Assembly: GCF_048403405.1 (NCBI RefSeq)
Contig: NZ_CP183131.1
Source: Escherichia coli
Lineage (GTDB): Bacteria > Pseudomonadota > Gammaproteobacteria > Enterobacterales > Enterobacteriaceae
DNA: 64,000 nucleotides
Strand: one strand, 5' to 3'
Part shown: in pieces, positions 1 through 64,000 of the stretch
How the letters are laid out: each line of letters begins with the position of its first letter
Position numbering within the stretch: the stretch's first letter is position 1
Notes under the pieces: generated by a model
Told to the model about the DNA's origin: nothing
What the model saw: the letters and a program-made list of their open reading frames with translations, nothing else
Database searches by the model: none
Translations under genes and position numbers: made by a program

Positions 1-1007
1 CCAACGTTCAGAATCGAGCGGAACTGGCTCCAGGATGTCCTGTATGCGACTTTCCTTGGTGCGAACAGGCTGAACCTTCTCAAGTTCAAACCCGTCGATC
101 CCGTGGGAAAGCGCAACAACACAAAGACGCTTGCGGCGCTCAATAACCCCAAACTCATTGCCGTCGAGAATGCGCTCTTGTAGGGAGTAACCCAACGAAG
201 AGAGCACCGAACGAATCACTTCCATCGAAGCGGTGTTCTGGTACTCAGGCACGTTCTCAATCAGCACAACGGCTGGGTTTAGCGCTTCTACGAATTGCAG
301 GAAGTTGAAGAACATGGCACCTGCCGCCTCATGCGATTCGGCAAACTCCAACTTGTTCTTACTGCGACCTGACTTTGACGCGCCGGTACACGGTATGCCC
401 CCCATCAAAACATCCACCTGTGGTGGGCGTTTGCTGAGATTCACAGCCTGGATTGGCGATTCGATAACAATAGAATCTTCGTTCCAAAGCTCCGGGTTAT
501 TTGCCAAAGACGAATCGAGATATTTCCCTTCCATCTCCACGGCCACAGATATGGCACTGGCAATTCCCGCCTTGTGAAAACCGGCGTGAATCGCTTTATC
601 AAGCACACCACCCCCATGAAAGAGGCTGCATACCGAAAGCGATTCTCCATTCTCCAGCTTACTGATAAGCCGGTTGACGCGCTCGATCACTCGCTCTTGT
701 TGATGGTGAGCAGAGATCACAATTGCGCCGTTACGGATGAACACGCGGAGCATCTCTACACCGTCAAAAACGGTAGCAAGCTCCTGCACGGTCAGATCGA
801 TGATTGGAGACACCCGGCCATTGCGCTCGCGCTTACTGATGGTGAACTTACCCTCCTCTTTGACGCGAAGCACAACCTGGGAATCTTTCAGCTCCAGATC
901 ATACTTCATGCCAGGATAGTAACCTTCACGCAGTAGCTTTTGGCCTTCCAGCCAGACGCGCTTCTTGCCTCGATGTTCTCCTAACTTGGTGTTTACGATA
1001 GTAGCCA
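1..1007 (-). CDS. DNA cytosine-5 methyltransferase (Dcm-like), 3' end cut by window edge
   Basis: Manual translation from ATG at 1005-1007 (RBS AGGAGAGAGC upstream) stays open to position 1; motifs FHGGGVL (motif I), GGIPCTGASKSG (motif IV with Pro-Cys), IENVPEY (motif VI); ~100 aa N-terminal extra domain. Confidence 0.7.
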
Positions 1008-1085
1008 TGAGCTCTCTCCTTTCGGTTGAGAGGCCACTACCGTCCCAATCGGGAAGTAATGGCCCCGATGGGTTTAAAGTGGTTC

Positions 1086-1388
1086 TCAGTTCACAGCGAT
1101 GCCGTGAGACTGAATGGCATTAGCAAAGCCAGCCATTTGTTCAGGGAAGGTGTAGCGGTTGATGTCCTGGCTGCGAGCCAGATTGACATGCACCTTCTTC
1201 ACCTTCGTTTCGTCAGAGTCGTACTTTTCAAGCGCCAGCTTCTCAGCTTCTTCCGGATCTCGGCCCAGCGAGTAGGCGTAAATCACAGAGGTGAAGCCAA
1301 GTCCTGAGCCGAATGCGTAGACTTGTTTCTCGAAATGGACGTCAGCGAAATAGATGCTGAATCCGGATTTGAGGTTATGTTTTTCCAT
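1086..1388 (-). CDS. hypothetical protein (100 aa)
   Basis: ORF track 1086..1469; start moved to ATG at 1386-1388 with RBS GGAGTG; preceded by conserved leader shared with module at 10066..10186. Confidence 0.5.
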   Translation of the reverse strand: MEKHNLKSGFSIYFADVHFEKQVYAFGSGLGFTSVIYAYSLGRDPEEAEKLALEKYDSDETKVKKVHVNLARSQDINRYTFPEQMAGFANAIQSHGIAVN

Positions 1389-1465
1389 GATGCACTCCAA
1401 ATAGTTTGGGGGCGCACCACGTCCCGAACCGGGCGGATGCACCCGGTTTAGGGTTAGTAGATTGC
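1389..1465 (-). promoter_or_regulatory. partial copy (proximal half) of the conserved 121-bp upstream module
   Basis: GGCGCACCACGTCCCGAACCGGGCGGATGC shared with 10066..10186 and 14901..15021, a few substitutions. Confidence 0.6.
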
Positions 1466-1810
1466 TCAAGCTGTTACGCCAGCCTGAGCCTTTATTGCTT
1501 CAAGCACGATCTCTGCTTCCTTGATAGAACCAGTGCTGTACAGCTTATGCAGCACCCGGCCAAGGTTCACAGAGATCTTTTCTTTCACTTGGAGATACTT
1601 GACATAGAAGTCATACAGTTTCTCCGCCTGCTCAAGGTGGGACATGCTCTCAACGGGAATGGTATTCCCTGGATTGCAGTACCACTTTCCGAGCACCTTT
1701 TGTACAAATCCCTCTTTGTCTCCTACGAACTGATTTGTGCCAAACACCCCACTGGTTGGTGAGCGTTGAATAACAGAAATCGGATTCGCAAAGCTGGCAA
1801 GAGTAGTCAT
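1466..1810 (-). CDS. hypothetical protein (114 aa)
   Basis: ORF track 1466..1867; start moved to internal ATG with RBS GGAGCC. Confidence 0.5.
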   Translation of the reverse strand: MTTLASFANPISVIQRSPTSGVFGTNQFVGDKEGFVQKVLGKWYCNPGNTIPVESMSHLEQAEKLYDFYVKYLQVKEKISVNLGRVLHKLYSTGSIKEAEIVLEAIKAQAGVTA

Positions 1811-1878
1811 AGTTGTGGCTCCATGTTTGTCAGGGAACCACCAGCCCGAGGGGCAGTGATCCCCCAAGGGTTATGTAG

Positions 1879-1950
1879 AATGCTGTTTGTTTGGGGAGGC
1901 CAGCTACCTCACTATTCACTCTCGACAGAGAGCAAAATCTTGCTTTCCGA
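1879..1950 (-). promoter_or_regulatory. degenerate copy (distal half) of the conserved upstream module
   Basis: GAATGCTGTTTGTTTGGGGAGGCCAGCTACCTCAC...CAAAATCTTGCTTTCC matches core of 10129..10190. Confidence 0.5.
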
Positions 1951-1959
1951 GGGGCACAA

Positions 1960-1977
1960 ACTTTCACATGTGAAAGT
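1960..1977. promoter_or_regulatory. 18-bp perfect palindrome ACTTTCACATGTGAAAGT (parS-like)
   Basis: Read directly; one of five copies of core CTTTCACATGTGAAAG. Confidence 0.6.
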
Positions 1978-2001
1978 CGATGCCACTGGGAAAGCAGGGG
2001 G

Positions 2002-2355
2002 TTAACCCCCCGCTTTAACCCGCGCTAAGCGGTTTAGGATAGACTTCACGCCTTCCCTTACTCCAGATGGATCGTAACCTGCTTCATCGCAGCAGACCAC
2101 AAATGAGAATGGATGTACCTCATCGGACATCACCCAAGCCATCGTTTCCTGCTTGATTTCACTTCCAGCTCGACCATCAGCAAGGACTCTAAGGCTATGC
2201 CATAAAAGCCCATCACGTAACTGCCTTACCTCATCATCAGTCCATTCAGGCTTTGGCTCAAATGGAATGACTTCTGCGGTCTTCGGCTCTTCATCCAGGA
2301 AGAAAAGCGGCAGCTCAAGCTGGTTTTCCTTCTGGATCATCTTCACTGCATTCAT
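2002..2355 (-). CDS. hypothetical protein (117 aa)
   Basis: ORF track 2002..2421; start moved to MNAVKM with RBS AAAAGGAGTCACC. Confidence 0.5.
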   Translation of the reverse strand: MNAVKMIQKENQLELPLFFLDEEPKTAEVIPFEPKPEWTDDEVRQLRDGLLWHSLRVLADGRAGSEIKQETMAWVMSDEVHPFSFVVCCDEAGYDPSGVREGVKSILNRLARVKAGG

Positions 2356-2423
2356 GGTGACTCCTTTTACGGGCACCATGCCCCCACAGGGGCATGAAGC
2401 CCCCAGTGGGGTTACAGTCATAG

Positions 2424-2615
2424 TTACTTCACGCCTGCCAGTTGAGAATTGATGTTCTCTTCCAGCCAGCCTTGAAGCGATTCAAGGTCACGTTTGTCTT
2501 CCGTATTGCTGGCTTTACGTGCATCTTCCGACACAGCGCTCAACATGGCGTTAGCCTCAGCAAGTGATTCAACATTGTTCCCAGGGAACACAATCGTTTG
2601 ACTGTGATCTTTCAT
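2424..2615 (-). CDS. hypothetical small protein (63 aa)
   Basis: ORF track 2424..2651; RBS AAGGAGAAGACC before internal ATG. Confidence 0.4.
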   Translation of the reverse strand: MKDHSQTIVFPGNNVESLAEANAMLSAVSEDARKASNTEDKRDLESLQGWLEENINSQLAGVK

Positions 2616-2672
2616 GGTCTTCTCCTTTGAGAATGGAGGACCGTCTCCCATCAGGAAGAGCGGCCCCGTGGG

Positions 2673-2948
2673 TTAAAAGTAAAAATCCTCCAGCTCTTCA
2701 TGGTCAGGCTTTCGCTCAACTGGTCGAAGCAACTCAGCTTCATCAGCGAACTCAAGCTCAGGATGAAAAGCAGGATGAAATCCTCGATGCCAGACTGGAC
2801 GGTCATTATCGAGGTCTAAGTAGCAGTGCCTCCCACTGGCTGGGTGATAGCAGTAAAGCCACTGTCTACCACTAACGGTAAACGGCTTCTCTGCACCTCC
2901 ACATGCCGGTACAAGGTTATCTGCTGCTATATGCGCTACAGCATCCAT
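2673..2948 (-). CDS. hypothetical protein with acidic-aromatic C-terminus (..ELEDFYF)
   Basis: ORF track 2673..2996; start moved to ATG after GAGGA; C-terminal tail read from track. Confidence 0.45.
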   Translation of the reverse strand: MDAVAHIAADNLVPACGGAEKPFTVSGRQWLYCYHPASGRHCYLDLDNDRPVWHRGFHPAFHPELEFADEAELLRPVERKPDHEELEDFYF

Positions 2949-2952
2949 AGGA

Positions 2953-3405
2953 TCAGTCCTCATCTTCGTCATCACGAACACAAAGATCACGAGCAACTAT
3001 TTCCGCAGCTATCAACGCATAATCGTTGCCCTGCCAGAACCACCGCTCCGCCAGCTCATAGGCTTCGCTGGAAGGTTCGCCATAACCATGAGCCACCACG
3101 TAATCGTGGAACACTTCATGATCAAATGCCTTGCCATCAGCTTCCATGAACCAACCGACAGGGCACTCCAGAATGCGATGCCTTACGACATCTCGCTCTG
3201 AATACCCCTCTCTGACGGCTTGCTCCAACATTTCCCGCGACATACCAGGAGGAGTGATGATCTCTATGCTGATCCCGTCACTTCCTGCAAGATTGTCCTC
3301 GTATGGAAGACCGGCAAGTGTAAGGTGATTGCGCTTGCACCAGCCGATGGTCCGAAGTATCCGACTTTTGTCAGACTCCCTGGCCGTGTATCGGTTAAGC
3401 TGCAT
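2953..3405 (-). CDS. hypothetical acidic protein (150 aa, C-terminus DDEDED)
   Basis: ORF track 2953..3462; RBS GGAGGTG before MQLNRY. Confidence 0.5.
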   Translation of the reverse strand: MQLNRYTARESDKSRILRTIGWCKRNHLTLAGLPYEDNLAGSDGISIEIITPPGMSREMLEQAVREGYSERDVVRHRILECPVGWFMEADGKAFDHEVFHDYVVAHGYGEPSSEAYELAERWFWQGNDYALIAAEIVARDLCVRDDEDED

Positions 3406-3784
3406 AGCCACCTCCAGCACACTCCCCATCTTCGATTTCACTTCCGAGCTCGACCATTCCAATCAGGTCAAGCTGGGTCATGTCCGAATCCAGAGAGCAG
3501 TCAATTGCTGACTGAATGATGCCTTTGTGGGCCAAGCCTAAAACGGACTTAATAGTCGAAAGCAGAGACTCGGCTTCGCTCTCGATTTGCTCCAGAATGT
3601 CTTTCCATTCCCAGTGCTCAAACGGTTGCCAAACGACCAGATCCTCAGGCTCGTCTCCCCGTTCGACACACTCAGACAAATACTCATAAGCCTTGCACCA
3701 ATTCTCTTGTTGGCCCAGTTCACTGAGCACTAGAGCGGTAGCATGACCGTATGCGATTTGTTCAACTTTGGTATTGATAGACAT
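3395..3784 (-). CDS. hypothetical highly acidic protein (129 aa)
   Basis: ORF track; strong RBS GAGGAGAAACACT before ATG. Confidence 0.55.
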   Translation of the reverse strand: MSINTKVEQIAYGHATALVLSELGQQENWCKAYEYLSECVERGDEPEDLVVWQPFEHWEWKDILEQIESEAESLLSTIKSVLGLAHKGIIQSAIDCSLDSDMTQLDLIGMVELGSEIEDGECAGGGYAA

Positions 3785-3845
3785 AGTGTTTCTCCTCGTA
3801 ATGGATAGAGGAGCCCCACCCGCAGGAAAGGCTCCTCCGGATGGG

Positions 3846-4076
3846 TTAAATTTCCAAGGTCACATCGGTTTTTGCTTTAGCGCAGCAAACCAACACTTCC
3901 CCTTCTTTGACAAATGCGATGGGCGTCTCGTCATAGGCCACTTGACCTTCGAGTAGACGAACCCGGCACATGCCACAAAAGCCACTGCGACAATGCGTTT
4001 CAACAGTGAGGCCTTTGCTTTCGATTTGCGCCAACAGCACATTGTTGCTGGCTTGAAGTTGTACGTTCATGGTCAC
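3846..4076 (-). CDS. 2Fe-2S ferredoxin-like small protein
   Basis: CRSGFCGMC (C-x4-C-x2-C) plus downstream CC; RBS AAAGGAGCG. Confidence 0.6.
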   Translation of the reverse strand: MTMNVQLQASNNVLLAQIESKGLTVETHCRSGFCGMCRVRLLEGQVAYDETPIAFVKEGEVLVCCAKAKTDVTLEI

Positions 4077-4135
4077 GCTCCTTTGTTGTTGATGAGCGCG
4101 ACCAATCCCCTCCGGGATGTCACGCCCCGGTTGGG

Positions 4136-5020
4136 CTACTCAGCAAGTGCATAGACACCTACCTCGATGCGAATAAAGAACCTGGCATCTTGAAGAACTT
4201 GCCTGACCTTTGCTTGCCAGTGGTTGTTCTCTCGATGCTTTGCGTAGGGTTCAATCTCTTTGTAAATCTGCTCCAGCTTCAACGTTTTCCCCTGTAGGGT
4301 TCGGCGTATTGCAGCTTTCCACGTAGTCGAAACCATATTGGTTGCTCGACGGTGTACGGCAGCAAGAAGACAGAGCGATGAGGCAACGTCGTTACGACGA
4401 AACACCAACAGCTTTTCATGGGCGATACGCACCAGCTTCCCGGAATACTGAGTTCGGTCACTCACACAGTTGTGCTGTGTTTTGATGATCTCATCCACCA
4501 GCTTCCCAGGTGCGATACGTTCCACAAGGCTGGACAGGTTGAAATAATCCCCATCGCGCCTCAGGTTTCCCATGAGGATTCCGTAATGCCCTCCTCGCTC
4601 ACAGGCGTCATGAATATTCATAACGGCCAGCTCAAGGGCTTCAACGAACTCAGGCAAATTCATGCGGCTCATATCCCATTTGTTGGGCTCGCCCCACTGC
4701 TTACCTGAATACTGGATCATGTCCCAGTAAGGAGGGTGCCACCAGATCAGGTGTGCAGGCTCTCCGAGGAACGAAAGGAAGTCATCCCGCAACAGGTTGA
4801 ACCCCTGATGCAAGTCTGTCCCTTTGAAACGGACACCAAGTTCATTGGCAACGTCGATGCTAGAGCCACCCCCAACACTTGGGTCTGCCACCAGCCCGTT
4901 CGGCTTTCTCATGTAAGACTCAATGAAGTCTTTAACGATAAAGCCCGAGCAGTTGCCTCGGTACTTGTTGTTTCCGTAAGGCCCCCTGTTTTCGTAGGAG
5001 CATACTGATGATTTGAACAT
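4136..5020 (-). CDS. DNA amino-methyltransferase (N6A/N4C type, motif I before PPY)
   Basis: ADPSVGGGSS (motif I-like) then WWHPPYWD (motif IV PPY); RBS GGAGGA before MFKSS; ORF track 4136..5059. Confidence 0.6.
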   Translation of the reverse strand: MFKSSVCSYENRGPYGNNKYRGNCSGFIVKDFIESYMRKPNGLVADPSVGGGSSIDVANELGVRFKGTDLHQGFNLLRDDFLSFLGEPAHLIWWHPPYWDMIQYSGKQWGEPNKWDMSRMNLPEFVEALELAVMNIHDACERGGHYGILMGNLRRDGDYFNLSSLVERIAPGKLVDEIIKTQHNCVSDRTQYSGKLVRIAHEKLLVFRRNDVASSLCLLAAVHRRATNMVSTTWKAAIRRTLQGKTLKLEQIYKEIEPYAKHRENNHWQAKVRQVLQDARFFIRIEVGVYALAE

Positions 5021-5093
5021 GGCGTCCTCCATCATAGATGGGGCGCACCATGCTCCCATCAGGGGCCGGTTCGCCCCTGGTTAGGGATTAAGA

Positions 5094-5594
5094 TCAAGCG
5101 TTATCTGCATACCACCAGCTAAGGCGATTGCAATCACGAAAGAAGGTTGCTTCATCAGGAGCCTTCATCATGACCACATCACCTTCGCAGTAGGTGCATA
5201 GCTCAAGCGTTGCTTCATTTTTCCAAAAGGCACTGCACCCCGATTCTTGATACACAACCTCCCATTTGGGATGTCGCAAGTACCGATGGAAGAAATCGAG
5301 AGTGTCACCATAAGGGAAGTTGAAGCGCTCCATCACTGAACCATTTTCTGTCAGTTCAGGTTTAACCTTGCCGGTTTTCAAGCGCTTCTTGATGATGCGC
5401 TGAACCCAACGAAGTCGTGCAAACAGCCGATTGGTGTCTTTCTCGTACCACTGGGGATTACGCTTGCTCCAGTAGAGCTTGGCGAAGATTTCCCCGGACA
5501 AATCCTTCATCTGGTTTTCGTTGAGCTCATCAAGAAAACGTCGAGAAGGTTTGTCGTAGTCAAGAACTGCTTCCAAAGCTGATAGGTTTTTCAT
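5094..5594 (-). CDS. hypothetical protein (166 aa)
   Basis: ORF track; RBS AAGGAGTCCCT. Confidence 0.55.
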   Translation of the reverse strand: MKNLSALEAVLDYDKPSRRFLDELNENQMKDLSGEIFAKLYWSKRNPQWYEKDTNRLFARLRWVQRIIKKRLKTGKVKPELTENGSVMERFNFPYGDTLDFFHRYLRHPKWEVVYQESGCSAFWKNEATLELCTYCEGDVVMMKAPDEATFFRDCNRLSWWYADNA

Positions 5595-5684
5595 AGGGAC
5601 TCCTTATTGCGATTGCGGAGCCCCGTCCCCTCAGGGCTATCGGAGCCCCATAGGGTTAATTAGGGTTAATGGTTGAACGGCGAT

Positions 5685-6224
5685 TTATCGAGGGTTGGTG
5701 AATCGAATGGCTTTACCAACGAAATCGGCCATCAGTCGATTCCCAGTAGAGCTGAAATAGCTCTGCCACTCTTTCCAACCACCAACGGATTCCACCGAGC
5801 TTGGAGACTCGAAGATACCCCAGATACGCATTTCACAACCTCGTTGCAACACTCGGTTTACCTGGTCAACCAAGTATTCCTTGTTCTGCAATGAAGAGAG
5901 GTTGCAAGGCATCTGCATGATCAGCTTTTCAGCTTGCTCGAAGTCGATTTTTTCAATCAACCCCGTGCGGGTATCCACAGAGAATGGAACCACCTGTTGA
6001 CCGTGGTTAGACCACAACCAATGGGTGATATAGATCGGATTAACGCCAACTTCCGCTGGCACCAATACGCTGCCGCAAGACCGCAACAGCCAGACCAGAC
6101 GTAAACCATCGAATCGATCCAGAGACTCCACATCGGTAGTGATGTCATCCTGGTAGATTTCAGGCAGCTTATGTTCGGCGGCGAGAGAGATCATTACGGA
6201 TTTGAGATTGTTCAGATGAGACAT
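5685..6224 (-). CDS. hypothetical protein (179 aa)
   Basis: ORF track; RBS AAGGAGCACAC; first gene downstream of a module copy. Confidence 0.55.
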   Translation of the reverse strand: MSHLNNLKSVMISLAAEHKLPEIYQDDITTDVESLDRFDGLRLVWLLRSCGSVLVPAEVGVNPIYITHWLWSNHGQQVVPFSVDTRTGLIEKIDFEQAEKLIMQMPCNLSSLQNKEYLVDQVNRVLQRGCEMRIWGIFESPSSVESVGGWKEWQSYFSSTGNRLMADFVGKAIRFTNPR

Positions 6225-6290
6225 GTGTGCTCCTTAAAGTAACTTGGGCACACAGAGCCTGTCAGGCGCAGTGCGCCCTTAGGCTGAGGT

Positions 6291-6365
6291 TGAATGCTGT
6301 TTGTTTTTGGCGACCAGCTATCGCACGTTTCGCCCTCAGAGAGGACAAAATTCACTTTCTCAGCA
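6291..6365 (-). promoter_or_regulatory. degenerate copy (distal half) of the conserved upstream module
   Basis: GAATGCTGTTTGTTTTTGGCGACCAGCTATCGCACGTTTCGCC nearly identical to core at 10129..10165. Confidence 0.55.
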
Positions 6366-6488
6366 ACCCTCAATGAAGGCCTCTGAGAAAGTGGGAGGGT
6401 ATTCCCTCCTCACTTTGATTGTTCCACGAGAGCTGTGTGAACAGGAACGCTCAAACTGCCCTTTTCGGGTGCAAAGCTCAAAGACGCA

Positions 6489-6824
6489 TCAACTGCCCCG
6501 TCTTTTCAGTTCTTCGACCAGATGTTCAGGCACCTTACTCGCAGTACAGGCCAGCAATACATCGAGGCCTACCGGCTTGTGAAAGCGCTTATTTGACCAG
6601 GAATCGCCAACTGATGACTTTGCCCAGTCGATTGCTTGCCCAAGACTGTGGAACTGCCGCCTGCCTGTGTATCCCATACGACTATCCAAAGTAACACCCT
6701 GGAACAGTCTCCAGTACATCGGAGGAATGCGCTTAGCAAGCAGTAAAAAAGGCGTCTCCGGCACTGTAGCCCTTCTACCTTTGTTCCGATGATACAAATC
6801 CAAAGATGAATGGAATTGGTTCAT
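6489..6824 (-). CDS. hypothetical protein (111 aa)
   Basis: ORF track; RBS GGAGAG. Confidence 0.45.
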   Translation of the reverse strand: MNQFHSSLDLYHRNKGRRATVPETPFLLLAKRIPPMYWRLFQGVTLDSRMGYTGRRQFHSLGQAIDWAKSSVGDSWSNKRFHKPVGLDVLLACTASKVPEHLVEELKRRGS

Positions 6825-6833
6825 AGACTCTCC

Positions 6834-6867
6834 AAATAAAAACGGCCACCCCCGAAGGGATAGCCGT
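6834..6867 (-). terminator. intrinsic terminator after vWA gene
   Basis: Minus-sense ACGGCUAUCCC-UUCG-GGGGUGGCCGU followed by UUUUUAUUU. Confidence 0.6.
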
Positions 6868-6885
6868 TTGTCGTTTCACTTCCTG

Positions 6886-8682
6886 TTAAGCTGCAAAAGC
6901 AGTCAATGACCGCTCCATCAACTTAAACAGTGTGCGTTGCAGAGCTGCCGCATCATCAATGACAATGTTCTTTTGGAACAGTCCTGACACTGCGGTAGTC
7001 TCTACCCCTATGCCGATCACCTCAACATCGCTTCGTTCACAGAGGTCAATCACTGAGCGACATGCCGGGGCGCTTTGAGGCTGCCCGTCAGTCACTACGA
7101 TCAACATTTTTCGCTCTTCACGGGTCTTGGTGAGTTCAAAAGCTGCATACCACATAGCTTCCGCCATAGGCGTACCGCCAGTTGCTTTGAACCCAAACCG
7201 ACCGGCCCGATTCTGAACCGTATCTCCATGCTTCACGACACTGAACACTGGCTGGTTCCGGTTGCCACCAAAAAAGGTGACTGCCGGGTTTACGCCGGGT
7301 ATTGCTTCCAGAGCCATCGAAATAGCCAAGGACGCTTCCCGCGCAATGTCTTGACGCTCCTTTCCATTGGCGGCCTTGTAGGCCATCGAGGAGCTCATAT
7401 CAACCAGGATGTGAACCGCCGTATTAGGGCGTTTCTTGGCTTCCGGCTTGAGGAATACGCGGGTATCACCCGTCACTACACGATGTAGTTTCCGAGCATC
7501 CACACGCTTCCCTGATCGTTGGTTACGGTGAGCAACTCGCTGGCTGGCCTGGACCAATCCGTAGAGCTGCGTTCTTATCTTTGAAGTGGTGCTCTTCACA
7601 TCCCCTACCAGGCTTTTGCCAACAGCAGGGTTGTCCTGGGTGTTCACAGCAGAGCGAACAGTCATATAGCTACTGTCCCCCTTATCTTGAGCCACCCGGT
7701 TGAGCTCGGCTTTAAGTGCATCATGCGCGTCACCACGCAAATCACCGGCACCGGCATTCAGAACCTGCTGGAGCATTTTGGCCGCGTCTTGTTTCGCCGC
7801 GTCAGAATTGCCACCAGCCTGGCTTTGTCCTGCCTTGCTGCCACCATCAGTATCCGACTTGCCTTGGTCGCCCTGTCCTTTCGGATCAGATTTCCCGTTA
7901 GCATCGTCTTGCTTCTGGTCTTTACCTTGCTGATCACCACCATTGGCATCAGGCCCTTGGTTTTGATCGTTACCACTTCCGCCCTGACTGTTCTGAGGTT
8001 GGTTGCCACCAGCATTCTGCTGGTTGTTACCATCCTGACCATTCAGGGGCTTTTGCTCTTCTTTCTCCTTTTCCTCCTCGATCATCTTGATGATTTGGTC
8101 GGCCAAGGATGTCACCTCTGCGGTTGACTTAGTGTTCACAGCCTTACGCAGTAAAGCGTTCAGCCGAACAACAACACCCTGAGGGAACACGCGCTCGAAT
8201 ACGGGGGTAGCCGAATCGAGATAGGGTTGAAGGACGGATTGCCCTACAGCCTTGGTTTGCAACCAGTACAAACAAAACCCTGTCAGAATGGAGGCAGGGG
8301 CCTCTTTGTCTGTGACGTGCTCGTAATGACCAGCTTGAGCCATATAGCGAGCAACCTCATTCAGGGTCTGCGACGTACCGGGGAAGAGTTCCATCATGGC
8401 CCGTTCTATGCGGCAGTCCTCCAAAACGTTGGACAACTCAGCATGAAGACCTCTGCGGCGCTCAACACCAAAGTCCGTAAACCGGACATGGGCTGCTTCA
8501 TGGGCCAAATACCCCCAGACAGCATCCATGTGAGGATAGTCGTCGGGGATATTCGGAACCACGATGGTCTTACCATCGGTGTATGCGTCATCGTTACCGA
8601 TGGCGACTTTGACACCGAGTTTTTCACCATAGGCTGCGGCCACGATTGGTAGAGCGCTGTAAATGGTGCGTTTTTTGGACAT
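6886..8682 (-). CDS. von Willebrand factor A domain protein (CobT-like) with long Q/G/D-rich disordered linker
   Basis: C-terminal MIDAS-like DMSSSM in a vWA-like segment; low-complexity middle; RBS CAGGAGAAAAGAT. Confidence 0.75.
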   Translation of the reverse strand: MSKKRTIYSALPIVAAAYGEKLGVKVAIGNDDAYTDGKTIVVPNIPDDYPHMDAVWGYLAHEAAHVRFTDFGVERRRGLHAELSNVLEDCRIERAMMELFPGTSQTLNEVARYMAQAGHYEHVTDKEAPASILTGFCLYWLQTKAVGQSVLQPYLDSATPVFERVFPQGVVVRLNALLRKAVNTKSTAEVTSLADQIIKMIEEEKEKEEQKPLNGQDGNNQQNAGGNQPQNSQGGSGNDQNQGPDANGGDQQGKDQKQDDANGKSDPKGQGDQGKSDTDGGSKAGQSQAGGNSDAAKQDAAKMLQQVLNAGAGDLRGDAHDALKAELNRVAQDKGDSSYMTVRSAVNTQDNPAVGKSLVGDVKSTTSKIRTQLYGLVQASQRVAHRNQRSGKRVDARKLHRVVTGDTRVFLKPEAKKRPNTAVHILVDMSSSMAYKAANGKERQDIAREASLAISMALEAIPGVNPAVTFFGGNRNQPVFSVVKHGDTVQNRAGRFGFKATGGTPMAEAMWYAAFELTKTREERKMLIVVTDGQPQSAPACRSVIDLCERSDVEVIGIGVETTAVSGLFQKNIVIDDAAALQRTLFKLMERSLTAFAA

Positions 8683-8766
8683 ATCTTTTCTCCTGGTAGG
8701 GAAGGAGATAGTCCACCCCTGGAGGGAATGGCTATCCCCTCCGGGTCGGTTTAGTTGAAGTGACTA

Positions 8767-10044
8767 TTAGAAGAAATAGTCGCCATCGTCGTCAGTTTTA
8801 GGCAGCTCCTGGTTGAGAGGCTCCTCTGTCGGCTCCTCTTGGACAGGCTCTTGCTCTACCGGAGTTTCCTCAGGCAAAACCGGCTCATCCTCAACATCAA
8901 CGCGCTCTTCTCGAACCACATCACCGGCATTGGATTCATCTTCCGATTCACCCTCGCCTCGTTCTGCAAAACTCTTGAAGAAGTTGTCGATGTCTTCATC
9001 CAGGTCAACAGCGTTACCACCGCTGTTAGTCTGTTCTGATTGAACAGATTCAGTACCACCTACCTGTTGCTGCTTGGTTTCGCCACCCTCTGTTGCAGGG
9101 ATAAGCTCACCGGCTTTATCGCTTTTCTGTTCGGCCTTTTCATCTTTAGAACGGTCCCCCATCTGGGCTCCCGAACCGCCAATGTCATTAGCCATGCCCT
9201 CTACAGTAATCGAGCCATTGGCATACTGCTCGATGCGGTCCCTCTCGCTCATGATCAGCACTGCGGCCACGACCTGATAAAAGAAAGGCGCAACGATGTT
9301 TCGGCCATCGGCATGTTGCTCGTATCCCCGGAGGGTTTGGTCGAGCAGCTTGACCAGAGGGTTAAAAGCGCTGTTCAGGAAGCTAAGCCCATCCACCTTG
9401 TCGCGGATGTTACGGAGTGTCTGCCGAGTAGTGACCGCACATTGGTCTCGACCGGCCAAACGTTCCATATAGAACTTATTCGCTTCCTGAACCACTTCGG
9501 AGATGAGATCGTCACCCAAGCGCTCAACCTTGCGGTTAAGGCGTTTGGCGTTGGCCTCATCTTCGTTCACAGGCTGGATCATGAACACCTGGTACTCAAA
9601 GCCAATCCGCTCCTCGACCGTTTCCTTTGGAAGGGCTCCGGCACGGATAGCTCGTTCATACTCAGGGTTCTCCTGACACCATTCATCCACGGCTTTGTTG
9701 TAACCTTTGATGAAATCCTGTTTCAGTTGGTTAAACTGAAAGTTTATGTCATTCAGCTTGTTACAGATTTCATCGGTCTTGCTGACGGGTACGGCAAATC
9801 CGTTCATGAACGGCATACCGAATTTCAGCAGGAGGCGACGAGTTTCTGTTTTCAGGCGATGAAAGCCTTTCAGCTTAGCCGGATCACAGATCTTCTTACT
9901 TCCCAGTTGAGCTACTTTCTCAGGTGGAATTTCACCACCCTCGCCCAGCTTGAGATCAGATGCAGACAAACGGGTTTGTCCACTCCAGATGTCAAAGTCT
10001 ACGTGGATAACACAGAGGCTTTGTAGATGGTTCACTTTAGTCAT
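8767..10044 (-). CDS. hypothetical protein with E/P-rich acidic tail ending DDDGDYFF
   Basis: ORF track 8767..10056; start moved to ATG after GGAGTGCATC. Confidence 0.55.
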   Translation of the reverse strand: MTKVNHLQSLCVIHVDFDIWSGQTRLSASDLKLGEGGEIPPEKVAQLGSKKICDPAKLKGFHRLKTETRRLLLKFGMPFMNGFAVPVSKTDEICNKLNDINFQFNQLKQDFIKGYNKAVDEWCQENPEYERAIRAGALPKETVEERIGFEYQVFMIQPVNEDEANAKRLNRKVERLGDDLISEVVQEANKFYMERLAGRDQCAVTTRQTLRNIRDKVDGLSFLNSAFNPLVKLLDQTLRGYEQHADGRNIVAPFFYQVVAAVLIMSERDRIEQYANGSITVEGMANDIGGSGAQMGDRSKDEKAEQKSDKAGELIPATEGGETKQQQVGGTESVQSEQTNSGGNAVDLDEDIDNFFKSFAERGEGESEDESNAGDVVREERVDVEDEPVLPEETPVEQEPVQEEPTEEPLNQELPKTDDDGDYFF

Positions 10045-10065
10045 GATGCACTCCAAAAAGTTGGG

Positions 10066-10186
10066 GGCGCACCACGTCCCGAACCGGGCGGATGCGCCCG
10101 GTTGGGCTAGTAAATTAACGTTAATTTGCTGTTTGTTTTTGGCGACCAGCTATCGCACTTTTCGCTCTCCGAAGAGAACAAAATCT
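10066..10186 (-). repeat. conserved 121-bp upstream module, copy 1 (identical to 14901..15021)
   Basis: 121 bp identical by direct reading; contains hairpin CCGGGCG-N4-CGCCCGG and palindrome AAATTAACGTTAATTT. Confidence 0.85.
10112..10127. promoter_or_regulatory. 16-bp perfect palindrome AAATTAACGTTAATTT (operator-like) inside module copy 1
   Basis: Read directly. Confidence 0.5.
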
Positions 10187-10243
10187 TGCTTTCCGTTGGA
10201 GACTCCCAGAATCCCCAAGGGAAAGCGGGGGAAAATCCCCCAC

Positions 10244-11254
10244 TCACCAGTAGAACGTCTCTACTTCTTCCGGCAAATCATCAAGAGGAGCAAGCACGTC
10301 CTCATCAACAATGTACCGTGGCTTCACAGAGCCAGTAACCGTTACACGGCACCGCTCTGATGACTTCTCTCTGTACTGGTCAACATCCTCAGGCTTCACG
10401 CCTGACGCCTTATCAGCCAACAGCTTTTTGTAGTCTACCCGGCCAGCCGCTTTGTATCTCGTTACCATCACACCGCAGTAGTCGGCATGGAAGTATTCCC
10501 CCATGAGGGACTTCATGGTGTCGAGATGAGGCTTTTGCCTTTCTTGAAGCTCAGACAGTCGCTGTTTCAGCTCCTGAATCTCAGCATCATAGAGGCGGTA
10601 TTCCTCAGCAGCAGCAATCCAACGGTTGACCTCTTCACCTTGCGGTATGTACAGGTCTCTCTCTGGATCTTTGTCGGGCTCCTTCTTGTCTACTACCTGT
10701 TGCCAGAACTTTTTAGCCTCGGCCAAGATTTCTTGAATCATGGCTTCGTCTCGGAGTATTGGAAACTCCTGAATCTGACCTTCAAAGTAGAAGACTAACC
10801 AGCCTTGCTTGGCCCCCGTTACCAGGAGCTGGTGTTGCACCTGCGGGTAATAAAGCTGGTATGCCTTGCTGTTTGCTTTCTCAGCACAAACATCTTCCCA
10901 GACAGTCGCACTCGGGCTTTTCAGCTCGACGGGCTCCCCGTTATCTCTCAGGCCATCCAGGGAGGCCCTCATGAGCGGGTATTGAACCGATTCGACACAG
11001 GCGGGGAGCAGCATGTCATCATACTTCTCCTCGAAAGCGCGTCTTGCAGCATCTTCGTTTTCTATCCCCCGGCGAACCAGCGGATTAAGACTCAGATCGA
11101 CTTCACGCGCATACCCAGTCTTCTCGGCCCACAGTCTCCATCGTGTTTTGTACGGAGACCGATTGAGCAGGATAGCGGCGTCAGTGGCTGTTACACCTTG
11201 ACGCCGCCAATCAAGCCAATCTTCCTCTCGTTGCGATAGGTTGACTATTTTCAT
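10244..11254 (-). CDS. exo: alkaline exonuclease (lambda Exo / YqaJ-like) of ssb-bet-exo module; C-terminus ..EEVETFYW
   Basis: Size and gene order after bet as in SXT/IncC elements; RBS TGGAGAGAGG. Confidence 0.75.
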   Translation of the reverse strand: MKIVNLSQREEDWLDWRRQGVTATDAAILLNRSPYKTRWRLWAEKTGYAREVDLSLNPLVRRGIENEDAARRAFEEKYDDMLLPACVESVQYPLMRASLDGLRDNGEPVELKSPSATVWEDVCAEKANSKAYQLYYPQVQHQLLVTGAKQGWLVFYFEGQIQEFPILRDEAMIQEILAEAKKFWQQVVDKKEPDKDPERDLYIPQGEEVNRWIAAAEEYRLYDAEIQELKQRLSELQERQKPHLDTMKSLMGEYFHADYCGVMVTRYKAAGRVDYKKLLADKASGVKPEDVDQYREKSSERCRVTVTGSVKPRYIVDEDVLAPLDDLPEEVETFYW

Positions 11255-11316
11255 GGACCTCTCTCCAATGGTTAGGAGGGAGATCTCCCCCAGCGGGGGA
11301 GTCCCCCCCGTTGGGG

Positions 11317-12306
11317 TTAGTAGTAACTGCCTTCCGCGCCCTCCTCTTCTGTAACAGGGATCATGTCCTCGTCACTCAAAGGCGGCATTTCTTCGGCACC
11401 AGGTTCAGCATTTGCAGAACCACCAGCGGCGGACTCTTGCTCGTGCGCTTCCTGGTAGTCAGGTTTCGGAGGCTCCATTTGATCCATCTCCTTGTCACGA
11501 AGGAATTGAGTCGCATATTGCAGTTCCGAACCTTCATACCGTCCCTTCACATACTCATGCGCCGCAGACCATGCGTTTTCAGCAATGGCGCGATTTGCGA
11601 GTTTGGTTAGGATCGGGTCAAGCTCTTTGTGCTCAATAGCCAAAGGCTCTTGGCTTTGAACTTGAGATGGTGAAGGGAGATTGGCAATAGCCGGGTTAAT
11701 GGCCGATGCCTGCTCCATTTCACGGATGCGTTCAGCTTCATCCTGGTCATAAATACCAGAGAAACCAAATGCGACACGAGAACACTGGATCAGCGACTTG
11801 TGCCGGAGTTGACGCTTGGTGTGCGTTTGCCAGGGGCCATCAACAGTGTAAGCACCATTGCGACCTTGACCCTGAAACGGTTCACGGTACACCTCATCAA
11901 TGAACTCCTTGATGCGGATAGGGCGAGATCTGTCCTTACGGTAAATCACGCATTCAATCCACTCAGGGCAGTCAACTTTCGCCCCCTGCATTCTGACCAT
12001 CTTGTCCGAATACACGAACTCGACGCCATCATACTGGGGATGCTCGTTGATGATGCGGCTCCAACCATCAACACCTACTACCGGAATGATCCCATTTTGC
12101 TTGTCAGGAAACGCATAGATTTCCCGAGTGAAAGGGTTCAAACCGTACTGTTCAGCCACGATCAGGAGCGTCATCATCTGCTCATCGGTCGGGGCACTTC
12201 CATCTCGCTGCTTGAATGCGGTCGCCTTCAAAGTTTCATAGAACTTTCGGGTGTCCACGCCAAACCGGCTTGCGATACGGGTTACAAGAGATTTGTTATC
12301 AGACAT
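11317..12306 (-). CDS. bet: single-strand annealing protein (Bet/RecT-type); C-terminus ..EEEGAEGSYY
   Basis: ORF track 11317..12348; start moved to MSDNK after RBS GGAGA; position between ssb and exo. Confidence 0.75.
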   Translation of the reverse strand: MSDNKSLVTRIASRFGVDTRKFYETLKATAFKQRDGSAPTDEQMMTLLIVAEQYGLNPFTREIYAFPDKQNGIIPVVGVDGWSRIINEHPQYDGVEFVYSDKMVRMQGAKVDCPEWIECVIYRKDRSRPIRIKEFIDEVYREPFQGQGRNGAYTVDGPWQTHTKRQLRHKSLIQCSRVAFGFSGIYDQDEAERIREMEQASAINPAIANLPSPSQVQSQEPLAIEHKELDPILTKLANRAIAENAWSAAHEYVKGRYEGSELQYATQFLRDKEMDQMEPPKPDYQEAHEQESAAGGSANAEPGAEEMPPLSDEDMIPVTEEEGAEGSYY

Positions 12307-12400
12307 GGTGTTTCTCCAATTCACGAATGAACGGTTTGAGGACACCATGACCCCCTCGGGGCATGAGTGCCCCCGTGGGGTTTAGTAAGAGTTGGCGGTG

Positions 12401-12928
12401 TTACCCGCCAGCCAAGTGGTGCAGCCGCATGAACGGGATGTCATCATCCCAGCCATCAGGAGCGGGACCATAGCCTCCGCCCATACCACCTTGCGGTGCT
12501 GATTGCTGCACAGGAGCAGATTGCGTACCGGCTCCTGTACGTTGCCCTTTTTGGGGCGCTGCACGTTGAGAGTTGTCCTGAGGTGCATTTCCACGACCAC
12601 CAAGCATCTGCATTTCAACGCAGTGTACTTCGGTGGTGTAGCGCTCGATTTGTTGGCTGTCAGTCCACTTCCGGGTGCGGTTGCTCCCTTCGAGATAGAC
12701 TTGGGAGCCCTTTTTCAGGTACTCACCAGCGACTTCTGCCAAACGACCTTTAAGCACAATACGGTGCCACTCAGTATGCTCTCTTTGCTCGCCAGACTGC
12801 TTATCGCGCCACGTATCCGTTGTTGCAACGTTGAAGTTGGCAACGGCAGTTCCGCTTGGCATGTAGCGAATTTCCGGGTCAGAACCGAGATTACCGACCA
12901 GAATTACTTTGTTGACGCCTTTAGACAT
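12401..12928 (-). CDS. ssb: single-stranded DNA-binding protein with 9-aa extension after DDDIPF
   Basis: N-terminus [15 protein letters not shown].., Gly-rich linker, DDDIPF then MRLHHLAGG before stop (verified by manual translation). Confidence 0.9.
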
Positions 12929-12991
12929 CATGACCTCCAAGTTATTTGGAGAGGGCCAACGCCCCTTTCGGGGAGCAAGCCCCCGTAAGGG

Positions 12992-13900
12992 TTAAAAAAA
13001 GTGATCCTCTTGTTCGGCGTCGATCTCTGCCAGGCGAATCAGCTCAGATACAAGGCCAAGCCTTTCTGCATCTGCTCTTACTTCGTCGTAGCTGAAACCA
13101 AACCGTTCAATGAGGGGTTTTAGTGAATCAAAACGCTCGTAGTCGAAGGTATCACCCTGTTCATCACAGAATGCCACCAGCGGCTTCTCTACGTTTGAAA
13201 AGTCATCCGCGAAACGCTGTTGCAGGTAAACCAACATCAGCAGGGGTTTGTGACCATGTTCCGGGCGGAGTTCACCAGCGCCTTCCAGCGTAGCTGGATG
13301 GATAGTGTTTTCGCCTAGTCCAGTGCTAACCCCAAGCTCATAACCGCTGTCAGTACGCATCAGCACACTGGGTAGCAAGTCATTTGAGCCTTCGCTCCGA
13401 GCAACCTCAAAGCCGATTAAACCGGCTCCTTTGGCAAAAACCCCAGCAACAAAACCTTTGAAGAGGTTTATGTCACCTGGAGGTAACTCAGAGGGCGGAG
13501 ATAACAGCCAGTTGAGAGATCCCAAGCTGGCTGTTTGTCCGGCTGAAACATTCCCCCCTTCCAGCACCGTCTGTGTCTCTGCGTTTACCAGCACCTCATC
13601 CAGAAAGGTGTACCCCTGGCTGAGAAACTGTGACACATACTGGCTTTCTTTGTCCTTGTAGGACATTGGGATCGTGTCTGGGCCGTTAGCTTCAAAAGGT
13701 CCTTCGAGCTTTGTCTCAGACCAATTTTCAGCTTTCCCATCAGTGACGGTTCGGCGTAGCTCGACCATCGTGAATTGGCCTGGCTCCGAGGAGCTGGGCT
13801 CCCGGAGCAACTTGTAGCCAATGAAGACTTCTATTGTGGTTTCGTCATTGCCCCACTCTTTAGCAGTGTAACGACGGCACAAACAGTCATTTTTCTTCAT
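12992..13900 (-). CDS. hypothetical protein (302 aa) ending ..AEQEDHFF
   Basis: ORF track; RBS AAGGGG; 10-nt gap after the AAA+ gene. Confidence 0.55.
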   Translation of the reverse strand: MKKNDCLCRRYTAKEWGNDETTIEVFIGYKLLREPSSSEPGQFTMVELRRTVTDGKAENWSETKLEGPFEANGPDTIPMSYKDKESQYVSQFLSQGYTFLDEVLVNAETQTVLEGGNVSAGQTASLGSLNWLLSPPSELPPGDINLFKGFVAGVFAKGAGLIGFEVARSEGSNDLLPSVLMRTDSGYELGVSTGLGENTIHPATLEGAGELRPEHGHKPLLMLVYLQQRFADDFSNVEKPLVAFCDEQGDTFDYERFDSLKPLIERFGFSYDEVRADAERLGLVSELIRLAEIDAEQEDHFF

Positions 13901-13910
13901 GCGTCACCCC

Positions 13911-14879
13911 TTAGCGCCATTGGTCCCCGAACACATCCTTCGCAACACGCAGGATGGCTTCACGCTCCTCTTTGGCCGCACGGATAAGCAGAGCTTGATC
14001 CAGGGCGTATTCAAGAGCATTTGGGGCACCACGGAACGCTAGAGACAGTTTCGCCCAACGCACCAACGTCCGAGTGGACATGGTGACGCTGATCTGACCA
14101 TCTTCACCGTTTTCGCCAAGAAACAGTTTGCGGACCTGATTAGCAATCCGAACCATTCCCTTCCGCACATTTTCCGGAAGTTTCGGAGTAACACGGCCAA
14201 GAATGCTGAGTTCAGCTTCCTCATCCGCATACCCTACTTTGGTGAAACGATAGCGATCCATAGCTGCGAGGTTCTGCATCATCACCCCCTGGTACAAACC
14301 AGAAGCATCACCGGACCCCGTAGAGTTACCAGTAACGACCACACGAAACATCGGGTGCGGCTTGATGATTTCCCCGCCATTCTGAGCGATCACAAGGGGA
14401 CGCCCTTCAAGGACATCGTTGAGACCAGCCAGCTCGGCAGGGTCGGCCAAATCCACCTCGTTGATGAGGAGCAGATGACCTTCACGCATAGCGACTGCCA
14501 GAGGTCCATACATGAACTTCATGACAGGTGGTTGACCAGGCTTTTCCGCGACCAGAGCGTGATGTCCAATCAGATCTGTCAGCTCCATCCGCCCGTGGGC
14601 AGTGATTTGCTGAACAGGCCAGTTGAGACGACCAGCGATCTCGGTGATACCTGAGGTTTTGCCAGACCCGGTAGGGCCGGTTACGAACAATGCGTCACCG
14701 CCAGGCTCTTTGAGATAGGCCAAGACCTCTCGCAGAAACTCTTTGCGGAAAACGTAGTTGGTATCAGTGGCAGGGATGAAAGGGTTTGAACCGTCAGCGT
14801 AGCCGATGGCCGTTACCTTCTCCGGAATGCTGGGCATACCGAAAACCTTGCTTACTGAGAATTGAGAGTATTGAGACAT
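13911..14879 (-). CDS. AAA+ ATPase (CobS/MoxR-like)
   Basis: Walker A GPTGSGKT, Walker B LLLINEVD; RBS TAGGAGCGCACCT. Confidence 0.8.
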   Translation of the reverse strand: MSQYSQFSVSKVFGMPSIPEKVTAIGYADGSNPFIPATDTNYVFRKEFLREVLAYLKEPGGDALFVTGPTGSGKTSGITEIAGRLNWPVQQITAHGRMELTDLIGHHALVAEKPGQPPVMKFMYGPLAVAMREGHLLLINEVDLADPAELAGLNDVLEGRPLVIAQNGGEIIKPHPMFRVVVTGNSTGSGDASGLYQGVMMQNLAAMDRYRFTKVGYADEEAELSILGRVTPKLPENVRKGMVRIANQVRKLFLGENGEDGQISVTMSTRTLVRWAKLSLAFRGAPNALEYALDQALLIRAAKEEREAILRVAKDVFGDQWR

Positions 14880-14900
14880 AGGTGCGCTCCTATTGTGACA

Positions 14901-15021
14901 GGCGCACCACGTCCCGAACCGGGCGGATGCGCCCGGTTGGGCTAGTAAATTAACGTTAATTTGCTGTTTGTTTTTGGCGACCAGCTATCGCACTTTTCGC
15001 TCTCCGAAGAGAACAAAATCT
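14901..15021 (-). repeat. conserved 121-bp upstream module, copy 2
   Basis: Identical to 10066..10186. Confidence 0.85.
14947..14962. promoter_or_regulatory. palindrome AAATTAACGTTAATTT inside module copy 2
   Basis: Read directly. Confidence 0.5.
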
Positions 15022-15098
15022 GCTTACTGATGGTATTCACCATGAGTAAGAAGACTTTTAAGGAGCGAGGAGAGTAGCCTCTCCTGGAGGCCACTCCC

Positions 15099-15284
15099 TC
15101 AATGGACGAACATCACCACATCGTCGTTTTGACCAATGACCCCGGTTTCTTTGGCCCACTTCACTGCTTCACTGTGCGCCTGGTAGGAGCTGGAATACAG
15201 TTTCGGATCAAATTTCACCTCGCGTCCATCAGCCAGATAGATGATGCCTGCGTGATCGTCGTAAACATGAAGATTCTGTTGCAT
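15099..15284 (-). CDS. hypothetical small protein (61 aa)
   Basis: ORF track 15099..15350; RBS AGGGGGA before internal ATG. Confidence 0.4.
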   Translation of the reverse strand: MQQNLHVYDDHAGIIYLADGREVKFDPKLYSSSYQAHSEAVKWAKETGVIGQNDDVVMFVH

Positions 15285-15400
15285 TCGACATTCCCCCTGT
15301 AGCTTGTCGTCAAAGCCAACTGACACCAGAAGACTTTGAGGACAAGCCACAGAGGCTTGACCAGAAAGAGAGGGGTTGCCCCCTCCCTTTGCGTTGACTA

Positions 15401-15493
15401 TCAGCAGTAACCGAACGATTCAGCGATTCTCACGAAAGGACGAGAGATTGCCCAACCAGTAGGGATACACAAAGCGATGATAGCGATTTCCAT
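15401..15493 (-). CDS. small hydrophobic peptide (30 aa, MEIAIIALCIPTGWAISRPFVRIAESFGYC)
   Basis: Not in ORF track (under 60 aa); found manually; RBS TAGGAGCAACATC identical in style to the neighbouring gene. Confidence 0.35.
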   Translation of the reverse strand: MEIAIIALCIPTGWAISRPFVRIAESFGYC

Positions 15494-15507
15494 GATGTTG
15501 CTCCTAA

Positions 15508-15547
15508 GCAAAAAGGGGCAACATCCCCGTCGGGGTATGGTTGCCCC
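15508..15547 (-). terminator. terminator-like hairpin with U-tract in the leader of the small peptide gene
   Basis: Minus-sense GGGGCAAC..(CCCC-GAC-GGGG)..GUUGCCCC UUUUUGC. Confidence 0.5.
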
Positions 15548-15587
15548 GATGGGTTTGAAAGTGTCGAAGATTACTCAGCGACAGTTA

Positions 15588-15908
15588 TTACCAAACAAGT
15601 TCCTTGCCCTTACGAAGGTAAGTCGGGATTTCGAGATAATCCCAGTCAGGTTCTTGTTTAGCGACTTCTTGAACTTGAGTTACCTCAGGTTCAACGACTG
15701 CTTTGGCTTGTTCAGCCTTGGCAGCACGTTCTTTGATGACGGCCTGTACAGACCGCATTGCAGGAACTGCGAATTTGTTCCAAAGGAACAAACCGATACG
15801 CTGGAACACTTTAGCGAGAACGATGAAGGAAAAAGCAAATGCCTTCGCGCCTACGTACAGTGCGCCCAGAGATGCAAGCAGAACTACAATGAAAGTGATG
15901 ATGTGCAT
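15588..15908 (-). CDS. small membrane protein (106 aa, N-terminal TM helix)
   Basis: Hydrophobic N-terminus; RBS TAGGAGCAACACC. Confidence 0.5.
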   Translation of the reverse strand: MHIITFIVVLLASLGALYVGAKAFAFSFIVLAKVFQRIGLFLWNKFAVPAMRSVQAVIKERAAKAEQAKAVVEPEVTQVQEVAKQEPDWDYLEIPTYLRKGKELVW

Positions 15909-15923
15909 GGTGTTGCTCCTATG

Positions 15924-15966
15924 TAAAAAAACAGGGGCAACACCCGAAAACCGGGAGAAGCCCCCG
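15924..15966 (-). terminator. terminator-like nested hairpin with U7 in the leader of the membrane protein gene
   Basis: Minus-sense GGGGC..CCCGG-UUUU-CGGG..GCCCC UGUUUUUUU. Confidence 0.5.
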
Positions 15967-16003
15967 GCTTGGGGTTAAGTAATGCCATACGGCATAAGAC
16001 TAG

Positions 16004-16050
16004 ATGCTGTTTGTTTTCGGAGACCAGCTATCTCACCTATAGCCGCAGAG
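16004..16050 (-). promoter_or_regulatory. degenerate copy (distal half) of the conserved upstream module
   Basis: AGATGCTGTTTGTTTTCGGAGACCAGCTATCTCAC. Confidence 0.45.
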
Positions 16051-16104
16051 CGACTAAGATGATTCAAATATAGCTCACCTTTGCTAAACAGAAAACGCTG
16101 TAAC

Positions 16105-16120
16105 TGTCCATTTTGGGCAC
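16105..16120 (+). promoter_or_regulatory. FlhDC-family (SetCD/AcaCD-like) activator box TGTCCATTTTGGGCAC
   Basis: One of six related GCCC/GTCC-N5-GGGC boxes in promoter regions; ~80 bp upstream of the 16202 start. Confidence 0.5.
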
Positions 16121-16201
16121 TTCGAGAGGTCAGGTTACAGATTGACCGCATTTATCCTTTCCAGTGCGTTTATCTGTACCTCAAATTTAGGAGTATCTCT
16201 A

Positions 16202-16843
16202 ATGGCAGAAGCACAAGTAGCACTGGACACAAACAACGACCGCAGCAACCACTACTCTCGCCCTGTTTTCAAGCAAGTTCTGAAAGTAAACAGCCTCCAA
16301 GCTCAGCGCGTCATGGAACGCAGCTTTGAGCGAGTTTCCAACTCCCTGTTCTCCATCGACGTGATCCTTCGCATCATCGGTGAGCAGGACGAAATCGACC
16401 AGGTTGAAACCGTCATCCTGGAACACATTTCCAAGGTCTCCGAAGACCTGGACAAAGCTACCGCCCAGCTCAACAAGCTGATGGAAGACAACGGCATCGA
16501 CATGATGCCCGGCTACACCAACCCGAATGAATACACCATCGAGATCAACTCTCCTCAGGTTGCTCAGTTTGCACACCTGATCCGCAAACTGGATACCCTG
16601 ATGGGGATCGTTGACACTCTCTGGCTGAACACCGTACTGACCAGCAAGCAGCGCACCGACGCCACTTACCAATGGCAGCAACGCCTCATCAAGCTGGCCG
16701 GTCGAATCATCGGCATCGAGAAACGGGCTCGCATTTCCGCCCACAGCAAAGGCAAAGAAGGTGAAGTGGCCGAAGCCGCTCCGGAATCTGCAACCGGCGA
16801 CAAGGAAATCGCAGACGAAGCCGAGAAAACAAAAGCAGCATAA
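16202..16843 (+). CDS. hypothetical protein (213 aa), box-associated
   Basis: ORF track 16142..16843; RBS AGGAG before internal ATG. Confidence 0.55.
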   Translation: MAEAQVALDTNNDRSNHYSRPVFKQVLKVNSLQAQRVMERSFERVSNSLFSIDVILRIIGEQDEIDQVETVILEHISKVSEDLDKATAQLNKLMEDNGIDMMPGYTNPNEYTIEINSPQVAQFAHLIRKLDTLMGIVDTLWLNTVLTSKQRTDATYQWQQRLIKLAGRIIGIEKRARISAHSKGKEGEVAEAAPESATGDKEIADEAEKTKAA

Positions 16844-16859
16844 CCCAGCCCAAACCTTT

Positions 16860-16887
16860 GCCCCTCGCCCGAGGGGCTTTTTTTTGT
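16860..16887 (+). terminator. intrinsic terminator
   Basis: GCCCCTCG-CC-CGAGGGGC followed by T8. Confidence 0.7.
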
Positions 16888-16965
16888 CTTTTATGGTTGC
16901 ATTTTTTGATGCTGTGATATTATCGAAGTAAATCAGATTCAACTCAGGTAAGAACGGAGAACAAC

Positions 16966-17826
16966 ATGAAAAAGGCTTTAATCACCACCGTGGCTCTGGC
17001 TGTAGCAGCTCTATCTGGCTGTGCATCCACCAGCAGTTACGAACCCACAGCGTACAAAACCAATCACAGTCGCGCTTACAACATCGCGGAGGCCGGTGGC
17101 CTGGTAACAGGCATCCAAGACGCTTCTGTTCCGCGTGACAAGCTGGAGCGTCTGACCGACACCAAAACGTTTGGGGCAGCCTACGTGCTGTCTGGCTACA
17201 TGTCCCCTCAGCTCGGAATGACCGACTGGCAAGGTGGCTTGGTCAACCTTGCGAACTGGGCTATCGGCCCCAAACAGCATGGCGCTCGCAATAGCTTGAT
17301 CGCTTGGATGCCTGCTAACGAAGCAGTTTCACCGGCAGACGCTCAGGCCAAATTTCTTTCACATGTGAAAGTTTCCATTGAGTCAGCGCTGACTGATTTG
17401 GGTGCCAATTTCACGCTTCTGTATGACAAAGATGGTCGCCTAACCTATCAGTTCTACAAGAATGAATGGGGTTGCCCGACGTGGGTGAACGGACAAAGTA
17501 AGGTAGCTGACATGTGTTCCGTTAAGGTGAAAATCGTGGAGCCTCGCCTAGGGTCAGCTCCTAATTTTGTCTCTGGCGTTCAAGGTACAGCGTATGCCTT
17601 CACATCAGGCCATGAGACCGCATACAACTTTGTGAATGTCGGTAATGGGGCAGCAAGCCATGCTCCTCAGCAAGCGATCTACGCAGCTATTAGCAAACAG
17701 CTACCAGCTTGGGCCTACCTCTACCTTGCTCCAAAATCGGTTGAGCTGGATAATGGCGAAAAAGTTGCTTTCCCTTACCTTCTTGATCAGGGAAAAGCAG
17801 AGTTATTTGTTTACCCAGAAGCGTAA
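16966..17826 (+). CDS. lipoprotein (286 aa)
   Basis: Signal peptide with lipobox LSGC; RBS ACGGAGAA. Confidence 0.6.
   Translation: MKKALITTVALAVAALSGCASTSSYEPTAYKTNHSRAYNIAEAGGLVTGIQDASVPRDKLERLTDTKTFGAAYVLSGYMSPQLGMTDWQGGLVNLANWAIGPKQHGARNSLIAWMPANEAVSPADAQAKFLSHVKVSIESALTDLGANFTLLYDKDGRLTYQFYKNEWGCPTWVNGQSKVADMCSVKVKIVEPRLGSAPNFVSGVQGTAYAFTSGHETAYNFVNVGNGAASHAPQQAIYAAISKQLPAWAYLYLAPKSVELDNGEKVAFPYLLDQGKAELFVYPEA
17356..17371. promoter_or_regulatory. palindrome CTTTCACATGTGAAAG (parS-like), intragenic copy
   Basis: Read directly; inside the lipoprotein CDS. Confidence 0.5.
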
Positions 17827-17840
17827 TCAATCTACATGAG

Positions 17841-17867
17841 AAAGGGGCCGAAAGGCCCCTTTTTTTA
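17841..17867. terminator. convergent terminator between lipoprotein gene and traN
   Basis: GGGGCC-GAAA-GGCCCC with T7 on plus strand and A-tract upstream. Confidence 0.65.
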
Positions 17868-20663
17868 TCCACCACCACCAGTTGGCGCGCCTGTTTGAGG
17901 GTCTATGCTGTTTGTCGCCTCTTTTCGCTTCGCGTCAATATCAATCCCTTCCAACCGCTCCAACGCCCTTTCCTGAGCATTCTTCCGCGTCCCGTCAATA
18001 TTGAAGTCATTCCCTGCTCCAGTCAGCGAGTCGAGATTTATTGAGGCCGGATCAGGGAATTTACCGTTCTGCTGTAATATCCCAAGCCACTCATCCAAAT
18101 TAATTTTGCTCCAATCAATTTCGGCAATTTTATCTAGTGGAATCCCTTCACACTGAGGATTTTTGGGGTCTCCAAAGTTCTGCCCCAATTGAGGGCGAAC
18201 CTGTTCTTGTATAATACGAGAGAGCGGAGAATTGAAGCAGCAATACGCTTCTCTTTTTTCAATACAAGCGCCCAACACCTTAGATTTACAATAAGAGCCT
18301 ACATAGGTGCAATTCTTGAGCGCTCTTTTGGCGTTCATAGTGAACTCTTCTTCCTCGCACTTATAAATCATCTGGATCATCACCATCGCAACGACATAGA
18401 CGGTATATATCGTCATGGCAGTGCTAAGCCATGTTGTCGCAGTCTCCATCATTGCTTCGGCAGCTTGTTCAGATGCTGCGGCAGCCGCCTGCTCTGTTGC
18501 TGCATCTTGGCCTGCTGATTTCATGACATCCATCATCACTTCTTTGACTTGCTCTTTGAGCTGGTCAATGAGTTGATCAACAAACTGCTCTACAGGCTGG
18601 AAGAACGAATCAACAGCACCTGAAACGTTCTCTATATAACTTGTGAACGGTTTTGTGACTTCTGTCCACCCTTGAAGGGCAGGTTCCCTAAGTACCTGAT
18701 AAGCACCTTTAAGCGCATTACCATCAGTCAGCCCCATCACTGCGCCATCGAGCTTTGGAACGGCCATTATTAGGTTCAGATAATCGGCAAGAGATATATT
18801 GGTTGGCTTTTCACAGCAATCAGAAACTCCCCCAACAGCTATCTTGCATTCGCCAGCTTCCCCTGCAAAAGCAGAGCAAATAACGTTTTCATCCCCGGTA
18901 GGATTGTCATCCCCATCTTGGCCTGTGCAGCTCATATCCTGCGTCATGAATTGGGCTGCATTGAGCAACGCAGTAGCGCGAGCAAAATCAGTGCTTTGTG
19001 TTTTGGTCAAATCAAGGCAGTCATCTCCCATGCAGCGTATAGGCCCACCGCACTGGTACTCAGTTTCCTTTTCCAAGGTCGGAACAGAAACATCTGTACC
19101 ACAGTCATAAGTATCCTCGTGGACGTAGCACGTACCAGAACTTCCCTGAGCACCATCAACACATTTGGAACTGATGAAGCCGCACTGAGGGTTTTCTTCA
19201 TATTTCTGACAGCTATCGAGATTCCCGCCCGTGTTTACCGGACAGTGCGTTTCACCTTGAGGGTCTGTCCAGCAGTCCATTTGCCCCTTATAAAAGTCAT
19301 AGTCAGCTTTAACTCGAACCTTTTTGCATAGTTTTGGAATACCAGGCAAAGGTGACGGCTTGAGTTGAGATTCGCAAACTTTGATCCCATTGATGACTGT
19401 GCAGCCCGTAGCATCAGTCGGGTCATCTATACATGTGATCTCGCCTTCCGCAAAACCATCTACAACCCCTTTGGCTGAATCCATGCAGCTCTGTGGAGCC
19501 CACTCATCCTTGGTAATGGCTTTTGATGGGTCATAGCGTAGCTTTATGCGGCCAAAACCCTCACCTGCGCCAGTTACTGAAACGCGGATCTTAAACGTAA
19601 CAACATCACCATCTTTCACATTCTTGAAATAGGGAGTGACATCAATATTAGGGTTTCGCTCCCAACTTGTTGACAATTCACATCGGCCAGCCGTTTCTGG
19701 AGGGAAATTGCCGTCAGGGCCGGACCATACTTTAGTTTCCTGACCTGATTTACCAACCCAAACTTGCATGTAGTCATCCCACTTGGCGTACTCAAGAGTT
19801 GCAGACACTATGGCGTCTGGATTACTGACTTGGACCCGCGTGTATTCCTCATAAATCGAACAGTTGCCACTCCAGTAGTCGTTACCAACTCGGCCAATCC
19901 ACAACTCAGTACAGCCTTCTCCACAAGATTTGAGGTTATATGGACCATCATAGTGCTTCACCACAGAGGCATCGTAGTCATGGACAACCTCACAGTCCGC
20001 GCTTTGATCTACAACACGCTGACACCGTTCATACTCTGGAATGTGGGCGTTGATAGTATTCTGATTGATGGTTGTTTCGGCAGAACAATCCCCAAAGCCA
20101 CCTGCGATGAGGTCCATATCCTCATAGGTCTTTTTGCTTAGATTTAGTACAGGGTCATTACTGAAATCAGGGCGTGATCGATTAGAGGCATCGAGAAGAA
20201 CCTTGTATGCCGCACCAGAGATTGATGGATTAGCACTATTGGCATCACTCCACAGCGACCCTTTTGCATTATTCCCCACGCTGTCCATGTCATCGCCAGA
20301 GTCGTAAATGCCTTGCAGACCGCCCACATCAGGTTTATTGGCATCAGGGAAGTAATAACTATCAGGTTTATTGTTGGTCCCGCTCGTTCCGGGGAATAGA
20401 TCATTGACATTAATCTGACTCCCCCCGTTCATTTGGAATTGACCGTCTTTCAACGTCGGCATAGAGATTGTGCCATCTTGCACAGTCCCCGAGCTCGACT
20501 TGAATGAGTTTGAGAGGTTTTGTCCGAAAGCCTGGGCCTCTTTACCCACCGCTGTGATGTCCTGGTCTTGGCTACCGTTAGCGTAGGAATGTATCGGCAG
20601 CGCAGACATGGTTACTGTCAACAGCGAGGCCACAGCTTTCATAAAGTAATTATGACTTCGCAT
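17865..20663 (-). CDS. traN: mating-pair stabilisation outer-membrane protein TraN
   Basis: Cys-rich 932 aa with signal peptide; position after traU; ORF track 17865..20675, RBS TGGAGAA before MRSHNYF. Confidence 0.85.
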   Translation of the reverse strand: MRSHNYFMKAVASLLTVTMSALPIHSYANGSQDQDITAVGKEAQAFGQNLSNSFKSSSGTVQDGTISMPTLKDGQFQMNGGSQINVNDLFPGTSGTNNKPDSYYFPDANKPDVGGLQGIYDSGDDMDSVGNNAKGSLWSDANSANPSISGAAYKVLLDASNRSRPDFSNDPVLNLSKKTYEDMDLIAGGFGDCSAETTINQNTINAHIPEYERCQRVVDQSADCEVVHDYDASVVKHYDGPYNLKSCGEGCTELWIGRVGNDYWSGNCSIYEEYTRVQVSNPDAIVSATLEYAKWDDYMQVWVGKSGQETKVWSGPDGNFPPETAGRCELSTSWERNPNIDVTPYFKNVKDGDVVTFKIRVSVTGAGEGFGRIKLRYDPSKAITKDEWAPQSCMDSAKGVVDGFAEGEITCIDDPTDATGCTVINGIKVCESQLKPSPLPGIPKLCKKVRVKADYDFYKGQMDCWTDPQGETHCPVNTGGNLDSCQKYEENPQCGFISSKCVDGAQGSSGTCYVHEDTYDCGTDVSVPTLEKETEYQCGGPIRCMGDDCLDLTKTQSTDFARATALLNAAQFMTQDMSCTGQDGDDNPTGDENVICSAFAGEAGECKIAVGGVSDCCEKPTNISLADYLNLIMAVPKLDGAVMGLTDGNALKGAYQVLREPALQGWTEVTKPFTSYIENVSGAVDSFFQPVEQFVDQLIDQLKEQVKEVMMDVMKSAGQDAATEQAAAAASEQAAEAMMETATTWLSTAMTIYTVYVVAMVMIQMIYKCEEEEFTMNAKRALKNCTYVGSYCKSKVLGACIEKREAYCCFNSPLSRIIQEQVRPQLGQNFGDPKNPQCEGIPLDKIAEIDWSKINLDEWLGILQQNGKFPDPASINLDSLTGAGNDFNIDGTRKNAQERALERLEGIDIDAKRKEATNSIDPQTGAPTGGGG

Positions 20664-20778
20664 TGTGTTCTCCATTTCAACCTTCCCATGCTATCTGAGA
20701 AGACAAGGGCCACCTGTACGTGTAGTGGCCCTTTTGGGGCATAATCTAAAATGCCCGTGCAAATTCGTTAGGGTCTGC

Positions 20779-21786
20779 TCAATTGTTACAGCAATCATTC
20801 CATCGCCAGATGGTGTAAATAGGGTCTTGCCCAATTGCCGGTATAGTTCGCGCCAGACCCCACGTAAGAGTGGATTCGCCAATTACGTGAGATGAGTTTG
20901 TCTCTGGAACCGGATGCAATAGCGTGAATTTGTACTGCGTTTTGGGTAGTGTTGGGCTAATAACACCTCTACACATAGCCTCAGAACCCATTGTCTTCCA
21001 CGCTAACCCCCGGCGATGCAAAGCAGCCAGAACCCTTGTGCTAAGAAGACTGCTATCGCGGATAACACCTTTTCCACCATTCTGGTTGCCACTAAATGGA
21101 TACAGGGTGCCCCATGAACCAGCACACCAGAAAAGCTGTTTTAAAGGTTTTCCAGCGGTTGATGAGACAGCATCAGCAGTACACGCAGCCGCCGCAATTG
21201 GGTTTGCTACTGCCGCCGCCTCTGGATTGGTAAAAAAAGCGAGCTCATCATTGTTCCAGGTCGGGTCGAGCTCCGACATGTACATGATGTCGAGATCCAT
21301 ATACCCATCAGCATTACAGGTCTGCTTAATAAATAAATCGAGCATCACCAACAGAGGAAACGCATAGTAGTGATAGTGCATAAAAGAACCATCACCACCA
21401 TCCATGTCTCCCATGCCATGATGCCCTTGGTTAGTCCTATCAAACGGGAACCTGACACCATTCAAGACAGATGAGCAGCCAGGCACTCTCTGAAATTCAA
21501 CAAGCCGTGCTGGCTCCCACATAGAAGTGGTGACTCCAGGCCGAGGGACCCCTAGATTATCCTCGCACATACACAGAGGGTTGCTTACGGCTTCACTCGG
21601 GAATGATCCGCCTCCACCACTTATAGGAACCCCTGCTACTTTGATGGGAAAAATACAGCTCCAGCAGATGTCAGTAATCAGTTTTCCGCCGATTACTTCC
21701 GCATTCTGGCACCCAGGGTCAGCCGATACCGAACGAACCCAAAAGACCGCGCTAACGGCAATGACCCGTAGAATTTTTTGCATCAT
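20779..21786 (-). CDS. traU: conjugal transfer pilus assembly protein TraU
   Basis: Signal peptide and Cys-containing TraU-like sequence; gene order; ORF track 20779..21858. Confidence 0.85.
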   Translation of the reverse strand: MMQKILRVIAVSAVFWVRSVSADPGCQNAEVIGGKLITDICWSCIFPIKVAGVPISGGGGSFPSEAVSNPLCMCEDNLGVPRPGVTTSMWEPARLVEFQRVPGCSSVLNGVRFPFDRTNQGHHGMGDMDGGDGSFMHYHYYAFPLLVMLDLFIKQTCNADGYMDLDIMYMSELDPTWNNDELAFFTNPEAAAVANPIAAAACTADAVSSTAGKPLKQLFWCAGSWGTLYPFSGNQNGGKGVIRDSSLLSTRVLAALHRRGLAWKTMGSEAMCRGVISPTLPKTQYKFTLLHPVPETNSSHVIGESTLTWGLARTIPAIGQDPIYTIWRWNDCCNN

Positions 21787-22454
21787 GGTAAGGCCTTTAC
21801 GTAATTCAAGTGTTTCTCCATGACAGCAGGCTTCCCGTGATAGAAACCTTGTTGCCATGACAGTCCAAGTAATTTGGCGCTCTCCCCCAATGGGAAGCTC
21901 TCCACCTGCTCAGCAATGAGCTGTATGCCTTTTCGGCGGCAGTGGAGGATGGCCGAGTAGTCTTCAAGCGACCGCAGTCTTCTCGCGTCAAACTTGCAAT
22001 AGTGCCAGTCATAACGACTCAGGCGCTCCAGCGAAGAGTTTTTGTCTCCATAGTCATCCAGCGCCAGCTCAACCCCTATTTCGGTAAGAGCCTCCCATCT
22101 CAATGCGAGAGAGGCATCCTGAATGCCCTCGGTAATCTCGATGACAAGCCGTGATGAGTGATTCTTAGCAATGTCGCGGACAACCCTCCACCACGCTTTG
22201 AAAATGACGTCTGATTGCAAAGTATGTTCAGAGACATTCAGAAAAAGAGCTGGGTACAGATCCAAGCAATAATGAAGGTTGTCCTGAATGAACCGTGCCA
22301 TCTCCATATCCACCAGCCCCCAATAAGGAGGTGATGACAGAGAGGATGGTGTAAGAACCCGGCCTTCGTCGTACCAACGAGCCAGTACCTCAGCAGCGAC
22401 AAACGAACCTGTGCCGACGTCTTTAATTGGTTGGAAAGCCGGGGCAAAAATCAT
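21783..22454 (-). CDS. stand-alone EAL-domain protein (putative c-di-GMP phosphodiesterase)
   Basis: EAL-like motifs EVLAR, N, EITE, DDYGD, KFD, AEQVES, QQGFYHGKP; start and stop overlap traW and traU. Confidence 0.7.
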   Translation of the reverse strand: MIFAPAFQPIKDVGTGSFVAAEVLARWYDEGRVLTPSSLSSPPYWGLVDMEMARFIQDNLHYCLDLYPALFLNVSEHTLQSDVIFKAWWRVVRDIAKNHSSRLVIEITEGIQDASLALRWEALTEIGVELALDDYGDKNSSLERLSRYDWHYCKFDARRLRSLEDYSAILHCRRKGIQLIAEQVESFPLGESAKLLGLSWQQGFYHGKPAVMEKHLNYVKALP

Positions 22455-23716
22455 TCACCGCCCTCCTCAGCAAGTTCGCGGACAACAAACTTCTTGCCTC
22501 TGGCAGTAATGACGCTCGGTGTGTGCTCCAGCTCGAACCGGGTAATCAGATCTGGCGTCAGCAGATATACCGGCGCGTCAAAGTTGTCGGTGACACTCTT
22601 GTAGGAATCCCAGCCTTTGTCTTTGTCGAACTCTGTGGCGATATAGGTAATCCGTTGTACGCCAGGTTCCTGCTTAATTTCAGGCAGCTTCTTGGCGAGC
22701 AGCTCCATTTGCTTTTTGTCCAGCGGGTCGAAAACTACGACCGCTTGGGTAAATGGCCGCGTTCCAGGCTTGCAAACTTCCTTCGGATCGCACAATGGGT
22801 TGATCACGTCACCCGCGTGAGCGAACACAGTGCCATCCGGAGTGCTGATGTCACTGGTGATCATGACGCTAGGGTCAATTTCTCGTGTTCGAGATTTTGG
22901 CGCTCTGGGCAGCTCATTGAAATTCTGCTTGGTCCAGAAGCGCTCTATAGCCTGTTTCTTCTTCTCTTCCCAGTCGATATTGGCAAGGCGTTTCTTGGCA
23001 ACATCAATAAGGTCTGGCTCACTGATTTTCTCCACCGGCCCCTTAACGCCGAGATCGCCTTTTTCTCCGTTATCCACTTCCCGAGCCAACCATACCGGGT
23101 CGGACAACCCGGAGACCTGGGCGACGACGTTTGGTTGTTCGCCAGGCAGCGGCTCATCCTCCAGCATCACAATCGTGGGAACGGCTGTGATGTTGTACGT
23201 TTTGAACAACGTAGGGTTGATGATGATGTTCGGCACTGGGTCTTTTTTGGCCGCGAGCGCCTGAATAGCTTTAACTCCCTGCCCCAAGTTCATTCCTTCC
23301 GGGATGCCACGGAACACAATTACAGAATCAGGCTGGCCTGACACCGCCGTTAGGACGTCATCTAACCCCTGTTCGCCAAGAGACAACGAGGCGAAAACCA
23401 GTATCCGATGGTCAGAGTAGATACCCTTTTCAGCCTGTTTCCGGTGCATCTCCTTGAGCGTTGGGTTAGTAGTTTGGAGCTGCTTGAAAAATGCCTTGGC
23501 TTCGGCCTGAGCCTCGTCCATGTGTTGGTTTTGCAACAGAGATGGCATTTCCATCTTCTGGGCCTTTTGGGCAATTTGCTTTCCTTTCTCAATAAGCGCC
23601 TTATCCTGCTCTGTGAGCGGAGACTCTTGAGCGTATGCCCCGCCAGCCACAGAGAATATCAACGCCACCAGAACGCTCTTAGAACAGGGGATATGCGCGG
23701 CCAATGATCTGATCAT
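22451..23716 (-). CDS. traW: TraW-like pilus assembly protein (long form, possibly TrbC-TraW fusion)
   Basis: Signal peptide; position between trhF and traU; 421 aa, longer than F-plasmid TraW. Confidence 0.7.
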   Translation of the reverse strand: MIRSLAAHIPCSKSVLVALIFSVAGGAYAQESPLTEQDKALIEKGKQIAQKAQKMEMPSLLQNQHMDEAQAEAKAFFKQLQTTNPTLKEMHRKQAEKGIYSDHRILVFASLSLGEQGLDDVLTAVSGQPDSVIVFRGIPEGMNLGQGVKAIQALAAKKDPVPNIIINPTLFKTYNITAVPTIVMLEDEPLPGEQPNVVAQVSGLSDPVWLAREVDNGEKGDLGVKGPVEKISEPDLIDVAKKRLANIDWEEKKKQAIERFWTKQNFNELPRAPKSRTREIDPSVMITSDISTPDGTVFAHAGDVINPLCDPKEVCKPGTRPFTQAVVVFDPLDKKQMELLAKKLPEIKQEPGVQRITYIATEFDKDKGWDSYKSVTDNFDAPVYLLTPDLITRFELEHTPSVITARGKKFVVRELAEEGGE

Positions 23717-24209
23717 TTTTCACAGTCCCCCAGTAACGTGAGTCGAAGCTGAATGGGCTTTTGCCCATAAACCAGTAGTTATTCTCTTTCAGCGTGGTCT
23801 TGCCGTAAAAGTGGCTCTCTGGCAGATGTAGTTTCCCTGCGAGCTGGAGCCCCTCTCCGACGACATCACCATTGACGGTGATCTTCCACTTATCGTTGAT
23901 CTCGACTTTATCCCCCGGCATACCGGTGAGGATTTTGACCATGCGAGTCCCGTCCTTGTAGAAAGGCTGCATGTTCTTGGCTTGGAAGGCGTAAACAGCT
24001 CCCCTCTCCAGAGTTTGGTCGTTCAGATCAATGAGGAAGAAGGTGTAACCCGGCAGGCACTTCTCCTGTTGTGGATCAATGCCAATACGGTAGCGGCTGG
24101 CAAAGGCCGCACCAGCAGCCCAAAGAACCAGTAGTGTCACACCGGCCTTAACCCCGAAGCGCTTCCAGGATTCCTTTTTGACGAAATACTTCTTGAGTGG
24201 AAAATTCAT
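23679..24209 (-). CDS. trhF: signal peptidase I-like conjugative peptidase (TraF/TrhF)
   Basis: S26 peptidase box SFDSRYWG; N-terminal TM; RBS GAGGTG. Confidence 0.8.
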   Translation of the reverse strand: MNFPLKKYFVKKESWKRFGVKAGVTLLVLWAAGAAFASRYRIGIDPQQEKCLPGYTFFLIDLNDQTLERGAVYAFQAKNMQPFYKDGTRMVKILTGMPGDKVEINDKWKITVNGDVVGEGLQLAGKLHLPESHFYGKTTLKENNYWFMGKSPFSFDSRYWGTVKNDQIIGRAYPLF

Positions 24210-24523
24210 TTCAGCACCTCATCAGGGAGGTACACGTCACTTGGAGCACCGACGACAGCACTTGCGTCAAGGACCAAATAACCTGCGTCTTTCAACTTCA
24301 AAATTGCGTCATTGGTCTTGACCATCAGTCTTTCAACTTCCTCCTGAGAGGCACCAGCGGGATACGCCGACGCCACTTTAGCGAAGTCAACCACGACCAC
24401 TGGCGGGGTTTGATTCAAACGCTGATGGATGCTTGCCGTTTGTTCGCTCATCACGTAGTAGCTACCGCCGAAGCCACCAGCGGCACCGAGAATGGCGGCG
24501 ATTGCGATTGATTTAATGTCCAT
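24206..24523 (-). CDS. TrbI-like inner-membrane conjugation protein
   Basis: N-terminal TM and ..YLVLDASAVVGAPSDV.. resembling F TrbI ..VILVSPAVVQGAPDIT.. Confidence 0.5.
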   Translation of the reverse strand: MDIKSIAIAAILGAAGGFGGSYYVMSEQTASIHQRLNQTPPVVVVDFAKVASAYPAGASQEEVERLMVKTNDAILKLKDAGYLVLDASAVVGAPSDVYLPDEVLK

Positions 24524-24537
24524 TACTGTCTCCCTGG

Positions 24538-26985
24538 TTATGCAGCCTGCTGACGGCTTCGCATCACGGCCTTGATTGCCTCAGGAATGCTCATGCCTTG
24601 TTTCACAAACTGGTCGATGGCGTTAACGTCCACCGGATCGGTCGAATAAAGCAGCTTCTGGAAGTCGCCCACTATCAAGCGTCCGACGCCCATGCCGCTC
24701 TTCGATTTGATAAAGATTTCTGAGTACACGCCCTGGATGGTGTGTACCGTCTTGAGGGTGTGGAACCCGCCCTCTGAAAGGGTCAGACGACCGCTACGTT
24801 TAACAGATTCCACGGTTTCTTCGGTTTGGCCGAGCAAGTACATGCTGGCCGAGTTCTCCGCGATGGCGCGGCCCACTGCGTTCTCATAGAGGTCGTTGAT
24901 GGACTGCGTTGCAATGACAACGGAGCCACCGTACTTACGGAATTTGCGGTAGGCATGTTCCATGAAGACCGAGACCTCGCCCTCTTTGAGCAGGTCCCAG
25001 GCCTCATCCACGATGACGACTTTCTTGCGGTTACGTTCACCCAGGAATACTTCTTGCTGGATCTGGTAAATAAGCTGGAGCAGTACAACCTGACGCAAGT
25101 GCTTACGCCCTTGCAGTTCATCGAGCTCCAGTACAGTGAACTGGTTCTGGAAGCTGACGTTGTTCTTGCGAGAGAAGTATTTCCCGTAGCTACCTTTCGA
25201 CGTAAAGGCGTAGAGCTGCTGACCAATATCCTTGAGGCGCTGGTCGTTTTCTTCTTCCAGACAGCGCTCAGCGATGTCGTCAACCTTCATCTCTTTACCT
25301 TTCTCTTCCCACAGGCGAGAAAGGACCTGTTTCAGCGCAGAGATTTGCCATTCATCCAGCAAGCCTTTGGCCGACGCCATTGCACAAACGAGGCTGACAA
25401 TCGCGTCTTCTTCGTCCTCGTAGTTCTGTATGAGCTCGAACGGGTTGAGGCAGACGTGCGTTCCTTCTTCAAAGTGAACGAAGTCGCCATTGAGCATTTC
25501 CGACAGCTTCTGGTAGGACTTACCGGCATCAATAACCCAGACCTGAGCACCCTCGGACAAGTAGGAAAAAATCAGTTCGTTGGTAAGGAACGATTTACCC
25601 GAGCCGGATTCGGCTGCGATCACCAGGTTTTTGTTGGTATTACTGTCGTGAAGAGACAGACTCATGAGCTGGCCGTTGCGGGAAATCAGCGCTGCATGAT
25701 AGGTCCCGGTCCCCTTCCATTCCCCAAACACCGGCAGGACCACAGCCGCCTGCTCGGTTGTCATGGTCTTGTAGCGGAATAGGTCTCGCACTGCATCCCG
25801 GTCTGTACAGAATGGCAGGCAGTTGAGGAACATCGGCAGAGCAACGAACTTATCCTCCATCAGCTCGAACCGAGATTCACGCCAGATGTTTCGTGCGGCC
25901 ATCGCCGCCGCTTCAACACGTTCTTTGGTTGGAGCAAATAAAACCACCGAGTAGGTGATCTTGACTGGCTTAGCCCCCTCTTTCATGGACTCATAGAGAG
26001 TGTCGAAGCTCTCCTTTTTGTCCGCCAGCACCGGCACGAATTTGAGCATCGGCCCGTAGGCTTGGTTTACAGTGAACTGGCGTTTGCGCTCCAGAGTGTT
26101 TTTCGTGCTTTCTGCCTCAGGGAAAAACACATTGGTCACAACCATGTAGTTTTCTTTGATGCTGGAGTTGCCGCCGCTGAGATCCCCGGCATAGGTCAAC
26201 GCATCACCAAAGTAGAAAACGTCAGGCAGCTTTTTCGCTGACATGACTTTCGCGTGGTAGTCCCCCAGCCTGATGCCGTTCTTGCTGACTTCCACATCAG
26301 TGCCGTAATCGAAGATTTGCTCGCAGATGGGCTTATCCATCTCCCAATCCACAGAGTCATGTCGCCATGAAGCATCCGGCCCCCAATTCAGGATGGTGCT
26401 CATGATCCGGATGTAGTTCACCGCCGTCATTGTGCGGGGACGCAGACCAACGGTTTGAAGCGATGATTCGACCTTCGTGCGAAGCTGTGCGAGCTGCTGG
26501 AGTTCGCTTTCAGTCGGGTTATTGTTCTTGATGGGGACTTTGCACGTAACGAACAGCTTGAGGTCTTGGATCAAGCCATTGTCGTAGATACCTTTGTTGG
26601 TCTTGGCAAATATGCGTTCTGTCGTGTGGTGCTGGAGGAAGTTAATCCGTTCCTTGATGACAGATGTCAGCAGCTCGTGACGGAAGCCATCACGCAACCC
26701 CATCATCCGGTACATCTCCTGATTGATGTCCGGGGAGCGGAACAGAACAAACTGGAGCGTAGTCTTCGACGGGAACTCCTGATTCAGGAAACCGTTCATT
26801 CGCTCCTGAACTTTTTCATCGGCACCACACAGGGGCTCACACATGAAACCAAAGCCTGCACTGTGGTCATCCATAAGGAAGACATGATCGTCTTCGTCAT
26901 AGGCCAGGACAGGAATAATCCCGGCAGCTCGCAAGTGCTCCGGGATCAACGTTTCTTCGAGTTTCTTTTTGATGGTTACGATCAT
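24538..26985 (-). CDS. traC: conjugative transfer ATPase TraC (VirB4-like)
   Basis: 815 aa; Walker A AAESGSGKS; gene order. Confidence 0.9.
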   Translation of the reverse strand: MIVTIKKKLEETLIPEHLRAAGIIPVLAYDEDDHVFLMDDHSAGFGFMCEPLCGADEKVQERMNGFLNQEFPSKTTLQFVLFRSPDINQEMYRMMGLRDGFRHELLTSVIKERINFLQHHTTERIFAKTNKGIYDNGLIQDLKLFVTCKVPIKNNNPTESELQQLAQLRTKVESSLQTVGLRPRTMTAVNYIRIMSTILNWGPDASWRHDSVDWEMDKPICEQIFDYGTDVEVSKNGIRLGDYHAKVMSAKKLPDVFYFGDALTYAGDLSGGNSSIKENYMVVTNVFFPEAESTKNTLERKRQFTVNQAYGPMLKFVPVLADKKESFDTLYESMKEGAKPVKITYSVVLFAPTKERVEAAAMAARNIWRESRFELMEDKFVALPMFLNCLPFCTDRDAVRDLFRYKTMTTEQAAVVLPVFGEWKGTGTYHAALISRNGQLMSLSLHDSNTNKNLVIAAESGSGKSFLTNELIFSYLSEGAQVWVIDAGKSYQKLSEMLNGDFVHFEEGTHVCLNPFELIQNYEDEEDAIVSLVCAMASAKGLLDEWQISALKQVLSRLWEEKGKEMKVDDIAERCLEEENDQRLKDIGQQLYAFTSKGSYGKYFSRKNNVSFQNQFTVLELDELQGRKHLRQVVLLQLIYQIQQEVFLGERNRKKVVIVDEAWDLLKEGEVSVFMEHAYRKFRKYGGSVVIATQSINDLYENAVGRAIAENSASMYLLGQTEETVESVKRSGRLTLSEGGFHTLKTVHTIQGVYSEIFIKSKSGMGVGRLIVGDFQKLLYSTDPVDVNAIDQFVKQGMSIPEAIKAVMRSRQQAA

Positions 26986-27689
26986 TCAACACTCTCCAAC
27001 CATGATTTCAGGTTCTTCGGACGTCCTTTGCTGACACGACCATCCGGAGCAACCACGAACGGAACGCCCTCAATCCCAATGAAATGAGCTGTCAGCAGCG
27101 TTTGATCGTATTGGCCGGGGTCGCAGGTTTCTTTTGAAGGAAGGGAACCCAAGGTGTTGTTCATCAGCGCATCGAGCGCGTGGGTTTTGTCTTTCGCGCA
27201 GTACAAGTTCTTTGCCAAGCGGTTGGACTCAGCACCCAGAGCAGGAATCACGATAAATTTAAAGGTGTAATCATCCACCAGCGATTTGGCATCACCCATG
27301 AGCTGATGGCAAACCGCGCATCTAGGATCGACAAAGACCACCACCTCTTTGTCACCACGCCCCATCGAAACGGTGTTCAGCGTGTCCACATCCATGCCCA
27401 TGCTCTTGAAGTGGATACGCTCCGCTACATCCCTCATTTGGGACATCGTGTTGAGGGGCTTCTTGCTCCACAGGTCGTAGATTTGTCCTGAAATAACAAA
27501 TCGCCCGTTTTCAGAGAGGAACATGATCTGCCCATCACTTTGGACGGCTCGAACCCCTTTGATGGGTAGCTCTACGATGTCCTCTATCTTCGCCGCTCTG
27601 GGATCGGTGATTTCCAATTTCGATGACGCATGAGCCGTGCCGGTAATAATCCCGAACACCATCAGCGCCCCGAGTAATTTTGTCCGCAT
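26982..27689 (-). CDS. dsbC: thiol:disulfide interchange protein DsbC-like
   Basis: Signal peptide; thioredoxin-like CxxC active site (CAVC); upstream of traC. Confidence 0.8.
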   Translation of the reverse strand: MRTKLLGALMVFGIITGTAHASSKLEITDPRAAKIEDIVELPIKGVRAVQSDGQIMFLSENGRFVISGQIYDLWSKKPLNTMSQMRDVAERIHFKSMGMDVDTLNTVSMGRGDKEVVVFVDPRCAVCHQLMGDAKSLVDDYTFKFIVIPALGAESNRLAKNLYCAKDKTHALDALMNNTLGSLPSKETCDPGQYDQTLLTAHFIGIEGVPFVVAPDGRVSKGRPKNLKSWLESVE

Positions 27690-27765
27690 GTCTATCCCCT
27701 AAGATTGGATTACTGGATGCTGGGCAGTGTATCCGGGGGAGGGAAATAGACTCGCCTCTGTAATA

Positions 27766-27779
27766 GCCCAATTTGGACA
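27766..27779 (-). promoter_or_regulatory. FlhDC-family activator box (minus-sense TGTCCAAATTGGGC)
   Basis: Plus strand GCCCAATTTGGACA, reverse orientation of the 16105 box; ~80 bp upstream of dsbC. Confidence 0.5.
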
Positions 27780-27837
27780 ATTCCAGCGCGATACAAAAAA
27801 AAGCCCGGTCTGAACCGGGCTTTGAGAGGAATGAACC

Positions 27838-30800
27838 TTAGTTCATGGTAACAGCTTCGGATTTGCCACCAGAGTCATCGACCCCAACCAGAGAGATGGT
27901 CGGCATCGTTTCATAGGTGCCCTTGCTGATAGTCACTCGATCAGAGCTGATGCTCTGCAACTCACCGGCAATGGTCCATTCGTAGGACTTCATGCGGCCA
28001 TCGGTATCTTCGCAGTTCGCATAAACGATCCACGACCCAACGGTCTCTCGTGAGCTCAGGCTACATGCAGGCAACTTGTTCTCTGCCACATTGATGTTCA
28101 CCTCGCCCTCAGCTTCATGCCCCATTTCTGAGGTTATTTTCAGCTTGATGCTGTGCTCACCAGCGCCCAGAGTTGCTCTGCCGTAGTAACCGCTGCTTTC
28201 CAACGGCGTACCATCTACCGAGTAGACGCGAGTCGAAATACGGTCGCGTGGGTGGCCGCCAGAAATGTACGGTCGCAACAGCACATCCAGAGGCTCACGC
28301 TCGTATTTGTTCGAGCCAGAGTATTGCAGGTCGATAGCATAGGGCTCTGCCTGGCCGATCTTGAGCGGTTGCTCGATCACGGTTTCATGGCCGCGAGCAT
28401 CACGGACAGTCACCTTGATGTTGTAATCGCCCGGCTCATTGATCACAAAGGACCGGACAATATCCTGCCGCTGATCCTGAATCACTGCGTCTTCCGGCAA
28501 CTCCCACTCGTAGGTCGGTTCTTCCAGCTTGCCGTTGAAGGCAATTGGCCGCACTGACGCGGTGATCGTCGCAGGAGCCACGTCAGCGTTCTTCCTGACC
28601 TGCATTCCGAAGCTCGGCCATACATACTGCCACACGCGGGAGCGTAGGCTATGCGAGGCTTCTGCACCCTGATCTCGGTATCCTTCGATCCAGGTGGTGT
28701 ACTTCGTTTCTACAGTAGCCTGGTTGAGGTCAGTGTCCGAAGGCACGTACTCAGCAGTATCACCCTGCACAATTGAGCCATCAGGCAGCGTGAAGAACCC
28801 GTTCAGCTTCACGTCCATCCCACGGTAAGGCAGGCTGGTTTCGGCTTTGAACACATACTTCTTACCGGTCTCAATGACTCGCGGCCCTGTCACGTAAGGA
28901 CGGGGGGCCTTCACTGCTCGGAAGTCAACTGCCGTTTTCGCAACTTCATAGGCATAGCCGTCATCAGCCGGTGCAGTGGCAGAGCGCACACGAGCCCACA
29001 GGCGGTATCGGGTTTCTTCATCGCTCGAAAGCGTGATGCTATCCCCTGTCTGCGCGTAGGTTTTGCCACCGTCAGTAGACCACTCAACAATGGCATTGCC
29101 ACCGGAGATTGGCTCATCGTTCAACGTCAGGTTCGCTGTGTACTTGCCTTCACTTCCGACAAACAACGTGGTCGGGCCGATAACAGCAATATCAGGTTTG
29201 TCGTAAGCGACAACACTGACCGCTTCGGTGTACTTTTCCGCACCTGAGTTGACGTTCACCACCTTGGCCCGAACCTGGTACTCCCCCTTGTCGAAGGTCT
29301 TCACAAGCTGATACTTGTATCGATCTTCTGGGATGAACTGCTCCCAGGTTTTACCGTCGTCCTTACTGGTTTCCCACACAACCTGGCCGGTAGCCCGGAG
29401 ATCCTGACGGTCGTCCAAAGATAGCTTGAACACAGCAGTGAACGGAGCTTCACCAGACAACTTGCGAGCCTCCACGCCAGCACCGATGGCACCACCACGA
29501 AGCACTGTCAAGAAGGCAGGTCTGATAGACAACTCTGTGCGGTTGTAACCCTCAACAGGGCTTTCCAGAACAGCCTCAGCAGCGATACGGACGGAGGAAG
29601 TATCCACACCAGACAGGTCTACTGAGAACTGAGCTTCACCGTTCGATGCTTCCGCATAATCAGTGAGCGCAACCGTCTCGTTGTAGGCCTTTTGCTGGAT
29701 CAGGCGTACTTTCCACACCCCCATCGTGTTAGCGTCATAGTCACCATCAGGTTTGTACTGATCACGGATGAGAACCCTAACCGGCAATGCCTGGGTGTCA
29801 ATCGCGGTATCACCTTTAACTTCAACGATAGGACGGATACTGTCAGAAGGTGCAGAGATAGCCCGGTAGACAACCTCAGTCTTCACATCAGGCACCTTGT
29901 TGTAGGCCGCGTTCACCTTGTAGGTGGTCTCCTCCCACAACGCTCGCTCATCGGTATTGATGCGGCGATACACCTTATTGGTGGCACCCCATCCCGGAGT
30001 GAAGGTCTCAGACTCAAGAACATCAGAGTTGCGCGATATGGCAATATCCAGATCAGCTCGTTCAGAGTTGATAATGGCATCACCCAGGTAGTTACCTGTC
30101 ATCGGCACCAAGTAGATGTTGTCTTTGAAGTTGTAGTCGGAGGCTAGTTCAACGGTCGGAGCTGGTGGGTCAACCGCTTCGACATTGAAAGTCTCGTCGT
30201 TCAACGTCACCCGAGTGCCGTTACGGGTGAAAATACTTACCCGCCACCCCAGAGGGTGATCACCGTTCTCGGCCAGGGAACCTGACAACGAAGGAGATTC
30301 CGATAACGGGTCTTGGACCAGTCCATCGGGGATCTGCTGCCACTCGAACAGACAGGTGCGGCTTGCACTGCCAACAGCTTTGTTCGCGGCCTCGTTTTTC
30401 GCACGGTCAGCACTGAGAGTGATTGAACAATCAGGACCTTTGCTCTGCTTGAAGTTCACATCAAAGTCTTCAATGACGCGATTCACCTGAGCAATGTCAT
30501 CAATCGGGGTGTAACCAACAGAGCCATAGGCAGTAGTTACCGTCAGGTTCTGAGAGCCAGACCCAACTTTTACCTTGGAACCGTCACCACTGAACAGGTA
30601 CAGGCTGTATTCGACAGGTTGTTCACCAATGCTCACAGCCTGCCCCACCAGCCCGGCAACTTTCATCCCGTTGTTGTCCTGCGTAGTTTGTTCAGCCTCA
30701 TCCGGAGTTCTGTCCCATTGGAGCAAACACACCGGGTCACGAATTGGGTCTGCGGCCATAGCCACATCCTCTTTCGTGGTGAACCGGCAAGGCACACCCG

Positions 30801-33369
30801 ACTCTGGCAGGGCATAGATTTTCACCGGGTCAATAACCTGGCGAATTGTCCATGATTCAGCCGAGAGCTTGGCCGTCCCTTTCCAGGTATTGATGTCCAC
30901 AACCAAGATGGGTGAGTTCGGCGCGGAGGTCATGACAAGAAGACTGGAAGAGCCGACCACATCAGGAACAGCCGGTTTAACCGGAATGCTCAAACGACCA
31001 CCTGACGCACCGAAATCATGTTGGCTCATGATCCCCATTGTCTGGCCCGGCTCGATACGCACCCCATTCACCACCAGCGGCACTTTCGCATCAGAACGGA
31101 GGGTCGCAAACACGTCGTATGAACCTGTCACGACAGCACCATCACTGAGCGTCAGCGGCTTGGTCTCGATGATCCGCTTGCCATCTGCATGAACAAATTC
31201 ATGAGTGACAGCGGGGACCATAACCTTGCCATCCATCCCATCCGCCAGCATCACCTGACGCGGTTTGTACTCGAAGCCAACCGCCTTTTGAACCGCGTTG
31301 CCTTGTGCGTCCTCACCGGAAACAGTCAGCGTGTAAGATTCCCCTTCCTTCAAAGACGGGAACATTACCGGGTACTCAAGGCGGAATCGACCTTTCGACT
31401 CCTCACGCCAAGACAACTGCACCTTGTCATCGGCTGGGCCTCCGACGAGGGCAATAGAGGTCAGCTTAGGACTCGGGTCGGCAGTATCAGTCAAGGTGAT
31501 TACAACATCATCCAAAGACTGGATTGGTGCTCCATCACTGATCGATACGGTTAGTGTCGGCGCTGAATTATCTATGCTCATAGCATATTGGGAGCCAGTG
31601 AATACCTGCTTAACCTCATTACCGAAAGCATCTTTAGCTACGAGAGATATGCCGGTATATGTGCCCTCTGACAGATTCTCAGCAGAAAATGTGAAAAACC
31701 AATCATTTGTGCTACTACGAAGAACTTCAGTACGAGACAACGGACGTTCTTCGCCAGTCGAGGTTATCGCAGACGCACTTGAGTTGTTAGAAATAACCCA
31801 CTGGTTAACACCCCAACCGTCAAATGAATCAGGCTCACGGAAATGAGCTTTAAAAATCCGCCCATTTCGTTCTAACCCAGCAATTTCAGGAGGGTTAAGG
31901 TCATAGCAGAACGTTGCCCCAATCCGATCAGACGGAAGTTCAGGCTTCCCTTCCGGTCGAGACCAATATCCAGGCCATGAACATGAGCGCCCACTGAACG
32001 ATATATCCGTATCCACTTCTGCATAAGAAGCATTTGCCGGAATTTTAGTAGTAGGCAACCAAGATCCCCATAACTCCTGAGCGTAAGGTCTCGGCTCAAC
32101 ATGAAATCTCAGTTTTTTATAATGGTTAACTGAGCTCATATTAATGGTTTCACCGCGGACCCACTGACCATCATCCCTAAGATATTCAACATACTTACCG
32201 ATGGGAGCCAAGCTAACCGATGGATCAGCTTTCACACTGACGGATGTATTACCAAGAGAGTTCATAACCCAGTCGTAAATAATAAACGACTTAGTTTTTG
32301 TCCCATGTTGCTGGAATACATCAGCTTGCGTCTGCCGATAATCATATGTACCGTCTTCGGCAATGATATTGCCTTCAATACAGTTTTTATAATCACACCA
32401 GTTACCGCTTTGAGCACCGTAAGGTGAAGAAGGATAGGAGTTTGTTTTGGGTATCCGGTAGAGCACCCTGTAGGTATCGGAATAAATGGTCATTCCGTTC
32501 TGATAAGGCGCAAAACCTGATAGGGCCTGACCATTAACCTTAAAAGTTGAGGCCTGCGGGTTCTTAGGGTCATACACTGCTACTGGCTCAGGATTCTCTC
32601 CAGACTTTGCACCTACTGAATCCCAAGCAATAGGATAGGCTATTGACCCTTTGTTCCCTGCTTTATCCAGGGCCTCGAAATGAAGCGTATATAGATCCTC
32701 CCCATTAGGGAACACAGTGCTCCAGTTCAACAACTGGCCTTGGCCGTTGGCGTAATTAACCGAGACAACAGGACTCCTCTTGCCTTTGCTATCTACAGCA
32801 TACGCCTGTATAGAGGAAACCGAAGAACCGGCATCAGATGCAGACACATCTATACCTGAAAATCGGTTAGGACCTCGCAGTAGCGTTCCATCAGAAAGCG
32901 CCCGGTTCCATTCCCCTTTTACTGTCACGTTTGCCAAACTTGGCGCTGTCGTATCGACTTGAAGCGGGTATTCATCAGTCTGAACGGAACTTCCGTCTGA
33001 CGCCAGTATTTCGGCCCTTAGTTTGTAGACTCCCTCGGAAGGAGCCGGTAGTTGAAGTTCCGCACCATAGTAGGATTTTCCACCCACTGTGATGCGATCA
33101 GTAGCCCCAAGAAGGTGGCTGGTCGCTGTCGAAACCACTGTTCCATCCGACCGAATCACCGAAATCTTTACCTTTCGGTCGATACCGGCACTCAAGGCAA
33201 ACGAGATATTGCCCGTTGGGTTGGCATAGTTGGCATTCGGAGTCAGAGACCGTTGCGTACCATCTGGAGCCTTAAAGGTGTATTCCAGCAGCTCTGCATG
33301 AGCAGCACCAGCGGTAAGAACCGCCAGAGCCCCAAGCATCGCCGGAATTTTAGGCTTGAAATTGATCAT
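27838..33369 (-). CDS. giant secreted repetitive protein (1843 aa) in the T4SS cluster
   Basis: ORF track 27838..33405; start moved to MINFKP (RBS TGGAGAA); signal peptide ..LTAGAAHA; very long G/T/S/V-rich sequence; Ig-like fold is inference only. Confidence 0.7.
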   Translation of the reverse strand: MINFKPKIPAMLGALAVLTAGAAHAELLEYTFKAPDGTQRSLTPNANYANPTGNISFALSAGIDRKVKISVIRSDGTVVSTATSHLLGATDRITVGGKSYYGAELQLPAPSEGVYKLRAEILASDGSSVQTDEYPLQVDTTAPSLANVTVKGEWNRALSDGTLLRGPNRFSGIDVSASDAGSSVSSIQAYAVDSKGKRSPVVSVNYANGQGQLLNWSTVFPNGEDLYTLHFEALDKAGNKGSIAYPIAWDSVGAKSGENPEPVAVYDPKNPQASTFKVNGQALSGFAPYQNGMTIYSDTYRVLYRIPKTNSYPSSPYGAQSGNWCDYKNCIEGNIIAEDGTYDYRQTQADVFQQHGTKTKSFIIYDWVMNSLGNTSVSVKADPSVSLAPIGKYVEYLRDDGQWVRGETINMSSVNHYKKLRFHVEPRPYAQELWGSWLPTTKIPANASYAEVDTDISFSGRSCSWPGYWSRPEGKPELPSDRIGATFCYDLNPPEIAGLERNGRIFKAHFREPDSFDGWGVNQWVISNNSSASAITSTGEERPLSRTEVLRSSTNDWFFTFSAENLSEGTYTGISLVAKDAFGNEVKQVFTGSQYAMSIDNSAPTLTVSISDGAPIQSLDDVVITLTDTADPSPKLTSIALVGGPADDKVQLSWREESKGRFRLEYPVMFPSLKEGESYTLTVSGEDAQGNAVQKAVGFEYKPRQVMLADGMDGKVMVPAVTHEFVHADGKRIIETKPLTLSDGAVVTGSYDVFATLRSDAKVPLVVNGVRIEPGQTMGIMSQHDFGASGGRLSIPVKPAVPDVVGSSSLLVMTSAPNSPILVVDINTWKGTAKLSAESWTIRQVIDPVKIYALPESGVPCRFTTKEDVAMAADPIRDPVCLLQWDRTPDEAEQTTQDNNGMKVAGLVGQAVSIGEQPVEYSLYLFSGDGSKVKVGSGSQNLTVTTAYGSVGYTPIDDIAQVNRVIEDFDVNFKQSKGPDCSITLSADRAKNEAANKAVGSASRTCLFEWQQIPDGLVQDPLSESPSLSGSLAENGDHPLGWRVSIFTRNGTRVTLNDETFNVEAVDPPAPTVELASDYNFKDNIYLVPMTGNYLGDAIINSERADLDIAISRNSDVLESETFTPGWGATNKVYRRINTDERALWEETTYKVNAAYNKVPDVKTEVVYRAISAPSDSIRPIVEVKGDTAIDTQALPVRVLIRDQYKPDGDYDANTMGVWKVRLIQQKAYNETVALTDYAEASNGEAQFSVDLSGVDTSSVRIAAEAVLESPVEGYNRTELSIRPAFLTVLRGGAIGAGVEARKLSGEAPFTAVFKLSLDDRQDLRATGQVVWETSKDDGKTWEQFIPEDRYKYQLVKTFDKGEYQVRAKVVNVNSGAEKYTEAVSVVAYDKPDIAVIGPTTLFVGSEGKYTANLTLNDEPISGGNAIVEWSTDGGKTYAQTGDSITLSSDEETRYRLWARVRSATAPADDGYAYEVAKTAVDFRAVKAPRPYVTGPRVIETGKKYVFKAETSLPYRGMDVKLNGFFTLPDGSIVQGDTAEYVPSDTDLNQATVETKYTTWIEGYRDQGAEASHSLRSRVWQYVWPSFGMQVRKNADVAPATITASVRPIAFNGKLEEPTYEWELPEDAVIQDQRQDIVRSFVINEPGDYNIKVTVRDARGHETVIEQPLKIGQAEPYAIDLQYSGSNKYEREPLDVLLRPYISGGHPRDRISTRVYSVDGTPLESSGYYGRATLGAGEHSIKLKITSEMGHEAEGEVNINVAENKLPACSLSSRETVGSWIVYANCEDTDGRMKSYEWTIAGELQSISSDRVTISKGTYETMPTISLVGVDDSGGKSEAVTMN

Positions 33370-33502
33370 CGCATTCTCCATTCGTTTTGAGTTACAAGAA
33401 CCCAATGCTGGAGGTTACGGGAGGGAGTGCATAAACATGGGCTGTGGAAGTGCCCTTTTTGAGCAAATAAGGAAATAGTTGGAATTTGTTATGACTGGAC
33501 TT

Positions 33503-33538
33503 TTTGCCAAAAAATAAGGGCAGCTTTTAGGCTGCCCC
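33503..33538 (-). terminator. intrinsic terminator after pilin gene traA
   Basis: Minus-sense GGGGCAGC-CUAAAA-GCUGCCC followed by UUAUUUUUUGG. Confidence 0.7.
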
Positions 33539-33569
33539 TATCACCCGTTGATTAACGGCAAGGTGTCTT

Positions 33570-33962
33570 TTACACCCCCAGGCCATTGCTGAGTTGCACA
33601 ACAGCCGGGATGACCTTCTCTGCATGTTCCAGAGTAGCAGACATGATGGATTCCACTACGGTCGGGGAGTTGTACAGGCCCATACCGCCACCGATACCCA
33701 TAGCGAAAGCCATGAGGCTCTGGCGAGCGATACCACCAACAACACCGACCAGGATCATCGCACCCGCAACGATTCGACCCAAAGTACCTTGGGTCCAATC
33801 CTTGAGAGTTACCCATACGTCGTCAAACGCTGTACCACCAGTACCAGCGTGGGCCTGATCCGGCACGAGCAGGAAGGCTACCACCATCAACCCCAGGAAG
33901 AGGAAGAGTGCGTTGTTTTTACTTGAGGCATTCGCCAACTGATTTGCGTTCATCAAGAACAT
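33570..33962 (-). CDS. traA: F-type pilin precursor TraA
   Basis: 130 aa, long leader then hydrophobic mature region; upstream of the terminator. Confidence 0.7.
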   Translation of the reverse strand: MFLMNANQLANASSKNNALFLFLGLMVVAFLLVPDQAHAGTGGTAFDDVWVTLKDWTQGTLGRIVAGAMILVGVVGGIARQSLMAFAMGIGGGMGLYNSPTVVESIMSATLEHAEKVIPAVVQLSNGLGV

Positions 33963-33965
33963 CTC

Positions 33966-34544
33966 CTATTTGGTTGTTTCAGACTTCGGTTCGTGTTGTA
34001 CCGTTTGCAGCGGTCTCAAAACTGGCTCACTTTGCGGTGTGCCATCCCCAATCACCCACCTGCGCGGTTCGATTTCGGTATAGACATACCCTGTCACGAT
34101 GAGATCACCATTGGTGTCCTCCCAGGGAGCTACCCAAATCCGCATAACCTGTGCTGGTGTACGAATTGGAATCGGGCGATCCGGAAGACGCGGTGCGACA
34201 TAGTTGTCAATCACCGGGTCTCCGGAGCTAGATGAGTTCGCTGAAACGTTTGAGGAACCTTCGCCATCCGCTTCCGCTTTGGCCTCGACTTCCTCTGGTT
34301 TCATTGGGCGCGGGACATTTCCGTCATTGGTTGCGGCGTAAACGTCTCGCGCTGACATACACTGAACACCATTCGGCATTCCCGGACAGCTATACTCATC
34401 CTTGCCGATGTTGAACGTCGAACAGCCCGACAAAATAAGTAGCGCTGCACCCACCCCCAACATCTTTGCGGATCTTACTGCCTGTTCCTTTTGAGCCTCG
34501 CCTCTGGAACTGCCCTTTCTGGTCAAAATGTTCAAATTTTTCAT
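33966..34544 (-). CDS. traV: T4SS lipoprotein TraV
   Basis: Lipobox LILSGCS; gene order. Confidence 0.75.
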   Translation of the reverse strand: MKNLNILTRKGSSRGEAQKEQAVRSAKMLGVGAALLILSGCSTFNIGKDEYSCPGMPNGVQCMSARDVYAATNDGNVPRPMKPEEVEAKAEADGEGSSNVSANSSSSGDPVIDNYVAPRLPDRPIPIRTPAQVMRIWVAPWEDTNGDLIVTGYVYTEIEPRRWVIGDGTPQSEPVLRPLQTVQHEPKSETTK

Positions 34545-35857
34545 TTCTTGGTTCCCCCGGTGGAACGAATTTGTAGCTTGGTTCCTTTGGTCACGATGAT
34601 GTCTACCTGACGGCCAGCATCGACCTCGATAACGGGGAAGATGCCTTCGGCCATGTCGATATAGAACTGAGCGATGCGATCTAGCGCCTTACTGGCCCCC
34701 TTCACTGCTGCTCCCTGCAACATCTGGTCGGAGAACACAGACTGGTACTGGGTATTTGAGCCAGGGTTAGTGCTGACGACCGGCACAGGATTGACGTCAA
34801 AGGCTTCGGAAACGCCACCAAGGAAGCCTGCCATCAAGCTCTTGGCGATGATTTGCCCCTGCTTCGATACGACGCGACCACGGACACCGGCCTTACCGTC
34901 TTCACCCACTGCATAGGAATCCAGCTTCGCTTCTATGACCCCCCCATCATCCCGAACGCACGAGAAGGTCTCGCCACGCAGGTACGCTCGCTCTGAACTG
35001 AGATCTCCATAGCCTGAAACAATCAGGAAGCACTCACGAACATCCGCACGGAAGCGGTTAGGCAAAATAGCCTCTTTCTGAATCCTGAGGGTCGAAGGGA
35101 ACGGATCTCGACGAGCACCTTGAGATGTTGGTGCGTCCATACCGTTGATGAGCACCCCTGTCAGGATGGAGCCAGAAGGTAGGTAGATAGACTCATCATC
35201 CTTGTTGTCCTTCTCTTCAACTTCTGGCGCTTTCTGCGAGTAGCTCACTATTTGGATGCCTGGTTTAGTTGCATCACGACCGTCTCCCTTGCCAGTTGCA
35301 GGAGCCCCACCCTTCGAGTCAGGAAGCGGTGCGTCCCGAAAAAAGGATGCTGGATCTTTGTAGTCGAGCTTTTTCTCCATGAACTGACCATCACCACCAG
35401 ATGCACCATTAACATCGGCTCTGGCATCCTCTGATGAAGAGGATGTTTTTCCACCAGCAGCGCCGGTTTCGACTTTCTTAGCCAATTCCATGTTCTTCTG
35501 GGTCAGGCGGTCCAAATCTTGACGAAGGCGGGTCATCTCACGGCCAACATCACTGGATTTCCCGGCAGTGGTTTTGGTTTCCTCCAGCTCTTTCTTGACT
35601 CGTTCCAGCTCCTTTTTCAGGTCGGAGTTTTCACGAGACACCATCTTCACATCGGCAGACAACGAATCTATCCCGATCTCACGGGTGTTTTTGTCTGTGA
35701 GAACGTGCTTGATGGTTTCTTGGCGACCGCGCTTCTCTTCTTTCTTGGGTTCACCAGAGAACATTGTCACGACCGCAAAAAGAACGAAGACGCCGCCAGC
35801 GATAGACACCCAACGCTTCTTGTTGGGGTCTAACTGTGTCCAAAATCGCTTAATCAT
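34541..35857 (-). CDS. traB: T4SS protein TraB (VirB10-like)
   Basis: 438 aa, N-terminal TM, charged coiled region, conserved C-terminal domain; gene order. Confidence 0.8.
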   Translation of the reverse strand: MIKRFWTQLDPNKKRWVSIAGGVFVLFAVVTMFSGEPKKEEKRGRQETIKHVLTDKNTREIGIDSLSADVKMVSRENSDLKKELERVKKELEETKTTAGKSSDVGREMTRLRQDLDRLTQKNMELAKKVETGAAGGKTSSSSEDARADVNGASGGDGQFMEKKLDYKDPASFFRDAPLPDSKGGAPATGKGDGRDATKPGIQIVSYSQKAPEVEEKDNKDDESIYLPSGSILTGVLINGMDAPTSQGARRDPFPSTLRIQKEAILPNRFRADVRECFLIVSGYGDLSSERAYLRGETFSCVRDDGGVIEAKLDSYAVGEDGKAGVRGRVVSKQGQIIAKSLMAGFLGGVSEAFDVNPVPVVSTNPGSNTQYQSVFSDQMLQGAAVKGASKALDRIAQFYIDMAEGIFPVIEVDAGRQVDIIVTKGTKLQIRSTGGTKK

Positions 35858-36771
35858 TGGGCACCTCCCAGCAGCGATGGACGCTTAGACGTTGGTGCGA
35901 GACCACGCTTCTGCTTCTTCGCCACATAGATCTCCGTCTTCTGGCCGGGCTCAAGCACGTTAAGCGGCCACGTAGTCACCGCAGCCACATCCCAGCTCCC
36001 ACACAACGCCTCTTTGAACTCAATAGGCTGATCAGAGACGTTCAGGGCGACACCGATGAACACGTTAAGGTGGTGGCCCATCATGTATTGCCCCTTGCTA
36101 AAATCCACCTTTACCCCAGGATGAGCGCAGCTCGGCACCGCAGCACCAGCAGGGATGCGGTTCAACGTGTAACCTTGAGGGACTTCACCAAGAGCAATCT
36201 TTCGGAATACTGACCGGATGGTTTCGACATAAGGCTGGCTCTGTTCCCAGGTCTCAGCCTTGGTATTGGCAAAAGCACCAGTGATACCTACACCACCATC
36301 GAGCTTGAGAAAGACTTCTCTGGGCGGAATACGACGGGGAACCATCGTCAGGCTGAGAGCTTGGGCTTCCGAGCCTTTTTCAGTAATGAACATAGTCACC
36401 GGATACTGCTTATCCGTGGCGACATAGACCACATTCTCTTTGATGCAGACCTCACCACACTGGCCGTTATCCGTCGCCCCGGTCAGAGATGTTGAAACGA
36501 TCTCAGGATTGCTGAAAGGCGTGACGATTCGGTTCGGATGACCAACGGCTATCGGGATGATCTGGTTAACCCCCGGCTTCATCGTCAGTAAGGGGTTTTC
36601 ATTCATGCTGCCCACAACCTCATGGGAGCTTTGTCCTGACGTCACAGGGGCAGGAACATCCTTTTTCATAACACTGGCCGGGACAACAGGAATGTCATCC
36701 GAGGCATAGGCCATTGAAGTTCCAAGCGCCAAGGACAGCGCCAGGAGCGAAAGTTTAGCGTTGTTCTTCAT
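35854..36771 (-). CDS. traK: T4SS protein TraK (VirB9/secretin-like)
   Basis: Signal peptide; gene order. Confidence 0.75.
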   Translation of the reverse strand: MKNNAKLSLLALSLALGTSMAYASDDIPVVPASVMKKDVPAPVTSGQSSHEVVGSMNENPLLTMKPGVNQIIPIAVGHPNRIVTPFSNPEIVSTSLTGATDNGQCGEVCIKENVVYVATDKQYPVTMFITEKGSEAQALSLTMVPRRIPPREVFLKLDGGVGITGAFANTKAETWEQSQPYVETIRSVFRKIALGEVPQGYTLNRIPAGAAVPSCAHPGVKVDFSKGQYMMGHHLNVFIGVALNVSDQPIEFKEALCGSWDVAAVTTWPLNVLEPGQKTEIYVAKKQKRGLAPTSKRPSLLGGAQ

Positions 36772-37381
36772 GCTTTCTCCGGTTTTCTTCTTTGCGCTGG
36801 AGTTGCTCCAAAACAGTTTTGGTGCGTGGCTTTCCTACATAGGTGTCGATGTAGTCCAGCACGGGCGCGTAGTTTGAAATCTTGATGGCGAACTCGTAGG
36901 AGCGTTCGCTACGCTCTTCGTTAGAAGAAGCCCCTTTGACGTAGGAATATCCGTAGACAAACACCTTGTCGCTCTTGGGCTCGTACTCAACAAAACGCGG
37001 CTCAAACCGCATGGTTACGCGGTCGTTCTTGATCTGTTGAGCTTGAATTTCGATGGCATCAATCACGTCCTGATAGATGCTCGGGGAGAGAAGCGGGGTG
37101 ATCCGTTCTTTCACAAAGTCAACGGTTCCTGGCGTCACATTGCCAAGGAGCTGAGCAAAAGCGAAACCCCAAGCCTCTTTATAGGACTGAGAGGCGTTAT
37201 TTTTCGTCACCCAGGCTTCTTCCGTGAGCGTGAAAGGCTGGATAGTGACGATGGTTTCCTTGCTGAATACTTGGACCACCAGCAGGAAAACGATAGCAAT
37301 AAGACCACCCTGGAAGATTCGTCCCCACTTATTTTCTGTTTGGGTCCCTTCCCAGGTCTTGAGATACTTTTTCAGGTTCAA
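36755..37381 (-). CDS. traE: T4SS protein TraE (VirB8-like)
   Basis: Single N-terminal TM, 208 aa; gene order. Confidence 0.75.
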   Translation of the reverse strand: MNLKKYLKTWEGTQTENKWGRIFQGGLIAIVFLLVVQVFSKETIVTIQPFTLTEEAWVTKNNASQSYKEAWGFAFAQLLGNVTPGTVDFVKERITPLLSPSIYQDVIDAIEIQAQQIKNDRVTMRFEPRFVEYEPKSDKVFVYGYSYVKGASSNEERSERSYEFAIKISNYAPVLDYIDTYVGKPRTKTVLEQLQRKEENRRKHEEQR

Positions 37382-37659
37382 GGCAAATACCTCCGGACAA
37401 ACGGATTCTTGAGAGATTTGGCCTTGGTCATGATGAACCCGGCCCAGTAGATCATGTGGAGCAGGTATCCATCCGGATGGTTATCCCTGAATCGGCGATA
37501 AAGGTTGGTTACAAGTAACCCCCCCAGAAAGCAGATCAGGGCCTTACCGATGATGACCCCTATCGTTAGCCCCAAAAGCATCGGGGCCAACTCATCTGCG
37601 CTCCACAACAGCAGATGCGGGGGCTCATCGACCCGGCGCGGTATCTTTACAGGCTTCAT
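37378..37659 (-). CDS. traL: T4SS protein TraL (VirB3-like)
   Basis: 93 aa membrane protein; first gene of traLEKBVA. Confidence 0.75.
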   Translation of the reverse strand: MKPVKIPRRVDEPPHLLLWSADELAPMLLGLTIGVIIGKALICFLGGLLVTNLYRRFRDNHPDGYLLHMIYWAGFIMTKAKSLKNPFVRRYLP

Positions 37660-37727
37660 AGCAACCCTCTTCTTTTCCTAGTGGCCTGTATTCTCATTCA
37701 GGGTCACTGATTTTCTGCCACGGCTTC

Positions 37728-37744
37728 GCGCCCTTTTCGGGCAC
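37728..37744. promoter_or_regulatory. FlhDC-family activator box GCGCCCTTTTCGGGCAC upstream of traL
   Basis: ~70-85 bp upstream of traL start. Confidence 0.5.
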
Positions 37745-37756
37745 TTCCAGCGACAA

Positions 37757-37788
37757 ATAAAAAAAGGCGGCCTAAGCCGCCTTTTTTG
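37757..37788. terminator. bidirectional intrinsic terminator
   Basis: A9-GGCGGC-CTAA-GCCGCC-T6. Confidence 0.7.
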
Positions 37789-37803
37789 CGTTTACTGGAT
37801 CGG

Positions 37804-38181
37804 TTATTGATTTTGAGGAACCGCTTCCGAATGTTTTTCCGAAGCCGCAACGCTAACTTCATTGGCTGGTCGGGCCACCCCCAGAGTTTTCACTTCCTTG
37901 TTAGCATTGGCTTTAAACTTGAACATCAGACTGTACGCCGCCAGCAGGAAGAAGCTGAGAATGCCCCAGTAGGTCTGAACCGTGCCCAGAGCCTTGGCCG
38001 GGTCACTTGCAGCTCTGTTGGCCGTATCAGCAGCCAACTTAACCCACTGACTCCAGTCAAAACCTGCCGCAAAAGCAGACAGCCAAAACGCGACGGCCAC
38101 TGGAACGATGAAGATGCACATCAGCACCGCGTTCATCAAAAACCAGAAAAATTGTTTATTAAGGTTCACACTTCCTCCCAT
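37804..38181 (-). CDS. small membrane protein (125 aa)
   Basis: ORF track; hydrophobic; start overlaps upstream stop (TAATG). Confidence 0.45.
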   Translation of the reverse strand: MGGSVNLNKQFFWFLMNAVLMCIFIVPVAVAFWLSAFAAGFDWSQWVKLAADTANRAASDPAKALGTVQTYWGILSFFLLAAYSLMFKFKANANKEVKTLGVARPANEVSVAASEKHSEAVPQNQ

Positions 38182-38324
38182 TAACCTAGAAAATTGAATG
38201 CGTGTTCCAGGTTCATCCCTGCAACAACACCTATAACGAACATCACCTGCCAGACAAGGAACTGCCAGGAGATGAATGAACCAGATGAGCTTTCGCTTTC
38301 TCTGACGTGAGCTTGTGCGGACAT
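38181..38324 (-). CDS. small membrane peptide (47 aa)
   Basis: Manual; RBS GGAGGG; TAATG overlap with next gene. Confidence 0.35.
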   Translation of the reverse strand: MSAQAHVRESESSSGSFISWQFLVWQVMFVIGVVAGMNLEHAFNFLG

Positions 38325-38399
38325 AGACCCTCCAAATAACTTGTCGTCATCACGGAGTAATCGTCTCTTAATTGATCAATCTAGGAACAGTGCTGTTAC

Positions 38400-38415
38400 G
38401 GCCCATTTTGGGCAC
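38400..38415. promoter_or_regulatory. FlhDC-family activator box GGCCCATTTTGGGCAC
   Basis: In the 38325..38504 intergenic region. Confidence 0.5.
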
Positions 38416-38460
38416 TTTATGGAGGTTTATTCGAGGAGATGATAAGAGCGGGAGGCGAAA

Positions 38461-38480
38461 AACTTTCACATGTGAAAGTT
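38461..38480. promoter_or_regulatory. 20-bp perfect palindrome AACTTTCACATGTGAAAGTT (parS-like)
   Basis: Read directly. Confidence 0.6.
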
Positions 38481-38504
38481 CAAAGCGGCCAATGGCCGCT
38501 TGTT

Positions 38505-39167
38505 TCACACTGTTCTATTGTAACGGAGTTCTCGATAAGCATCCCATGCTTGCTCTGATGAGACACCTCGACAACCAACATCTGTGGCGCACTCAAGGTC
38601 CATCTTGTACTGCTTAACCTTCTGGTCTGCTGTATCGCCCCAGCTCATGGCTGATGGGTACTTGGAAACACTAAACACATTTTCAAGTTCAGCCTGATAG
38701 TCGTCGTTTTGTAACAGAGGTTCGGTTTCACCATCATCCCAGCGAATGTAAGCCTTACCCTGGAGAGCCTTCAAATGCAAAGGCACCAGTAAGGTGGAAA
38801 TCACTTCGTCAGCCCTGATGTCTTTGTAAGCACACCAGTGAGGTTTAACGGTGATCACACCATTTACCAAAACGATGTCACACGCCAGTGTCGCTTCAAC
38901 ATTATCGTTAACATCCTGCCGAGCGTAGATCTCCACGAAACCAACCTGCTCTGGAACAACCTTGTCGATGAAGCTCCAAAAGCTGGGGTACGACGTTCCA
39001 TCGCTGAGCGTCAACTGACCGTCATGCTCTTTCAGCATACGGTTCAGTTGTGCAGTGAAGAACTCTGCCGACACTTTTCTTGCCAATGGTTCCATATCAC
39101 TCAGTCGTAGAGTGGCTCCTGCACCCCCCTCATACACCTCTCCAAAAAAGAAATCTCTCTTACGCAT
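38505..39167 (-). CDS. hypothetical protein (220 aa)
   Basis: ORF track; RBS GGAGG inside upstream gene, TAATG overlap. Confidence 0.5.
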   Translation of the reverse strand: MRKRDFFFGEVYEGGAGATLRLSDMEPLARKVSAEFFTAQLNRMLKEHDGQLTLSDGTSYPSFWSFIDKVVPEQVGFVEIYARQDVNDNVEATLACDIVLVNGVITVKPHWCAYKDIRADEVISTLLVPLHLKALQGKAYIRWDDGETEPLLQNDDYQAELENVFSVSKYPSAMSWGDTADQKVKQYKMDLECATDVGCRGVSSEQAWDAYRELRYNRTV

Positions 39168-39544
39168 TAGACTTTGCCTCCTTTAATCGCTTGCTGGGTC
39201 AGCTTGATCCAGTTCAACGGGTTTTCACAGTCAACATGGTTGCCAGCGGCACCAACTACCGTTTTGTATGCCTCCGAGCCTGCCGCTGTGTGTACTGCCA
39301 GCATAAACGAAAACATAGGGTCATTTTGCATGGTGCCAATCATCATTGCACTGGAAGTGTCTTTGAGCTGGCAGTTTTCAACCCGCAGATTGAGTACATC
39401 TTTTGCCACCATCTTACAGTCGGGACACACCTTCTCAAGGTTCTTGAGCTTTGCGTCGTCATTGAGCACATCAGGAGCCGCGATGGCAGTACCGGCCATA
39501 CACAGCCCCAGTGCCAGCAGTTTGAGTTTATTGGTTACTTTCAT
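39167..39544 (-). CDS. secreted protein (125 aa, signal peptide)
   Basis: ORF track; N-terminal signal sequence. Confidence 0.5.
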   Translation of the reverse strand: MKVTNKLKLLALGLCMAGTAIAAPDVLNDDAKLKNLEKVCPDCKMVAKDVLNLRVENCQLKDTSSAMMIGTMQNDPMFSFMLAVHTAAGSEAYKTVVGAAGNHVDCENPLNWIKLTQQAIKGGKV

Positions 39545-39553
39545 GGTTCCTCT

Positions 39554-40000
39554 CTATATCGTTCCAATTTCGTTTCGGTAAAAGAACAGTGGCCCAGTGA
39601 CTGTTCTGAGTTCCGGCGTTACTTGCTTTACTCTTGAGCAAATATGCTGCTTGAAAAAGTTGTGGTATCCGTACAAAGCTGGGCGTGTAAAAACGGAATA
39701 GATAATGAGGGTGATGGCCGCACCAGCGGCCCACCCGATCACGTCCGGAGAGATAAGTCCTGGCACGTCTGAGATACGTTCTGGTTCAACCAAGCGGCAC
39801 ACCACCAGCACCCAGAACCACATTACCGGCATCACAAAGATCATCTTTCCGACGCAAGCAATGAGCACCTTCACCAAATTCAAGCTCTGCGCCCAGTAAA
39901 GCCACAACGCAGACAAGGATTGGCGACGTATCACCTGGTAGACGTTCAATGGGATGTCGCACAGATGCACCCCATCTTGATTTATAACGGAGTAGCTCAT
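39554..40000 (-). CDS. membrane protein (148 aa)
   Basis: ORF track; hydrophobic segments. Confidence 0.5.
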   Translation of the reverse strand: MSYSVINQDGVHLCDIPLNVYQVIRRQSLSALWLYWAQSLNLVKVLIACVGKMIFVMPVMWFWVLVVCRLVEPERISDVPGLISPDVIGWAAGAAITLIIYSVFTRPALYGYHNFFKQHICSRVKQVTPELRTVTGPLFFYRNEIGTI

Positions 40001-40009
40001 CCTCCCTCC

Positions 40010-40639
40010 CTATACCCGTTTCTGGAGGTTGCCGAACGTCAGGCCAACCAGGACACAGCACGTCATCATTGTCATCGGGATGACAACCGGATCGAGCGCT
40101 ATGGGGATGAAGAACGCGATGAACAATCCGGCCATCAGGTACATCGTTCCGCGAACGCTATAACGATGGAGAACCGGACTCGCATAATCGAAGTTGGTCC
40201 GCTTAATTCGCCATGTCATCATCCCGTCATATACCGCAGGTACGAACAGGATCAGCATATAGGGAGCCCACGCGGCTAACAGCGCCAACCGTGTGTAGAA
40301 CTGGTAAATGACGTTGACAAAGGCTTCCATGCGGCCTTTGACCCACACAAACCAGCCCTTGCCCATATCCTGCATCCCCTTGGACTTCTGGCGCTCCTCT
40401 TCTGATGGGATCAGCGTTTGGTACATCCCCTCATAGAAGCCTGAATCAATAACGCTCGACCTGAACCAGGTAGATGCTTTGTTCTGTATCCAGTCTCTTG
40501 CTTCGACACCAAGACTCTGTTCCACCAGCACGGATTCCCTTTTGATGGCTCTGTCTGTCCAGTCGCCAGGGATCAGCAGCAATATTGCCAGCAACTCAAT
40601 AACCAGCAGCCATGCGACCAGCAACCACGGCTTCTTCAT
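40010..40639 (-). CDS. polytopic membrane protein (TraJ-like position)
   Basis: ORF track; multiple TM segments; located between traD-proximal genes and traL as in SXT/IncC. Confidence 0.5.
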   Translation of the reverse strand: MKKPWLLVAWLLVIELLAILLLIPGDWTDRAIKRESVLVEQSLGVEARDWIQNKASTWFRSSVIDSGFYEGMYQTLIPSEEERQKSKGMQDMGKGWFVWVKGRMEAFVNVIYQFYTRLALLAAWAPYMLILFVPAVYDGMMTWRIKRTNFDYASPVLHRYSVRGTMYLMAGLFIAFFIPIALDPVVIPMTMMTCCVLVGLTFGNLQKRV

Positions 40640-41180
40640 AGTCGGTTCTCCTTAAAACAGTTTTCACGCTCTCACAGGTGATGAGCTCATACAGCAAGCC
40701 ACGCAAAGAGGTCTCATCCTCATGGGGCTGCGGGTTAATGGATAGTTCTCCTGGATGGGAAGAAAGCCACAGTGAGAACGACTCTCCTGAATCGACAGAC
40801 CATGAATCACCGCCACTATCGACAATTTGCACTTCCAACGCCCGGCAGGTTTCGGTGATCAGGGTTTCCAGAAATGCCCCAATTCTGGCCGGGTCTTCAT
40901 ATTTCTCTCTCTGCTCATGAAACACGAGCTGGCTGTAGCGATGCAGAGCTTCTTCAATGATCGGGTAAATCACAGGCTCCTGATTAGCCTTAATCCCGTC
41001 TGTGATGTAGCAGCTCAGCTTCTCGATGATGGCCTCCGATGCAGGCCAGTCGAATTGGAGGATGCTCAGGATGTGAGCGTTCTTGCGGCCACGACTTTTC
41101 AATTCATTCATAACCCTGTCGAAAGGGTTCACATCGACCATGATGGCTACCTCGTAATCTCTATACTTCTTGTCACACAT
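40596..41180 (-). CDS. hypothetical protein (194 aa) downstream of traD
   Basis: ORF track. Confidence 0.5.
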   Translation of the reverse strand: MCDKKYRDYEVAIMVDVNPFDRVMNELKSRGRKNAHILSILQFDWPASEAIIEKLSCYITDGIKANQEPVIYPIIEEALHRYSQLVFHEQREKYEDPARIGAFLETLITETCRALEVQIVDSGGDSWSVDSGESFSLWLSSHPGELSINPQPHEDETSLRGLLYELITCESVKTVLRRTDYEEAVVAGRMAAGY

Positions 41181-41190
41181 AGCTCTGCTC

Positions 41191-43056
41191 TTACTGGGTC
41201 AATATGGGCAGACGGCCTTTTACGATTGTTCCGCCTGAAATTTTGGCTATGTATTCCAGGTTCGGAAGCATTCCCAATAACTGGGCTGGGAACAGATCAG
41301 CTTCCTCCTCCATCAAACGCTCGCCTTGGTTGCCTCCGTGCATAATGGGCTCCTTGCCATCCGAGTTCTGGCCTTGAGTCCGCATGACGTACTTGAGCCG
41401 GGTCTTCGGCAGGTTATCCGCGATATACTCCTGGGTTTCACCATCGACGATACGCAGAGCAAACGTGTTGTTGATGTTCCCCAACACCTGGAGCGCTTTG
41501 TCTTTGCTACCCAGTCGAGCTGCGAAGTCAGCAAAAGTCTGAGTTGCAACGAAAAGACGAAGTTTCGCACCGCGACCTTTGTTCAGGAGCTGGATGAACG
41601 GGTCGTTGATCACCTCGGCAGCCTCATCAACAAAGATATTTACGGGTCTGTTGTTGACGCCGTAGTTGTATCTGTCACCGGCAACCGCTGTCAGGTCTGA
41701 CAGGAAGATGGACCCCATAGCACTACCAACCATGTTGTCGGTCAGGGAGTCGAGCCCCAGATAAGCAACTTGAGCGTTGTTGATGATTTTTGCGGAATCG
41801 GTGATCTGGCGTTCGTCGCTCAGATCAGATGAGTCTGGAGACAGCAGAGGGCCTAGCTCCCCGGACGTCAGCATATTCATGATCGGCAGGAGGTTCGCCA
41901 CCATCTTGGAGAAGTGGGTTTGGTCGTGCTGGAACATCGACAGCAAGCCTTCCAGGTCAGAGTTCGGGTGCTCAGGTTGGATGATGTCGTAGTAGAACTT
42001 CATCAACGCGAAAGCGATCTTCTCACGCGAACCGTTTTTGGCTTTTTCCAAGTAAGCCGCTGCTTCTGCCTCCCAGTCGGGCATAACTCGCTCTGAGTAA
42101 GCCTGAACGGCCTTGATGACCAAGCCAGCAGCGCCACCTTCAAGGAATCGGCGGAGCTTTGTCAGGTTGGGACGATCATGAGTGATGACCAAGCCCTGAG
42201 CGATGTTGTTCAGTGCCTGCCATCCAAATGATTTGAACGGGTCGGCCCCTGCTTCGGACGGGATCAACGCTGCCAAACGACTTGCGATTTCAGTCACGCG
42301 GGTGAAGTTACGCAGAGGGTCGATACGCACCGACTCTTCCGGGAATGCTGGATGAAATGAGACGAATCTTTCCGGCTGCCCCATAGCTTCACAGGCACGT
42401 CGGGCATTGTCCCGCATCTCCTTATCCCCTTTCGGGTCTATGATGATCACGGCTTCCCCACGCAGAATGGCCTGTGAAATCAGGATGTCGAACATACGGG
42501 TCTTGCCCGAGCCGGTGGTCCCAACGATCAGCGAATGCCCCTCAGTGTGCTTGAGTGGCTGCATCAGCTTCTCTTCTTTGGGCTCTACCCCGTGAATCCA
42601 GGGCTGGCCGATTGGCAGCTCCTTTTTCTTACCCTGTATCTTCCGGACAACCTTTTTGACCGTGGACTCTCTCCCTACGATGGAAGTCCAGTCGCGTTTC
42701 AGGATCTCAAACACGCGCTGGGCATGGCGGTTTTCCCACAGGAACCCACTACCAAGCCACATATCGTCCGGCGTGTCCTTGATGTACTTTTGGAGCTCCG
42801 CAATGGAAATAAACTCCAGATCACGCCCCTTCAAATGCTTTTGGAGCAGGTGAAGTTTGATAGCCTTGGGCAAACGAGCCATCGCCATCACGCCACAGAT
42901 CCCCGTCATCCAATAGAATGGCTCCGGCGGCATCGTGCTGACTTGCTCTACGGCCAAAGCCGCGCCGGAGGCGGCAAGCCAGCCTGCTACAGCATTTTTT
43001 TCATAGTTGGGCCGCCACGGCATCTCGTAGGCGAGCGGGTCATAACTCATTGTCAT
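41191..43056 (-). CDS. traD: type IV coupling protein TraD
   Basis: 621 aa; Walker A GTTGSGKT; N-terminal TM; follows traI. Confidence 0.9.
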   Translation of the reverse strand: MTMSYDPLAYEMPWRPNYEKNAVAGWLAASGAALAVEQVSTMPPEPFYWMTGICGVMAMARLPKAIKLHLLQKHLKGRDLEFISIAELQKYIKDTPDDMWLGSGFLWENRHAQRVFEILKRDWTSIVGRESTVKKVVRKIQGKKKELPIGQPWIHGVEPKEEKLMQPLKHTEGHSLIVGTTGSGKTRMFDILISQAILRGEAVIIIDPKGDKEMRDNARRACEAMGQPERFVSFHPAFPEESVRIDPLRNFTRVTEIASRLAALIPSEAGADPFKSFGWQALNNIAQGLVITHDRPNLTKLRRFLEGGAAGLVIKAVQAYSERVMPDWEAEAAAYLEKAKNGSREKIAFALMKFYYDIIQPEHPNSDLEGLLSMFQHDQTHFSKMVANLLPIMNMLTSGELGPLLSPDSSDLSDERQITDSAKIINNAQVAYLGLDSLTDNMVGSAMGSIFLSDLTAVAGDRYNYGVNNRPVNIFVDEAAEVINDPFIQLLNKGRGAKLRLFVATQTFADFAARLGSKDKALQVLGNINNTFALRIVDGETQEYIADNLPKTRLKYVMRTQGQNSDGKEPIMHGGNQGERLMEEEADLFPAQLLGMLPNLEYIAKISGGTIVKGRLPILTQ

Positions 43057-46031
43057 GTTTCATTTACCTCTAAATACAATTTTCCCTGACGTTTCTTGAG
43101 CAAAGGGCGTCTCTGTGCCCGGCTCAGCATCCCGCAGAGGATGTGTTTGCTGATGCCGATGTTTTCACCGGCAATCATGTCGAAGGCTTTGTCACTGGTT
43201 ACTAAGCAGCCATCCTCTTCCAGGACAGGTGTCACGAGCCATCGGCCCGAGCGTTTTTGGATCATGTCCTTGAGCATCTGGAGTGCTTTCTGAGGCGTAA
43301 CACCAGACGGCAAGAAATCTTCCGCGTTGATGTCTTTCGGGTTTGTTTTCGCCTTAGGCGGCTCAAACTCCCTAACCTCTGGATCTTCCCTTTCTCGCAC
43401 CTCGACGTGTCCCAATTCCTTCTCACGCTCAACTTTGGGCTCAGGAGCCACCGGTTGAGCCTCCCGCTTAGGAAGGCGAGCCACGTTCTGTTTTTCTTGG
43501 ACCGGCTTGCGCTGTTGCTCTTCAACCGGAGAAGTAACATCGACCTTCTTCTCCTTCGGCTGTGGCTGGGAGTCCTTACCTTTCGCCTTTTGTTCAGGCG
43601 AGGCTTTACCGGCATTAACCTCAGGCTTCTGCTGCTGCGCCTTTTTTCGGCTTTGTTGTTTCGGTGCAGACTTATTTTTGCTTGCATCCAAGCCAGGGGG
43701 AGAGACGAGCTCAAAGGCATCCTGGTATCCACCCATTGACGCCTCGGCATCCTTAATGGCCGCCACGACTGCATCTGAAAGCTGCTCCGCCAGTACAATT
43801 GCCTTCACTCCGCTGAAATCACGAACTTTGCGACCTGGCATAATCGGGTCCGGAACAATCGCGTTGGCGTGGGACAGCTTCGAGAGAACCTCTGACGGCG
43901 CACCCAGCGACCGAGCGCCATCCGGGTACAAAATGACGGCTTGCCCCTTCATCAGGCATAGGACTTCGCCCAGCGTCGTTTTACCTTCCAAAACAGGCAT
44001 GATCGCTTGTTCAAGCAACGCCGATGCTTCCCCGTATCCAGACAACATCTCAACGAGCAAGGTCTTTGCGTCCTTCTCATGCTGATTAACGTTGTCCGTA
44101 TGCGGCATTTCTGGCGTGTGCGTTGGTTGTTCTGGTGCGTCAGTCAGCATAGGGAGCGGCTCAATCGCCCATGATGGCGGTTCATCAGAACCACCGAACA
44201 TTGGAAAGTCATCGCCCTGCAGGGAGTTTTGTTCTTGTGGAACGAAGTCCTGTTTTGGCTGCTCCTCTTGCTTTCCGGGCATTGCCACATCTGGGATTTC
44301 TGAGTTTGTTGCGTCAGTGCTGGTTGTCTCTGCCGATGCGTTGAATGCGTCAAACGGGAAGTCGATGTCCCCCAGTCCACCCCCAACATCCTTGAGTGCT
44401 TGTAACGGATTGTCGTTTGCCAAAGGTGGTGCGTTTTTGGCAATGTCCTGAGGGGACAGATCCTCTTTTGCCTCTGGTTTATGGGGTTGTTTCTCCGTAT
44501 CACTCTTCGGTTTTGCTTTGCCCGGTTTGCTCTGCGGCTTACCCTTCTTGCCAGCGTCAGGCTTAGATGATTCCGTTGGTCCCGCATCTTTTTGCTCTGG
44601 CTTCTCCTCGACAGCATCGGAGGTGCTTTTCAGCATCTCCATCGCATCACCAAAGCCAAGGCCAGCTAGAGCTTTCTCTGCTTCCTGCTCTGCGGCCAAC
44701 ATGTCATCGTTCAGAGCTGCTTCACCTTCCTCTTGGTCGTCACCGTCATCGGCTTCCTCAGGATCAACGAACTCAATCTCAGCGTCCTCAACATCACCAA
44801 CAACTTCCGCAGCAACAGCCGCAGGAGGCTCAGTCGTAAACACCAGGTCGTTTGATTCGAGTCGGAGCATCAAGATCTTCACCGAACCCGCCGCCTCCTG
44901 GAGCATCTCAGGCAAAACTTCCCAGTAGCGGTAGTACGCACGTTCACCCTTCTCCTGCACCGTGTTTGGTACAGCAAAACCACGTTCGATGAGAATGTCG
45001 GCCAGTGTGTCAGGGTCTCGTGGGATACCGGGGATCTTGTCGTGGCTGATCAAGTCATAAAGGTCCCCAAGCTGTTTCCAGGCAATGAATACACCTTGGT
45101 TGAGGTGCCAGACTTTCGCGCCTGGCTCATTGACCTTCCATTTTCCGGTTTTAACCAGGCGGCGGATGGCATCGAACACGTAACGCTCGACGGGCACACC
45201 ATAGGAGAACTCGTCCACATCGAGACGACTCTGGCGAAGGTCCCGTGAGACGCTCTCTTGGTCAGCGCGAAGCATCAGCTTGGTCACAGGCTGATTGACG
45301 CTGGTTCCTGAGATAGCTTCCAGCATCGCTTCCATGATGGACGGGCCAGACTTGGACAGAAACTCCCGAGTCTCAGCCGGAATAATTCGATCCACCGCCA
45401 GCAGCGAGAATTGCTCATGTCTTTTGTGTCGCTTGTCGCGCCACCGGATAAAGTAACGGTCGATTTCGTGACGGTGTGCCCAGTCATGAAGTGACTCCGA
45501 ATACGGGTTCCATGTGATTGACCCGTCTTTGTCCGTAATGGACACATCCGAGAGCGGTTTACCCACATCATGCAGCAGCCCAGAGAAACAGCTCGCCAGT
45601 CTCCAACGCGGCTCATTGTCACGGCGTTCCCGAGGCGTCCCCTCGATGGAAAAGATAACTGACTCAGATGCCTGAGCTGCCCAGAAGGCCACTTCAAGCC
45701 CATGTCGGAACAGACCACCAGCGCCACGGTGGTGGTGTGATTCGGAAGCTGGCAACAGGTGAACAAACGCGGCATACCGCTGGATCACCGGCAAAACAAG
45801 CCGGTTGAAGTCGTCCACAGTGAAACCGAGAGAGTTCCGCACTTTCTCAATCAGTTCAGCTTGGGTTGCCAGTATCTTGTCTAGTGGGGCCACTGGCAGG
45901 CCCTTGGCAAAAGGTGGGTATCGAGGGATTTCTTCATCTTCCACGTCTTTAAGCGGCAACACTCTGGCGCTCGGCGCGGTCTCGATCACTCCACTTCGCC
46001 CACCAAATAACTTGTTAAGGGCTTTCAGCAT
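43053..46031 (-). CDS. traI: relaxase TraI (HD-domain, MOBH-type)
   Basis: 992 aa; HD hydrolase motifs (HHHRGAGGLFRHGLEV, LLHDVGK); long disordered acidic/lysine-rich middle; precedes traD. Confidence 0.8.
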   Translation of the reverse strand: MLKALNKLFGGRSGVIETAPSARVLPLKDVEDEEIPRYPPFAKGLPVAPLDKILATQAELIEKVRNSLGFTVDDFNRLVLPVIQRYAAFVHLLPASESHHHRGAGGLFRHGLEVAFWAAQASESVIFSIEGTPRERRDNEPRWRLASCFSGLLHDVGKPLSDVSITDKDGSITWNPYSESLHDWAHRHEIDRYFIRWRDKRHKRHEQFSLLAVDRIIPAETREFLSKSGPSIMEAMLEAISGTSVNQPVTKLMLRADQESVSRDLRQSRLDVDEFSYGVPVERYVFDAIRRLVKTGKWKVNEPGAKVWHLNQGVFIAWKQLGDLYDLISHDKIPGIPRDPDTLADILIERGFAVPNTVQEKGERAYYRYWEVLPEMLQEAAGSVKILMLRLESNDLVFTTEPPAAVAAEVVGDVEDAEIEFVDPEEADDGDDQEEGEAALNDDMLAAEQEAEKALAGLGFGDAMEMLKSTSDAVEEKPEQKDAGPTESSKPDAGKKGKPQSKPGKAKPKSDTEKQPHKPEAKEDLSPQDIAKNAPPLANDNPLQALKDVGGGLGDIDFPFDAFNASAETTSTDATNSEIPDVAMPGKQEEQPKQDFVPQEQNSLQGDDFPMFGGSDEPPSWAIEPLPMLTDAPEQPTHTPEMPHTDNVNQHEKDAKTLLVEMLSGYGEASALLEQAIMPVLEGKTTLGEVLCLMKGQAVILYPDGARSLGAPSEVLSKLSHANAIVPDPIMPGRKVRDFSGVKAIVLAEQLSDAVVAAIKDAEASMGGYQDAFELVSPPGLDASKNKSAPKQQSRKKAQQQKPEVNAGKASPEQKAKGKDSQPQPKEKKVDVTSPVEEQQRKPVQEKQNVARLPKREAQPVAPEPKVEREKELGHVEVREREDPEVREFEPPKAKTNPKDINAEDFLPSGVTPQKALQMLKDMIQKRSGRWLVTPVLEEDGCLVTSDKAFDMIAGENIGISKHILCGMLSRAQRRPLLKKRQGKLYLEVNET

Positions 46032-46109
46032 GTAGGTTGACCATATTCCTATCGTATTTCTCGTCGCTACATGCTCTCAAAACACCTTTAGATCGCACAC
46101 ACGCCTATC

Positions 46110-46124
46110 TGTCCAATTTGGGCA
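46110..46124 (+). promoter_or_regulatory. FlhDC-family activator box TGTCCAATTTGGGCAG
   Basis: Between divergent traI and lipoprotein gene; same orientation as the 16105 box. Confidence 0.5.
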
Positions 46125-46198
46125 GTTTGAGAAACCAGCTTTCCATCCCCCCCCTTTTAGAATGGGCTCATCGACAATTTTTGATGAGGAACGACACG

Positions 46199-46816
46199 AT
46201 GAGACAACTGATAGCAATTCTGGGAGTGGCAATTCTGGCCGGGTGTGCCTCTAACGCCCCCGAGCAAAAGCCTCAGCCCCAGACTGCCCCTGCCGAAAAT
46301 GACAAACCTGCCCGAGTTAGCCGGGAACTGTCGATGGCATGGGACAACATGGGGCGCGGTGGTGCTGCATTACGTCAACCTGGTTATATCCATGTGCTGG
46401 GCGACGGTAATGTCAGCGCAACGATGAACAAGGTCAAAGATGACTCCGCTGGTTCAGATAAAACTCCAGCAGGGATCAAGCAGCACGGGGATGTGAACGA
46501 AGCCATCAATACCTTCAAGTCCATGAATAAAGGCAAAGGCTACTCGCTGTACGAGTTGTCACGCTGGGAACGCTATTGCGATGGCGGCAAAGGTATGGAC
46601 GAGCACGATTGGCGCTTTGTGGAAGCCGAGGGGACTACAAACATCCCCAAGGATGTTGTAACCGGCTGCATACCACCTACCCACACCTATCAAGATTATC
46701 TGAATGCCTGGACGCACTTTTGCACCAGCCAGGCTGTAACTGACGCAGATCGCCGCATTGTGCGCGAGTCCGTGCGTCCCTATTCAGTGGTGAACCCATG
46801 CAAAGCTCTGAAATAA
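46199..46816 (+). CDS. lipoprotein (205 aa)
   Basis: ORF track 46037..46816; start moved to MRQLIAILGVAILAGC (lipobox) after RBS GAGGAA. Confidence 0.55.
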   Translation: MRQLIAILGVAILAGCASNAPEQKPQPQTAPAENDKPARVSRELSMAWDNMGRGGAALRQPGYIHVLGDGNVSATMNKVKDDSAGSDKTPAGIKQHGDVNEAINTFKSMNKGKGYSLYELSRWERYCDGGKGMDEHDWRFVEAEGTTNIPKDVVTGCIPPTHTYQDYLNAWTHFCTSQAVTDADRRIVRESVRPYSVVNPCKALK

Positions 46817-47031
46817 GAAACCAGACAGAGCCAAGCCGTAAGGCTGAGCTCTTCGACGCTTTATCAATCATGCTCCAGGAGGCCGGTTCGAGGGGTAATT
46901 CCCGCGAAGCGGCCTATGTCATTTCTGGAGTCCTCGAAAACCTCTCCAGAGACTACCCCGAAGTCAAAGGTCTGGCCCAAAGCTGGGCTGAGCTGGCGAA
47001 TCTGGAATCAAAGATGAGAGGAGCTGCTTAA
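46798..47031 (+). CDS. hypothetical small protein (77 aa)
   Basis: ORF track; fills gap before topB; weak RBS. Confidence 0.35.
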   Translation: MQSSEIRNQTEPSRKAELFDALSIMLQEAGSRGNSREAAYVISGVLENLSRDYPEVKGLAQSWAELANLESKMRGAA

Positions 47032-49223
47032 TGGACCTTTATATCTGCGAGAAGCCTTCTCAGGCCAAAGATTTGGCTGGCGTAATGAAGGCCTCCCAAC
47101 GAGGTGATGGATTTCTCCATGATGGAGGAAACCGCGTTATTACGTGGGCGTTCGGCCACCTGCTGGAATTGTATATGCCAGACGATTATGACGAACGCTA
47201 CAAGTCATGGTCACTGGAGACCCTCCCTATTGCACCAGAGTCATGGCGGTACAACGTTCGCAAGAGTGCGTTCAAACAGTACAAAATTGTTGAGGGACTG
47301 GTCAAAAAGGCGAGCACCATCTACATCTCAACGGACTACGACCGAGAAGGTGAGGCTATCGCCCGTTCGCTTCTGGATCGATTCCGCTACTCTGGCCCTA
47401 TTCGCCGGGTTTGTTTGACGGCTCTCGATGAGTCAAGCATCAAGAAAGCGCTGAACAACGTAAAGGATGGCAAGGATACGGTCTCACTCTACTACGCCGC
47501 ATTGGCACGGCAACGCGCTGACTGGTTGGTAGGCATGAACGTGAGCCGCCTCTACACAGTGCTGGCCCGAGATGTCGGCTTCAACCACACTCTTCACGTT
47601 GGCAGGGTTATCACCCCAACCGTCGCTCTTGTTTGTCAACGGGACCGAGAGATCGCCGGTTTCACCCCCTCACCATACTGGACTCTGGGTGTGAACGTGT
47701 CCGTACAGAATGGACAGTTTGCCGCCCAATGGATACCACCAGAAGAGTGCAGTGACGAGCAAGGCCGGTGCGTCAATAAGGCCTATGCCGAGCAGGTAGC
47801 CTCCCAGGTCAATGGTGCCAATGCTGTTATCAGCAAAGCAGAAACCAAACCAGGTAAAGAGTCAGCCCCCCTCCCCTTCGATCTAACGTCGCTGCAACAA
47901 TACGCAAGCAAACGATGGGGATACACCGCTCAGCAGGTACTGGATGCAGCTCAAGCTCTGTACGAGACGCACAAAGCGACCACCTACCCTCGTACTGATA
48001 GTCGTTATCTACCCGAGAGCCAAAAGGAAGACATTCCGGACATTCTCCAGGCGCTCATTTTGTCCGATCAGAACGTCTCTGGGCTGGTGGCTGGCGCAGA
48101 TCCTCATCGCAAGGCCAGGGTATTCAATGACGCCAAAGTGACCGCGCACCACGCGATCATTCCAACACCGGCCAGAACAGACATCAGTGCCATGTCTGAG
48201 ATCGAGTTCAATCTTTACGACGCCATCCGTCGTTTCTACATCGCGCAGTTCTACAGCGAGTTCGAGTTCACCAAAACCTCCATCGAGGTGCAGTGTGGGC
48301 GTCACCTCTTTGCGGCCTCTGGTAAGACACCTGCCAAACAAGGCTGGAAGGTTTTGTTTGCTTCTGATAGTGAAAGCAGTCCCAAGGACGAGGGGGAAGA
48401 CACCGACGCGCCGGTTGAACAAGAGAAGCTCCCCAGGGTTAGCCAGGGCGAACCCGCTTTGCTTAATGGTGCCGAGCTGGCAAACAAAATGACGCGGCCA
48501 GCACCGCACTTCACCGAAGCCACATTGCTTGCCGCGATGGAGAACATTGCCCGGTTCGTGACTGAGGAGAAGTTCAAGCAAATTCTCAAAGACACAGCCG
48601 GTTTAGGCACTCCAGCAACACGCGCAAGCATCATCCAGGGCGCTGTTGATAAAGGCTACTTCAAACGTCAGAAAAAGGTACTGCTTGCAACTGATAAGGC
48701 TCATGCGCTTATCGCAGTGCTTCCACCAGCCATCAAATCACCCGGCATGACTGCGGCTTGGGAGCAGGAGCTTGAGAAAGTCGCCTCCGGCTCCGGGAAT
48801 ATGTCTGTCTTCATGAAGCAGATTTCCACCTGGATCTGCCAAATGGTTGAGCAGCTCAAAGTGCCCGCACCGGTTCTGACCAAAGAAGGTGGCGCGATGG
48901 CTAAAGCCTTCGAGGGCGCTAAGCCGCCTTCACACGAATGCTTCAACTGCGGTGGAGAGATGCACCGGATCAAAGGGAAGAACGGATTTTTCTGGGGCTG
49001 CCAGAACGAGGCTTGCAAGAAGACGTTCCCAGACAACCGAGGGAAACCCGAGAAGCGTATCGCGGCTGAGGATTGTCCAGACTGCCCAGATTGCGGTAGC
49101 CCGATGCGTCTCAGGAAAGGAAAAGCGCCCGGCAAGAAGCGAGCTTCTAAGTTCTGGGGCTGCACCGCCTATCCCGATTGCAAAGGCACTATGCCCTTCA
49201 AAAAGTCGGACTTTATGGATTGA
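47031..49223 (+). CDS. topB: DNA topoisomerase III
   Basis: Toprim N-terminus, active-site region TYPRTDSRYL, two C-terminal Cys4 zinc ribbons. Confidence 0.9.
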   Translation: MDLYICEKPSQAKDLAGVMKASQRGDGFLHDGGNRVITWAFGHLLELYMPDDYDERYKSWSLETLPIAPESWRYNVRKSAFKQYKIVEGLVKKASTIYISTDYDREGEAIARSLLDRFRYSGPIRRVCLTALDESSIKKALNNVKDGKDTVSLYYAALARQRADWLVGMNVSRLYTVLARDVGFNHTLHVGRVITPTVALVCQRDREIAGFTPSPYWTLGVNVSVQNGQFAAQWIPPEECSDEQGRCVNKAYAEQVASQVNGANAVISKAETKPGKESAPLPFDLTSLQQYASKRWGYTAQQVLDAAQALYETHKATTYPRTDSRYLPESQKEDIPDILQALILSDQNVSGLVAGADPHRKARVFNDAKVTAHHAIIPTPARTDISAMSEIEFNLYDAIRRFYIAQFYSEFEFTKTSIEVQCGRHLFAASGKTPAKQGWKVLFASDSESSPKDEGEDTDAPVEQEKLPRVSQGEPALLNGAELANKMTRPAPHFTEATLLAAMENIARFVTEEKFKQILKDTAGLGTPATRASIIQGAVDKGYFKRQKKVLLATDKAHALIAVLPPAIKSPGMTAAWEQELEKVASGSGNMSVFMKQISTWICQMVEQLKVPAPVLTKEGGAMAKAFEGAKPPSHECFNCGGEMHRIKGKNGFFWGCQNEACKKTFPDNRGKPEKRIAAEDCPDCPDCGSPMRLRKGKAPGKKRASKFWGCTAYPDCKGTMPFKKSDFMD

Positions 49224-49237
49224 TAGAGGAATTAAGT

Positions 49238-49726
49238 ATGTTTGGAACAATCATTTTAACTGCGATGCTCACCACCAGCTCAGCCACTGCCGAAGATGCA
49301 GGGAAGAACATCGCCTCAGGCTTGGCGGCGGCATCCGCCAGCCAAATGGGGCAGGCCGTAATGCCAACTTTAGCTACCAGCTCGGCCATTGCAAAAAGCG
49401 CAGGTAAAGGCATGGTGTCAGGTTTGGCTGCGGCGACTGCCAGCTACATTCCCCAAGACGAGCTGAGCTTTACTCGAAGCTATAAGAACTCTGAGGCTGT
49501 GGATATGGCAAAGGGCCTGGGGACATTGAAAGAAGCGCCTGAGTTTCTCTACGTTGTTACAGACGTAAATGCCAACATGGCGGTCAAATGCAAGCGCGTC
49601 TGGGAGCCTCAATCTCTGGCTTTAAGTCCAGTGATTGTTGAGCTGGTGGAACTACGTAAGACGAACAACAAAGACAGCTACGAACAAGCACTATCCCACC
49701 TCGATTGTTCAATGTTCACAGACTAA
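49238..49726 (+). CDS. secreted protein (162 aa)
   Basis: ORF track 49178..49726; RBS GAGGAA before MFGTIILTAML signal peptide. Confidence 0.5.
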   Translation: MFGTIILTAMLTTSSATAEDAGKNIASGLAAASASQMGQAVMPTLATSSAIAKSAGKGMVSGLAAATASYIPQDELSFTRSYKNSEAVDMAKGLGTLKEAPEFLYVVTDVNANMAVKCKRVWEPQSLALSPVIVELVELRKTNNKDSYEQALSHLDCSMFTD

Positions 49727-49735
49727 AACAATTAA

Positions 49736-49758
49736 GGGGCCGATGGCCCCTAATTTTT
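49736..49758 (+). terminator. intrinsic terminator
   Basis: GGGGCC-GAT-GGCCCC then TAATTTTT. Confidence 0.65.
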
Positions 49759-49817
49759 AATAACCCAATTTCTTTTGATACCTGATTTTCCTACCAAGCA
49801 CAGTTGTCATACACCAT

Positions 49818-50096
49818 TCAATTCACATGGATAGCGAATACTTCAACCGGACAATCTCCAAAGTGCGGGTGCGTTATAACACTCCTTGAGAAGCCACGCC
49901 AAGGGCGAATCTCTATCCTGGACATATCTCCAGCCTTTGGGTAGCCACACTTAACATGGACTTCATCATACTCGCGCCCCTCTAGTCTTTTTATCCAGTA
50001 GTCTGTAACGAGGCGATATTCATCTGGTTTTTCTCCAGATTTGATCTGATCGAAGTAAATCTTTTTTACGGGCAGATGAAGTATTCTCTTTTTCAT
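49818..50096 (-). CDS. ASCH/PUA-like small protein
   Basis: ORF track 49818..50117; RBS AGGTGG before MKKRILHL; ASCH-like pattern is a weak motif-level call. Confidence 0.4.
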   Translation of the reverse strand: MKKRILHLPVKKIYFDQIKSGEKPDEYRLVTDYWIKRLEGREYDEVHVKCGYPKAGDMSRIEIRPWRGFSRSVITHPHFGDCPVEVFAIHVN

Positions 50097-50121
50097 AATC
50101 ACCACCTGATAGCCCATCAGA

Positions 50122-50328
50122 CTATCTAACTATTCGACAAAACATCCCTTTTTCAATTTCTGTCTCTCTCGCCTCATGGGCCAATACAATATCCGCGATA
50201 ACACGAATATTCCCTTCATAGTTGCGAATGGCCGCATCCCTCATCGTGTCTAAAGTGTCCTGACACTTCGCTCGCCTGAATTTAACGAGCCAACTTTGCC
50301 GATCTATCTTGTCCACACCAAATCCCAT
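50122..50328 (-). CDS. hypothetical small protein (68 aa)
   Basis: ORF track. Confidence 0.35.
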   Translation of the reverse strand: MGFGVDKIDRQSWLVKFRRAKCQDTLDTMRDAAIRNYEGNIRVIADIVLAHEARETEIEKGMFCRIVR

Positions 50329-50946
50329 TTAGCGAACCATGTATCCAGCTTTTTTGGCCGCAGCATCAAGCTCGGAGGAGAAGTTAACGTCGGACTTTTC
50401 TGCCGCGTTATAGAGGGCTCCACACTTGGGCCATGAGCGTCCTACCAGTTTCATCGCCAACGCATCCGCCAGCATTTCTCGGATCTGTGTTTCAGCCTCA
50501 CCAAAATCGGCCAGAGTTTCGTCTATGCCCGACTCTTCCATCAGCTCGATGAGCTGTGGTTGTTTGAGCCAGACGCCTGTTTGCATTTCCAACTGATCTC
50601 TTGCATCGGCCACCAATTGGCGTTCAAGGGTTACGCCATTCACGGTCTTAACAAATTGCTTTGGCTGACGCTTTACCTTTTTTGGCCTGGACACATCAGA
50701 GATAACCGTCACCGGCTTCCCACGCAGTTCACGCGGCAACGGTCCACTTAGCCCCAGAACTAAGCGACGAGCGTACTCATGCTCGTATGGTTTCAACCCT
50801 CGACCTTCACGGTACATTTCAGTATCCACCAGCAGATCACCGCGCAGCCTCGCATTTTTCCGCACTTGTTCGGACAAGACCGATTTACCCTTCCCGCTGG
50901 CTCCCATTACGAGCGAGTGAGATTCTACTTTGTTATCAAAAAACAT
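50329..50946 (-). CDS. P-loop NTPase / kinase-like protein
   Basis: N-terminal Walker A GASGKGKS. Confidence 0.55.
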   Translation of the reverse strand: MFFDNKVESHSLVMGASGKGKSVLSEQVRKNARLRGDLLVDTEMYREGRGLKPYEHEYARRLVLGLSGPLPRELRGKPVTVISDVSRPKKVKRQPKQFVKTVNGVTLERQLVADARDQLEMQTGVWLKQPQLIELMEESGIDETLADFGEAETQIREMLADALAMKLVGRSWPKCGALYNAAEKSDVNFSSELDAAAKKAGYMVR

Positions 50947-51039
50947 AATTCCGCCCCCAAGGAGGTGTTGCTATAAAACATGGTTTGAACATCCGTATTT
51001 TCACGGCAATAACCGCCGGATAATGCAAGACTCCCAAAC

Positions 51040-51258
51040 CTAAATAGGTCTCCAGGTGATGACATCGAAGTCATAGCTGACTTCCGAGTTGTCGTCCGCC
51101 GTTCGCCACGAACAATCATCTTCCTGAACATGGATCAAGTCGTACTCAACAATTTTGCCCGACCAACATCCTTTAAGCTGGCAATGAACAGGCACACCGA
51201 CGACCGGCATCTTGTCGTTGACGCTGATCCACGGTTCTTGCTTTTGATCCAGATCCAC
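51040..51258 (-). CDS. hypothetical small protein (DUF551-like pattern)
   Basis: ORF track; W-x-S-V-x-D-x-x-P ... TWRPI pattern. Confidence 0.35.
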   Translation of the reverse strand: MDLDQKQEPWISVNDKMPVVGVPVHCQLKGCWSGKIVEYDLIHVQEDDCSWRTADDNSEVSYDFDVITWRPI

Positions 51259-51261
51259 CGG

Positions 51262-51525
51262 TTAGTCCTCTATGAACGATTTAATGGATCGCCCATCAAA
51301 AAACAGTTTCCCAGTTCCTGATACCGAATGTACTTCTGGAGCTGCCTTCCCTTTCAGGAGTTTCTGATAGCGCACCGCGTCTTTGAGCTCAGAGATCCTG
51401 ACGCCAATGAGTGTGGCCGTCTCCTCAACTGTTAAAATACGGTCCCAAAAGCTGGTGGCGCTGTTATTGCGCCCACCGATACTCTGGGCAACGCACTCTG
51501 TTCTGGCCGCTTTTCCCTTTGCCAT
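51262..51525 (-). CDS. small HTH DNA-binding protein
   Basis: ORF track 51262..51543; helix-turn-helix-like TVEETATLIGVRISELKDAVR. Confidence 0.45.
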   Translation of the reverse strand: MAKGKAARTECVAQSIGGRNNSATSFWDRILTVEETATLIGVRISELKDAVRYQKLLKGKAAPEVHSVSGTGKLFFDGRSIKSFIED

Positions 51526-52120
51526 TGGCAATGTCCTCTTCATTCTTCTCAGCCCCCAGCTTACTCAGTATTTCAGCTTTTGTAGCGCGATGGCCGCGCA
51601 TTAAAAGAGCATTCAGCAGGTATCCAGTGAACACCTCTGTACTCGGCATACGGTCAAGCAACTCAACATACTGCTCATCCGTCAAATCATGGATCTCACA
51701 ATATTTTTCCACCGCCTTTTCGTAGGCTTCTGCGTAGCCATGAGTGGAAATCCTGAAAGCAATATCCCCATTGCCGTAGCCTGGCTTTGTGACGAGAAAA
51801 CAAGGCGCGAAGTAGGTTCTCTTCACCCCCATCCGGCTCCGGTTCTCAATGCTGATATAAGCCCTCAGCCCCTCAGCAATGATGTTTGGCCCGGAGTTGC
51901 GTCGCCGCTTACAAGTCTTATTCTGACGCTTCACCTCTTCTGCCTCAGCTTCCCACTTTCGGTCCAAGCTGTAGGCCAGCCGGTGAGCTGTTGCGTAGGA
52001 ATACTCTCTCAAGGAGAAGTATTCCTGCCGGTAATCATCCGCCACCCCAACTGTTCGTGCGACACGGAACCCGACGAAACCGGCGTCATGGGTTCCCTCG
52101 CCGTAGTAAATGACTGCCAT
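51464..52120 (-). CDS. DNA-binding protein with two AP2-like repeats
   Basis: Repeated Y..G.F...EEA..AY-like patterns (REYSYATAHRLAYSLD; GYAEAYEKAVEKY). Confidence 0.4.
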   Translation of the reverse strand: MAVIYYGEGTHDAGFVGFRVARTVGVADDYRQEYFSLREYSYATAHRLAYSLDRKWEAEAEEVKRQNKTCKRRRNSGPNIIAEGLRAYISIENRSRMGVKRTYFAPCFLVTKPGYGNGDIAFRISTHGYAEAYEKAVEKYCEIHDLTDEQYVELLDRMPSTEVFTGYLLNALLMRGHRATKAEILSKLGAEKNEEDIANGKGKSGQNRVRCPEYRWAQ

Positions 52121-53547
52121 TATCTACCTTCCTTACTTCTGATACCGTGCTGCACCACGGTATGGCGACCGCAATTCACATTCAGGTGATCCCGAACTGC
52201 GGCCATGACCGCTGAATGCAATCTGTAATCCACACTCTGCCCAAGCGTTTCTGTCGCTTGTTCTTTTGCCATCCACGAAACATCAAAGCTATCAGGTATC
52301 GACATCAACTCCTGAACCAGATCGACCGATGGCTTGTAAATGCGGCCACCGTCTTGGATGTACACTGCATCCTTTACCCCACGATCCTGAGACTTGAGGA
52401 TGGTCGGGCAACTGGTGCTTTCTCTCGTCAAGAACGCAGGCATCCTGCGAGAAGTTGACTCTCTGGCCTGAATTGACTTCAACACTGTGACGTCAGCACA
52501 ATCCCCGAGGTGCTTCTCGATCACCGGCCACAATCGTCCACCAGCTCTCTGCTCAGGTTTCGGTGGAACGAACCCAGGGAAGACCGACGCCACCATGTAA
52601 TAGCGTTCTCGCCCCTGGTAAGCGCCGAAATCCAGACCGTTCAAGACCATCTCAGTGAGGAAGTACCCCATCCGCCGCAGTGTCGTTCCCATCATCGCCC
52701 CGGCTCCGGATGCTTTGAAGTTCGGGACGTTTTCCACCAGCACGACGGCAGGGTTCACGACCTCGATCTGTTTTAGTGCCGGGTAAACCATGTCGAGCAT
52801 GGTGGAGAGATCCTCAAGAGAACGCTCTTTGTCCCTTGGACTTTTGGCGTTTGAGTGGTCATCACACCCCAACGAGTAATGGGCCAAACCAATTGGTGGG
52901 CACTCCGCCAGCAAGGCTCCAAGGCGATCCAGCTCCAGGTGATGAATGTCTTCATTCAGCAGGATACGCGGGGAGCTGTTCACCAGCGTATTGAGCGCAT
53001 GTACTTCACTCAGGTTCCGCCCGGATGCTCTGTCTCTGGCTTCAACTGGACGATGCTCCAAAACAATCTCAGCCTTCCAGCCAAGCGCTTCCATAACATG
53101 AATGTCTACCCCGCCAGTCAATGCCACAAAGGCACGGAAAGGGCTGGTTTTTCTGAACCGATCCGCAATGGCAAAGGCTCTGTTTGCGACAGGAGTGAAG
53201 ACTACTCGGCCTTTTCGCATTTCGACGTGGAAACGCTCTGTATAGCGAGGGAAGCACTTATCTATGAGCCCTTGTCCAGAAAACTCAATAACGGTTTCCA
53301 GCGGGTTGTTGGAGCGACTCTTTGGTTGATACCGGCGCTGATAAACCTGGTGTGTCTGTAGTTCATCGGTCGCTGGGATCACCGAAAAACCGCCCATCCC
53401 CTCCCCTGGCTCAACGGCGATGCCCATACCTGGCTTGAACCCCATAACATCCAAAAAGTTGGACGAAACCCTAACCTTGCGTTTATCGCCTACTCGATTG
53501 AACGCAAGTTGTTTGGTTACTACGGAGGGGGAGACGATCGGTAACAT
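52120..53547 (-). CDS. C5-methyltransferase-like protein, paralog of the gene at 1..1007, Gly-Cys in place of catalytic Pro-Cys
   Basis: ALTGGVD (motif I-like), SLGCDDHSNAKS (motif IV position), VENVPNF (motif VI); related N-terminal domain. Confidence 0.6.
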   Translation of the reverse strand: MLPIVSPSVVTKQLAFNRVGDKRKVRVSSNFLDVMGFKPGMGIAVEPGEGMGGFSVIPATDELQTHQVYQRRYQPKSRSNNPLETVIEFSGQGLIDKCFPRYTERFHVEMRKGRVVFTPVANRAFAIADRFRKTSPFRAFVALTGGVDIHVMEALGWKAEIVLEHRPVEARDRASGRNLSEVHALNTLVNSSPRILLNEDIHHLELDRLGALLAECPPIGLAHYSLGCDDHSNAKSPRDKERSLEDLSTMLDMVYPALKQIEVVNPAVVLVENVPNFKASGAGAMMGTTLRRMGYFLTEMVLNGLDFGAYQGRERYYMVASVFPGFVPPKPEQRAGGRLWPVIEKHLGDCADVTVLKSIQARESTSRRMPAFLTRESTSCPTILKSQDRGVKDAVYIQDGGRIYKPSVDLVQELMSIPDSFDVSWMAKEQATETLGQSVDYRLHSAVMAAVRDHLNVNCGRHTVVQHGIRSKEGR

Positions 53548-53550
53548 TGG

Positions 53551-54051
53551 TCAACCTCTTTTCTTCTTGTTTTGCTCGCGCTTCACCATTGCTCCAGCAG
53601 CTTTCAGAAGTCTCTGGTTCTCCGCCAGCTCCTCTTGGAGTTCCTGAGTATCCTCTTCTGTCTGAGGCTTTTTCAGCTCGGCCTCGCAATATTGGACCTC
53701 TTCCTGCAAGCTGACTTTCGCAAACTTGAGAGCGGCCAGTCGCGTCGTATAAACGCCAAAAGGCAATTCGCCACCTTCCCGGAACTGCTTCAAACACCAG
53801 CTCGGTATAGATGGCAACCAACCAAAGTCCCCATTCTTCCGTGACCTTTTCCCCCACGTAATCCCATCTAACTTTTGGGCAAGATTGACATAGCGTTGAT
53901 CGCTGGTTGAGTTGCGTCGTTTCTGAATAGAGCGAACTATCCACTCTGTAACCTCGACCTTTGCTTTATCATCATCAGAGATGTAATAAAGGGCTGCGTA
54001 CAACACAGCGCCTTTACGAATGACTGATGGTGGGTATGCCTGGGCTTTCAT
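53551..54051 (-). CDS. hypothetical protein (166 aa)
   Basis: ORF track; RBS TAGGGGGATAG. Confidence 0.45.
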   Translation of the reverse strand: MKAQAYPPSVIRKGAVLYAALYYISDDDKAKVEVTEWIVRSIQKRRNSTSDQRYVNLAQKLDGITWGKRSRKNGDFGWLPSIPSWCLKQFREGGELPFGVYTTRLAALKFAKVSLQEEVQYCEAELKKPQTEEDTQELQEELAENQRLLKAAGAMVKREQNKKKRG

Positions 54052-54059
54052 CTATCCCC

Positions 54060-54392
54060 CTATCGCTTTTTCTGTCCGACAAGACGGAGATGATCGGCGG
54101 CCAAGTCATACTGCTCGTTTTTGTCGCGGCGGCGGAATCTGTCAAAAAACTTCCCTCGTGGCAGGGTTTCTTCCATAGCGATCAGGCGGTTCAGCCACAC
54201 TTCTTGAGGTAGCATCCCTGCTGGAGTCGGCCCGAGCTTACGTCCTTCCTTGACGTGCTCCATTGTTTGCGTGGCAGTAAAAATCGCACCACCAAACTTT
54301 CTCCACTTGAATTGCAGGGGCATATCTGGAGACTCATCCAGCATCAATTTCTTATTGGTTTGTTCTGTCACGACAATTACTCCACCATCCAT
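54060..54392 (-). CDS. hypothetical basic protein (110 aa)
   Basis: ORF track. Confidence 0.4.
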   Translation of the reverse strand: MDGGVIVVTEQTNKKLMLDESPDMPLQFKWRKFGGAIFTATQTMEHVKEGRKLGPTPAGMLPQEVWLNRLIAMEETLPRGKFFDRFRRRDKNEQYDLAADHLRLVGQKKR

Positions 54393-54883
54393 TCTTCACT
54401 AAGCAGGAACGCCCAGCGCTCTTCTGCTTTTTCTGGGTTGTCTTTGGCCTGTTTGATCATGATCTCGGCGGCGTTAAAGCCTACCTCTCCACTGAACCGG
54501 CCCCATGAATGGCTATGCCACTCGCGCATCACACTTCGGCCAAGCGATGCAAGTTCTGGACTTACACCCTCATGGAGGGCATAGAGCTCCCAAGCATCCC
54601 ACCCGTATCGTAATAGGTTGTGCCCTGGGGCGTTAAAGGCCTGAGCAGCCTTGAACCGCTCTCCAGGCTCCTTCCCTCTAACATCCACACCCTGGAGCAC
54701 CAACCCCATTACCACTTCAATGACCGGCTCGCGTTGCTTCTTTGCCAGCTCGATGGCAGCCACCAGCATTGCTTTGGCGTCAGCAAATTTCCCATGCCCT
54801 TGGCACATACCGCAGGTTTCTTTGGAAGGGGAAAAGTCATAAACACCGGAACCAGCACAGAGGCGGCATGTCATGTCAATCAT
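54377..54883 (-). CDS. protein with DnaJ-type zinc finger (two CxxCxGxG repeats)
   Basis: CRLCAGSG and CGMCQGHG; RBS AGGAGAGAAG; ORF track 54377..54901. Confidence 0.5.
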   Translation of the reverse strand: MIDMTCRLCAGSGVYDFSPSKETCGMCQGHGKFADAKAMLVAAIELAKKQREPVIEVVMGLVLQGVDVRGKEPGERFKAAQAFNAPGHNLLRYGWDAWELYALHEGVSPELASLGRSVMREWHSHSWGRFSGEVGFNAAEIMIKQAKDNPEKAEERWAFLLSEEWMVE

Positions 54884-55550
54884 GGGCTCTTCTCTCCTCA
54901 TACTCTTCGATGCGCTCTTTCAGACGCTGAACCACTGGTGCGAGCTCAGGGATAGCTTCCGCTTCCTCAAGCGTGTATCGCTTGTCTTCCTGGTAATCGA
55001 CTATTTGAGGAGGCCTTGGCTGTTTAGGGAACTCAGCAAAGTCATTCAGCGACATCGAGGTAGGAAGTCCTCCTTCAATCTCACCTTTTTCGTTGAGTGA
55101 CTGGGTGACGATAAGCTGTGTTCCGCCCACCTCGGTATCAAAGCGGTCATCAAAGCGCTCACCGATAGTCCAGCCGCCACGGCCAAGAACACAGGTCGTA
55201 CTCATACGTAGGCGATTGAATGCTTTAGCGTCATCCCAGTTCAAAGGATTTTCATCCATGAGGAAAAAAGGCGCTTCGTCCCGAACGAACACCTTGGACT
55301 TGGCGTTATCGAAGATCGGCCCAAACACCCCCTGCTGGAGGTATGGTTCGACCTTCTCTGCAAGATCCTGGTGCCCTTGAGAACGCAGCGCCTCATAGAG
55401 CTGGGTGATTGTTTGTTTGCCGGTGCCCGGAAGGCAGGACAATACTGTCTGCTTTTCCTCGTCACTCAGGCTTACCATTCTGGACAAAAAGCTGACTACC
55501 AGCTCGTTGTGCCCATCGACCGTTTCAATGTTGAGCTTGTTCTCGTCCAT
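54876..55550 (-). CDS. hypothetical protein (224 aa)
   Basis: ORF track 54876..55583; RBS GAGGAA. Confidence 0.45.
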   Translation of the reverse strand: MDENKLNIETVDGHNELVVSFLSRMVSLSDEEKQTVLSCLPGTGKQTITQLYEALRSQGHQDLAEKVEPYLQQGVFGPIFDNAKSKVFVRDEAPFFLMDENPLNWDDAKAFNRLRMSTTCVLGRGGWTIGERFDDRFDTEVGGTQLIVTQSLNEKGEIEGGLPTSMSLNDFAEFPKQPRPPQIVDYQEDKRYTLEEAEAIPELAPVVQRLKERIEEYEERRAHD

Positions 55551-55806
55551 CTTCTTCCTCAGTAATCGGTTCGATAAATTCAATGGAGTCCATGCTTACA
55601 TGACTGATAATGGCTTTCAGGCCGCAGCAGTCGCATGGTTCAAAGGTCAGTTCTGATCCCTTGGGAGACTGATGCGTGACCGTTGCCACAGCCCCTAGAG
55701 GGATCACCCCCCAGCCGTTTTTTAGTACCCGAGTAGTTCTGACCAGCCGACCTTTGTACTCTCGTTTCAGTTTCGGATGCGGCACTACCGCATATCGCTT
55801 ACTCAT
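55525..55806 (-). CDS. hypothetical small protein (93 aa)
   Basis: ORF track 55525..55893; RBS AAGGGG before MSKRYAV. Confidence 0.4.
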   Translation of the reverse strand: MSKRYAVVPHPKLKREYKGRLVRTTRVLKNGWGVIPLGAVATVTHQSPKGSELTFEPCDCCGLKAIISHVSMDSIEFIEPITEEEDGREQAQH

Positions 55807-56185
55807 TTCGGTCCCCTTGTACCAAAGGCTCGACAACCAGCTCTTGAGCTTCGTCCCAGTCGGACACCTTTGCATCACCAAACGCAAAGGCAATTCGCAT
55901 AGCCACTGTCGGCCTGCCTATTTTCATCAAGTAAGCCGCAGCACCGGCACACATCGACTCTTGTCCCGAAGGTGCATAGTTACCCTCTTCATCCCATTCA
56001 CCACCTGACTTTGAATGCACGGTCTTGTGGCAATGAAACGTCGTCATGTCGTTTTCAACGATGTCGTTGATGATGCCTTCTAATCGCCCAGGGACCAGCT
56101 CGATAGCGCCCTCCTTCCGGAATGGACAGTTGGCGCAAGGTTTCTTCAAACGGAGATGATTTGCTTGCTTTGGCATACATATCAC
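55799..56185 (-). CDS. hypothetical Cys/His-containing protein (possible zinc ribbon)
   Basis: CANCPF and FHCHKT; non-ATG (GTG) start in track, ATG 9 nt downstream. Confidence 0.4.
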   Translation of the reverse strand: MICMPKQANHLRLKKPCANCPFRKEGAIELVPGRLEGIINDIVENDMTTFHCHKTVHSKSGGEWDEEGNYAPSGQESMCAGAAAYLMKIGRPTVAMRIAFAFGDAKVSDWDEAQELVVEPLVQGDRNE

Positions 56186-56194
56186 TTTTACAGT

Positions 56195-56207
56195 ATCATT
56201 TTATGAT
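56195..56207. promoter_or_regulatory. palindrome ATCATTTTATGAT (operator-like), shared with parA promoter
   Basis: Same sequence reverse-complemented at 59783..59795. Confidence 0.45.
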
Positions 56208-56274
56208 TCTATGATATAGCCATATTCCGTGTAGTCAATATCTCACTAACAATTACTTTCTATCGGACGCTTAC

Positions 56275-56291
56275 GCGCCCATTTTGGGCAG
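56275..56291. promoter_or_regulatory. FlhDC-family activator box GCGCCCATTTTGGGCAG
   Basis: In divergent intergenic hub 56186..56494. Confidence 0.5.
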
Positions 56292-56341
56292 ATAGACAAG
56301 TTATTTGGGCGTTTGGAGTGTGCGAGGTGGACAGCGGGGAG

Positions 56342-56359
56342 ACTTTCACATGTGAAAGT
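56342..56359. promoter_or_regulatory. 18-bp palindrome ACTTTCACATGTGAAAGT (parS-like)
   Basis: Read directly. Confidence 0.6.
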
Positions 56360-56494
56360 TTTGTTTCTTGGTATCGTTTTATTGTCCCTTGATATTATTT
56401 TATGATGCTGTAATAATCATAAATAAGGGCCGCATCGCTCTTCGACCTTCGTTGCAGCCCTTACAACACAATCAAGCAATTAAGGAGCTTTGTT

Positions 56495-56638
56495 ATGCTG
56501 CAAGGCAATACTAACACGAATAAGCGCATCCCGCTCGCGGCGTTCATGAAATGGCCGCTGGCGAAACGTCAGGACTTCATCGACCGGGAAATGTCCGGTT
56601 GCCCCGACTTTATCAAGACGTCTTTGCTTCGGCATTAA
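56495..56638 (+). CDS. small leader ORF (47 aa)
   Basis: Manual; RBS AAGGAGCTTTGTT; followed by hairpin 56661..56691. Confidence 0.3.
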   Translation: MLQGNTNTNKRIPLAAFMKWPLAKRQDFIDREMSGCPDFIKTSLLRH

Positions 56639-56660
56639 GGCGATCAGGCAGGAAAGCAAA

Positions 56661-56691
56661 GAACCTCGCTTCGGCGGGGTTCTTCGTTTCT
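56661..56691 (+). terminator. terminator/attenuator hairpin between leader ORF and methyltransferase-like gene
   Basis: GAACCTCGC-TTCG-GCGGGGTTC then TTCGTTTCT. Confidence 0.5.
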
Positions 56692-56729
56692 ACCTCTTGA
56701 ATGTTTCGTCAGAACAAACTGGAGCGCTT

Positions 56730-57365
56730 ATGTCACCAGAAACACAGCAACTTACATCCAAGGCTTTATCTCTCATCGAGCAGTCCCGATACAGAATGGG
56801 CACATCTCGGTTTGTTGAGGCCTTTATTGACCAGTGGGCATACTTGCAGACTGGCCTATACCCAGCCAAGGAGGAGATCCCGGAAGAACTTCAGCCGGTC
56901 GCCTTCGAGCTCTCTCACGTCCTGTCTGCCGCCATTAAGCGCGACCCCACCAGCGATGTTTTGGGTTACGTCCTAAGCATGTCTGGCTTCCACAAGAAGG
57001 GCACCAATTACTTCCCCACTCCTCCAGAGATTGGCCGCTTGATGTCACTCATTGTTGGCTCACAGTCTTCGGCAGACTTTTATGAGCCCTGCTGTGGTTC
57101 TGGCATCAACGCCATTCACTGGATGGAAAACCTGATCGAGAACCACGGTCCCGAAGCATTGAGAGAAGCCTCAATCTACCTGGAAGACATCGATCCGTTG
57201 ATGGTGAAGTGCTGCATGATCCAGCTATTCCATTATTTCGAGTCCCGCAATACCACTCCCAAAACGCTGAGTATCGTCGGCATAGACACCCTTAGCAGAC
57301 GAACCAAGAACATCGCCTACTACGCCGAAAAACCTCCAGCAACCGCCGCTACCGTGGCAGCATAA
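56730..57365 (+). CDS. truncated N6-adenine methyltransferase-like protein (SAM-binding half only)
   Basis: YFPTPPEIGRLM (HsdM motif X-like) and FYEPCCGSG (motif I); no NPPF/NPPY before stop; RBS CTGGAGCG; ORF track 56697..57365. Confidence 0.55.
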   Translation: MSPETQQLTSKALSLIEQSRYRMGTSRFVEAFIDQWAYLQTGLYPAKEEIPEELQPVAFELSHVLSAAIKRDPTSDVLGYVLSMSGFHKKGTNYFPTPPEIGRLMSLIVGSQSSADFYEPCCGSGINAIHWMENLIENHGPEALREASIYLEDIDPLMVKCCMIQLFHYFESRNTTPKTLSIVGIDTLSRRTKNIAYYAEKPPATAATVAA

Positions 57366-57390
57366 AAAAACCCGCCGATTGGCGGGTTTT
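57364..57390. terminator. bidirectional intrinsic terminator
   Basis: A7-CCCGCC-GATT-GGCGGG-TTTT. Confidence 0.7.
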
Positions 57391-57417
57391 GCATTCAATG
57401 CGCTGCTCTATGGCACC

Positions 57418-57690
57418 TTACAGTTTTCCGTACCGGTTCAAGAACGAAGACCTGTCTAAGATCCCCCAGTCTGTCAGCATGTAGTAGCCGGTGGCACCTC
57501 GTTCGCCGGTAGACTCCCTGACGAACAAGATATTCATTCCGAACTCATCACGCAGGGCAGACAACTGTCTCTTGATCGTTGATTCAGGAATATTTGTTGC
57601 CTTGTGAAGGTCTTGGAGACTTGGCTTCTCCGTTTTAGACAGGGCATTCACCAAAGCAAATTTTCTTTTCATGTCCTGTGAGATCTTCAT
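57418..57690 (-). CDS. small DNA-binding protein, third gene of partition operon (IncC 053-like position)
   Basis: ORF track 57418..57696; HTH-like LQDLHKATNIPESTIKRQLSALR. Confidence 0.45.
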   Translation of the reverse strand: MKISQDMKRKFALVNALSKTEKPSLQDLHKATNIPESTIKRQLSALRDEFGMNILFVRESTGERGATGYYMLTDWGILDRSSFLNRYGKL

Positions 57691-57738
57691 ATTCACCTGT
57701 TCTTGACAGGCCCAACCTCTCTGGCTGGGCCTCCTTTA

Positions 57739-58920
57739 TTAGCCTTCGACACTCAGGAGTTCAATGTCTGACACAGGCACATGAACATGCTTTTCCTTGC
57801 CTTCGCCATCGAGCGTTTTAACCCAGACAGTAGACGGAACCAGAGCAACACGGTCGGTCATGATGACTCCACGTTTGGTCTCGCCATCCAGGTTAACGTT
57901 GACAGCAAAAATCAAACTGTCAGCCCGGACGTTCTTCCATTCCTTGTCCTTCGGCAGAGGAGGAAGAGCATCACCGCCTTCTTCATCTTTGTCCTTGCCG
58001 CTGTTATCTGGCTGCTTGACAGGATCTTTGTGCTCACCCTCTTCATCACGCAAAGGGTCTTCGTCATCATCGTCCTGACCATTGGAATTTTTACCCCCTT
58101 CCAGTTCCTCCTGGGCAAGGTTCAGGTCGTCATTCCCGGTTTGTTCCGACGTACCATCCCCACCCGAGTTGAGGGATTGCTCGTCGGTGTTGCCAGCGCC
58201 AAGCTCATCATTCTGGTGGGAGCCAGTCAGTGGGCCTTTTTCCATTTCGTCTTTGATACGTTTGGCATCATTCAGCAGCTCACGGCTTTGTTTACGAGTA
58301 ATCCCGTCAGACATAGCCACCGCGCAGACGGCGCGACATCTTTCTTCATTCAGATCGAACAAGAGACGAAGGTTATTCAAGGTCTCTGTATCAGAACATA
58401 CTTCATTATCGTATAACTCACGCACACAGTCAGGTAGCTTGAGCAACGACAGATGCGTAGATACGAAAGTGATATTCTTACCGAGCCGATCAGCAATATC
58501 CTTTTGCTTCCAACCTTCTTCAATAAACAGGTTTAACGCCTCGGCAATCTCTACCGGAGTCAAGTCATCCCGCTGGATGTTTTCGATCAGCTCACCAGCA
58601 GTCTCGTCCAAGTTGTTCTGGACCTTATCATTCACCACCAAGTCAATGGTCTCGATACCAGCGTGTTTACACGCTCTCCAACGCCGCTCCCCTTTTTGGA
58701 TGACGAACTTGCCTTCTTCGTTCTTCGGGAACACGATGATCGGAGACTGCTGCCCTTCGGTCAGCAAGGTTGCCGCCAGCTCTTCAATGTTACGGAAGCG
58801 CTTACGAACCTGGACCTTGGATACAACGTCGTCAACAGGTACGGTAAGAACCTCTTTGCCTTTCTTGCCTTTGGCGGCTTTAGCAAGTTCGGACAGGCCT
58901 TTTAAATTGTTCAATGCCAT
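57739..58920 (-). CDS. parB: partition protein ParB (KorB-like, 393 aa)
   Basis: ParB N-terminal box KGERRWRAC; acidic disordered middle; directly follows parA. Confidence 0.75.
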   Translation of the reverse strand: MALNNLKGLSELAKAAKGKKGKEVLTVPVDDVVSKVQVRKRFRNIEELAATLLTEGQQSPIIVFPKNEEGKFVIQKGERRWRACKHAGIETIDLVVNDKVQNNLDETAGELIENIQRDDLTPVEIAEALNLFIEEGWKQKDIADRLGKNITFVSTHLSLLKLPDCVRELYDNEVCSDTETLNNLRLLFDLNEERCRAVCAVAMSDGITRKQSRELLNDAKRIKDEMEKGPLTGSHQNDELGAGNTDEQSLNSGGDGTSEQTGNDDLNLAQEELEGGKNSNGQDDDDEDPLRDEEGEHKDPVKQPDNSGKDKDEEGGDALPPLPKDKEWKNVRADSLIFAVNVNLDGETKRGVIMTDRVALVPSTVWVKTLDGEGKEKHVHVPVSDIELLSVEG

Positions 58921-58923
58921 CGC

Positions 58924-59709
58924 TTAGCCCACCTTCTCTAATAGTTCTTCCAACACCGCCTCAACTTCTTTGGCCGCGACATGTCCATAGCGAAGCTCCC
59001 AGACAGGGATGCCATCAGTCGTCGCCGTATCGAGCGGAGGCCGGTGCATAATTTTGTTCTCAAACAACAGATCCGGAACTGTGTTCTCCAGCGACTTGAG
59101 GGCTTTGTCGTGATTGACAGAGCGGTCCATGTCGTTGATCACGATGCCCAGGATCTCCAAATCTTGGTTGTACGCCTCGCGCACACCAATAATCGTGTTC
59201 AGGAGACCTTCTACGCCGTCCACAGCGAAGCCAGAGAGCTTTACTGGACATGCCACATGGGTAGACATCACCAACGCTGCCACCAGCTTTCTGCCGAGGC
59301 TAGGCGGACAATCAATCAGCACGTAGTCGTAGTTCTCAAACAGCTCAGCCAAATGGCGAGCCGGATTCATGGCCTGGTCAAGAGGCACAGCCTCCATCTC
59401 AAACAGATCCGGGTCGTTTTTCGGCGTATGAATGAGGTCTGCACCGCAAGGGCAGTGCATGACCTCAATGCCGTCCAGCTCGTAAGCGAACAGCTCTGCG
59501 GTTTTGGTTCCTGTGAGGATGGGCTCGTAGTCACCATCCTCAAGCTCTCGTCTGGGGGCCAGTCGAGAGGACGTGTTCCCCTGACCATCCATATCCAAGA
59601 CCAGCACTTTCTTTTTCTTCTGTAACGCCAGATAAAAGGCCTGCTGGATACAGAGGGTACTCTTACCCACTCCGCCTTTCTGGTTGGCGAAGCTGATTAC
59701 TTTTGCCAT
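58924..59709 (-). CDS. parA: partition ATPase ParA
   Basis: Deviant Walker A KGGVGKST; RBS GAGGTG; ORF track 58924..59715. Confidence 0.85.
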   Translation of the reverse strand: MAKVISFANQKGGVGKSTLCIQQAFYLALQKKKKVLVLDMDGQGNTSSRLAPRRELEDGDYEPILTGTKTAELFAYELDGIEVMHCPCGADLIHTPKNDPDLFEMEAVPLDQAMNPARHLAELFENYDYVLIDCPPSLGRKLVAALVMSTHVACPVKLSGFAVDGVEGLLNTIIGVREAYNQDLEILGIVINDMDRSVNHDKALKSLENTVPDLLFENKIMHRPPLDTATTDGIPVWELRYGHVAAKEVEAVLEELLEKVG

Positions 59710-59757
59710 ACCCACCTCTATTTTGGTTTCTCGCAGGTGATCAAGACCACCCCCAAA

Positions 59758-59773
59758 CTTTCACATGTGAAAG
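59758..59773. promoter_or_regulatory. palindrome CTTTCACATGTGAAAG (parS-like) upstream of parA
   Basis: Read directly. Confidence 0.6.
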
Positions 59774-59782
59774 ATTGTAGCG

Positions 59783-59795
59783 ATCATAAAATGAT
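59783..59795. promoter_or_regulatory. palindrome ATCATAAAATGAT (operator-like) upstream of parA
   Basis: Read directly. Confidence 0.45.
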
Positions 59796-59837
59796 ACTGC
59801 AATATCTAATTATGGTTCTGTTAAAACAAACTTTAAA

Positions 59838-59862
59838 CAAAAAAACGGCCATGAAGGCCGCT
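59838..59862 (-). terminator. intrinsic terminator
   Basis: Minus-sense GCGGCC-TTCAT-GGCCG then TTTTTTTG. Confidence 0.6.
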
Positions 59863-59882
59863 TATTGACAAGGTTTGTGCTG

Positions 59883-60194
59883 TCAGCGCAATTGATTTGC
59901 TGCTCCAAGCCCATTCGCCAATAACTGCATCGCATCGTTGAACAGCGCGGAGCCCCGTTCCGGTGTGAGCAATTCCGGCATATCTTCTCGCGGCCAAGTA
60001 CCGGCTACTTGAATGAGCAAACTGGCAGCCCAGTGGATCTGCTTTTCTTCACTTTCATCGGCCAGAGTGCATACGACGGGGAAACCGTACTTACGCCCCC
60101 AGCGACTCACCTCTTTGAACGATACCAGCTCAGGCTTTTGCAAATCCCGGCTGTAGGCCTCAGCTATCATGTGGTTCAGTTCTTTAGCGTCCAT
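59883..60194 (-). CDS. hypothetical protein (103 aa)
   Basis: ORF track; RBS GAGTGGGA; divergent from sul2. Confidence 0.4.
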   Translation of the reverse strand: MDAKELNHMIAEAYSRDLQKPELVSFKEVSRWGRKYGFPVVCTLADESEEKQIHWAASLLIQVAGTWPREDMPELLTPERGSALFNDAMQLLANGLGAANQLR

Positions 60195-60500
60195 TTATCC
60201 CACTCTATTGTAAACAAGACATTTTTATCTTTTATATTCAATGGCTTATTTTCCTGCTAATTGGTAATACCATGAAAAATACCATGCTCAGAAAAGGCTT
60301 AACAATATTTTGAAAAATTGCCTACTGAGCGCTGCCGCACAGCTCCATAGGCCGCTTTCCTGGCTTTGCTTCCAGATGTATGCTATTCTGCTCCTGCAGC
60401 TAATGGATCACCGCAAACAGGTTACTCGCCTGGGGATTCCCTTTCGACCCGAGCATCCGTATGAGACTCATGCTCGATTATTATTATTATAGAAGCCCCC

Positions 60501-61316
60501 ATGAATAAATCGCTCATCATTTTCGGCATCGTCAACATAACCTCGGACAGTTTCTCCGATGGAGGCCGGTATCTGGCGCCAGACGCAGCCATTGCGCAGG
60601 CGCGTAAGCTGATGGCCGAGGGGGCAGATGTGATCGACCTCGGTCCGGCATCCAGCAATCCCGACGCCGCGCCTGTTTCGTCCGACACAGAAATCGCGCG
60701 TATCGCGCCGGTGCTGGACGCGCTCAAGGCAGATGGCATTCCCGTCTCGCTCGACAGTTATCAACCCGCGACGCAAGCCTATGCCTTGTCGCGTGGTGTG
60801 GCCTATCTCAATGATATTCGCGGTTTTCCAGACGCTGCGTTCTATCCGCAATTGGCGAAATCATCTGCCAAACTCGTCGTTATGCATTCGGTGCAAGACG
60901 GGCAGGCAGATCGGCGCGAGGCACCCGCTGGCGACATCATGGATCACATTGCGGCGTTCTTTGACGCGCGCATCGCGGCGCTGACGGGTGCCGGTATCAA
61001 ACGCAACCGCCTTGTCCTTGATCCCGGCATGGGGTTTTTTCTGGGGGCTGCTCCCGAAACCTCGCTCTCGGTGCTGGCGCGGTTCGATGAATTGCGGCTG
61101 CGCTTCGATTTGCCGGTGCTTCTGTCTGTTTCGCGCAAATCCTTTCTGCGCGCGCTCACAGGCCGTGGTCCGGGGGATGTCGGGGCCGCGACACTCGCTG
61201 CAGAGCTTGCCGCCGCCGCAGGTGGAGCTGACTTCATCCGCACACACGAGCCGCGCCCCTTGCGCGACGGGCTGGCGGTATTGGCGGCGCTGAAAGAAAC
61301 CGCAAGAATTCGTTAA
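60501..61316 (+). CDS. sul2: sulfonamide-resistant dihydropteroate synthase Sul2
   Basis: 271-aa protein recognised as Sul2 from memory of the sequence (MNKSLIIFGIVNITSDSF...). Confidence 0.97.
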   Translation: MNKSLIIFGIVNITSDSFSDGGRYLAPDAAIAQARKLMAEGADVIDLGPASSNPDAAPVSSDTEIARIAPVLDALKADGIPVSLDSYQPATQAYALSRGVAYLNDIRGFPDAAFYPQLAKSSAKLVVMHSVQDGQADRREAPAGDIMDHIAAFFDARIAALTGAGIKRNRLVLDPGMGFFLGAAPETSLSVLARFDELRLRFDLPVLLSVSRKSFLRALTGRGPGDVGAATLAAELAAAAGGADFIRTHEPRPLRDGLAVLAALKETARIR

Positions 61317-61376
61317 CTGCACATTCGGGATATTTCTCTATATTCGCGCTTCATCAGAAAACTGAAGGAACCTCCA

Positions 61377-62180
61377 TTGAATCGAACTAATATTTTTTTT
61401 GGTGAATCGCATTCTGACTGGTTGCCTGTCAGAGGCGGAGAATCTGGTGATTTTGTTTTTCGACGTGGTGACGGGCATGCCTTCGCGAAAATCGCACCTG
61501 CTTCCCGCCGCGGTGAGCTCGCTGGAGAGCGTGACCGCCTCATTTGGCTCAAAGGTCGAGGTGTGGCTTGCCCCGAGGTCATCAACTGGCAGGAGGAACA
61601 GGAGGGTGCATGCTTGGTGATAACGGCAATTCCGGGAGTACCGGCGGCTGATCTGTCTGGAGCGGATTTGCTCAAAGCGTGGCCGTCAATGGGGCAGCAA
61701 CTTGGCGCTGTTCACAGCCTATCGGTTGATCAATGTCCGTTTGAGCGCAGGCTGTCGCGAATGTTCGGACGCGCCGTTGATGTGGTGTCCCGCAATGCCG
61801 TCAATCCCGACTTCTTACCGGACGAGGACAAGAGTACGCCGCAGCTCGATCTTTTGGCTCGTGTCGAACGAGAGCTACCGGTGCGGCTCGACCAAGAGCG
61901 CACCGATATGGTTGTTTGCCATGGTGATCCCTGCATGCCGAACTTCATGGTGGACCCTAAAACTCTTCAATGCACGGGTCTGATCGACCTTGGGCGGCTC
62001 GGAACAGCAGATCGCTATGCCGATTTGGCACTCATGATTGCTAACGCCGAAGAGAACTGGGCAGCGCCAGATGAAGCAGAGCGCGCCTTCGCTGTCCTAT
62101 TCAATGTATTGGGGATCGAAGCCCCCGACCGCGAACGCCTTGCCTTCTATCTGCGATTGGACCCTCTGACTTGGGGTTGA
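61377..62180 (+). CDS. strA: aminoglycoside 3''-phosphotransferase APH(3'')-Ib (StrA)
   Basis: 267 aa recognised as StrA (MNRTNIFFGESHSDWLPV...). Confidence 0.97.
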   Translation: MNRTNIFFGESHSDWLPVRGGESGDFVFRRGDGHAFAKIAPASRRGELAGERDRLIWLKGRGVACPEVINWQEEQEGACLVITAIPGVPAADLSGADLLKAWPSMGQQLGAVHSLSVDQCPFERRLSRMFGRAVDVVSRNAVNPDFLPDEDKSTPQLDLLARVERELPVRLDQERTDMVVCHGDPCMPNFMVDPKTLQCTGLIDLGRLGTADRYADLALMIANAEENWAAPDEAERAFAVLFNVLGIEAPDRERLAFYLRLDPLTWG

Positions 62181-63016
62181 TGTTCATGCCGCCTGTTTTT
62201 CCTGCTCATTGGCACGTTTCGCAACCTGTTCTCATTGCGGACACCTTTTCCAGCCTCGTTTGGAAAGTTTCATTGCCAGACGGGACTCCTGCAATCGTCA
62301 AGGGATTGAAACCTATAGAAGACATTGCTGATGAACTGCGCGGGGCCGACTATCTGGTATGGCGCAATGGGAGGGGAGCAGTCCGGTTGCTCGGTCGTGA
62401 GAACAATCTGATGTTGCTCGAATATGCCGGGGAGCGAATGCTCTCTCACATCGTTGCCGAGCACGGCGACTACCAGGCGACCGAAATTGCAGCGGAACTA
62501 ATGGCGAAGCTGTATGCCGCATCTGAGGAACCCCTGCCTTCTGCCCTTCTCCCGATCCGGGATCGCTTTGCAGCTTTGTTTCAGCGGGCGCGCGATGATC
62601 AAAACGCAGGTTGTCAAACTGACTACGTCCACGCGGCGATTATAGCCGATCAAATGATGAGCAATGCCTCGGAACTGCGTGGGCTACATGGCGATCTGCA
62701 TCATGAAAACATCATGTTCTCCAGTCGCGGCTGGCTGGTGATAGATCCCGTCGGTCTGGTCGGTGAAGTGGGCTTTGGCGCCGCCAATATGTTCTACGAT
62801 CCGGCTGACAGAGACGACCTTTGTCTCGATCCTAGACGCATTGCACAGATGGCGGACGCATTCTCTCGTGCGCTGGACGTCGATCCGCGTCGCCTGCTCG
62901 ACCAGGCGTACGCTTATGGGTGCCTTTCCGCAGCTTGGAACGCGGATGGAGAAGAGGAGCAACGCGATCTAGCTATCGCGGCCGCGATCAAGCAGGTGCG
63001 ACAGACGTCATACTAG
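62180..63016 (+). CDS. strB: aminoglycoside 6-phosphotransferase APH(6)-Id (StrB)
   Basis: 278 aa from ATG at 62180 (MFMPPVFPAHW...); overlaps strA stop by 1 nt. Confidence 0.97.
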   Translation: MFMPPVFPAHWHVSQPVLIADTFSSLVWKVSLPDGTPAIVKGLKPIEDIADELRGADYLVWRNGRGAVRLLGRENNLMLLEYAGERMLSHIVAEHGDYQATEIAAELMAKLYAASEEPLPSALLPIRDRFAALFQRARDDQNAGCQTDYVHAAIIADQMMSNASELRGLHGDLHHENIMFSSRGWLVIDPVGLVGEVGFGAANMFYDPADRDDLCLDPRRIAQMADAFSRALDVDPRRLLDQAYAYGCLSAAWNADGEEEQRDLAIAAAIKQVRQTSY

Positions 63017-63221
63017 ATATCAAGCGACTTCTCCTATCCCCTGGGAACACATCAATCTCACCGGAGAATATCGCTGGCCAAAGCCTTAGCGTAGGATTCC
63101 GCCCCTTCCCGCAAACGACCCCAAACAGGAAACGCAGCTGAAACGGGAAGCTCAACACCCACTGACGCATGGGTTGTTCAGGCAGTACTTCATCAACCAG
63201 CAAGGCGGCACTTTCGGCCAT
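62988..63221 (-). mobile_element. possible IS91/ISCR-family transposase remnant
   Basis: 77-aa minus ORF with ..LVDEVLPEQPMRQWVLSFPFQLR.. recalled as IS91-family-like; bounded by strB and the Tn3 inverted repeat. Confidence 0.25.
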
Positions 63222-63283
63222 CCGCCGCGCCCCACAGCTCGGGCAGAAACCGCGACGCTTACAGCTGAAAGCGACCAGGTGCT

Positions 63284-63321
63284 GGGGTCTGACGCTCAGT
63301 GGAACGAAAACTCACGTTAAG
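63284..63321. repeat. Tn3-family 38-bp terminal inverted repeat (bla-proximal end)
   Basis: GGGGTCTGACGCTCAGTGGAACGAAAACTCACGTTAAG read directly. Confidence 0.85.
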
Positions 63322-63430
63322 GGATTTTGGTCATGAGATTATCAAAAAGGATCTTCACCTAGATCCTTTTAAATTAAAAATGAAGTTTTAAATCAATCTA
63401 AAGTATATATGAGTAAACTTGGTCTGACAG

Positions 63431-64000
<570 letters not shown>

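What the first reader, a model, noticed from the sequence alone, without database searches (positions are those of the whole stretch)
49818..56185. Thirteen-gene leftward operon of DNA-modification and nucleic-acid-binding-like proteins
Tightly packed and frequently overlapping genes, from 56185 leftward: Cys/His zinc-ribbon-like protein, two small proteins, DnaJ-type zinc-finger protein (CRLCAGSG..CGMCQGHG), basic protein, 166-aa protein, C5-MTase-like protein with Gly-Cys at the catalytic position, protein with two AP2-like DNA-binding repeats, small HTH protein, DUF551-like protein, P-loop kinase-like protein (GASGKGKS), 68-aa protein, ASCH/PUA-like protein. It ends at a convergent terminator with topB. 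The composition (modified-base reader, kinase, methyltransferase-like, DNA binders) resembles anti-defence or DNA hypermodification islands of phages and plasmid leading regions, but I do not recognise the combination as a described system.
Basis: partly seen in the sequence, partly recalled or inferred. Interest (0 to 1): 0.7.

Follow-up and report, generated by a model that had tools for sequence, protein, structure and literature searches.

The report
IncC plasmid dcm2 accessory gene cluster
This is a real, tightly packed gene cluster, but it is the already catalogued dcm2 / vcrx036-vcrx055 backbone region of IncC multidrug-resistance plasmids: a conjugation-regulated mix of one orphan cytosine methyltransferase and small unrelated DNA-binding-type proteins, with no sign of being a new multi-part DNA-modification system.

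Summary
In detail: 13 minus-strand ORFs (49818-56176) are packed with overlaps or gaps of 25 nt or less, apart from one 93-nt gap, and end at a bidirectional terminator opposite the topB operon. The DNA is IncC/IncA plasmid backbone, matching 1069 plasmid records, many of them identically. It equals pVCR94 vcrx036-vcrx055. The 475-aa gene is the named dcm2. Its promoter carries a published AcaCD activator site, and the AcaCD box and a ParB-binding parS core were located here.

- Dcm2 keeps the C5-methyltransferase catalytic motifs, with Gly-Cys.
- The 92-aa protein has an ASCH fold.
- The DnaJ zinc-finger, DUF551 and DUF6283 similarities are sub-threshold.
- The "kinase" is not supported, and neither is PGAP's "thymidylate kinase" label.

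The "system" reading fails. Dcm2 homologues in 12 unrelated loci carry none of the other genes, except distant DUF6283 relatives in two. IncA and another IncC lineage lack two or three of the genes. IS insertions in the region are common. Published transposon sequencing and knockouts gave no anti-defence phenotype.

The best reading is a conjugation-coupled accessory array whose one assignable activity is protective cytosine methylation. Verdict: already known, low interest.

The parts
56344..56357 (.). parS 14-bp symmetrical core (TTTCACATGTGAAA), the ParB-binding site reported near R55_55/vcrx036
   Evidence: An exact match is one of 5 in the window, against 0.01 expected. Its identity as IncC parS comes from PMC10954446. 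It is conserved in IncC L014 and IncA L015.
56276..56290 (-). AcaCD (FlhDC-type master activator) box TGCCCAAAATGGGCG of the vcrx036 promoter
   Evidence: It lies at the distance from the start codon expected for the ChIP-exo motif 20382-20410 upstream of vcrx036 in pVCR94. Related boxes sit upstream of tra operons in the window, 11 against 2.3 expected. It is conserved in L014 and L015.
56211..56238 (-). Promoter zone: sigma-70-like hexamers TTGACT-16-TATCAT; the published AcaCD-dependent TSS maps to about 56230-56232
   Evidence: The hexamers come from the consensus scan. The TSS position is transferred from pVCR94 coordinates 20445-20447 relative to the start at 20501, which is an inference.
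55799..56176 (-). g01 = vcrx036, 125-aa Cys/His protein, distant DUF6283 relative
   Evidence: phrog_5443 scores 1e-22. It shares KKPCxxCP[FW]RK and FxCH motifs with Pfam-DUF6283 proteins. A family HMM hits those proteins at 2.5e-4 and 5.3e-4. Nine family members give sub-threshold DUF6283 hits. The AF2 model is confident but has no fold match.
55525..55806 (-). g02 = vcrx037, 93 aa, function unknown
   Evidence: The ORF is annotated and has no family hit.
54876..55550 (-). g03 = vcrx038, 224 aa, acidic (pI 4.6); labelled 'thymidylate kinase' by PGAP without HMM support
   Evidence: There are no NCBIfam, Pfam, PHROG or PDB hits. The C-terminal domain with the IGExF..R.DTEVGG motif is conserved. 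pI is. It is the most highly expressed of vcrx036-044 in wild-type pVCR94 and is partly AcaCD-independent.
54377..54883 (-). g04 = vcrx039, 168 aa, with an N-terminal CxxCxGxG x2 zinc-finger motif
   Evidence: Pfam DnaJ_CXXCXGXG gives i-E 0.019, 0.0037 and 0.0029. NCBIfam DnaJ matches only this motif, at 17 bits.
54060..54371 (-). g05 = vcrx040, 103-110 aa, basic (pI 9.9), function unknown
   Evidence: no family hit.
53551..54051 (-). g06 = vcrx041, 166 aa, basic with a coiled-coil tail; phage-shared family of unknown function
   Evidence: phrog_18599 scores 7e-31. Homologues occur in 24 phage records.
52120..53547 (-). g07 = dcm2 = vcrx042 (WP_000936896.1), orphan C5-cytosine methyltransferase family with a conserved ~130-aa N-terminal extra domain
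   Evidence: PF00145 scores 6.7e-8. In the family alignment the motif IV Cys, E-x-V, R-x-R and G-Q-S are invariant. The family profile aligns these to M.HhaI Cys81, ENV and RxR at 3.5e-12.
51464..52120 (-). g08, 218 aa, tandem AP2-fold DNA-binding protein (interrupted in pVCR94 as vcrx043 plus vcrx050)
51262..51543 (-). g09, 87-93-aa possible excisionase-like HTH ORF overlapping the 3' end of g08; status uncertain
   Evidence: PGAP does not annotate it, but another caller gives 87 aa. There is a good RBS before ATG 51525. g08 family homology ends just upstream of it. It has no Pfam hit. Most of it lies in the 462-bp indel.
51040..51258 (-). g10 = vcrx052, 72 aa, acidic, DUF551-like (sub-threshold)
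   Evidence: Pfam DUF551 gives i-E 0.1 over model positions 2-62 of 68. There is no phage tblastn hit.
50994..51455 (.). 462-bp segment present in this IncC lineage and absent from another (it carries g10 and most of g09)
   Evidence: blastn against pSH163_135 (L014).
50329..50946 (-). g11 = vcrx053, 205 aa, glycine-loop protein (weak DUF8308 hit); not a demonstrable NTPase or kinase
   Evidence: In the family alignment G18, G20 and S22 are invariant, but the Walker-A Lys is replaced by R or Y in several members. The only Pfam signal is a weak DUF8308 hit. The AF2 model is confident but has no PDB fold match.
50122..50328 (-). g12 = 68 aa, function unknown (annotated only in part as vcrx054 in pVCR94)
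   Evidence: It is conserved in IncA as an unannotated ORF.
49818..50096 (-). g13 = vcrx055, 92 aa, ASCH/PUA-like beta-barrel; family widespread in temperate phages
   Evidence: phrog_625 scores 4e-31. Homologues occur in 338 phage records. The AF2 model has pLDDT around 95-97. The top 10 Foldseek PDB hits, and 12 of the top 14, are ASCH-domain proteins, with probabilities mostly 0.84-0.97 and TM (target) 0.38-0.56. ASCH and DUF3850 Pfam hits in homologues are sub-threshold.
49735..49751 (.). Bidirectional intrinsic terminator shared with the convergent topB operon (vcrx059-056)
   Evidence: Terminator scan on both strands.

Best explanation
The region is the conserved accessory operon of the IncA/IncC plasmid backbone, vcrx036 to vcrx055 in pVCR94 numbering, with dcm2 in the middle.

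Transcription starts about 55 nt upstream of the first gene, at a promoter bound by the plasmid's master conjugation activator AcaCD. A ParB-binding parS site lies just upstream of that box. At least the proximal genes are therefore switched on together with the transfer genes in donor cells (shown in the literature for pVCR94).

The only product with an assignable activity is Dcm2, an orphan C5-cytosine methyltransferase with all catalytic motifs. The inferred mechanism is that it methylates its target sites on plasmid (and host) DNA in the donor, and again after establishment. The incoming plasmid is then pre-protected against restriction enzymes that recognise the same sites.

The other 11-12 small genes are a lineage-variable mosaic of independent plasmid- and phage-type accessory proteins:
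- a tandem-AP2 DNA binder;
- an ASCH-fold protein;
- a DUF6283-like Cys/His protein;
- a DnaJ-type zinc-finger protein;
- a possible excisionase-like HTH;
- a DUF551-like protein;
- a glycine-loop protein.

They most likely act singly, in regulation or in establishment in new hosts, and do not form one pathway with Dcm2.
For: **Identity of the locus.** There are 1069 plasmid records, typed as IncC replicon with MOBH relaxase. dcm2 is WP_000936896.1, which is vcrx042.

**Regulation.**
- The AcaCD ChIP-exo peak, motif and TSS come from published Table S3. RNA-seq shows vcrx036 expression rising from 0 to 320 on induction, and RPKM near zero in the acaCD deletion for vcrx036, 037, 039 and 040.
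- The box was found here at 56276-56290 and parS at 56344-56357.
- Both are conserved in IncA and in another IncC lineage.
- The parS link is published.

**Dcm2 catalytic competence.** The Cys, E-x-V, R-x-R and G-Q-S motifs are invariant across 26 homologues down to 33% identity. They align to the M.HhaI catalytic residues.

**Protective role of plasmid dcm genes.** Deleting all three dcm genes abolished pVC211 transfer. The sister gene dcm3 protects pKAZ3 about 2700-fold against EcoRII.

**Mosaic nature of the rest.**
- None of the other families occurs in 12 unrelated Dcm2-homologue loci, by tblastn or family HMMs, except distant DUF6283 relatives in two.
- Indels separate IncA, this IncC lineage and another IncC lineage.
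- g13 and g06 are shared with phages.
- Dcm2 homologues sit in arrays with PsiA, SSB, umuDC and other orphan MTases.
Against: - No target sequence or activity has been shown for Dcm2 alone.
- Motif IV is non-canonical: Gly/Gln-Cys-Asp-Asp replaces Pro-Cys-Gln. Motif I is degenerate, and the NCBIfam dcm score of 37.5 is far below the curated cut-off of 100.65.
- Transposon sequencing found none of the dcm genes necessary for entry into restriction-proficient V. cholerae O395R.
- The single dcm2 deletion had no reported phenotype.
- A single-copy lacZ fusion of the vcrx036 promoter looked constitutive, not AcaCD-dependent.
- The distal genes vcrx053-055 are expressed without AcaCD in pVCR94.
- Many natural plasmids, including transfer-proficient pVCR94, carry insertions inside the cluster, so any benefit is conditional.
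- The very high conservation may reflect recent clonal spread and not selection.
Confidence: 0.55

Rival explanations
1. One reading: the 13 genes form one coherent anti-defence or DNA-hypermodification system. A methyltransferase-like enzyme, a kinase and a modified-base reader would work together to decorate plasmid DNA or neutralise host immunity.
For: - The genes are tightly packed, co-oriented and often overlapping.
- The ASCH fold is confirmed, and its PDB relatives include an ac4C amidohydrolase; YTH m6A readers also appear in the hit list.
- The MTase has an unusual motif IV and an extra N-terminal domain.
- DUF6283-like genes lie within about 0.5-2.5 kb of Dcm2 homologues in two unrelated loci as well as in IncA/C.
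- Related loci look like anti-defence islands.
Against: - Pfam, NCBIfam, PHROGs, PADLOC, PDB sequence search and fold search find no kinase, transferase, hydroxymethylase or dioxygenase.
- The Walker-A lysine is not conserved in the g11 family.
- There is no co-inheritance with Dcm2 in 12 loci.
- g08-g10 are absent from IncA, and g09-g10 from another IncC lineage.
- g08 is interrupted in transfer-proficient pVCR94.
- Transposon sequencing found no requirement against type I R-M plus CRISPR.
Confidence: 0.08
2. Regulatory or epigenetic module. Dcm2, the AP2, HTH and zinc-finger proteins reprogramme plasmid or host transcription, or plasmid maintenance (for example through cross-talk with ParB/parS), and do not protect against restriction.
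For: - parS lies directly upstream of the AcaCD box at this promoter, and ParB is proposed as a global regulator.
- Several products have folds typical of DNA-binding proteins.
- Carriage of an IncA/C plasmid is reported to remodel the host methylome.
- No restriction-evasion phenotype was seen in the transposon screen.
Against: - No target genes or binding sites are known.
- Insertions in the cluster are tolerated in many plasmids.
- The methylome paper could not resolve m5C motifs per gene.
- Relatives of the MTase sit among anti-restriction and anti-SOS-type genes, not regulators.
Confidence: 0.2
3. Functionally inert cargo. The small genes are hitch-hiking phage- or plasmid-derived morons, kept only because the IncC backbone has spread clonally and recently.
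For: - Identity is 95-100% across about 1000 plasmids, so conservation carries little information about selection.
- IS insertions and lineage indels are tolerated.
- No phenotypes have been published.
Against: - The same gene order, with intact ORFs, is kept between IncA and IncC at 84-93% nucleotide identity.
- The promoter, the AcaCD box and parS are conserved.
- Each family has many intact homologues at 35-60% identity in other elements, which argues for selected functions.
Confidence: 0.15

Closest known systems
IncA/C (IncC) plasmid backbone operon vcrx036-vcrx044 / vcrx050-055 of pVCR94 (R55_55 onward in R55), including dcm2
   Same: The sequence is the same: 100% identity to many IncC plasmids, and dcm2 is the identical protein WP_000936896.1. 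The AcaCD box, the parS site and the convergent topB operon are also the same.
   Different: pVCR94 has a ~4.5-kb insertion splitting g08. Another IncC lineage lacks the 462-bp g09-g10 segment, and IncA lacks g08-g10.
Orphan DNA methyltransferases of plasmid leading regions and anti-defence islands (Samuel et al. 2024, PMC11541004; Pinilla-Redondo et al. 2020, PMC7648647)
   Same: It is an orphan MTase with no partner endonuclease, embedded in a co-oriented array of small uncharacterised genes on a conjugative plasmid. Homologues neighbour PsiA, SSB, umuDC and other MTases.
   Different: The published IncC oriT lies upstream of mobI, about 20 kb from vcrx036 by pVCR94 coordinates and outside this window, and the direction of transfer is not established. 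Expression is driven by the donor-side activator AcaCD and not by ssDNA promoters. No known anti-restriction, anti-CRISPR or anti-SOS gene was recognised in the cluster.
hde (host defence evasion) operon vcrx089-093 of IncC plasmids (Roy et al. 2020, PMC7498323)
   Same: It is on the same plasmid, is likewise an AcaCD-regulon operon of accessory genes, and has a proposed role in entering defended hosts.
   Different: hde has demonstrated phenotypes: anti-type-I restriction, and Red-like repair of CRISPR cuts. The dcm2 cluster was not depleted in the same screen, and the two operons share no noted homology.
Canonical bacterial C5-cytosine methyltransferases (M.HhaI, Dcm/M.EcoRII; Pfam PF00145)
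   Same: The family shares the catalytic Cys (motif IV), ENV (VI), QxRxR (VIII), a GN(A/S)V-like GQSV (X) and a GDI-like NEDI (III). The family profile hits M.HhaI at 3.5e-12.
   Different: The residue before the Cys is never Pro, and Asp-Asp follows it in place of Gln-x. Motif I is degenerate. There is an extra, conserved ~130-aa N-terminal domain. The score is below NCBIfam's curated dcm cut-off. The specificity is unknown.

Membership tests
IncA/IncC plasmid backbone (AcaCD regulon operon vcrx036...) | Near-identical sequence and synteny with typed IncC plasmids (parAB-053, vcrx034, cluster, topB, traI) | tested here: met
   There are 1069 records, 911 covering at least 80% of the query, with IncC replicon typing and MOBH relaxase.
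IncA/IncC plasmid backbone (AcaCD regulon operon vcrx036...) | AcaCD-binding motif at class-II distance upstream of the first gene | tested here: met
   The box lies at 56276-56290, matching the published motif position and resembling the boxes upstream of tra operons. Activator dependence itself comes from the literature, and a lacZ fusion appeared constitutive.
C5-cytosine DNA methyltransferase (PF00145 / TIGR00675) | Catalytic Cys in motif IV, Glu of ENV, Arg-x-Arg of motif VIII, motif X | tested here: met
   C228, E272/V274, R313/R315 and G436-Q-S438 are invariant in 26 homologues. They align to M.HhaI.
C5-cytosine DNA methyltransferase (PF00145 / TIGR00675) | Pro-Cys dipeptide and FxGxG AdoMet motif; score above the curated family cut-off | tested here: not met
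   The family has Gly/Gln-Cys, never Pro-Cys, and only one invariant Gly in motif I. TIGR00675 scores 37.5 bits against a cut-off of 100.65. The Pfam match covers only residues 228-320.
C5-cytosine DNA methyltransferase (PF00145 / TIGR00675) | Demonstrated m5C formation at a defined target sequence | not testable with these tools
   The published methylomes did not resolve per-gene m5C motifs.
Plasmid leading-region anti-defence island | Location in the first-transferred DNA next to oriT, on the strand transcribable from the T-strand | not testable with these tools
   The published oriT is upstream of mobI, about 20 kb from vcrx036 by pVCR94 coordinates and outside the window (an inference). 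The nick site and direction of transfer are unresolved.
Plasmid leading-region anti-defence island | Presence of recognised anti-restriction, anti-CRISPR or anti-SOS genes (ardA, klcA, psiB, acr) | tested here: not met
   No such family was hit by Pfam, NCBIfam, PHROGs or PDB searches. Only an orphan MTase is present.
DNA hypermodification gene island | Enzymes beyond a methyltransferase: nucleotide kinase, glycosyl- or aminoacyl-transferase, dNMP hydroxymethylase, TET/JBP dioxygenase | tested here: not met
   No hits in any library. 'Thymidylate kinase' (g03) has no HMM support, and g11 lacks a conserved Walker-A Lys and any P-loop fold match.
Multi-gene system (co-inherited module) | Components co-occur with the signature gene across unrelated elements | tested here: not met
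   In 12 unrelated Dcm2-homologue loci none of the families g02-g06 or g08-g13 is present. Only distant DUF6283 relatives of g01 occur, in 2 loci.
AP2 DNA-binding domain (g08) | Three-stranded sheet packed on a helix; structural similarity to solved AP2 domains | tested here: met
ASCH / PUA-like domain (g13) | ASCH beta-barrel fold; Pfam PF04266 match | tested here: inconclusive
   The fold is supported: the top 10 Foldseek hits, and 12 of the top 14, are ASCH proteins, with probabilities mostly 0.84-0.97 and TM (target) 0.38-0.56, although E is only 0.09-0.5 with the chimeric query. Pfam ASCH and DUF3850 hits are sub-threshold, and found only in homologues.
P-loop NTPase / kinase (g11) | Invariant GxxxxGK[ST] lysine, a Walker B motif, and a P-loop alpha/beta fold | tested here: not met
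   The lysine is replaced by Arg or Tyr in several homologues. No Walker B was identified. No credible PDB fold match was found, with ATPase hits at probability 0.05 or less.
DUF6283 (g01) | Pfam PF19800 match | tested here: inconclusive
   Nine homologues score E<=0.1, the best at 1.5e-3. A g01-family HMM hits two Pfam-annotated DUF6283 proteins at 2.5e-4 and 5.3e-4, and they share a CxxC...CH motif.

The most novel reading that the evidence does not exclude
The Dcm2 family may not be an ordinary double-strand m5C methylase. It has an invariant catalytic Cys that is never preceded by Pro, an Asp-Asp after it, and a conserved ~130-aa N-terminal domain. It could be a specialised enzyme, for example one acting on the transferred single strand or having an unusual target or product. 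It might work with the DUF6283-like Cys/His protein that recurs beside it in IncA/C, Microbulbifer and Ralstonia elements. Together with the AP2 and ASCH proteins, the operon would then be a second, AcaCD-timed host-defence-evasion locus of IncC plasmids, aimed at defences not yet assayed (type II/IV restriction, BREX, DISARM).
Probability: 0.12. Interest if true: 0.55.

Novelty: already known. Interest (0 to 1): 0.22.

Why it matters
IncC plasmids are major carriers of multidrug resistance, including NDM and CMY beta-lactamases, and they cross genus boundaries easily. Every backbone gene that helps them establish in new hosts is therefore a potential target.

This cluster has been known and named for a decade, but eleven of its genes still have no function. 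This analysis adds three things:
- fold-level assignments: a tandem AP2 protein, an ASCH-fold protein, a DUF6283-like protein, and a divergent but catalytically complete C5-MTase family;
- removal of two misleading labels, 'thymidylate kinase' and 'P-loop kinase';
- evidence that the genes are a mosaic and not one machine, which argues for testing them gene by gene instead of only as a whole-operon deletion.

It does not reveal a new kind of system.

Tried and rejected
**Searches that found nothing or failed.**
- Concatenating proteins as queries for the search for homologous proteins returned nothing and used two of three searches, because the word index fails on chimeric queries.
- A concatenated Pfam scan found no significant domain. 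Per-protein and per-homologue scans gave only sub-threshold hits.
- PADLOC hit only the MTase, plus a coiled-coil artefact (JetC) for g06.
- Sequence searches against PDB found nothing for the 12 non-MTase proteins or for three family profiles.
- The first two chimeric alignments for g08+g01 were misaligned. Linker anchors fixed this.
- Rfam found nothing above threshold; the terminator hairpin weakly matched a miRNA model.
- A literature search for a TraDIS study of pMS6198A was unproductive.
- The supplement holding the Roy 2020 per-gene transposon counts is not held.

**Ideas considered and rejected.**
- *The EcoRII-protecting dcm of pKAZ3 is this gene.* Its knockout primers map to dcm3, at window 1024-1055.
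- *g03 is an ArdA/Ocr-like DNA mimic.* It is only moderately acidic (pI 4.6, net charge -17) and there is no supporting evidence.
- *g09 is an anti-CRISPR-associated (Aca) regulator.* There is no evidence for this.

Full report
**What is there**

Between 49818 and 56176 the minus strand carries 13 ORFs. Their junctions are -8, -26, -8, +5, +8, +3, -1, -80, +3, +93, 0 and +25 nt. The run ends at a G+C-rich hairpin (49735-49751) followed by T runs on both strands. This hairpin faces the last gene of the convergent topB operon.

PGAP annotates 12 of the 13 ORFs. The thirteenth, a small HTH-like ORF (g09), is called as 87 aa by another gene caller. It has a good ribosome-binding site at ATG 51525.
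- One of the 'two small proteins' is 224 aa.
- The first gene starts at 56176 in the annotations.
- A single transcript has not been demonstrated.

**Where it comes from**

The 6.7-kb stretch matches 1069 plasmid records. Of these, 911 cover most of the query and 459 are at least 99% identical. They are typed IncC, MOBH and MPF_F and come from Klebsiella, Salmonella, Escherichia, Vibrio, Shewanella and others. The surrounding genes are the IncC backbone: parA, parB, the HTH gene 053, an N6-methylase-like gene, the cluster itself, then the convergent topB operon, traI and traD.

The 475-aa protein is WP_000936896.1. The literature calls it dcm2, or vcrx042 in pVCR94. By coordinates, the cluster equals vcrx036-vcrx044 plus vcrx050-vcrx055 of pVCR94. 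In pVCR94 a ~4.5-kb insertion splits the 218-aa gene into vcrx043 and vcrx050.

**Regulation: published, and relocated here**

Carraro et al. 2014 (PMC4207636) reported four things for vcrx036 in pVCR94:
- an AcaCD ChIP-exo peak;
- a 29-bp motif 91-119 nt upstream of the start codon;
- a TSS about 55 nt upstream;
- a rise in expression from 0 to 320 when AcaCD is supplied, with 'vcrx036-vcrx044' predicted as an operon.

The matching box, TGCCCAAAATGGGCG, lies at 56276-56290. Related boxes occur upstream of the tra operons in this window, 11 against 2.3 expected by chance.

The 14-bp core of the IncC parS site (PMC10954446) lies 54 bp further upstream, at 56344-56357. It is one of five copies in the window. 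Both elements are conserved in IncA and in a second IncC lineage.

Two caveats apply. A single-copy lacZ fusion of this promoter appeared constitutive (PMC8373056). The distal genes vcrx053-055 are expressed without AcaCD in pVCR94.

**The methyltransferase**

Pfam PF00145 matches only residues 228-320 (6.7e-8). NCBIfam's dcm model scores far below its cut-off. Even so, a family of about 100 full-length homologues exists, down to 33% identity.

In an alignment of 26 of them, the following are invariant: the motif IV Cys (C228), E272-x-V274 (ENV), R313-x-R315 (QxRxR) and G436-Q-S438 (motif X). A NEDI motif takes the place of GDI. A profile of the family hits M.HhaI at 3.5e-12 and aligns these positions to Cys81, ENV and RxR.

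The residue before the Cys is Gly in the IncA/C clade and Gln, Asp or Cys in the others, but never Pro. Asp-Asp follows the Cys instead of Gln-x. Motif I is degenerate. A ~130-aa N-terminal domain with its own invariant residues is present throughout the family.

I conclude that Dcm2 is very probably an active C5-MTase of a divergent subfamily. Its target sequence is unknown.

**The other proteins**

No Pfam, NCBIfam or PDB sequence match reaches significance for any of the other 12 proteins. PHROGs places g01, g06 and g13 in phage families of unknown function.

A full HMMER scan of 1.84 billion representative proteins, using seven of the proteins concatenated, found 1777 relatives. These gave usable families. 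Scanning 150 relatives one by one against Pfam gave only sub-threshold but consistent signals:

| Family | Pfam signal in homologues |
|---|---|
| g01 | DUF6283 |
| g08 | AP2 |
| g13 | ASCH / DUF3850 |
| g04 | DnaJ CxxCxGxG |
| g11 | P-loop-only matches |

AlphaFold models from linker-anchored block alignments were confident, with domain pLDDT above 90.

- **g13 (92 aa).** The top 10 Foldseek PDB hits, and 12 of the top 14, are ASCH-domain proteins, including ZmASCH, PH0355, TTHA0113 and the ac4C amidohydrolase YqfB.
- **g10 (72 aa).** It gives a near full-length DUF551 match at i-E 0.1.
- **g11 (205 aa), the 'P-loop kinase'.** This label is not supported. The Walker-A lysine is replaced by Arg or Tyr in several homologues, no Walker B is evident, and the confident model has no credible PDB match.
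- **g03 (224 aa), PGAP's 'thymidylate kinase'.** This label has no HMM support at all.

**Is it one system?**

It is not. I fetched 12 unrelated loci that encode Dcm2 homologues at 79-36% identity, from Aeromonas, Microbulbifer, Ralstonia, Sphingosinicella and metagenomic contigs. I searched them with tblastn and with family HMMs. None contains a relative of g02-g06 or g08-g13. Only distant DUF6283 relatives of g01 appear, in two loci.

Those loci are long co-oriented arrays of small unknown genes. They also carry PsiA, SSB, umuDC, UDG, SNF2 helicases and further orphan methylases. This is the signature of plasmid establishment or anti-defence islands.

Gene content also varies within the IncA/C family itself:
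- A 462-bp segment (50994-51455, holding g10 and most of g09) is missing in another IncC lineage.
- IncA lacks g08-g10 and has a variant g01/g02 junction.
- At least 13 sequenced plasmids have an IS element inside the region.

**Published phenotypes**

- Transposon sequencing of pVCR94 entering a restriction- and CRISPR-proficient V. cholerae singled out only vcrx089-093. The authors state that none of the dcm genes was required.
- A triple dcm1/2/3 deletion of pVC211 lost transferability. No phenotype was reported for the dcm2 single mutant.
- The strong EcoRII protection shown for pKAZ3 belongs to dcm3, not dcm2. The knockout primers map to window 1024-1055. The neighbouring 'dam1' knockout, which had no effect, maps to 56683-56715.

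**Best explanation and rivals**

The most likely reading (confidence about 0.55) is a conjugation-coupled accessory operon. Its one assignable activity is protective cytosine methylation by Dcm2 in the donor and in the new host. The remaining genes would be independent plasmid- and phage-type accessory proteins that bind DNA or nucleic acids.

- *Shown:* identity of the locus, the promoter elements, the catalytic motifs, the AP2 and ASCH folds, and the lack of co-inheritance.
- *Inferred:* that Dcm2 is active, that methylation protects against restriction, and that the small proteins act singly.

| Rival explanation | Confidence |
|---|---|
| Regulatory or epigenetic module linked to ParB/AcaCD | 0.2 |
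| Inert hitch-hiking cargo | 0.15 |

**Novelty and score**

The locus, its promoter and its central gene are already described, so the finding is already known. Function remains unknown for most genes, which leaves a modest novel case. That case is a divergent Dcm2 subfamily, possibly partnered with DUF6283, acting as a second defence-evasion locus. I put it at about 0.12 probability and 0.55 interest if true. Overall interest is about 0.22.

One point rests on my own recollection and not on a tool result. The 462-bp segment may correspond to the short insertion 'i1' that distinguishes type 2 from type 1 IncC plasmids in the Harmer and Hall scheme. I did not verify this.

Noticed in passing
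window 1962-1975, 17357-17370, 38464-38477, 56344-56357, 59759-59772: There are five exact copies of the IncC parS 14-bp core TTTCACATGTGAAA, against 0.01 expected by chance. One sits 54 bp upstream of the AcaCD box of the cluster's promoter, and one lies upstream of parA.
   Followed up: partly
window 56697-57365 (+) and 56368-56514 (+): Divergent from the cluster are an N6-methylase-like ORF (vcrx034, 'dam1' of Dimitriu et al. 2024, whose knockout had no effect on restriction) and a 47-48-aa ORF (vcrx035). The AcaCD motif at this site was scored in both orientations in the literature.
   Followed up: partly
window 1024-1055 (-): The knockout primer for pKAZ3 dcm3, the gene that gives about 2700-fold protection against EcoRII, maps here. 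The window therefore begins inside or next to dcm3, a different methylase from the one in the finding.
   Followed up: yes
window 49401-50993 versus 51456-56700: Against pSH163_135, the 3' end of the cluster (g11-g13 and the intergenic region) is only 93.9% identical, while the rest is 99.1% identical. This points to a recombination patch next to the 462-bp indel.
   Followed up: no
window 49700-56400 (compared with plasmid records H1-H13): At least 13 sequenced IncC plasmids carry an IS element inside this region (ISVsa5, IS1B, IS1414, IS26, IS256, IS5, ISKpn18, IS30 or IS630). pVCR94 has about 4.5 kb inserted in the AP2-fold gene.
   Followed up: partly
window 54876-55550 (-), residues ~87-222 of g03: The C-terminal domain of the acidic 224-aa protein carries an invariant IGExF..R.DTEVGG motif. 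It also exists as stand-alone proteins of about 133-145 aa in other elements. No fold or function could be assigned.
   Followed up: partly
L006 9156-9578 (-); L007 7445-7894 (+): Pfam-DUF6283 proteins, which are distant relatives of vcrx036, lie about 0.5-2.5 kb from Dcm2-family methylases in Microbulbifer and Ralstonia elements. They are absent from the ten other loci examined.
   Followed up: partly
L020 9269-9883 (-); L012 1-1384: One soil-metagenome Dcm2 homologue has a genuine Pfam thymidylate-kinase gene next door, along with umuDC, UDG and two N6/N4 methylases. Another sits downstream of a second C5-methylase and PsiA.
   Followed up: no
window 37729-37743, 38400-38414, 46110-46124 (-): AcaCD-like boxes related to the one at 56276 occur in the tra region. 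The copy at 46110 lies where the divergent traI/vcrx059 promoter region would be expected, although those gene positions were not checked in this window.
   Followed up: no

What the first reader, a model, noticed from the sequence alone, without database searches (positions are those of the whole stretch)
56186..56494. Dense divergent regulatory hub, possible origin-like region
In about 310 bp: palindrome ATCATTTTATGAT (also upstream of parA at 59783..59795), a GCGCCCATTTTGGGCAG box with an adjacent half-site, the 18-bp parS-like palindrome, and AT-rich inverted repeats (TTATGAT-N9-ATCATAA, 56393..56424). It separates the 13-gene operon from a rightward leader ORF and methyltransferase-like gene. 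Activator, partition-protein and operator sites together with AT-rich inverted repeats are also what an oriT or oriV-proximal control region would look like. I cannot place mobI or oriT with confidence.
Basis: inference. Interest (0 to 1): 0.5.

Follow-up and report, generated by a model that had tools for sequence, protein, structure and literature searches.

The report
IncC plasmid divergent promoter-control region
This 310-bp stretch is the already mapped control region between two gene sets of an IncC multidrug-resistance plasmid (an AcaCD activator box plus a ParB-binding parS site), not a transfer or replication origin; its AT-rich palindromes appear to belong to an undescribed repressor operator that recurs at six promoters of the plasmid.

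Summary
The window is IncC (A/C2) plasmid backbone, and 56186-56494 is the vcrx035/vcrx036 intergenic region of pVCR94. All four motifs are present where stated and occur more often than chance predicts.

Two are already published:
- The GCCCATTTTGGGC box is the AcaCD site. It has a ChIP-exo peak and a leftward transcription start at 56230-56232 (Carraro 2014).
- The 18-bp palindrome is one of about 13 IncC parS sites (Murányi 2024).

The origin reading fails. IncC has a single oriT, mapped just upstream of mobI, which lies outside the window. No oriT sequence is present, and repA is about 36 kb away.

The new element is the ATCATTTTATGAT palindrome. It is the core of a 23-bp palindrome, ACAGTATCAT-N3-ATGATACTGT. 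This occurs six times in a 162-kb IncC plasmid, always between genes and always over a promoter: twice here, in PparA and at three other sites. A plasmid whose ParB is only 56% identical also carries it.

Published data fit a plasmid-encoded repressor. Pvcrx035 and Pvcrx036 are constitutive without the plasmid but silent within it, and PparA needs an unidentified extra repressor. The binder is unproven; the winged-helix protein 053 is my best candidate.

Most of the region is known; one element gives a testable new lead.

The parts
56190..56212 (.). Operator site A: ACAGTATCATTTTATGATTCTAT. It differs by 2 mismatches from the 23-bp palindrome ACAGTATCAT-N3-ATGATACTGT; the core ATCATTTTATGAT is at 56195-56207.
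   Evidence: expected 0.00. The block AG.ATC.TTTTATGA is conserved in four lineages while its flanks vary.
56211..56238 (-). Leftward sigma-70-like promoter of vcrx036: TTGACT (56238-56233), 16-nt spacer, TATCAT (56216-56211). The predicted start near 56204 falls inside site A.
   Evidence: Promoter scan. Both hexamers are invariant while the spacer varies across IncC, IncA, pB39_C and a metagenomic relative. It would explain the constitutive activity reported for Pvcrx036 (PMC8373056). The start site is inferred.
56187..56215 (+). Rightward promoter-like site TTTACA-17-TATGAT with site A filling the spacer. This is the same layout as PparA and the pTB221 19726-19754 promoter.
   Evidence: Function is not shown. 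Its -10 overlaps the leftward -10, so conservation does not tell the two apart.
56230..56232 (-). Published AcaCD-dependent transcription start of the vcrx036 operon (pVCR94dX 20445-20447).
   Evidence: PMC4207636 Table S3. The mapping window = 76677 - pVCR94dX coordinate was checked on both flanking genes.
56267..56295 (-). AcaCD box (MAST motif, p = 5.3e-10) with palindromic core GCCCATTTTGGGC at 56277-56289, lying at -64 to -36 of the leftward start. An overlapping reverse motif (56272-56300) points toward vcrx035; no start site or expression was found for it.
   Evidence: Motif definition GCCCNDWWWGGGC at -64 to -37 comes from PMC8373056.
56304..56310 (+). Second TTTGGGC half-site, 21 bp after the one in the box. 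It is duplicated as an 8-bp TTTGGGCG repeat in the 97.9%-identity IncC variant.
   Evidence: Role unknown.
56340..56361 (.). IncC parS site, 22-mer AGACTTTCACATGTGAAAGTTT (perfect 18-bp palindrome 56342-56359). This is the 'R55_55/vcrx036' copy.
   Evidence: PMC10954446 gives the family definition and ParB gel shifts on three other copies. It is invariant in all lineages aligned. Binding to this particular copy is inferred.
56389..56417 (+). Probable vcrx035 promoter: TTGATA-17-AATAAT with TG upstream of the -10. Operator site B (56389-56411) fills it, with core ATTATTTTATGAT and a full right arm ATGATGCTGT. The inverted repeat TTTATGAT/ATCATAAA lies at 56399-56423.
   Evidence: It is nearly invariant (96-100%) in four lineages, although the downstream ORF is only about 82% identical in the most distant one.
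56424..56494 (+). Conserved 5' leader of vcrx035, with a hairpin at 56424-56463 and a Shine-Dalgarno AAGGAG at 56482-56487.
   Evidence: The fold is not significant (z = -1.66) and there is no Rfam match.
56495..56638 (+). vcrx035, a 47-aa ORF found only in IncA/C-type elements. Most substitutions are at third codon positions, as expected of a real coding gene.
   Evidence: AlphaFold2 gives three short helices at pLDDT 69.5. No Pfam match.
56654..56689 (+). Terminator-like hairpin between vcrx035 and the methylase-like gene. The stem is conserved, the loop varies, and a T-run follows.
55799..56176 (-). vcrx036, the first gene of the leftward operon. It encodes a Cys-rich 125-aa protein of unknown function.
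   Evidence: phrog_5443, 1e-22.
59757..59802 (-). PparA, a paralogous promoter: TTGCAG (59802-59797), a 17-nt spacer holding ATCATTTTATGAT (59795-59783), TACAAT (59779-59774), then parS (59774-59757).
   Evidence: PMC10954446 places the promoter and parS.

Best explanation
The region is the divergent promoter-control region between the vcrx036 operon (leftward) and vcrx035-vcrx034 (rightward) of an IncC plasmid. It integrates three inputs.

(a) Activation, shown. The FlhDC-like master activator AcaCD binds the GCCCATTTTGGGC box and starts leftward transcription at 56230-56232 as a class II activator.

(b) ParB. Binding is shown for the site family; its effect here is inferred. The KorB-domain ParB of the plasmid binds the parS palindrome lying between the two promoter sets. 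That places it about 120 bp upstream of the leftward start and about 75 bp upstream of the predicted rightward start. The site would serve as one of about 13 scattered centromere sites, and probably as a KorB-like operator.

(c) A third repressor, inferred and new. A plasmid-encoded dimeric repressor binds a 23-bp palindrome, ACAGTATCAT-N3-ATGATACTGT, that covers the core of sigma-70 promoters. Site A overlaps the constitutive vcrx036 promoter and lies at +20 to +42 of the AcaCD-driven transcript. Site B fills the vcrx035 promoter. The same operator fills the -35/-10 spacer of PparA and lies between genes at three other places in the maintenance part of the backbone; two of these carry a promoter-like site.

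Together with ParB, this repressor would keep these otherwise constitutive promoters silent while the plasmid is established. AcaCD would override the block on the vcrx036 side during transfer. The logic resembles KorA/KorB control in IncP-1 plasmids.

The binder is not identified. The winged-helix protein 053, third gene of the par operon, is the best candidate.
For: Identity of the region: the 3-kb stretch 55000-58000 that spans the region is 100% identical to many IncC plasmids. The mapping to pVCR94dX is exact on both flanking genes.

AcaCD: one ChIP-exo peak, motif p = 5.3e-10, a transcription start 36-64 bp downstream, and vcrx036 expression rising from 0 to 320 with AcaCD. The motif matches GCCCNDWWWGGGC.

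parS: 5 copies in the window and 13 in pTB221. Published ParB gel shifts exist, and the authors themselves note that parS lies next to the AcaCD box at R55_55/vcrx036. The same box-then-parS spacing occurs at 38399-38479. The ParB homologue carries ParB_N, HTH_ParB and KorB domains.

Operator:
- The 23-mer with up to 3 mismatches hits only pTB221 3946, 15229, 19731 and site A, against 0.00 expected. There are no hits in the other 112 kb.
- PparA and site B each have one full arm plus the inner half of the other arm.
- All six copies lie between genes, and five of them (all but the 15229 copy) sit over a -35/-10 pair.
- The symmetry falls in spacer positions that RNA polymerase does not read.
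- The motif is kept in pVAS19, where ParB is 56% and 053 is 76% identical with the recognition stretch IPESTIKRQL unchanged.

Repression in trans:
- Pvcrx035 and Pvcrx036 lacZ fusions are constitutive in plasmid-free E. coli, yet both genes read 0 in the plasmid without AcaCD.
- PparA is repressed 8-11-fold by whole IncC plasmids but only partly by parAB053 alone. The authors therefore inferred a further regulator encoded elsewhere on the backbone.

053 is a winged helix (HTH_43, 8.8e-10; PDB 3ke2, 6.5e-4).
Against: - No binding protein for the 23-bp palindrome has been shown. Everything about it is sequence inference combined with published expression discrepancies.
- The palindrome is imperfect at every copy. 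Single bases of the 13-bp core drift between lineages: ATGAC in IncA and pB39_C, ATCGT in L011, ATGGT in pB39_C and L011 at PparA.
- Its arms contain promoter-like hexamers (TTTACA / TGTAAT). Part of the conservation could therefore reflect promoter function or common descent of promoter modules.
- If 053 were the only binder, parAB053 alone should repress PparA fully, and it does not.
- The published RNA-seq is shallow and noisy, so readings of '0' are weak evidence.
- ParB binding to this particular parS copy was not tested.
- The authors of PMC8373056 state that the vcrx035 and vcrx036 promoters lack canonical -35/-10 elements. This conflicts with my scan and may reflect where they looked.
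Confidence: 0.6

Rival explanations
1. Origin-like region: the AT-rich inverted repeats plus partition and activator sites mark an oriT, or a control region next to oriV.
For: AT-rich blocks of 27-28% GC carrying inverted repeats. Known oriTs often overlap promoters, as Hegyi et al. remark.
Against: - Functional mapping found a single IncA/C oriT immediately upstream of mobI. Deleting it abolishes transfer, and a library screen of the whole plasmid recovered only that locus and a recombination hot spot.
- mobI and repA lie outside the window, about 36-38 kb away on the circle.
- No oriT 20-mers occur in the window, and no shared 10-mers occur in the region.
- The only direct repeat (21 bp, two copies, 76% identical) is not conserved in IncA.
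- Every inverted repeat is accounted for as parS, the AcaCD box or a promoter/operator.
Confidence: 0.02
2. Only two regulators act here, AcaCD and ParB. The ATCAT/ATGAT palindromes are promoter modules that were copied around the backbone, or AT-rich promoter sequence, with no dedicated repressor. Silencing in the plasmid would come from ParB spreading or sliding from parS, or from the H-NS-like Acr2 acting on AT-rich DNA.
For: The arms contain -35-like and -10-like hexamers. ParB binds next to four of the six copies. The plasmid encodes an H-NS-family protein. The core palindrome drifts by single bases between lineages.
Against: - Twofold symmetry over 23 bp (22 of 23 positions at pTB221 3946) is not needed for a promoter, and it lies mostly in the spacer.
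- The motif survives in a plasmid family with 56% ParB identity while the surrounding sequence does not.
- ParAB053 alone does not give full PparA repression, so another factor exists.
Confidence: 0.22
3. The palindrome is an operator, but its binder is not 053. It would instead be the 47-aa vcrx035 product, autoregulating from site B, or the truncated ParB-like regulator R55_24 (WP_001061574.1). Either could be the 'missing' PparA co-repressor that SGI1 Sci counteracts.
For: - Both are encoded outside the par operon, as the published genetics requires.
- vcrx035 has an operator in its own promoter, is a real conserved gene and is present in every lineage that has sites A and B.
- R55_24 has a ParB dimerisation domain and a weak ParB HTH. 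A parS and an operator copy lie 11 and 52 bp past its stop codon.
Against: - vcrx035 has no recognisable DNA-binding fold. It read 0 in RNA-seq. Some homologues carry a proline in its last helix.
- R55_24 has no close homologue in IncA plasmids, yet these keep sites A, B and the PparA operator.
- The 11-kb pVAS19 stretch examined keeps the operator but shows neither gene; the rest of that plasmid was not read.
Confidence: 0.15

Closest known systems
AcaCD-dependent promoters of IncA/C plasmids (Carraro et al. 2014, PMC4207636; Durand et al. 2021, PMC8373056)
   Same: This is the published vcrx035-036 divergent AcaCD site itself. It has the same sequence, motif, ChIP-exo peak and leftward transcription start.
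   Different: Nothing differs for the box. The published work does not explain why these two promoters are constitutive outside the plasmid. The sigma-70 hexamers and the operator described here offer an explanation.
IncC parS / ParB (KorB-domain) partition sites (Murányi et al. 2024, PMC10954446)
   Same: The 14-bp core TTTCACATGTGAAA with a GTTT flank. This copy is listed by the authors as the one near R55_55/vcrx036, lying upstream of an AcaCD box.
   Different: This copy was not itself tested in gel shifts. Any regulatory effect on the two flanking promoters is still a proposal.
KorA/KorB global co-repression of IncP-1 plasmid RK2 (McLean et al. 2025, PMC11790492)
   Same: A KorB-domain ParB with many operator and centromere copies scattered in promoter regions. 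A second short palindromic operator lies directly over core promoters, often tens of bp from the ParB site. Partition and maintenance operons are under joint control.
   Different: - No KorA homologue was identified.
- The operator sequences are unrelated: OA is GTTTAGCTAAAC and OB is TTTAGCSGCTAAA (from my own knowledge).
- The second operator spans -35 to -10 rather than only the -10.
- An activator (AcaCD) is layered on top.
- CTP-dependent sliding of IncC ParB has not been shown.
IncA/C oriT upstream of mobI (Hegyi et al. 2017, PMC5587640)
   Same: AT-rich, contains inverted repeats and overlaps a promoter.
   Different: A different locus outside the window, with no sequence similarity, no mobI neighbour and no 14-bp direct repeats. 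Functional screens did not recover this region.

Membership tests
AcaCD (FlhDC-like) class II activated promoter | Palindromic motif GCCCNDWWWGGGC | tested here: met
   GCCCATTTTGGGC at 56277-56289. Motif definition from PMC8373056.
AcaCD (FlhDC-like) class II activated promoter | Binding site at -64 to -37 of a mapped transcription start | tested here: met
   The published start 20445-20447 maps to 56230-56232 and the motif 20382-20410 maps to 56267-56295, which is -64 to -36.
AcaCD (FlhDC-like) class II activated promoter | AcaCD occupancy and AcaCD-dependent transcription | not testable with these tools
   Published for this sequence: a ChIP-exo peak and vcrx036 rising from 0 to 320. A single-copy lacZ fusion, however, was constitutive.
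IncC parS (ParB/KorB-type site) | 14-bp core TTTCACATGTGAAA with AAAC/GTTT flanks, the G and T of the right flank being essential | tested here: met
   AGACTTTCACATGTGAAAGTTT at 56340-56361. There is one change in the left flank, and the right flank GTTT is intact.
IncC parS (ParB/KorB-type site) | 12-14 copies scattered over the backbone | tested here: met
   13 exact cores in pTB221 and 5 in the window.
IncC parS (ParB/KorB-type site) | Binding by IncC ParB | not testable with these tools
   Gel shifts have been published for three other copies only.
oriT of IncA/C (MOBH) plasmids | Located immediately upstream of mobI | tested here: not met
   mobI is at pTB221 161548-162087, whereas this region is at about 37154-37471. 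Its neighbours are vcrx035 and vcrx036.
oriT of IncA/C (MOBH) plasmids | Sequence of the mapped oriT (IR2-IR5 and the 14-bp direct repeats) | tested here: not met
   No oriT 20-mers in the window and no shared 10-mers in the region.
oriT of IncA/C (MOBH) plasmids | Mobilisation in cis by the helper plasmid | not testable with these tools
   The published library screen recovered only the mobI-proximal locus and a recombination site, and a second oriT was excluded.
Iteron-type oriV | Adjacent to repA, with several conserved direct repeats | tested here: not met
   repA is about 36 kb away. The only direct repeat is 21 bp in two copies at 76% identity, and it is not conserved in IncA.
KorA/KorB-type global co-repression | ParB homologue with a KorB domain and multiple operator copies in promoter regions | tested here: met
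   ParB_N + HTH_ParB + KorB domains (annotation). Four of the six palindrome copies lie within about 130 bp of a parS, and the published list places most parS copies between genes.
KorA/KorB-type global co-repression | A second DNA-bound repressor at the core promoter that cooperates with the ParB homologue | tested here: inconclusive
   A candidate operator was found at six promoters. No protein has been assigned, no KorA homologue was sought by sequence, and cooperation is untested.

The most novel reading that the evidence does not exclude
IncA/C plasmids run a KorA/KorB-like global silencing circuit. A small plasmid repressor (053 or vcrx035) would bind the 23-bp ACAGTATCAT-N3-ATGATACTGT operator and cooperate with ParB loaded at nearby parS sites to shut down at least six maintenance promoters. 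This repressor would also be the unidentified target through which the SGI1 protein Sci derepresses parAB053 and expels the helper plasmid.
Probability: 0.3. Interest if true: 0.6.

Novelty: new member of a known kind. Interest (0 to 1): 0.4.

Why it matters
IncC plasmids are major carriers of multidrug resistance and the obligate helpers of SGI1-type resistance islands. The region itself is already explained, so the origin idea can be dropped.

The useful new result is a concrete, mutable DNA target for the missing repressor of the partition operon inferred in 2024. The same target offers a single explanation for why two 'AcaCD-dependent' promoters behave constitutively once removed from the plasmid.

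If confirmed, it would define a maintenance regulon shared by IncA, IncC and pAQU-like Vibrio plasmids. It would also give a handle on how SGI1 destabilises its helper.

Tried and rejected
- **Whole-collection scan for the operator.** The pattern ATYATAAAATGATACTG in genome contigs returned only scattered hits in AT-rich, unrelated genomes. The pattern is too short and AT-rich for 298 Gb, so the scan was uninformative.
- **RNA element in the vcrx035 leader.** Rfam gave nothing above threshold. The leader hairpin is not more stable than shuffled sequence (z = -1.66). The lineages are too similar to show covariation.
- **vcrx035 as a ribbon-helix-helix repressor.** It has no Pfam hit. AlphaFold2 gives three short helices at moderate confidence with no strand. 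Homologues exist only at 83% identity or more. The idea remains unsupported.
- **The 103-aa ORF upstream of parA (59883-60194) as a KorA analogue by position.** It has no Pfam or NCBIfam hit and is acidic with few basic residues. A conserved terminator separates it from PparA. Rejected.
- **The 21-bp tandem repeat at 56361-56402 as iterons.** It is not conserved in IncA. Rejected.
- **R55 and pVCR94 records.** They could not be fetched by accession, so pTB221 was used as the reference plasmid.
- **Scripting.** Only some fetched loci were readable by the Python tool. Whole-plasmid scans were therefore done with the DNA search.
Full report
**What the window is.** The 3-kb stretch 55000-58000 that spans the region is 100% identical to hundreds of IncC (A/C2) plasmids from Klebsiella, Salmonella, Escherichia, Vibrio and other genera. 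In the RefSeq annotation of pTB221, a run of 11 co-directional minus-strand genes lies to the left of the region, at window 49818-56176. It begins with a 125-aa Cys-rich protein and includes a thymidylate-kinase-like gene and a DNA cytosine methyltransferase.

To the right lie, in order:
- a 47-aa ORF (56495-56638) and an 'N-6 DNA methylase' gene (56730-57365), both on the plus strand;
- the convergent par operon on the minus strand: parA 59709-58924, parB with a KorB domain 58920-57739, and the winged-helix gene 053 at 57696-57418;
- a 103-aa ORF, followed by the sul2 resistance island.

The stretch 56186-56494 is therefore the vcrx035/vcrx036 intergenic region of the model plasmid pVCR94dX. 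The relation window = 76677 - pVCR94dX coordinate reproduces both flanking genes exactly.

**Check of the observation.**
- The 13-bp palindrome ATCATTTTATGAT lies at 56195-56207 and at 59783-59795. A one-mismatch copy lies at 56394-56406 (3 matches against 0.08 expected).
- The exact ATCAT-N3-ATGAT form occurs only at those two places in the whole 162-kb plasmid.
- GCGCCCATTTTGGGCAG lies at 56275-56291. A second TTTGGGC lies 21 bp downstream.
- The perfect 18-bp palindrome lies at 56342-56359 and has five copies in the window, against 0.00 expected.
- The inverted repeat TTTATGAT/ATCATAAA lies at 56399-56423.

The gene count of 13 is not reproduced. RefSeq has 11 co-directional genes, and the published operon prediction has 9.

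**What is already known about it.** Carraro et al. 2014 (PMC4207636, Table S3) found one AcaCD ChIP-exo peak here, containing two overlapping motifs.
- The first (p = 5.3e-10) maps to window 56267-56295 on the minus strand. It is followed by a 5'-RACE start at 56230-56232. It drives vcrx036-vcrx044, whose expression rises from 0 without AcaCD to 320 with it.
- The second points toward vcrx035. It has no start site and no expression.

Durand et al. 2021 (PMC8373056) define the motif as GCCCNDWWWGGGC at -64 to -37, and this site fits.

Murányi et al. 2024 (PMC10954446) showed that TTTCACATGTGAAA with AAAC/GTTT flanks is the IncC parS. R55 has 14 copies. ParB shifted three of them in gel assays, although not this copy. 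The authors explicitly list a copy near R55_55/vcrx036 and note that parS sits upstream of the AcaCD box at four operons.

I count 13 exact cores in pTB221. The same box-then-parS spacing occurs at window 38399-38479.

**The origin reading.** Hegyi et al. 2017 (PMC5587640) mapped a single IncA/C oriT to about 150 bp immediately upstream of mobI. Deleting it abolished transfer. A plasmid-wide library screen recovered only that locus and a recombination hot spot, and the authors excluded a second oriT.

In pTB221, mobI is at 161548-162087 and repA at 201-1301, while this region lies near 37.3 kb. I read the true oriT. It has its own repeats, such as GGATAGGAATTGGATAGGAATTGG. No 20-mer of it occurs in the window. 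The only 9-mer it shares with the region is a piece of an AcaCD box.

The single direct repeat in the region (21 bp, two copies, 76% identical) is not conserved in IncA. The region is therefore neither oriT nor an oriV-proximal element, and mobI and oriT are simply outside this window.

**What the AT-rich palindromes are.** Reading both regulatory regions side by side shows that the shared sequence is longer than 13 bp. CAGTATCATTTTATGAT is identical in PparA and at 56191-56207.
- In PparA it fills the 17-nt spacer of TTGCAG-N17-TACAAT, and parS starts at the last base of the -10. This agrees with the promoter placement in PMC10954446.
- At 56187-56215 it fills the spacer of a plus-strand TTTACA-N17-TATGAT.
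- The one-mismatch copy fills TTGATA-N17-AATAAT (56389-56417, with TG upstream of the -10). This is the obvious promoter for vcrx035.

Scanning the rest of the plasmid turned up further copies that reveal the full element, a 23-bp palindrome ACAGTATCAT-N3-ATGATACTGT. The additional copies are:
- ACAGTATTATAAAATGATACTGT at pTB221 3946;
- ACAGTATCATAAAATGAATCTGT at 15229, 28 bp after a parS core;
- ACAGCATCACATAATGATACTAT at 19731, just after a terminator and 32 bp upstream of a Shine-Dalgarno and ATG.

With up to three mismatches, the 23-mer hits only these three places and site A (window 56190-56212). There are no hits in the other 112 kb, against 0.00 expected. PparA and site B each keep one complete 10-bp arm plus the inner five bases of the other arm.

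All six copies lie between genes. All are in the first 38 kb of the plasmid, its maintenance part. Four lie within about 130 bp of a parS.

**Conservation.** I aligned the region from four lineages: IncC of the window's type, the 97.9% IncC variant, IncA, and pB39_C, plus a metagenomic relative. Four points stand out.
- parS is invariant, and so is the centre of the AcaCD box.
- The hexamers TTGACT (56238-56233) and TATCAT (56216-56211) of a minus-strand sigma-70-like promoter are invariant while their 16-nt spacer varies. This is the signature of a real promoter. Its predicted start, near 56204, lies inside site A.
- The stretch from the vcrx035 -35 hexamer to its start codon is 96-100% identical, even where the ORF has fallen to about 82%.
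- The operator core is conserved as a block, but single outer bases drift (ATGAC, ATCGT, ATGGT), so the symmetry is not strictly maintained.

The strongest comparative point is pVAS19, a pAQU-like Vibrio plasmid whose ParB is only 56% identical.
- Its PparA keeps TTGCAGTATCAT, a 17-nt spacer, TAGAAT and parS.
- It has a clean copy, CAAGTATTATAAAATGATACTGT, framed as TTTACA-N18-TGTAAT. This copy sits right after the terminator of its 053 homologue.
- Its 053 is 76% identical to the IncC protein, with the stretch IPESTIKRQL unchanged.

**Link to published expression data.** Durand et al. report that lacZ fusions of the vcrx035 and vcrx036 promoters, in single copy in plasmid-free E. coli, are constitutive. 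They could not explain this. In the plasmid, both genes read 0 without AcaCD.

Murányi et al. found that PparA is strong on its own and repressed 8-11-fold by whole IncC plasmids, but only partly by parAB053. They concluded that a further regulator is encoded elsewhere on the backbone, and that SGI1 Sci acts through it.

A shared operator over all three promoters, next to parS, fits both observations. The held literature contains no mention of the palindrome.

**Most likely mechanism.**
- Shown: AcaCD binds the box and fires the leftward promoter.
- Shown for the site family, inferred for this copy: ParB binds parS.
- Inferred: a plasmid-encoded dimeric repressor binds sites A and B (and PparA and three other sites) across the -35 to -10 region. 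Alone or together with ParB, it silences promoters that would otherwise be constitutive.

Site A would block the sigma-70 vcrx036 promoter at its start. It would sit at +20 to +42 of the AcaCD-driven transcript, which AcaCD-dependent transcription evidently overcomes.

The arrangement resembles KorA/KorB control of RK2. There, a KorB clamp loaded at its operator is captured by KorA bound at the promoter (PMC11790492). No KorA homologue was identified here, however, and the operator sequences are unrelated.

**Who binds the operator.** Three candidates were considered, plus one rejected.
- **053, best candidate.** It is a winged helix (HTH_43, 8.8e-10; PDB 3ke2). It co-occurs with the operator in IncC, IncA, pB39_C, the metagenomic relative and pVAS19. 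It is reported to be needed for plasmid stability (cited) although dispensable for ParAB-driven partition of a mini-replicon. Against it, parAB053 alone does not fully repress PparA.
- **vcrx035.** It would be autoregulated from site B and lies outside the par operon. It has no recognisable DNA-binding fold.
- **The truncated ParB-like protein R55_24.** It has a ParB_C domain and a weak ParB HTH. A parS and an operator copy lie 11 and 52 bp past its stop codon. It has no close homologue in IncA plasmids, which keep the operators.
- **The 103-aa ORF upstream of parA.** It is acidic and matches no family, so I rejected it.

**Verdict.** The 'regulatory hub' reading is correct and largely already published. 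The origin reading is refuted. The part not found in the literature I could search is the 23-bp operator and its six-promoter regulon. This is a prediction from sequence and from published discrepancies, and it needs binding and reporter experiments.

Noticed in passing
window 56389-56494 compared with 56495-56638: The vcrx035 promoter and 5' leader are more conserved than the ORF they precede: 96-100% against about 82% nucleotide identity in the most distant relative (L011). This suggests that the non-coding part carries dense binding sites or a functional RNA.
   Followed up: partly
window 56654-56689: A conserved GC-rich hairpin with a variable loop and a T-run sits between vcrx035 and the methylase-like gene. 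vcrx035 may therefore be a short separate transcript, with only read-through reaching the methylase gene. The weak Rfam hits here (istR, RsmY, isrB) probably just reflect this hairpin, with which they overlap.
   Followed up: partly
window 56304-56311; L006 around 4210-4225: About 550 IncC records (97.9% identity class) differ from the window's type by an 8-bp tandem duplication, TTTGGGCG, immediately after the AcaCD box. This changes the box-to-parS distance by 8 bp.
   Followed up: no
window 38399-38479: A second AcaCD-like box (CGGCCCATTTTGGGCAC) is followed 46 bp later by a perfect parS. This is the same arrangement as in the finding, and is probably the vcrx068 promoter noted by Murányi et al.
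   Followed up: partly
L002 (pTB221) 3946-3968, 15229-15251 and 19731-19753: Three further copies of the 23-bp palindrome lie outside the window: one beside a PAPS-reductase-like gene, one after the ParB-like regulator gene next to a parS, and one before a gene that IS26 has truncated in this plasmid.
   Followed up: partly
L002 (pTB221) 14629-15177: A 182-aa 'transcriptional regulator' is a ParB lacking its N-terminal domain (ParB_C dimerisation domain plus a weak ParB HTH). It is present in about 985 IncC records but has no close homologue in IncA plasmids.
   Followed up: partly
L009 (pVAS19) 3990-4045 and 6432-6454: A pAQU-like Vibrio plasmid with only 56% ParB identity keeps the exact IncC parS core, the PparA layout and one copy of the 23-bp palindrome. 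The cis-elements are more conserved than ParB itself.
   Followed up: partly
window 55799-56176: The first gene of the leftward operon encodes a Cys-rich 125-aa protein (CxxC and HCH motifs). It matches only a phage family of unknown function (phrog_5443, 1e-22).
   Followed up: no
window 59843-59863: A strong terminator (stem AAGCGGCC/GGCCGTTT followed by a T-run) sits directly upstream of PparA. It is conserved even in pVAS19, and it insulates the par operon from the 103-aa ORF upstream.
   Followed up: no
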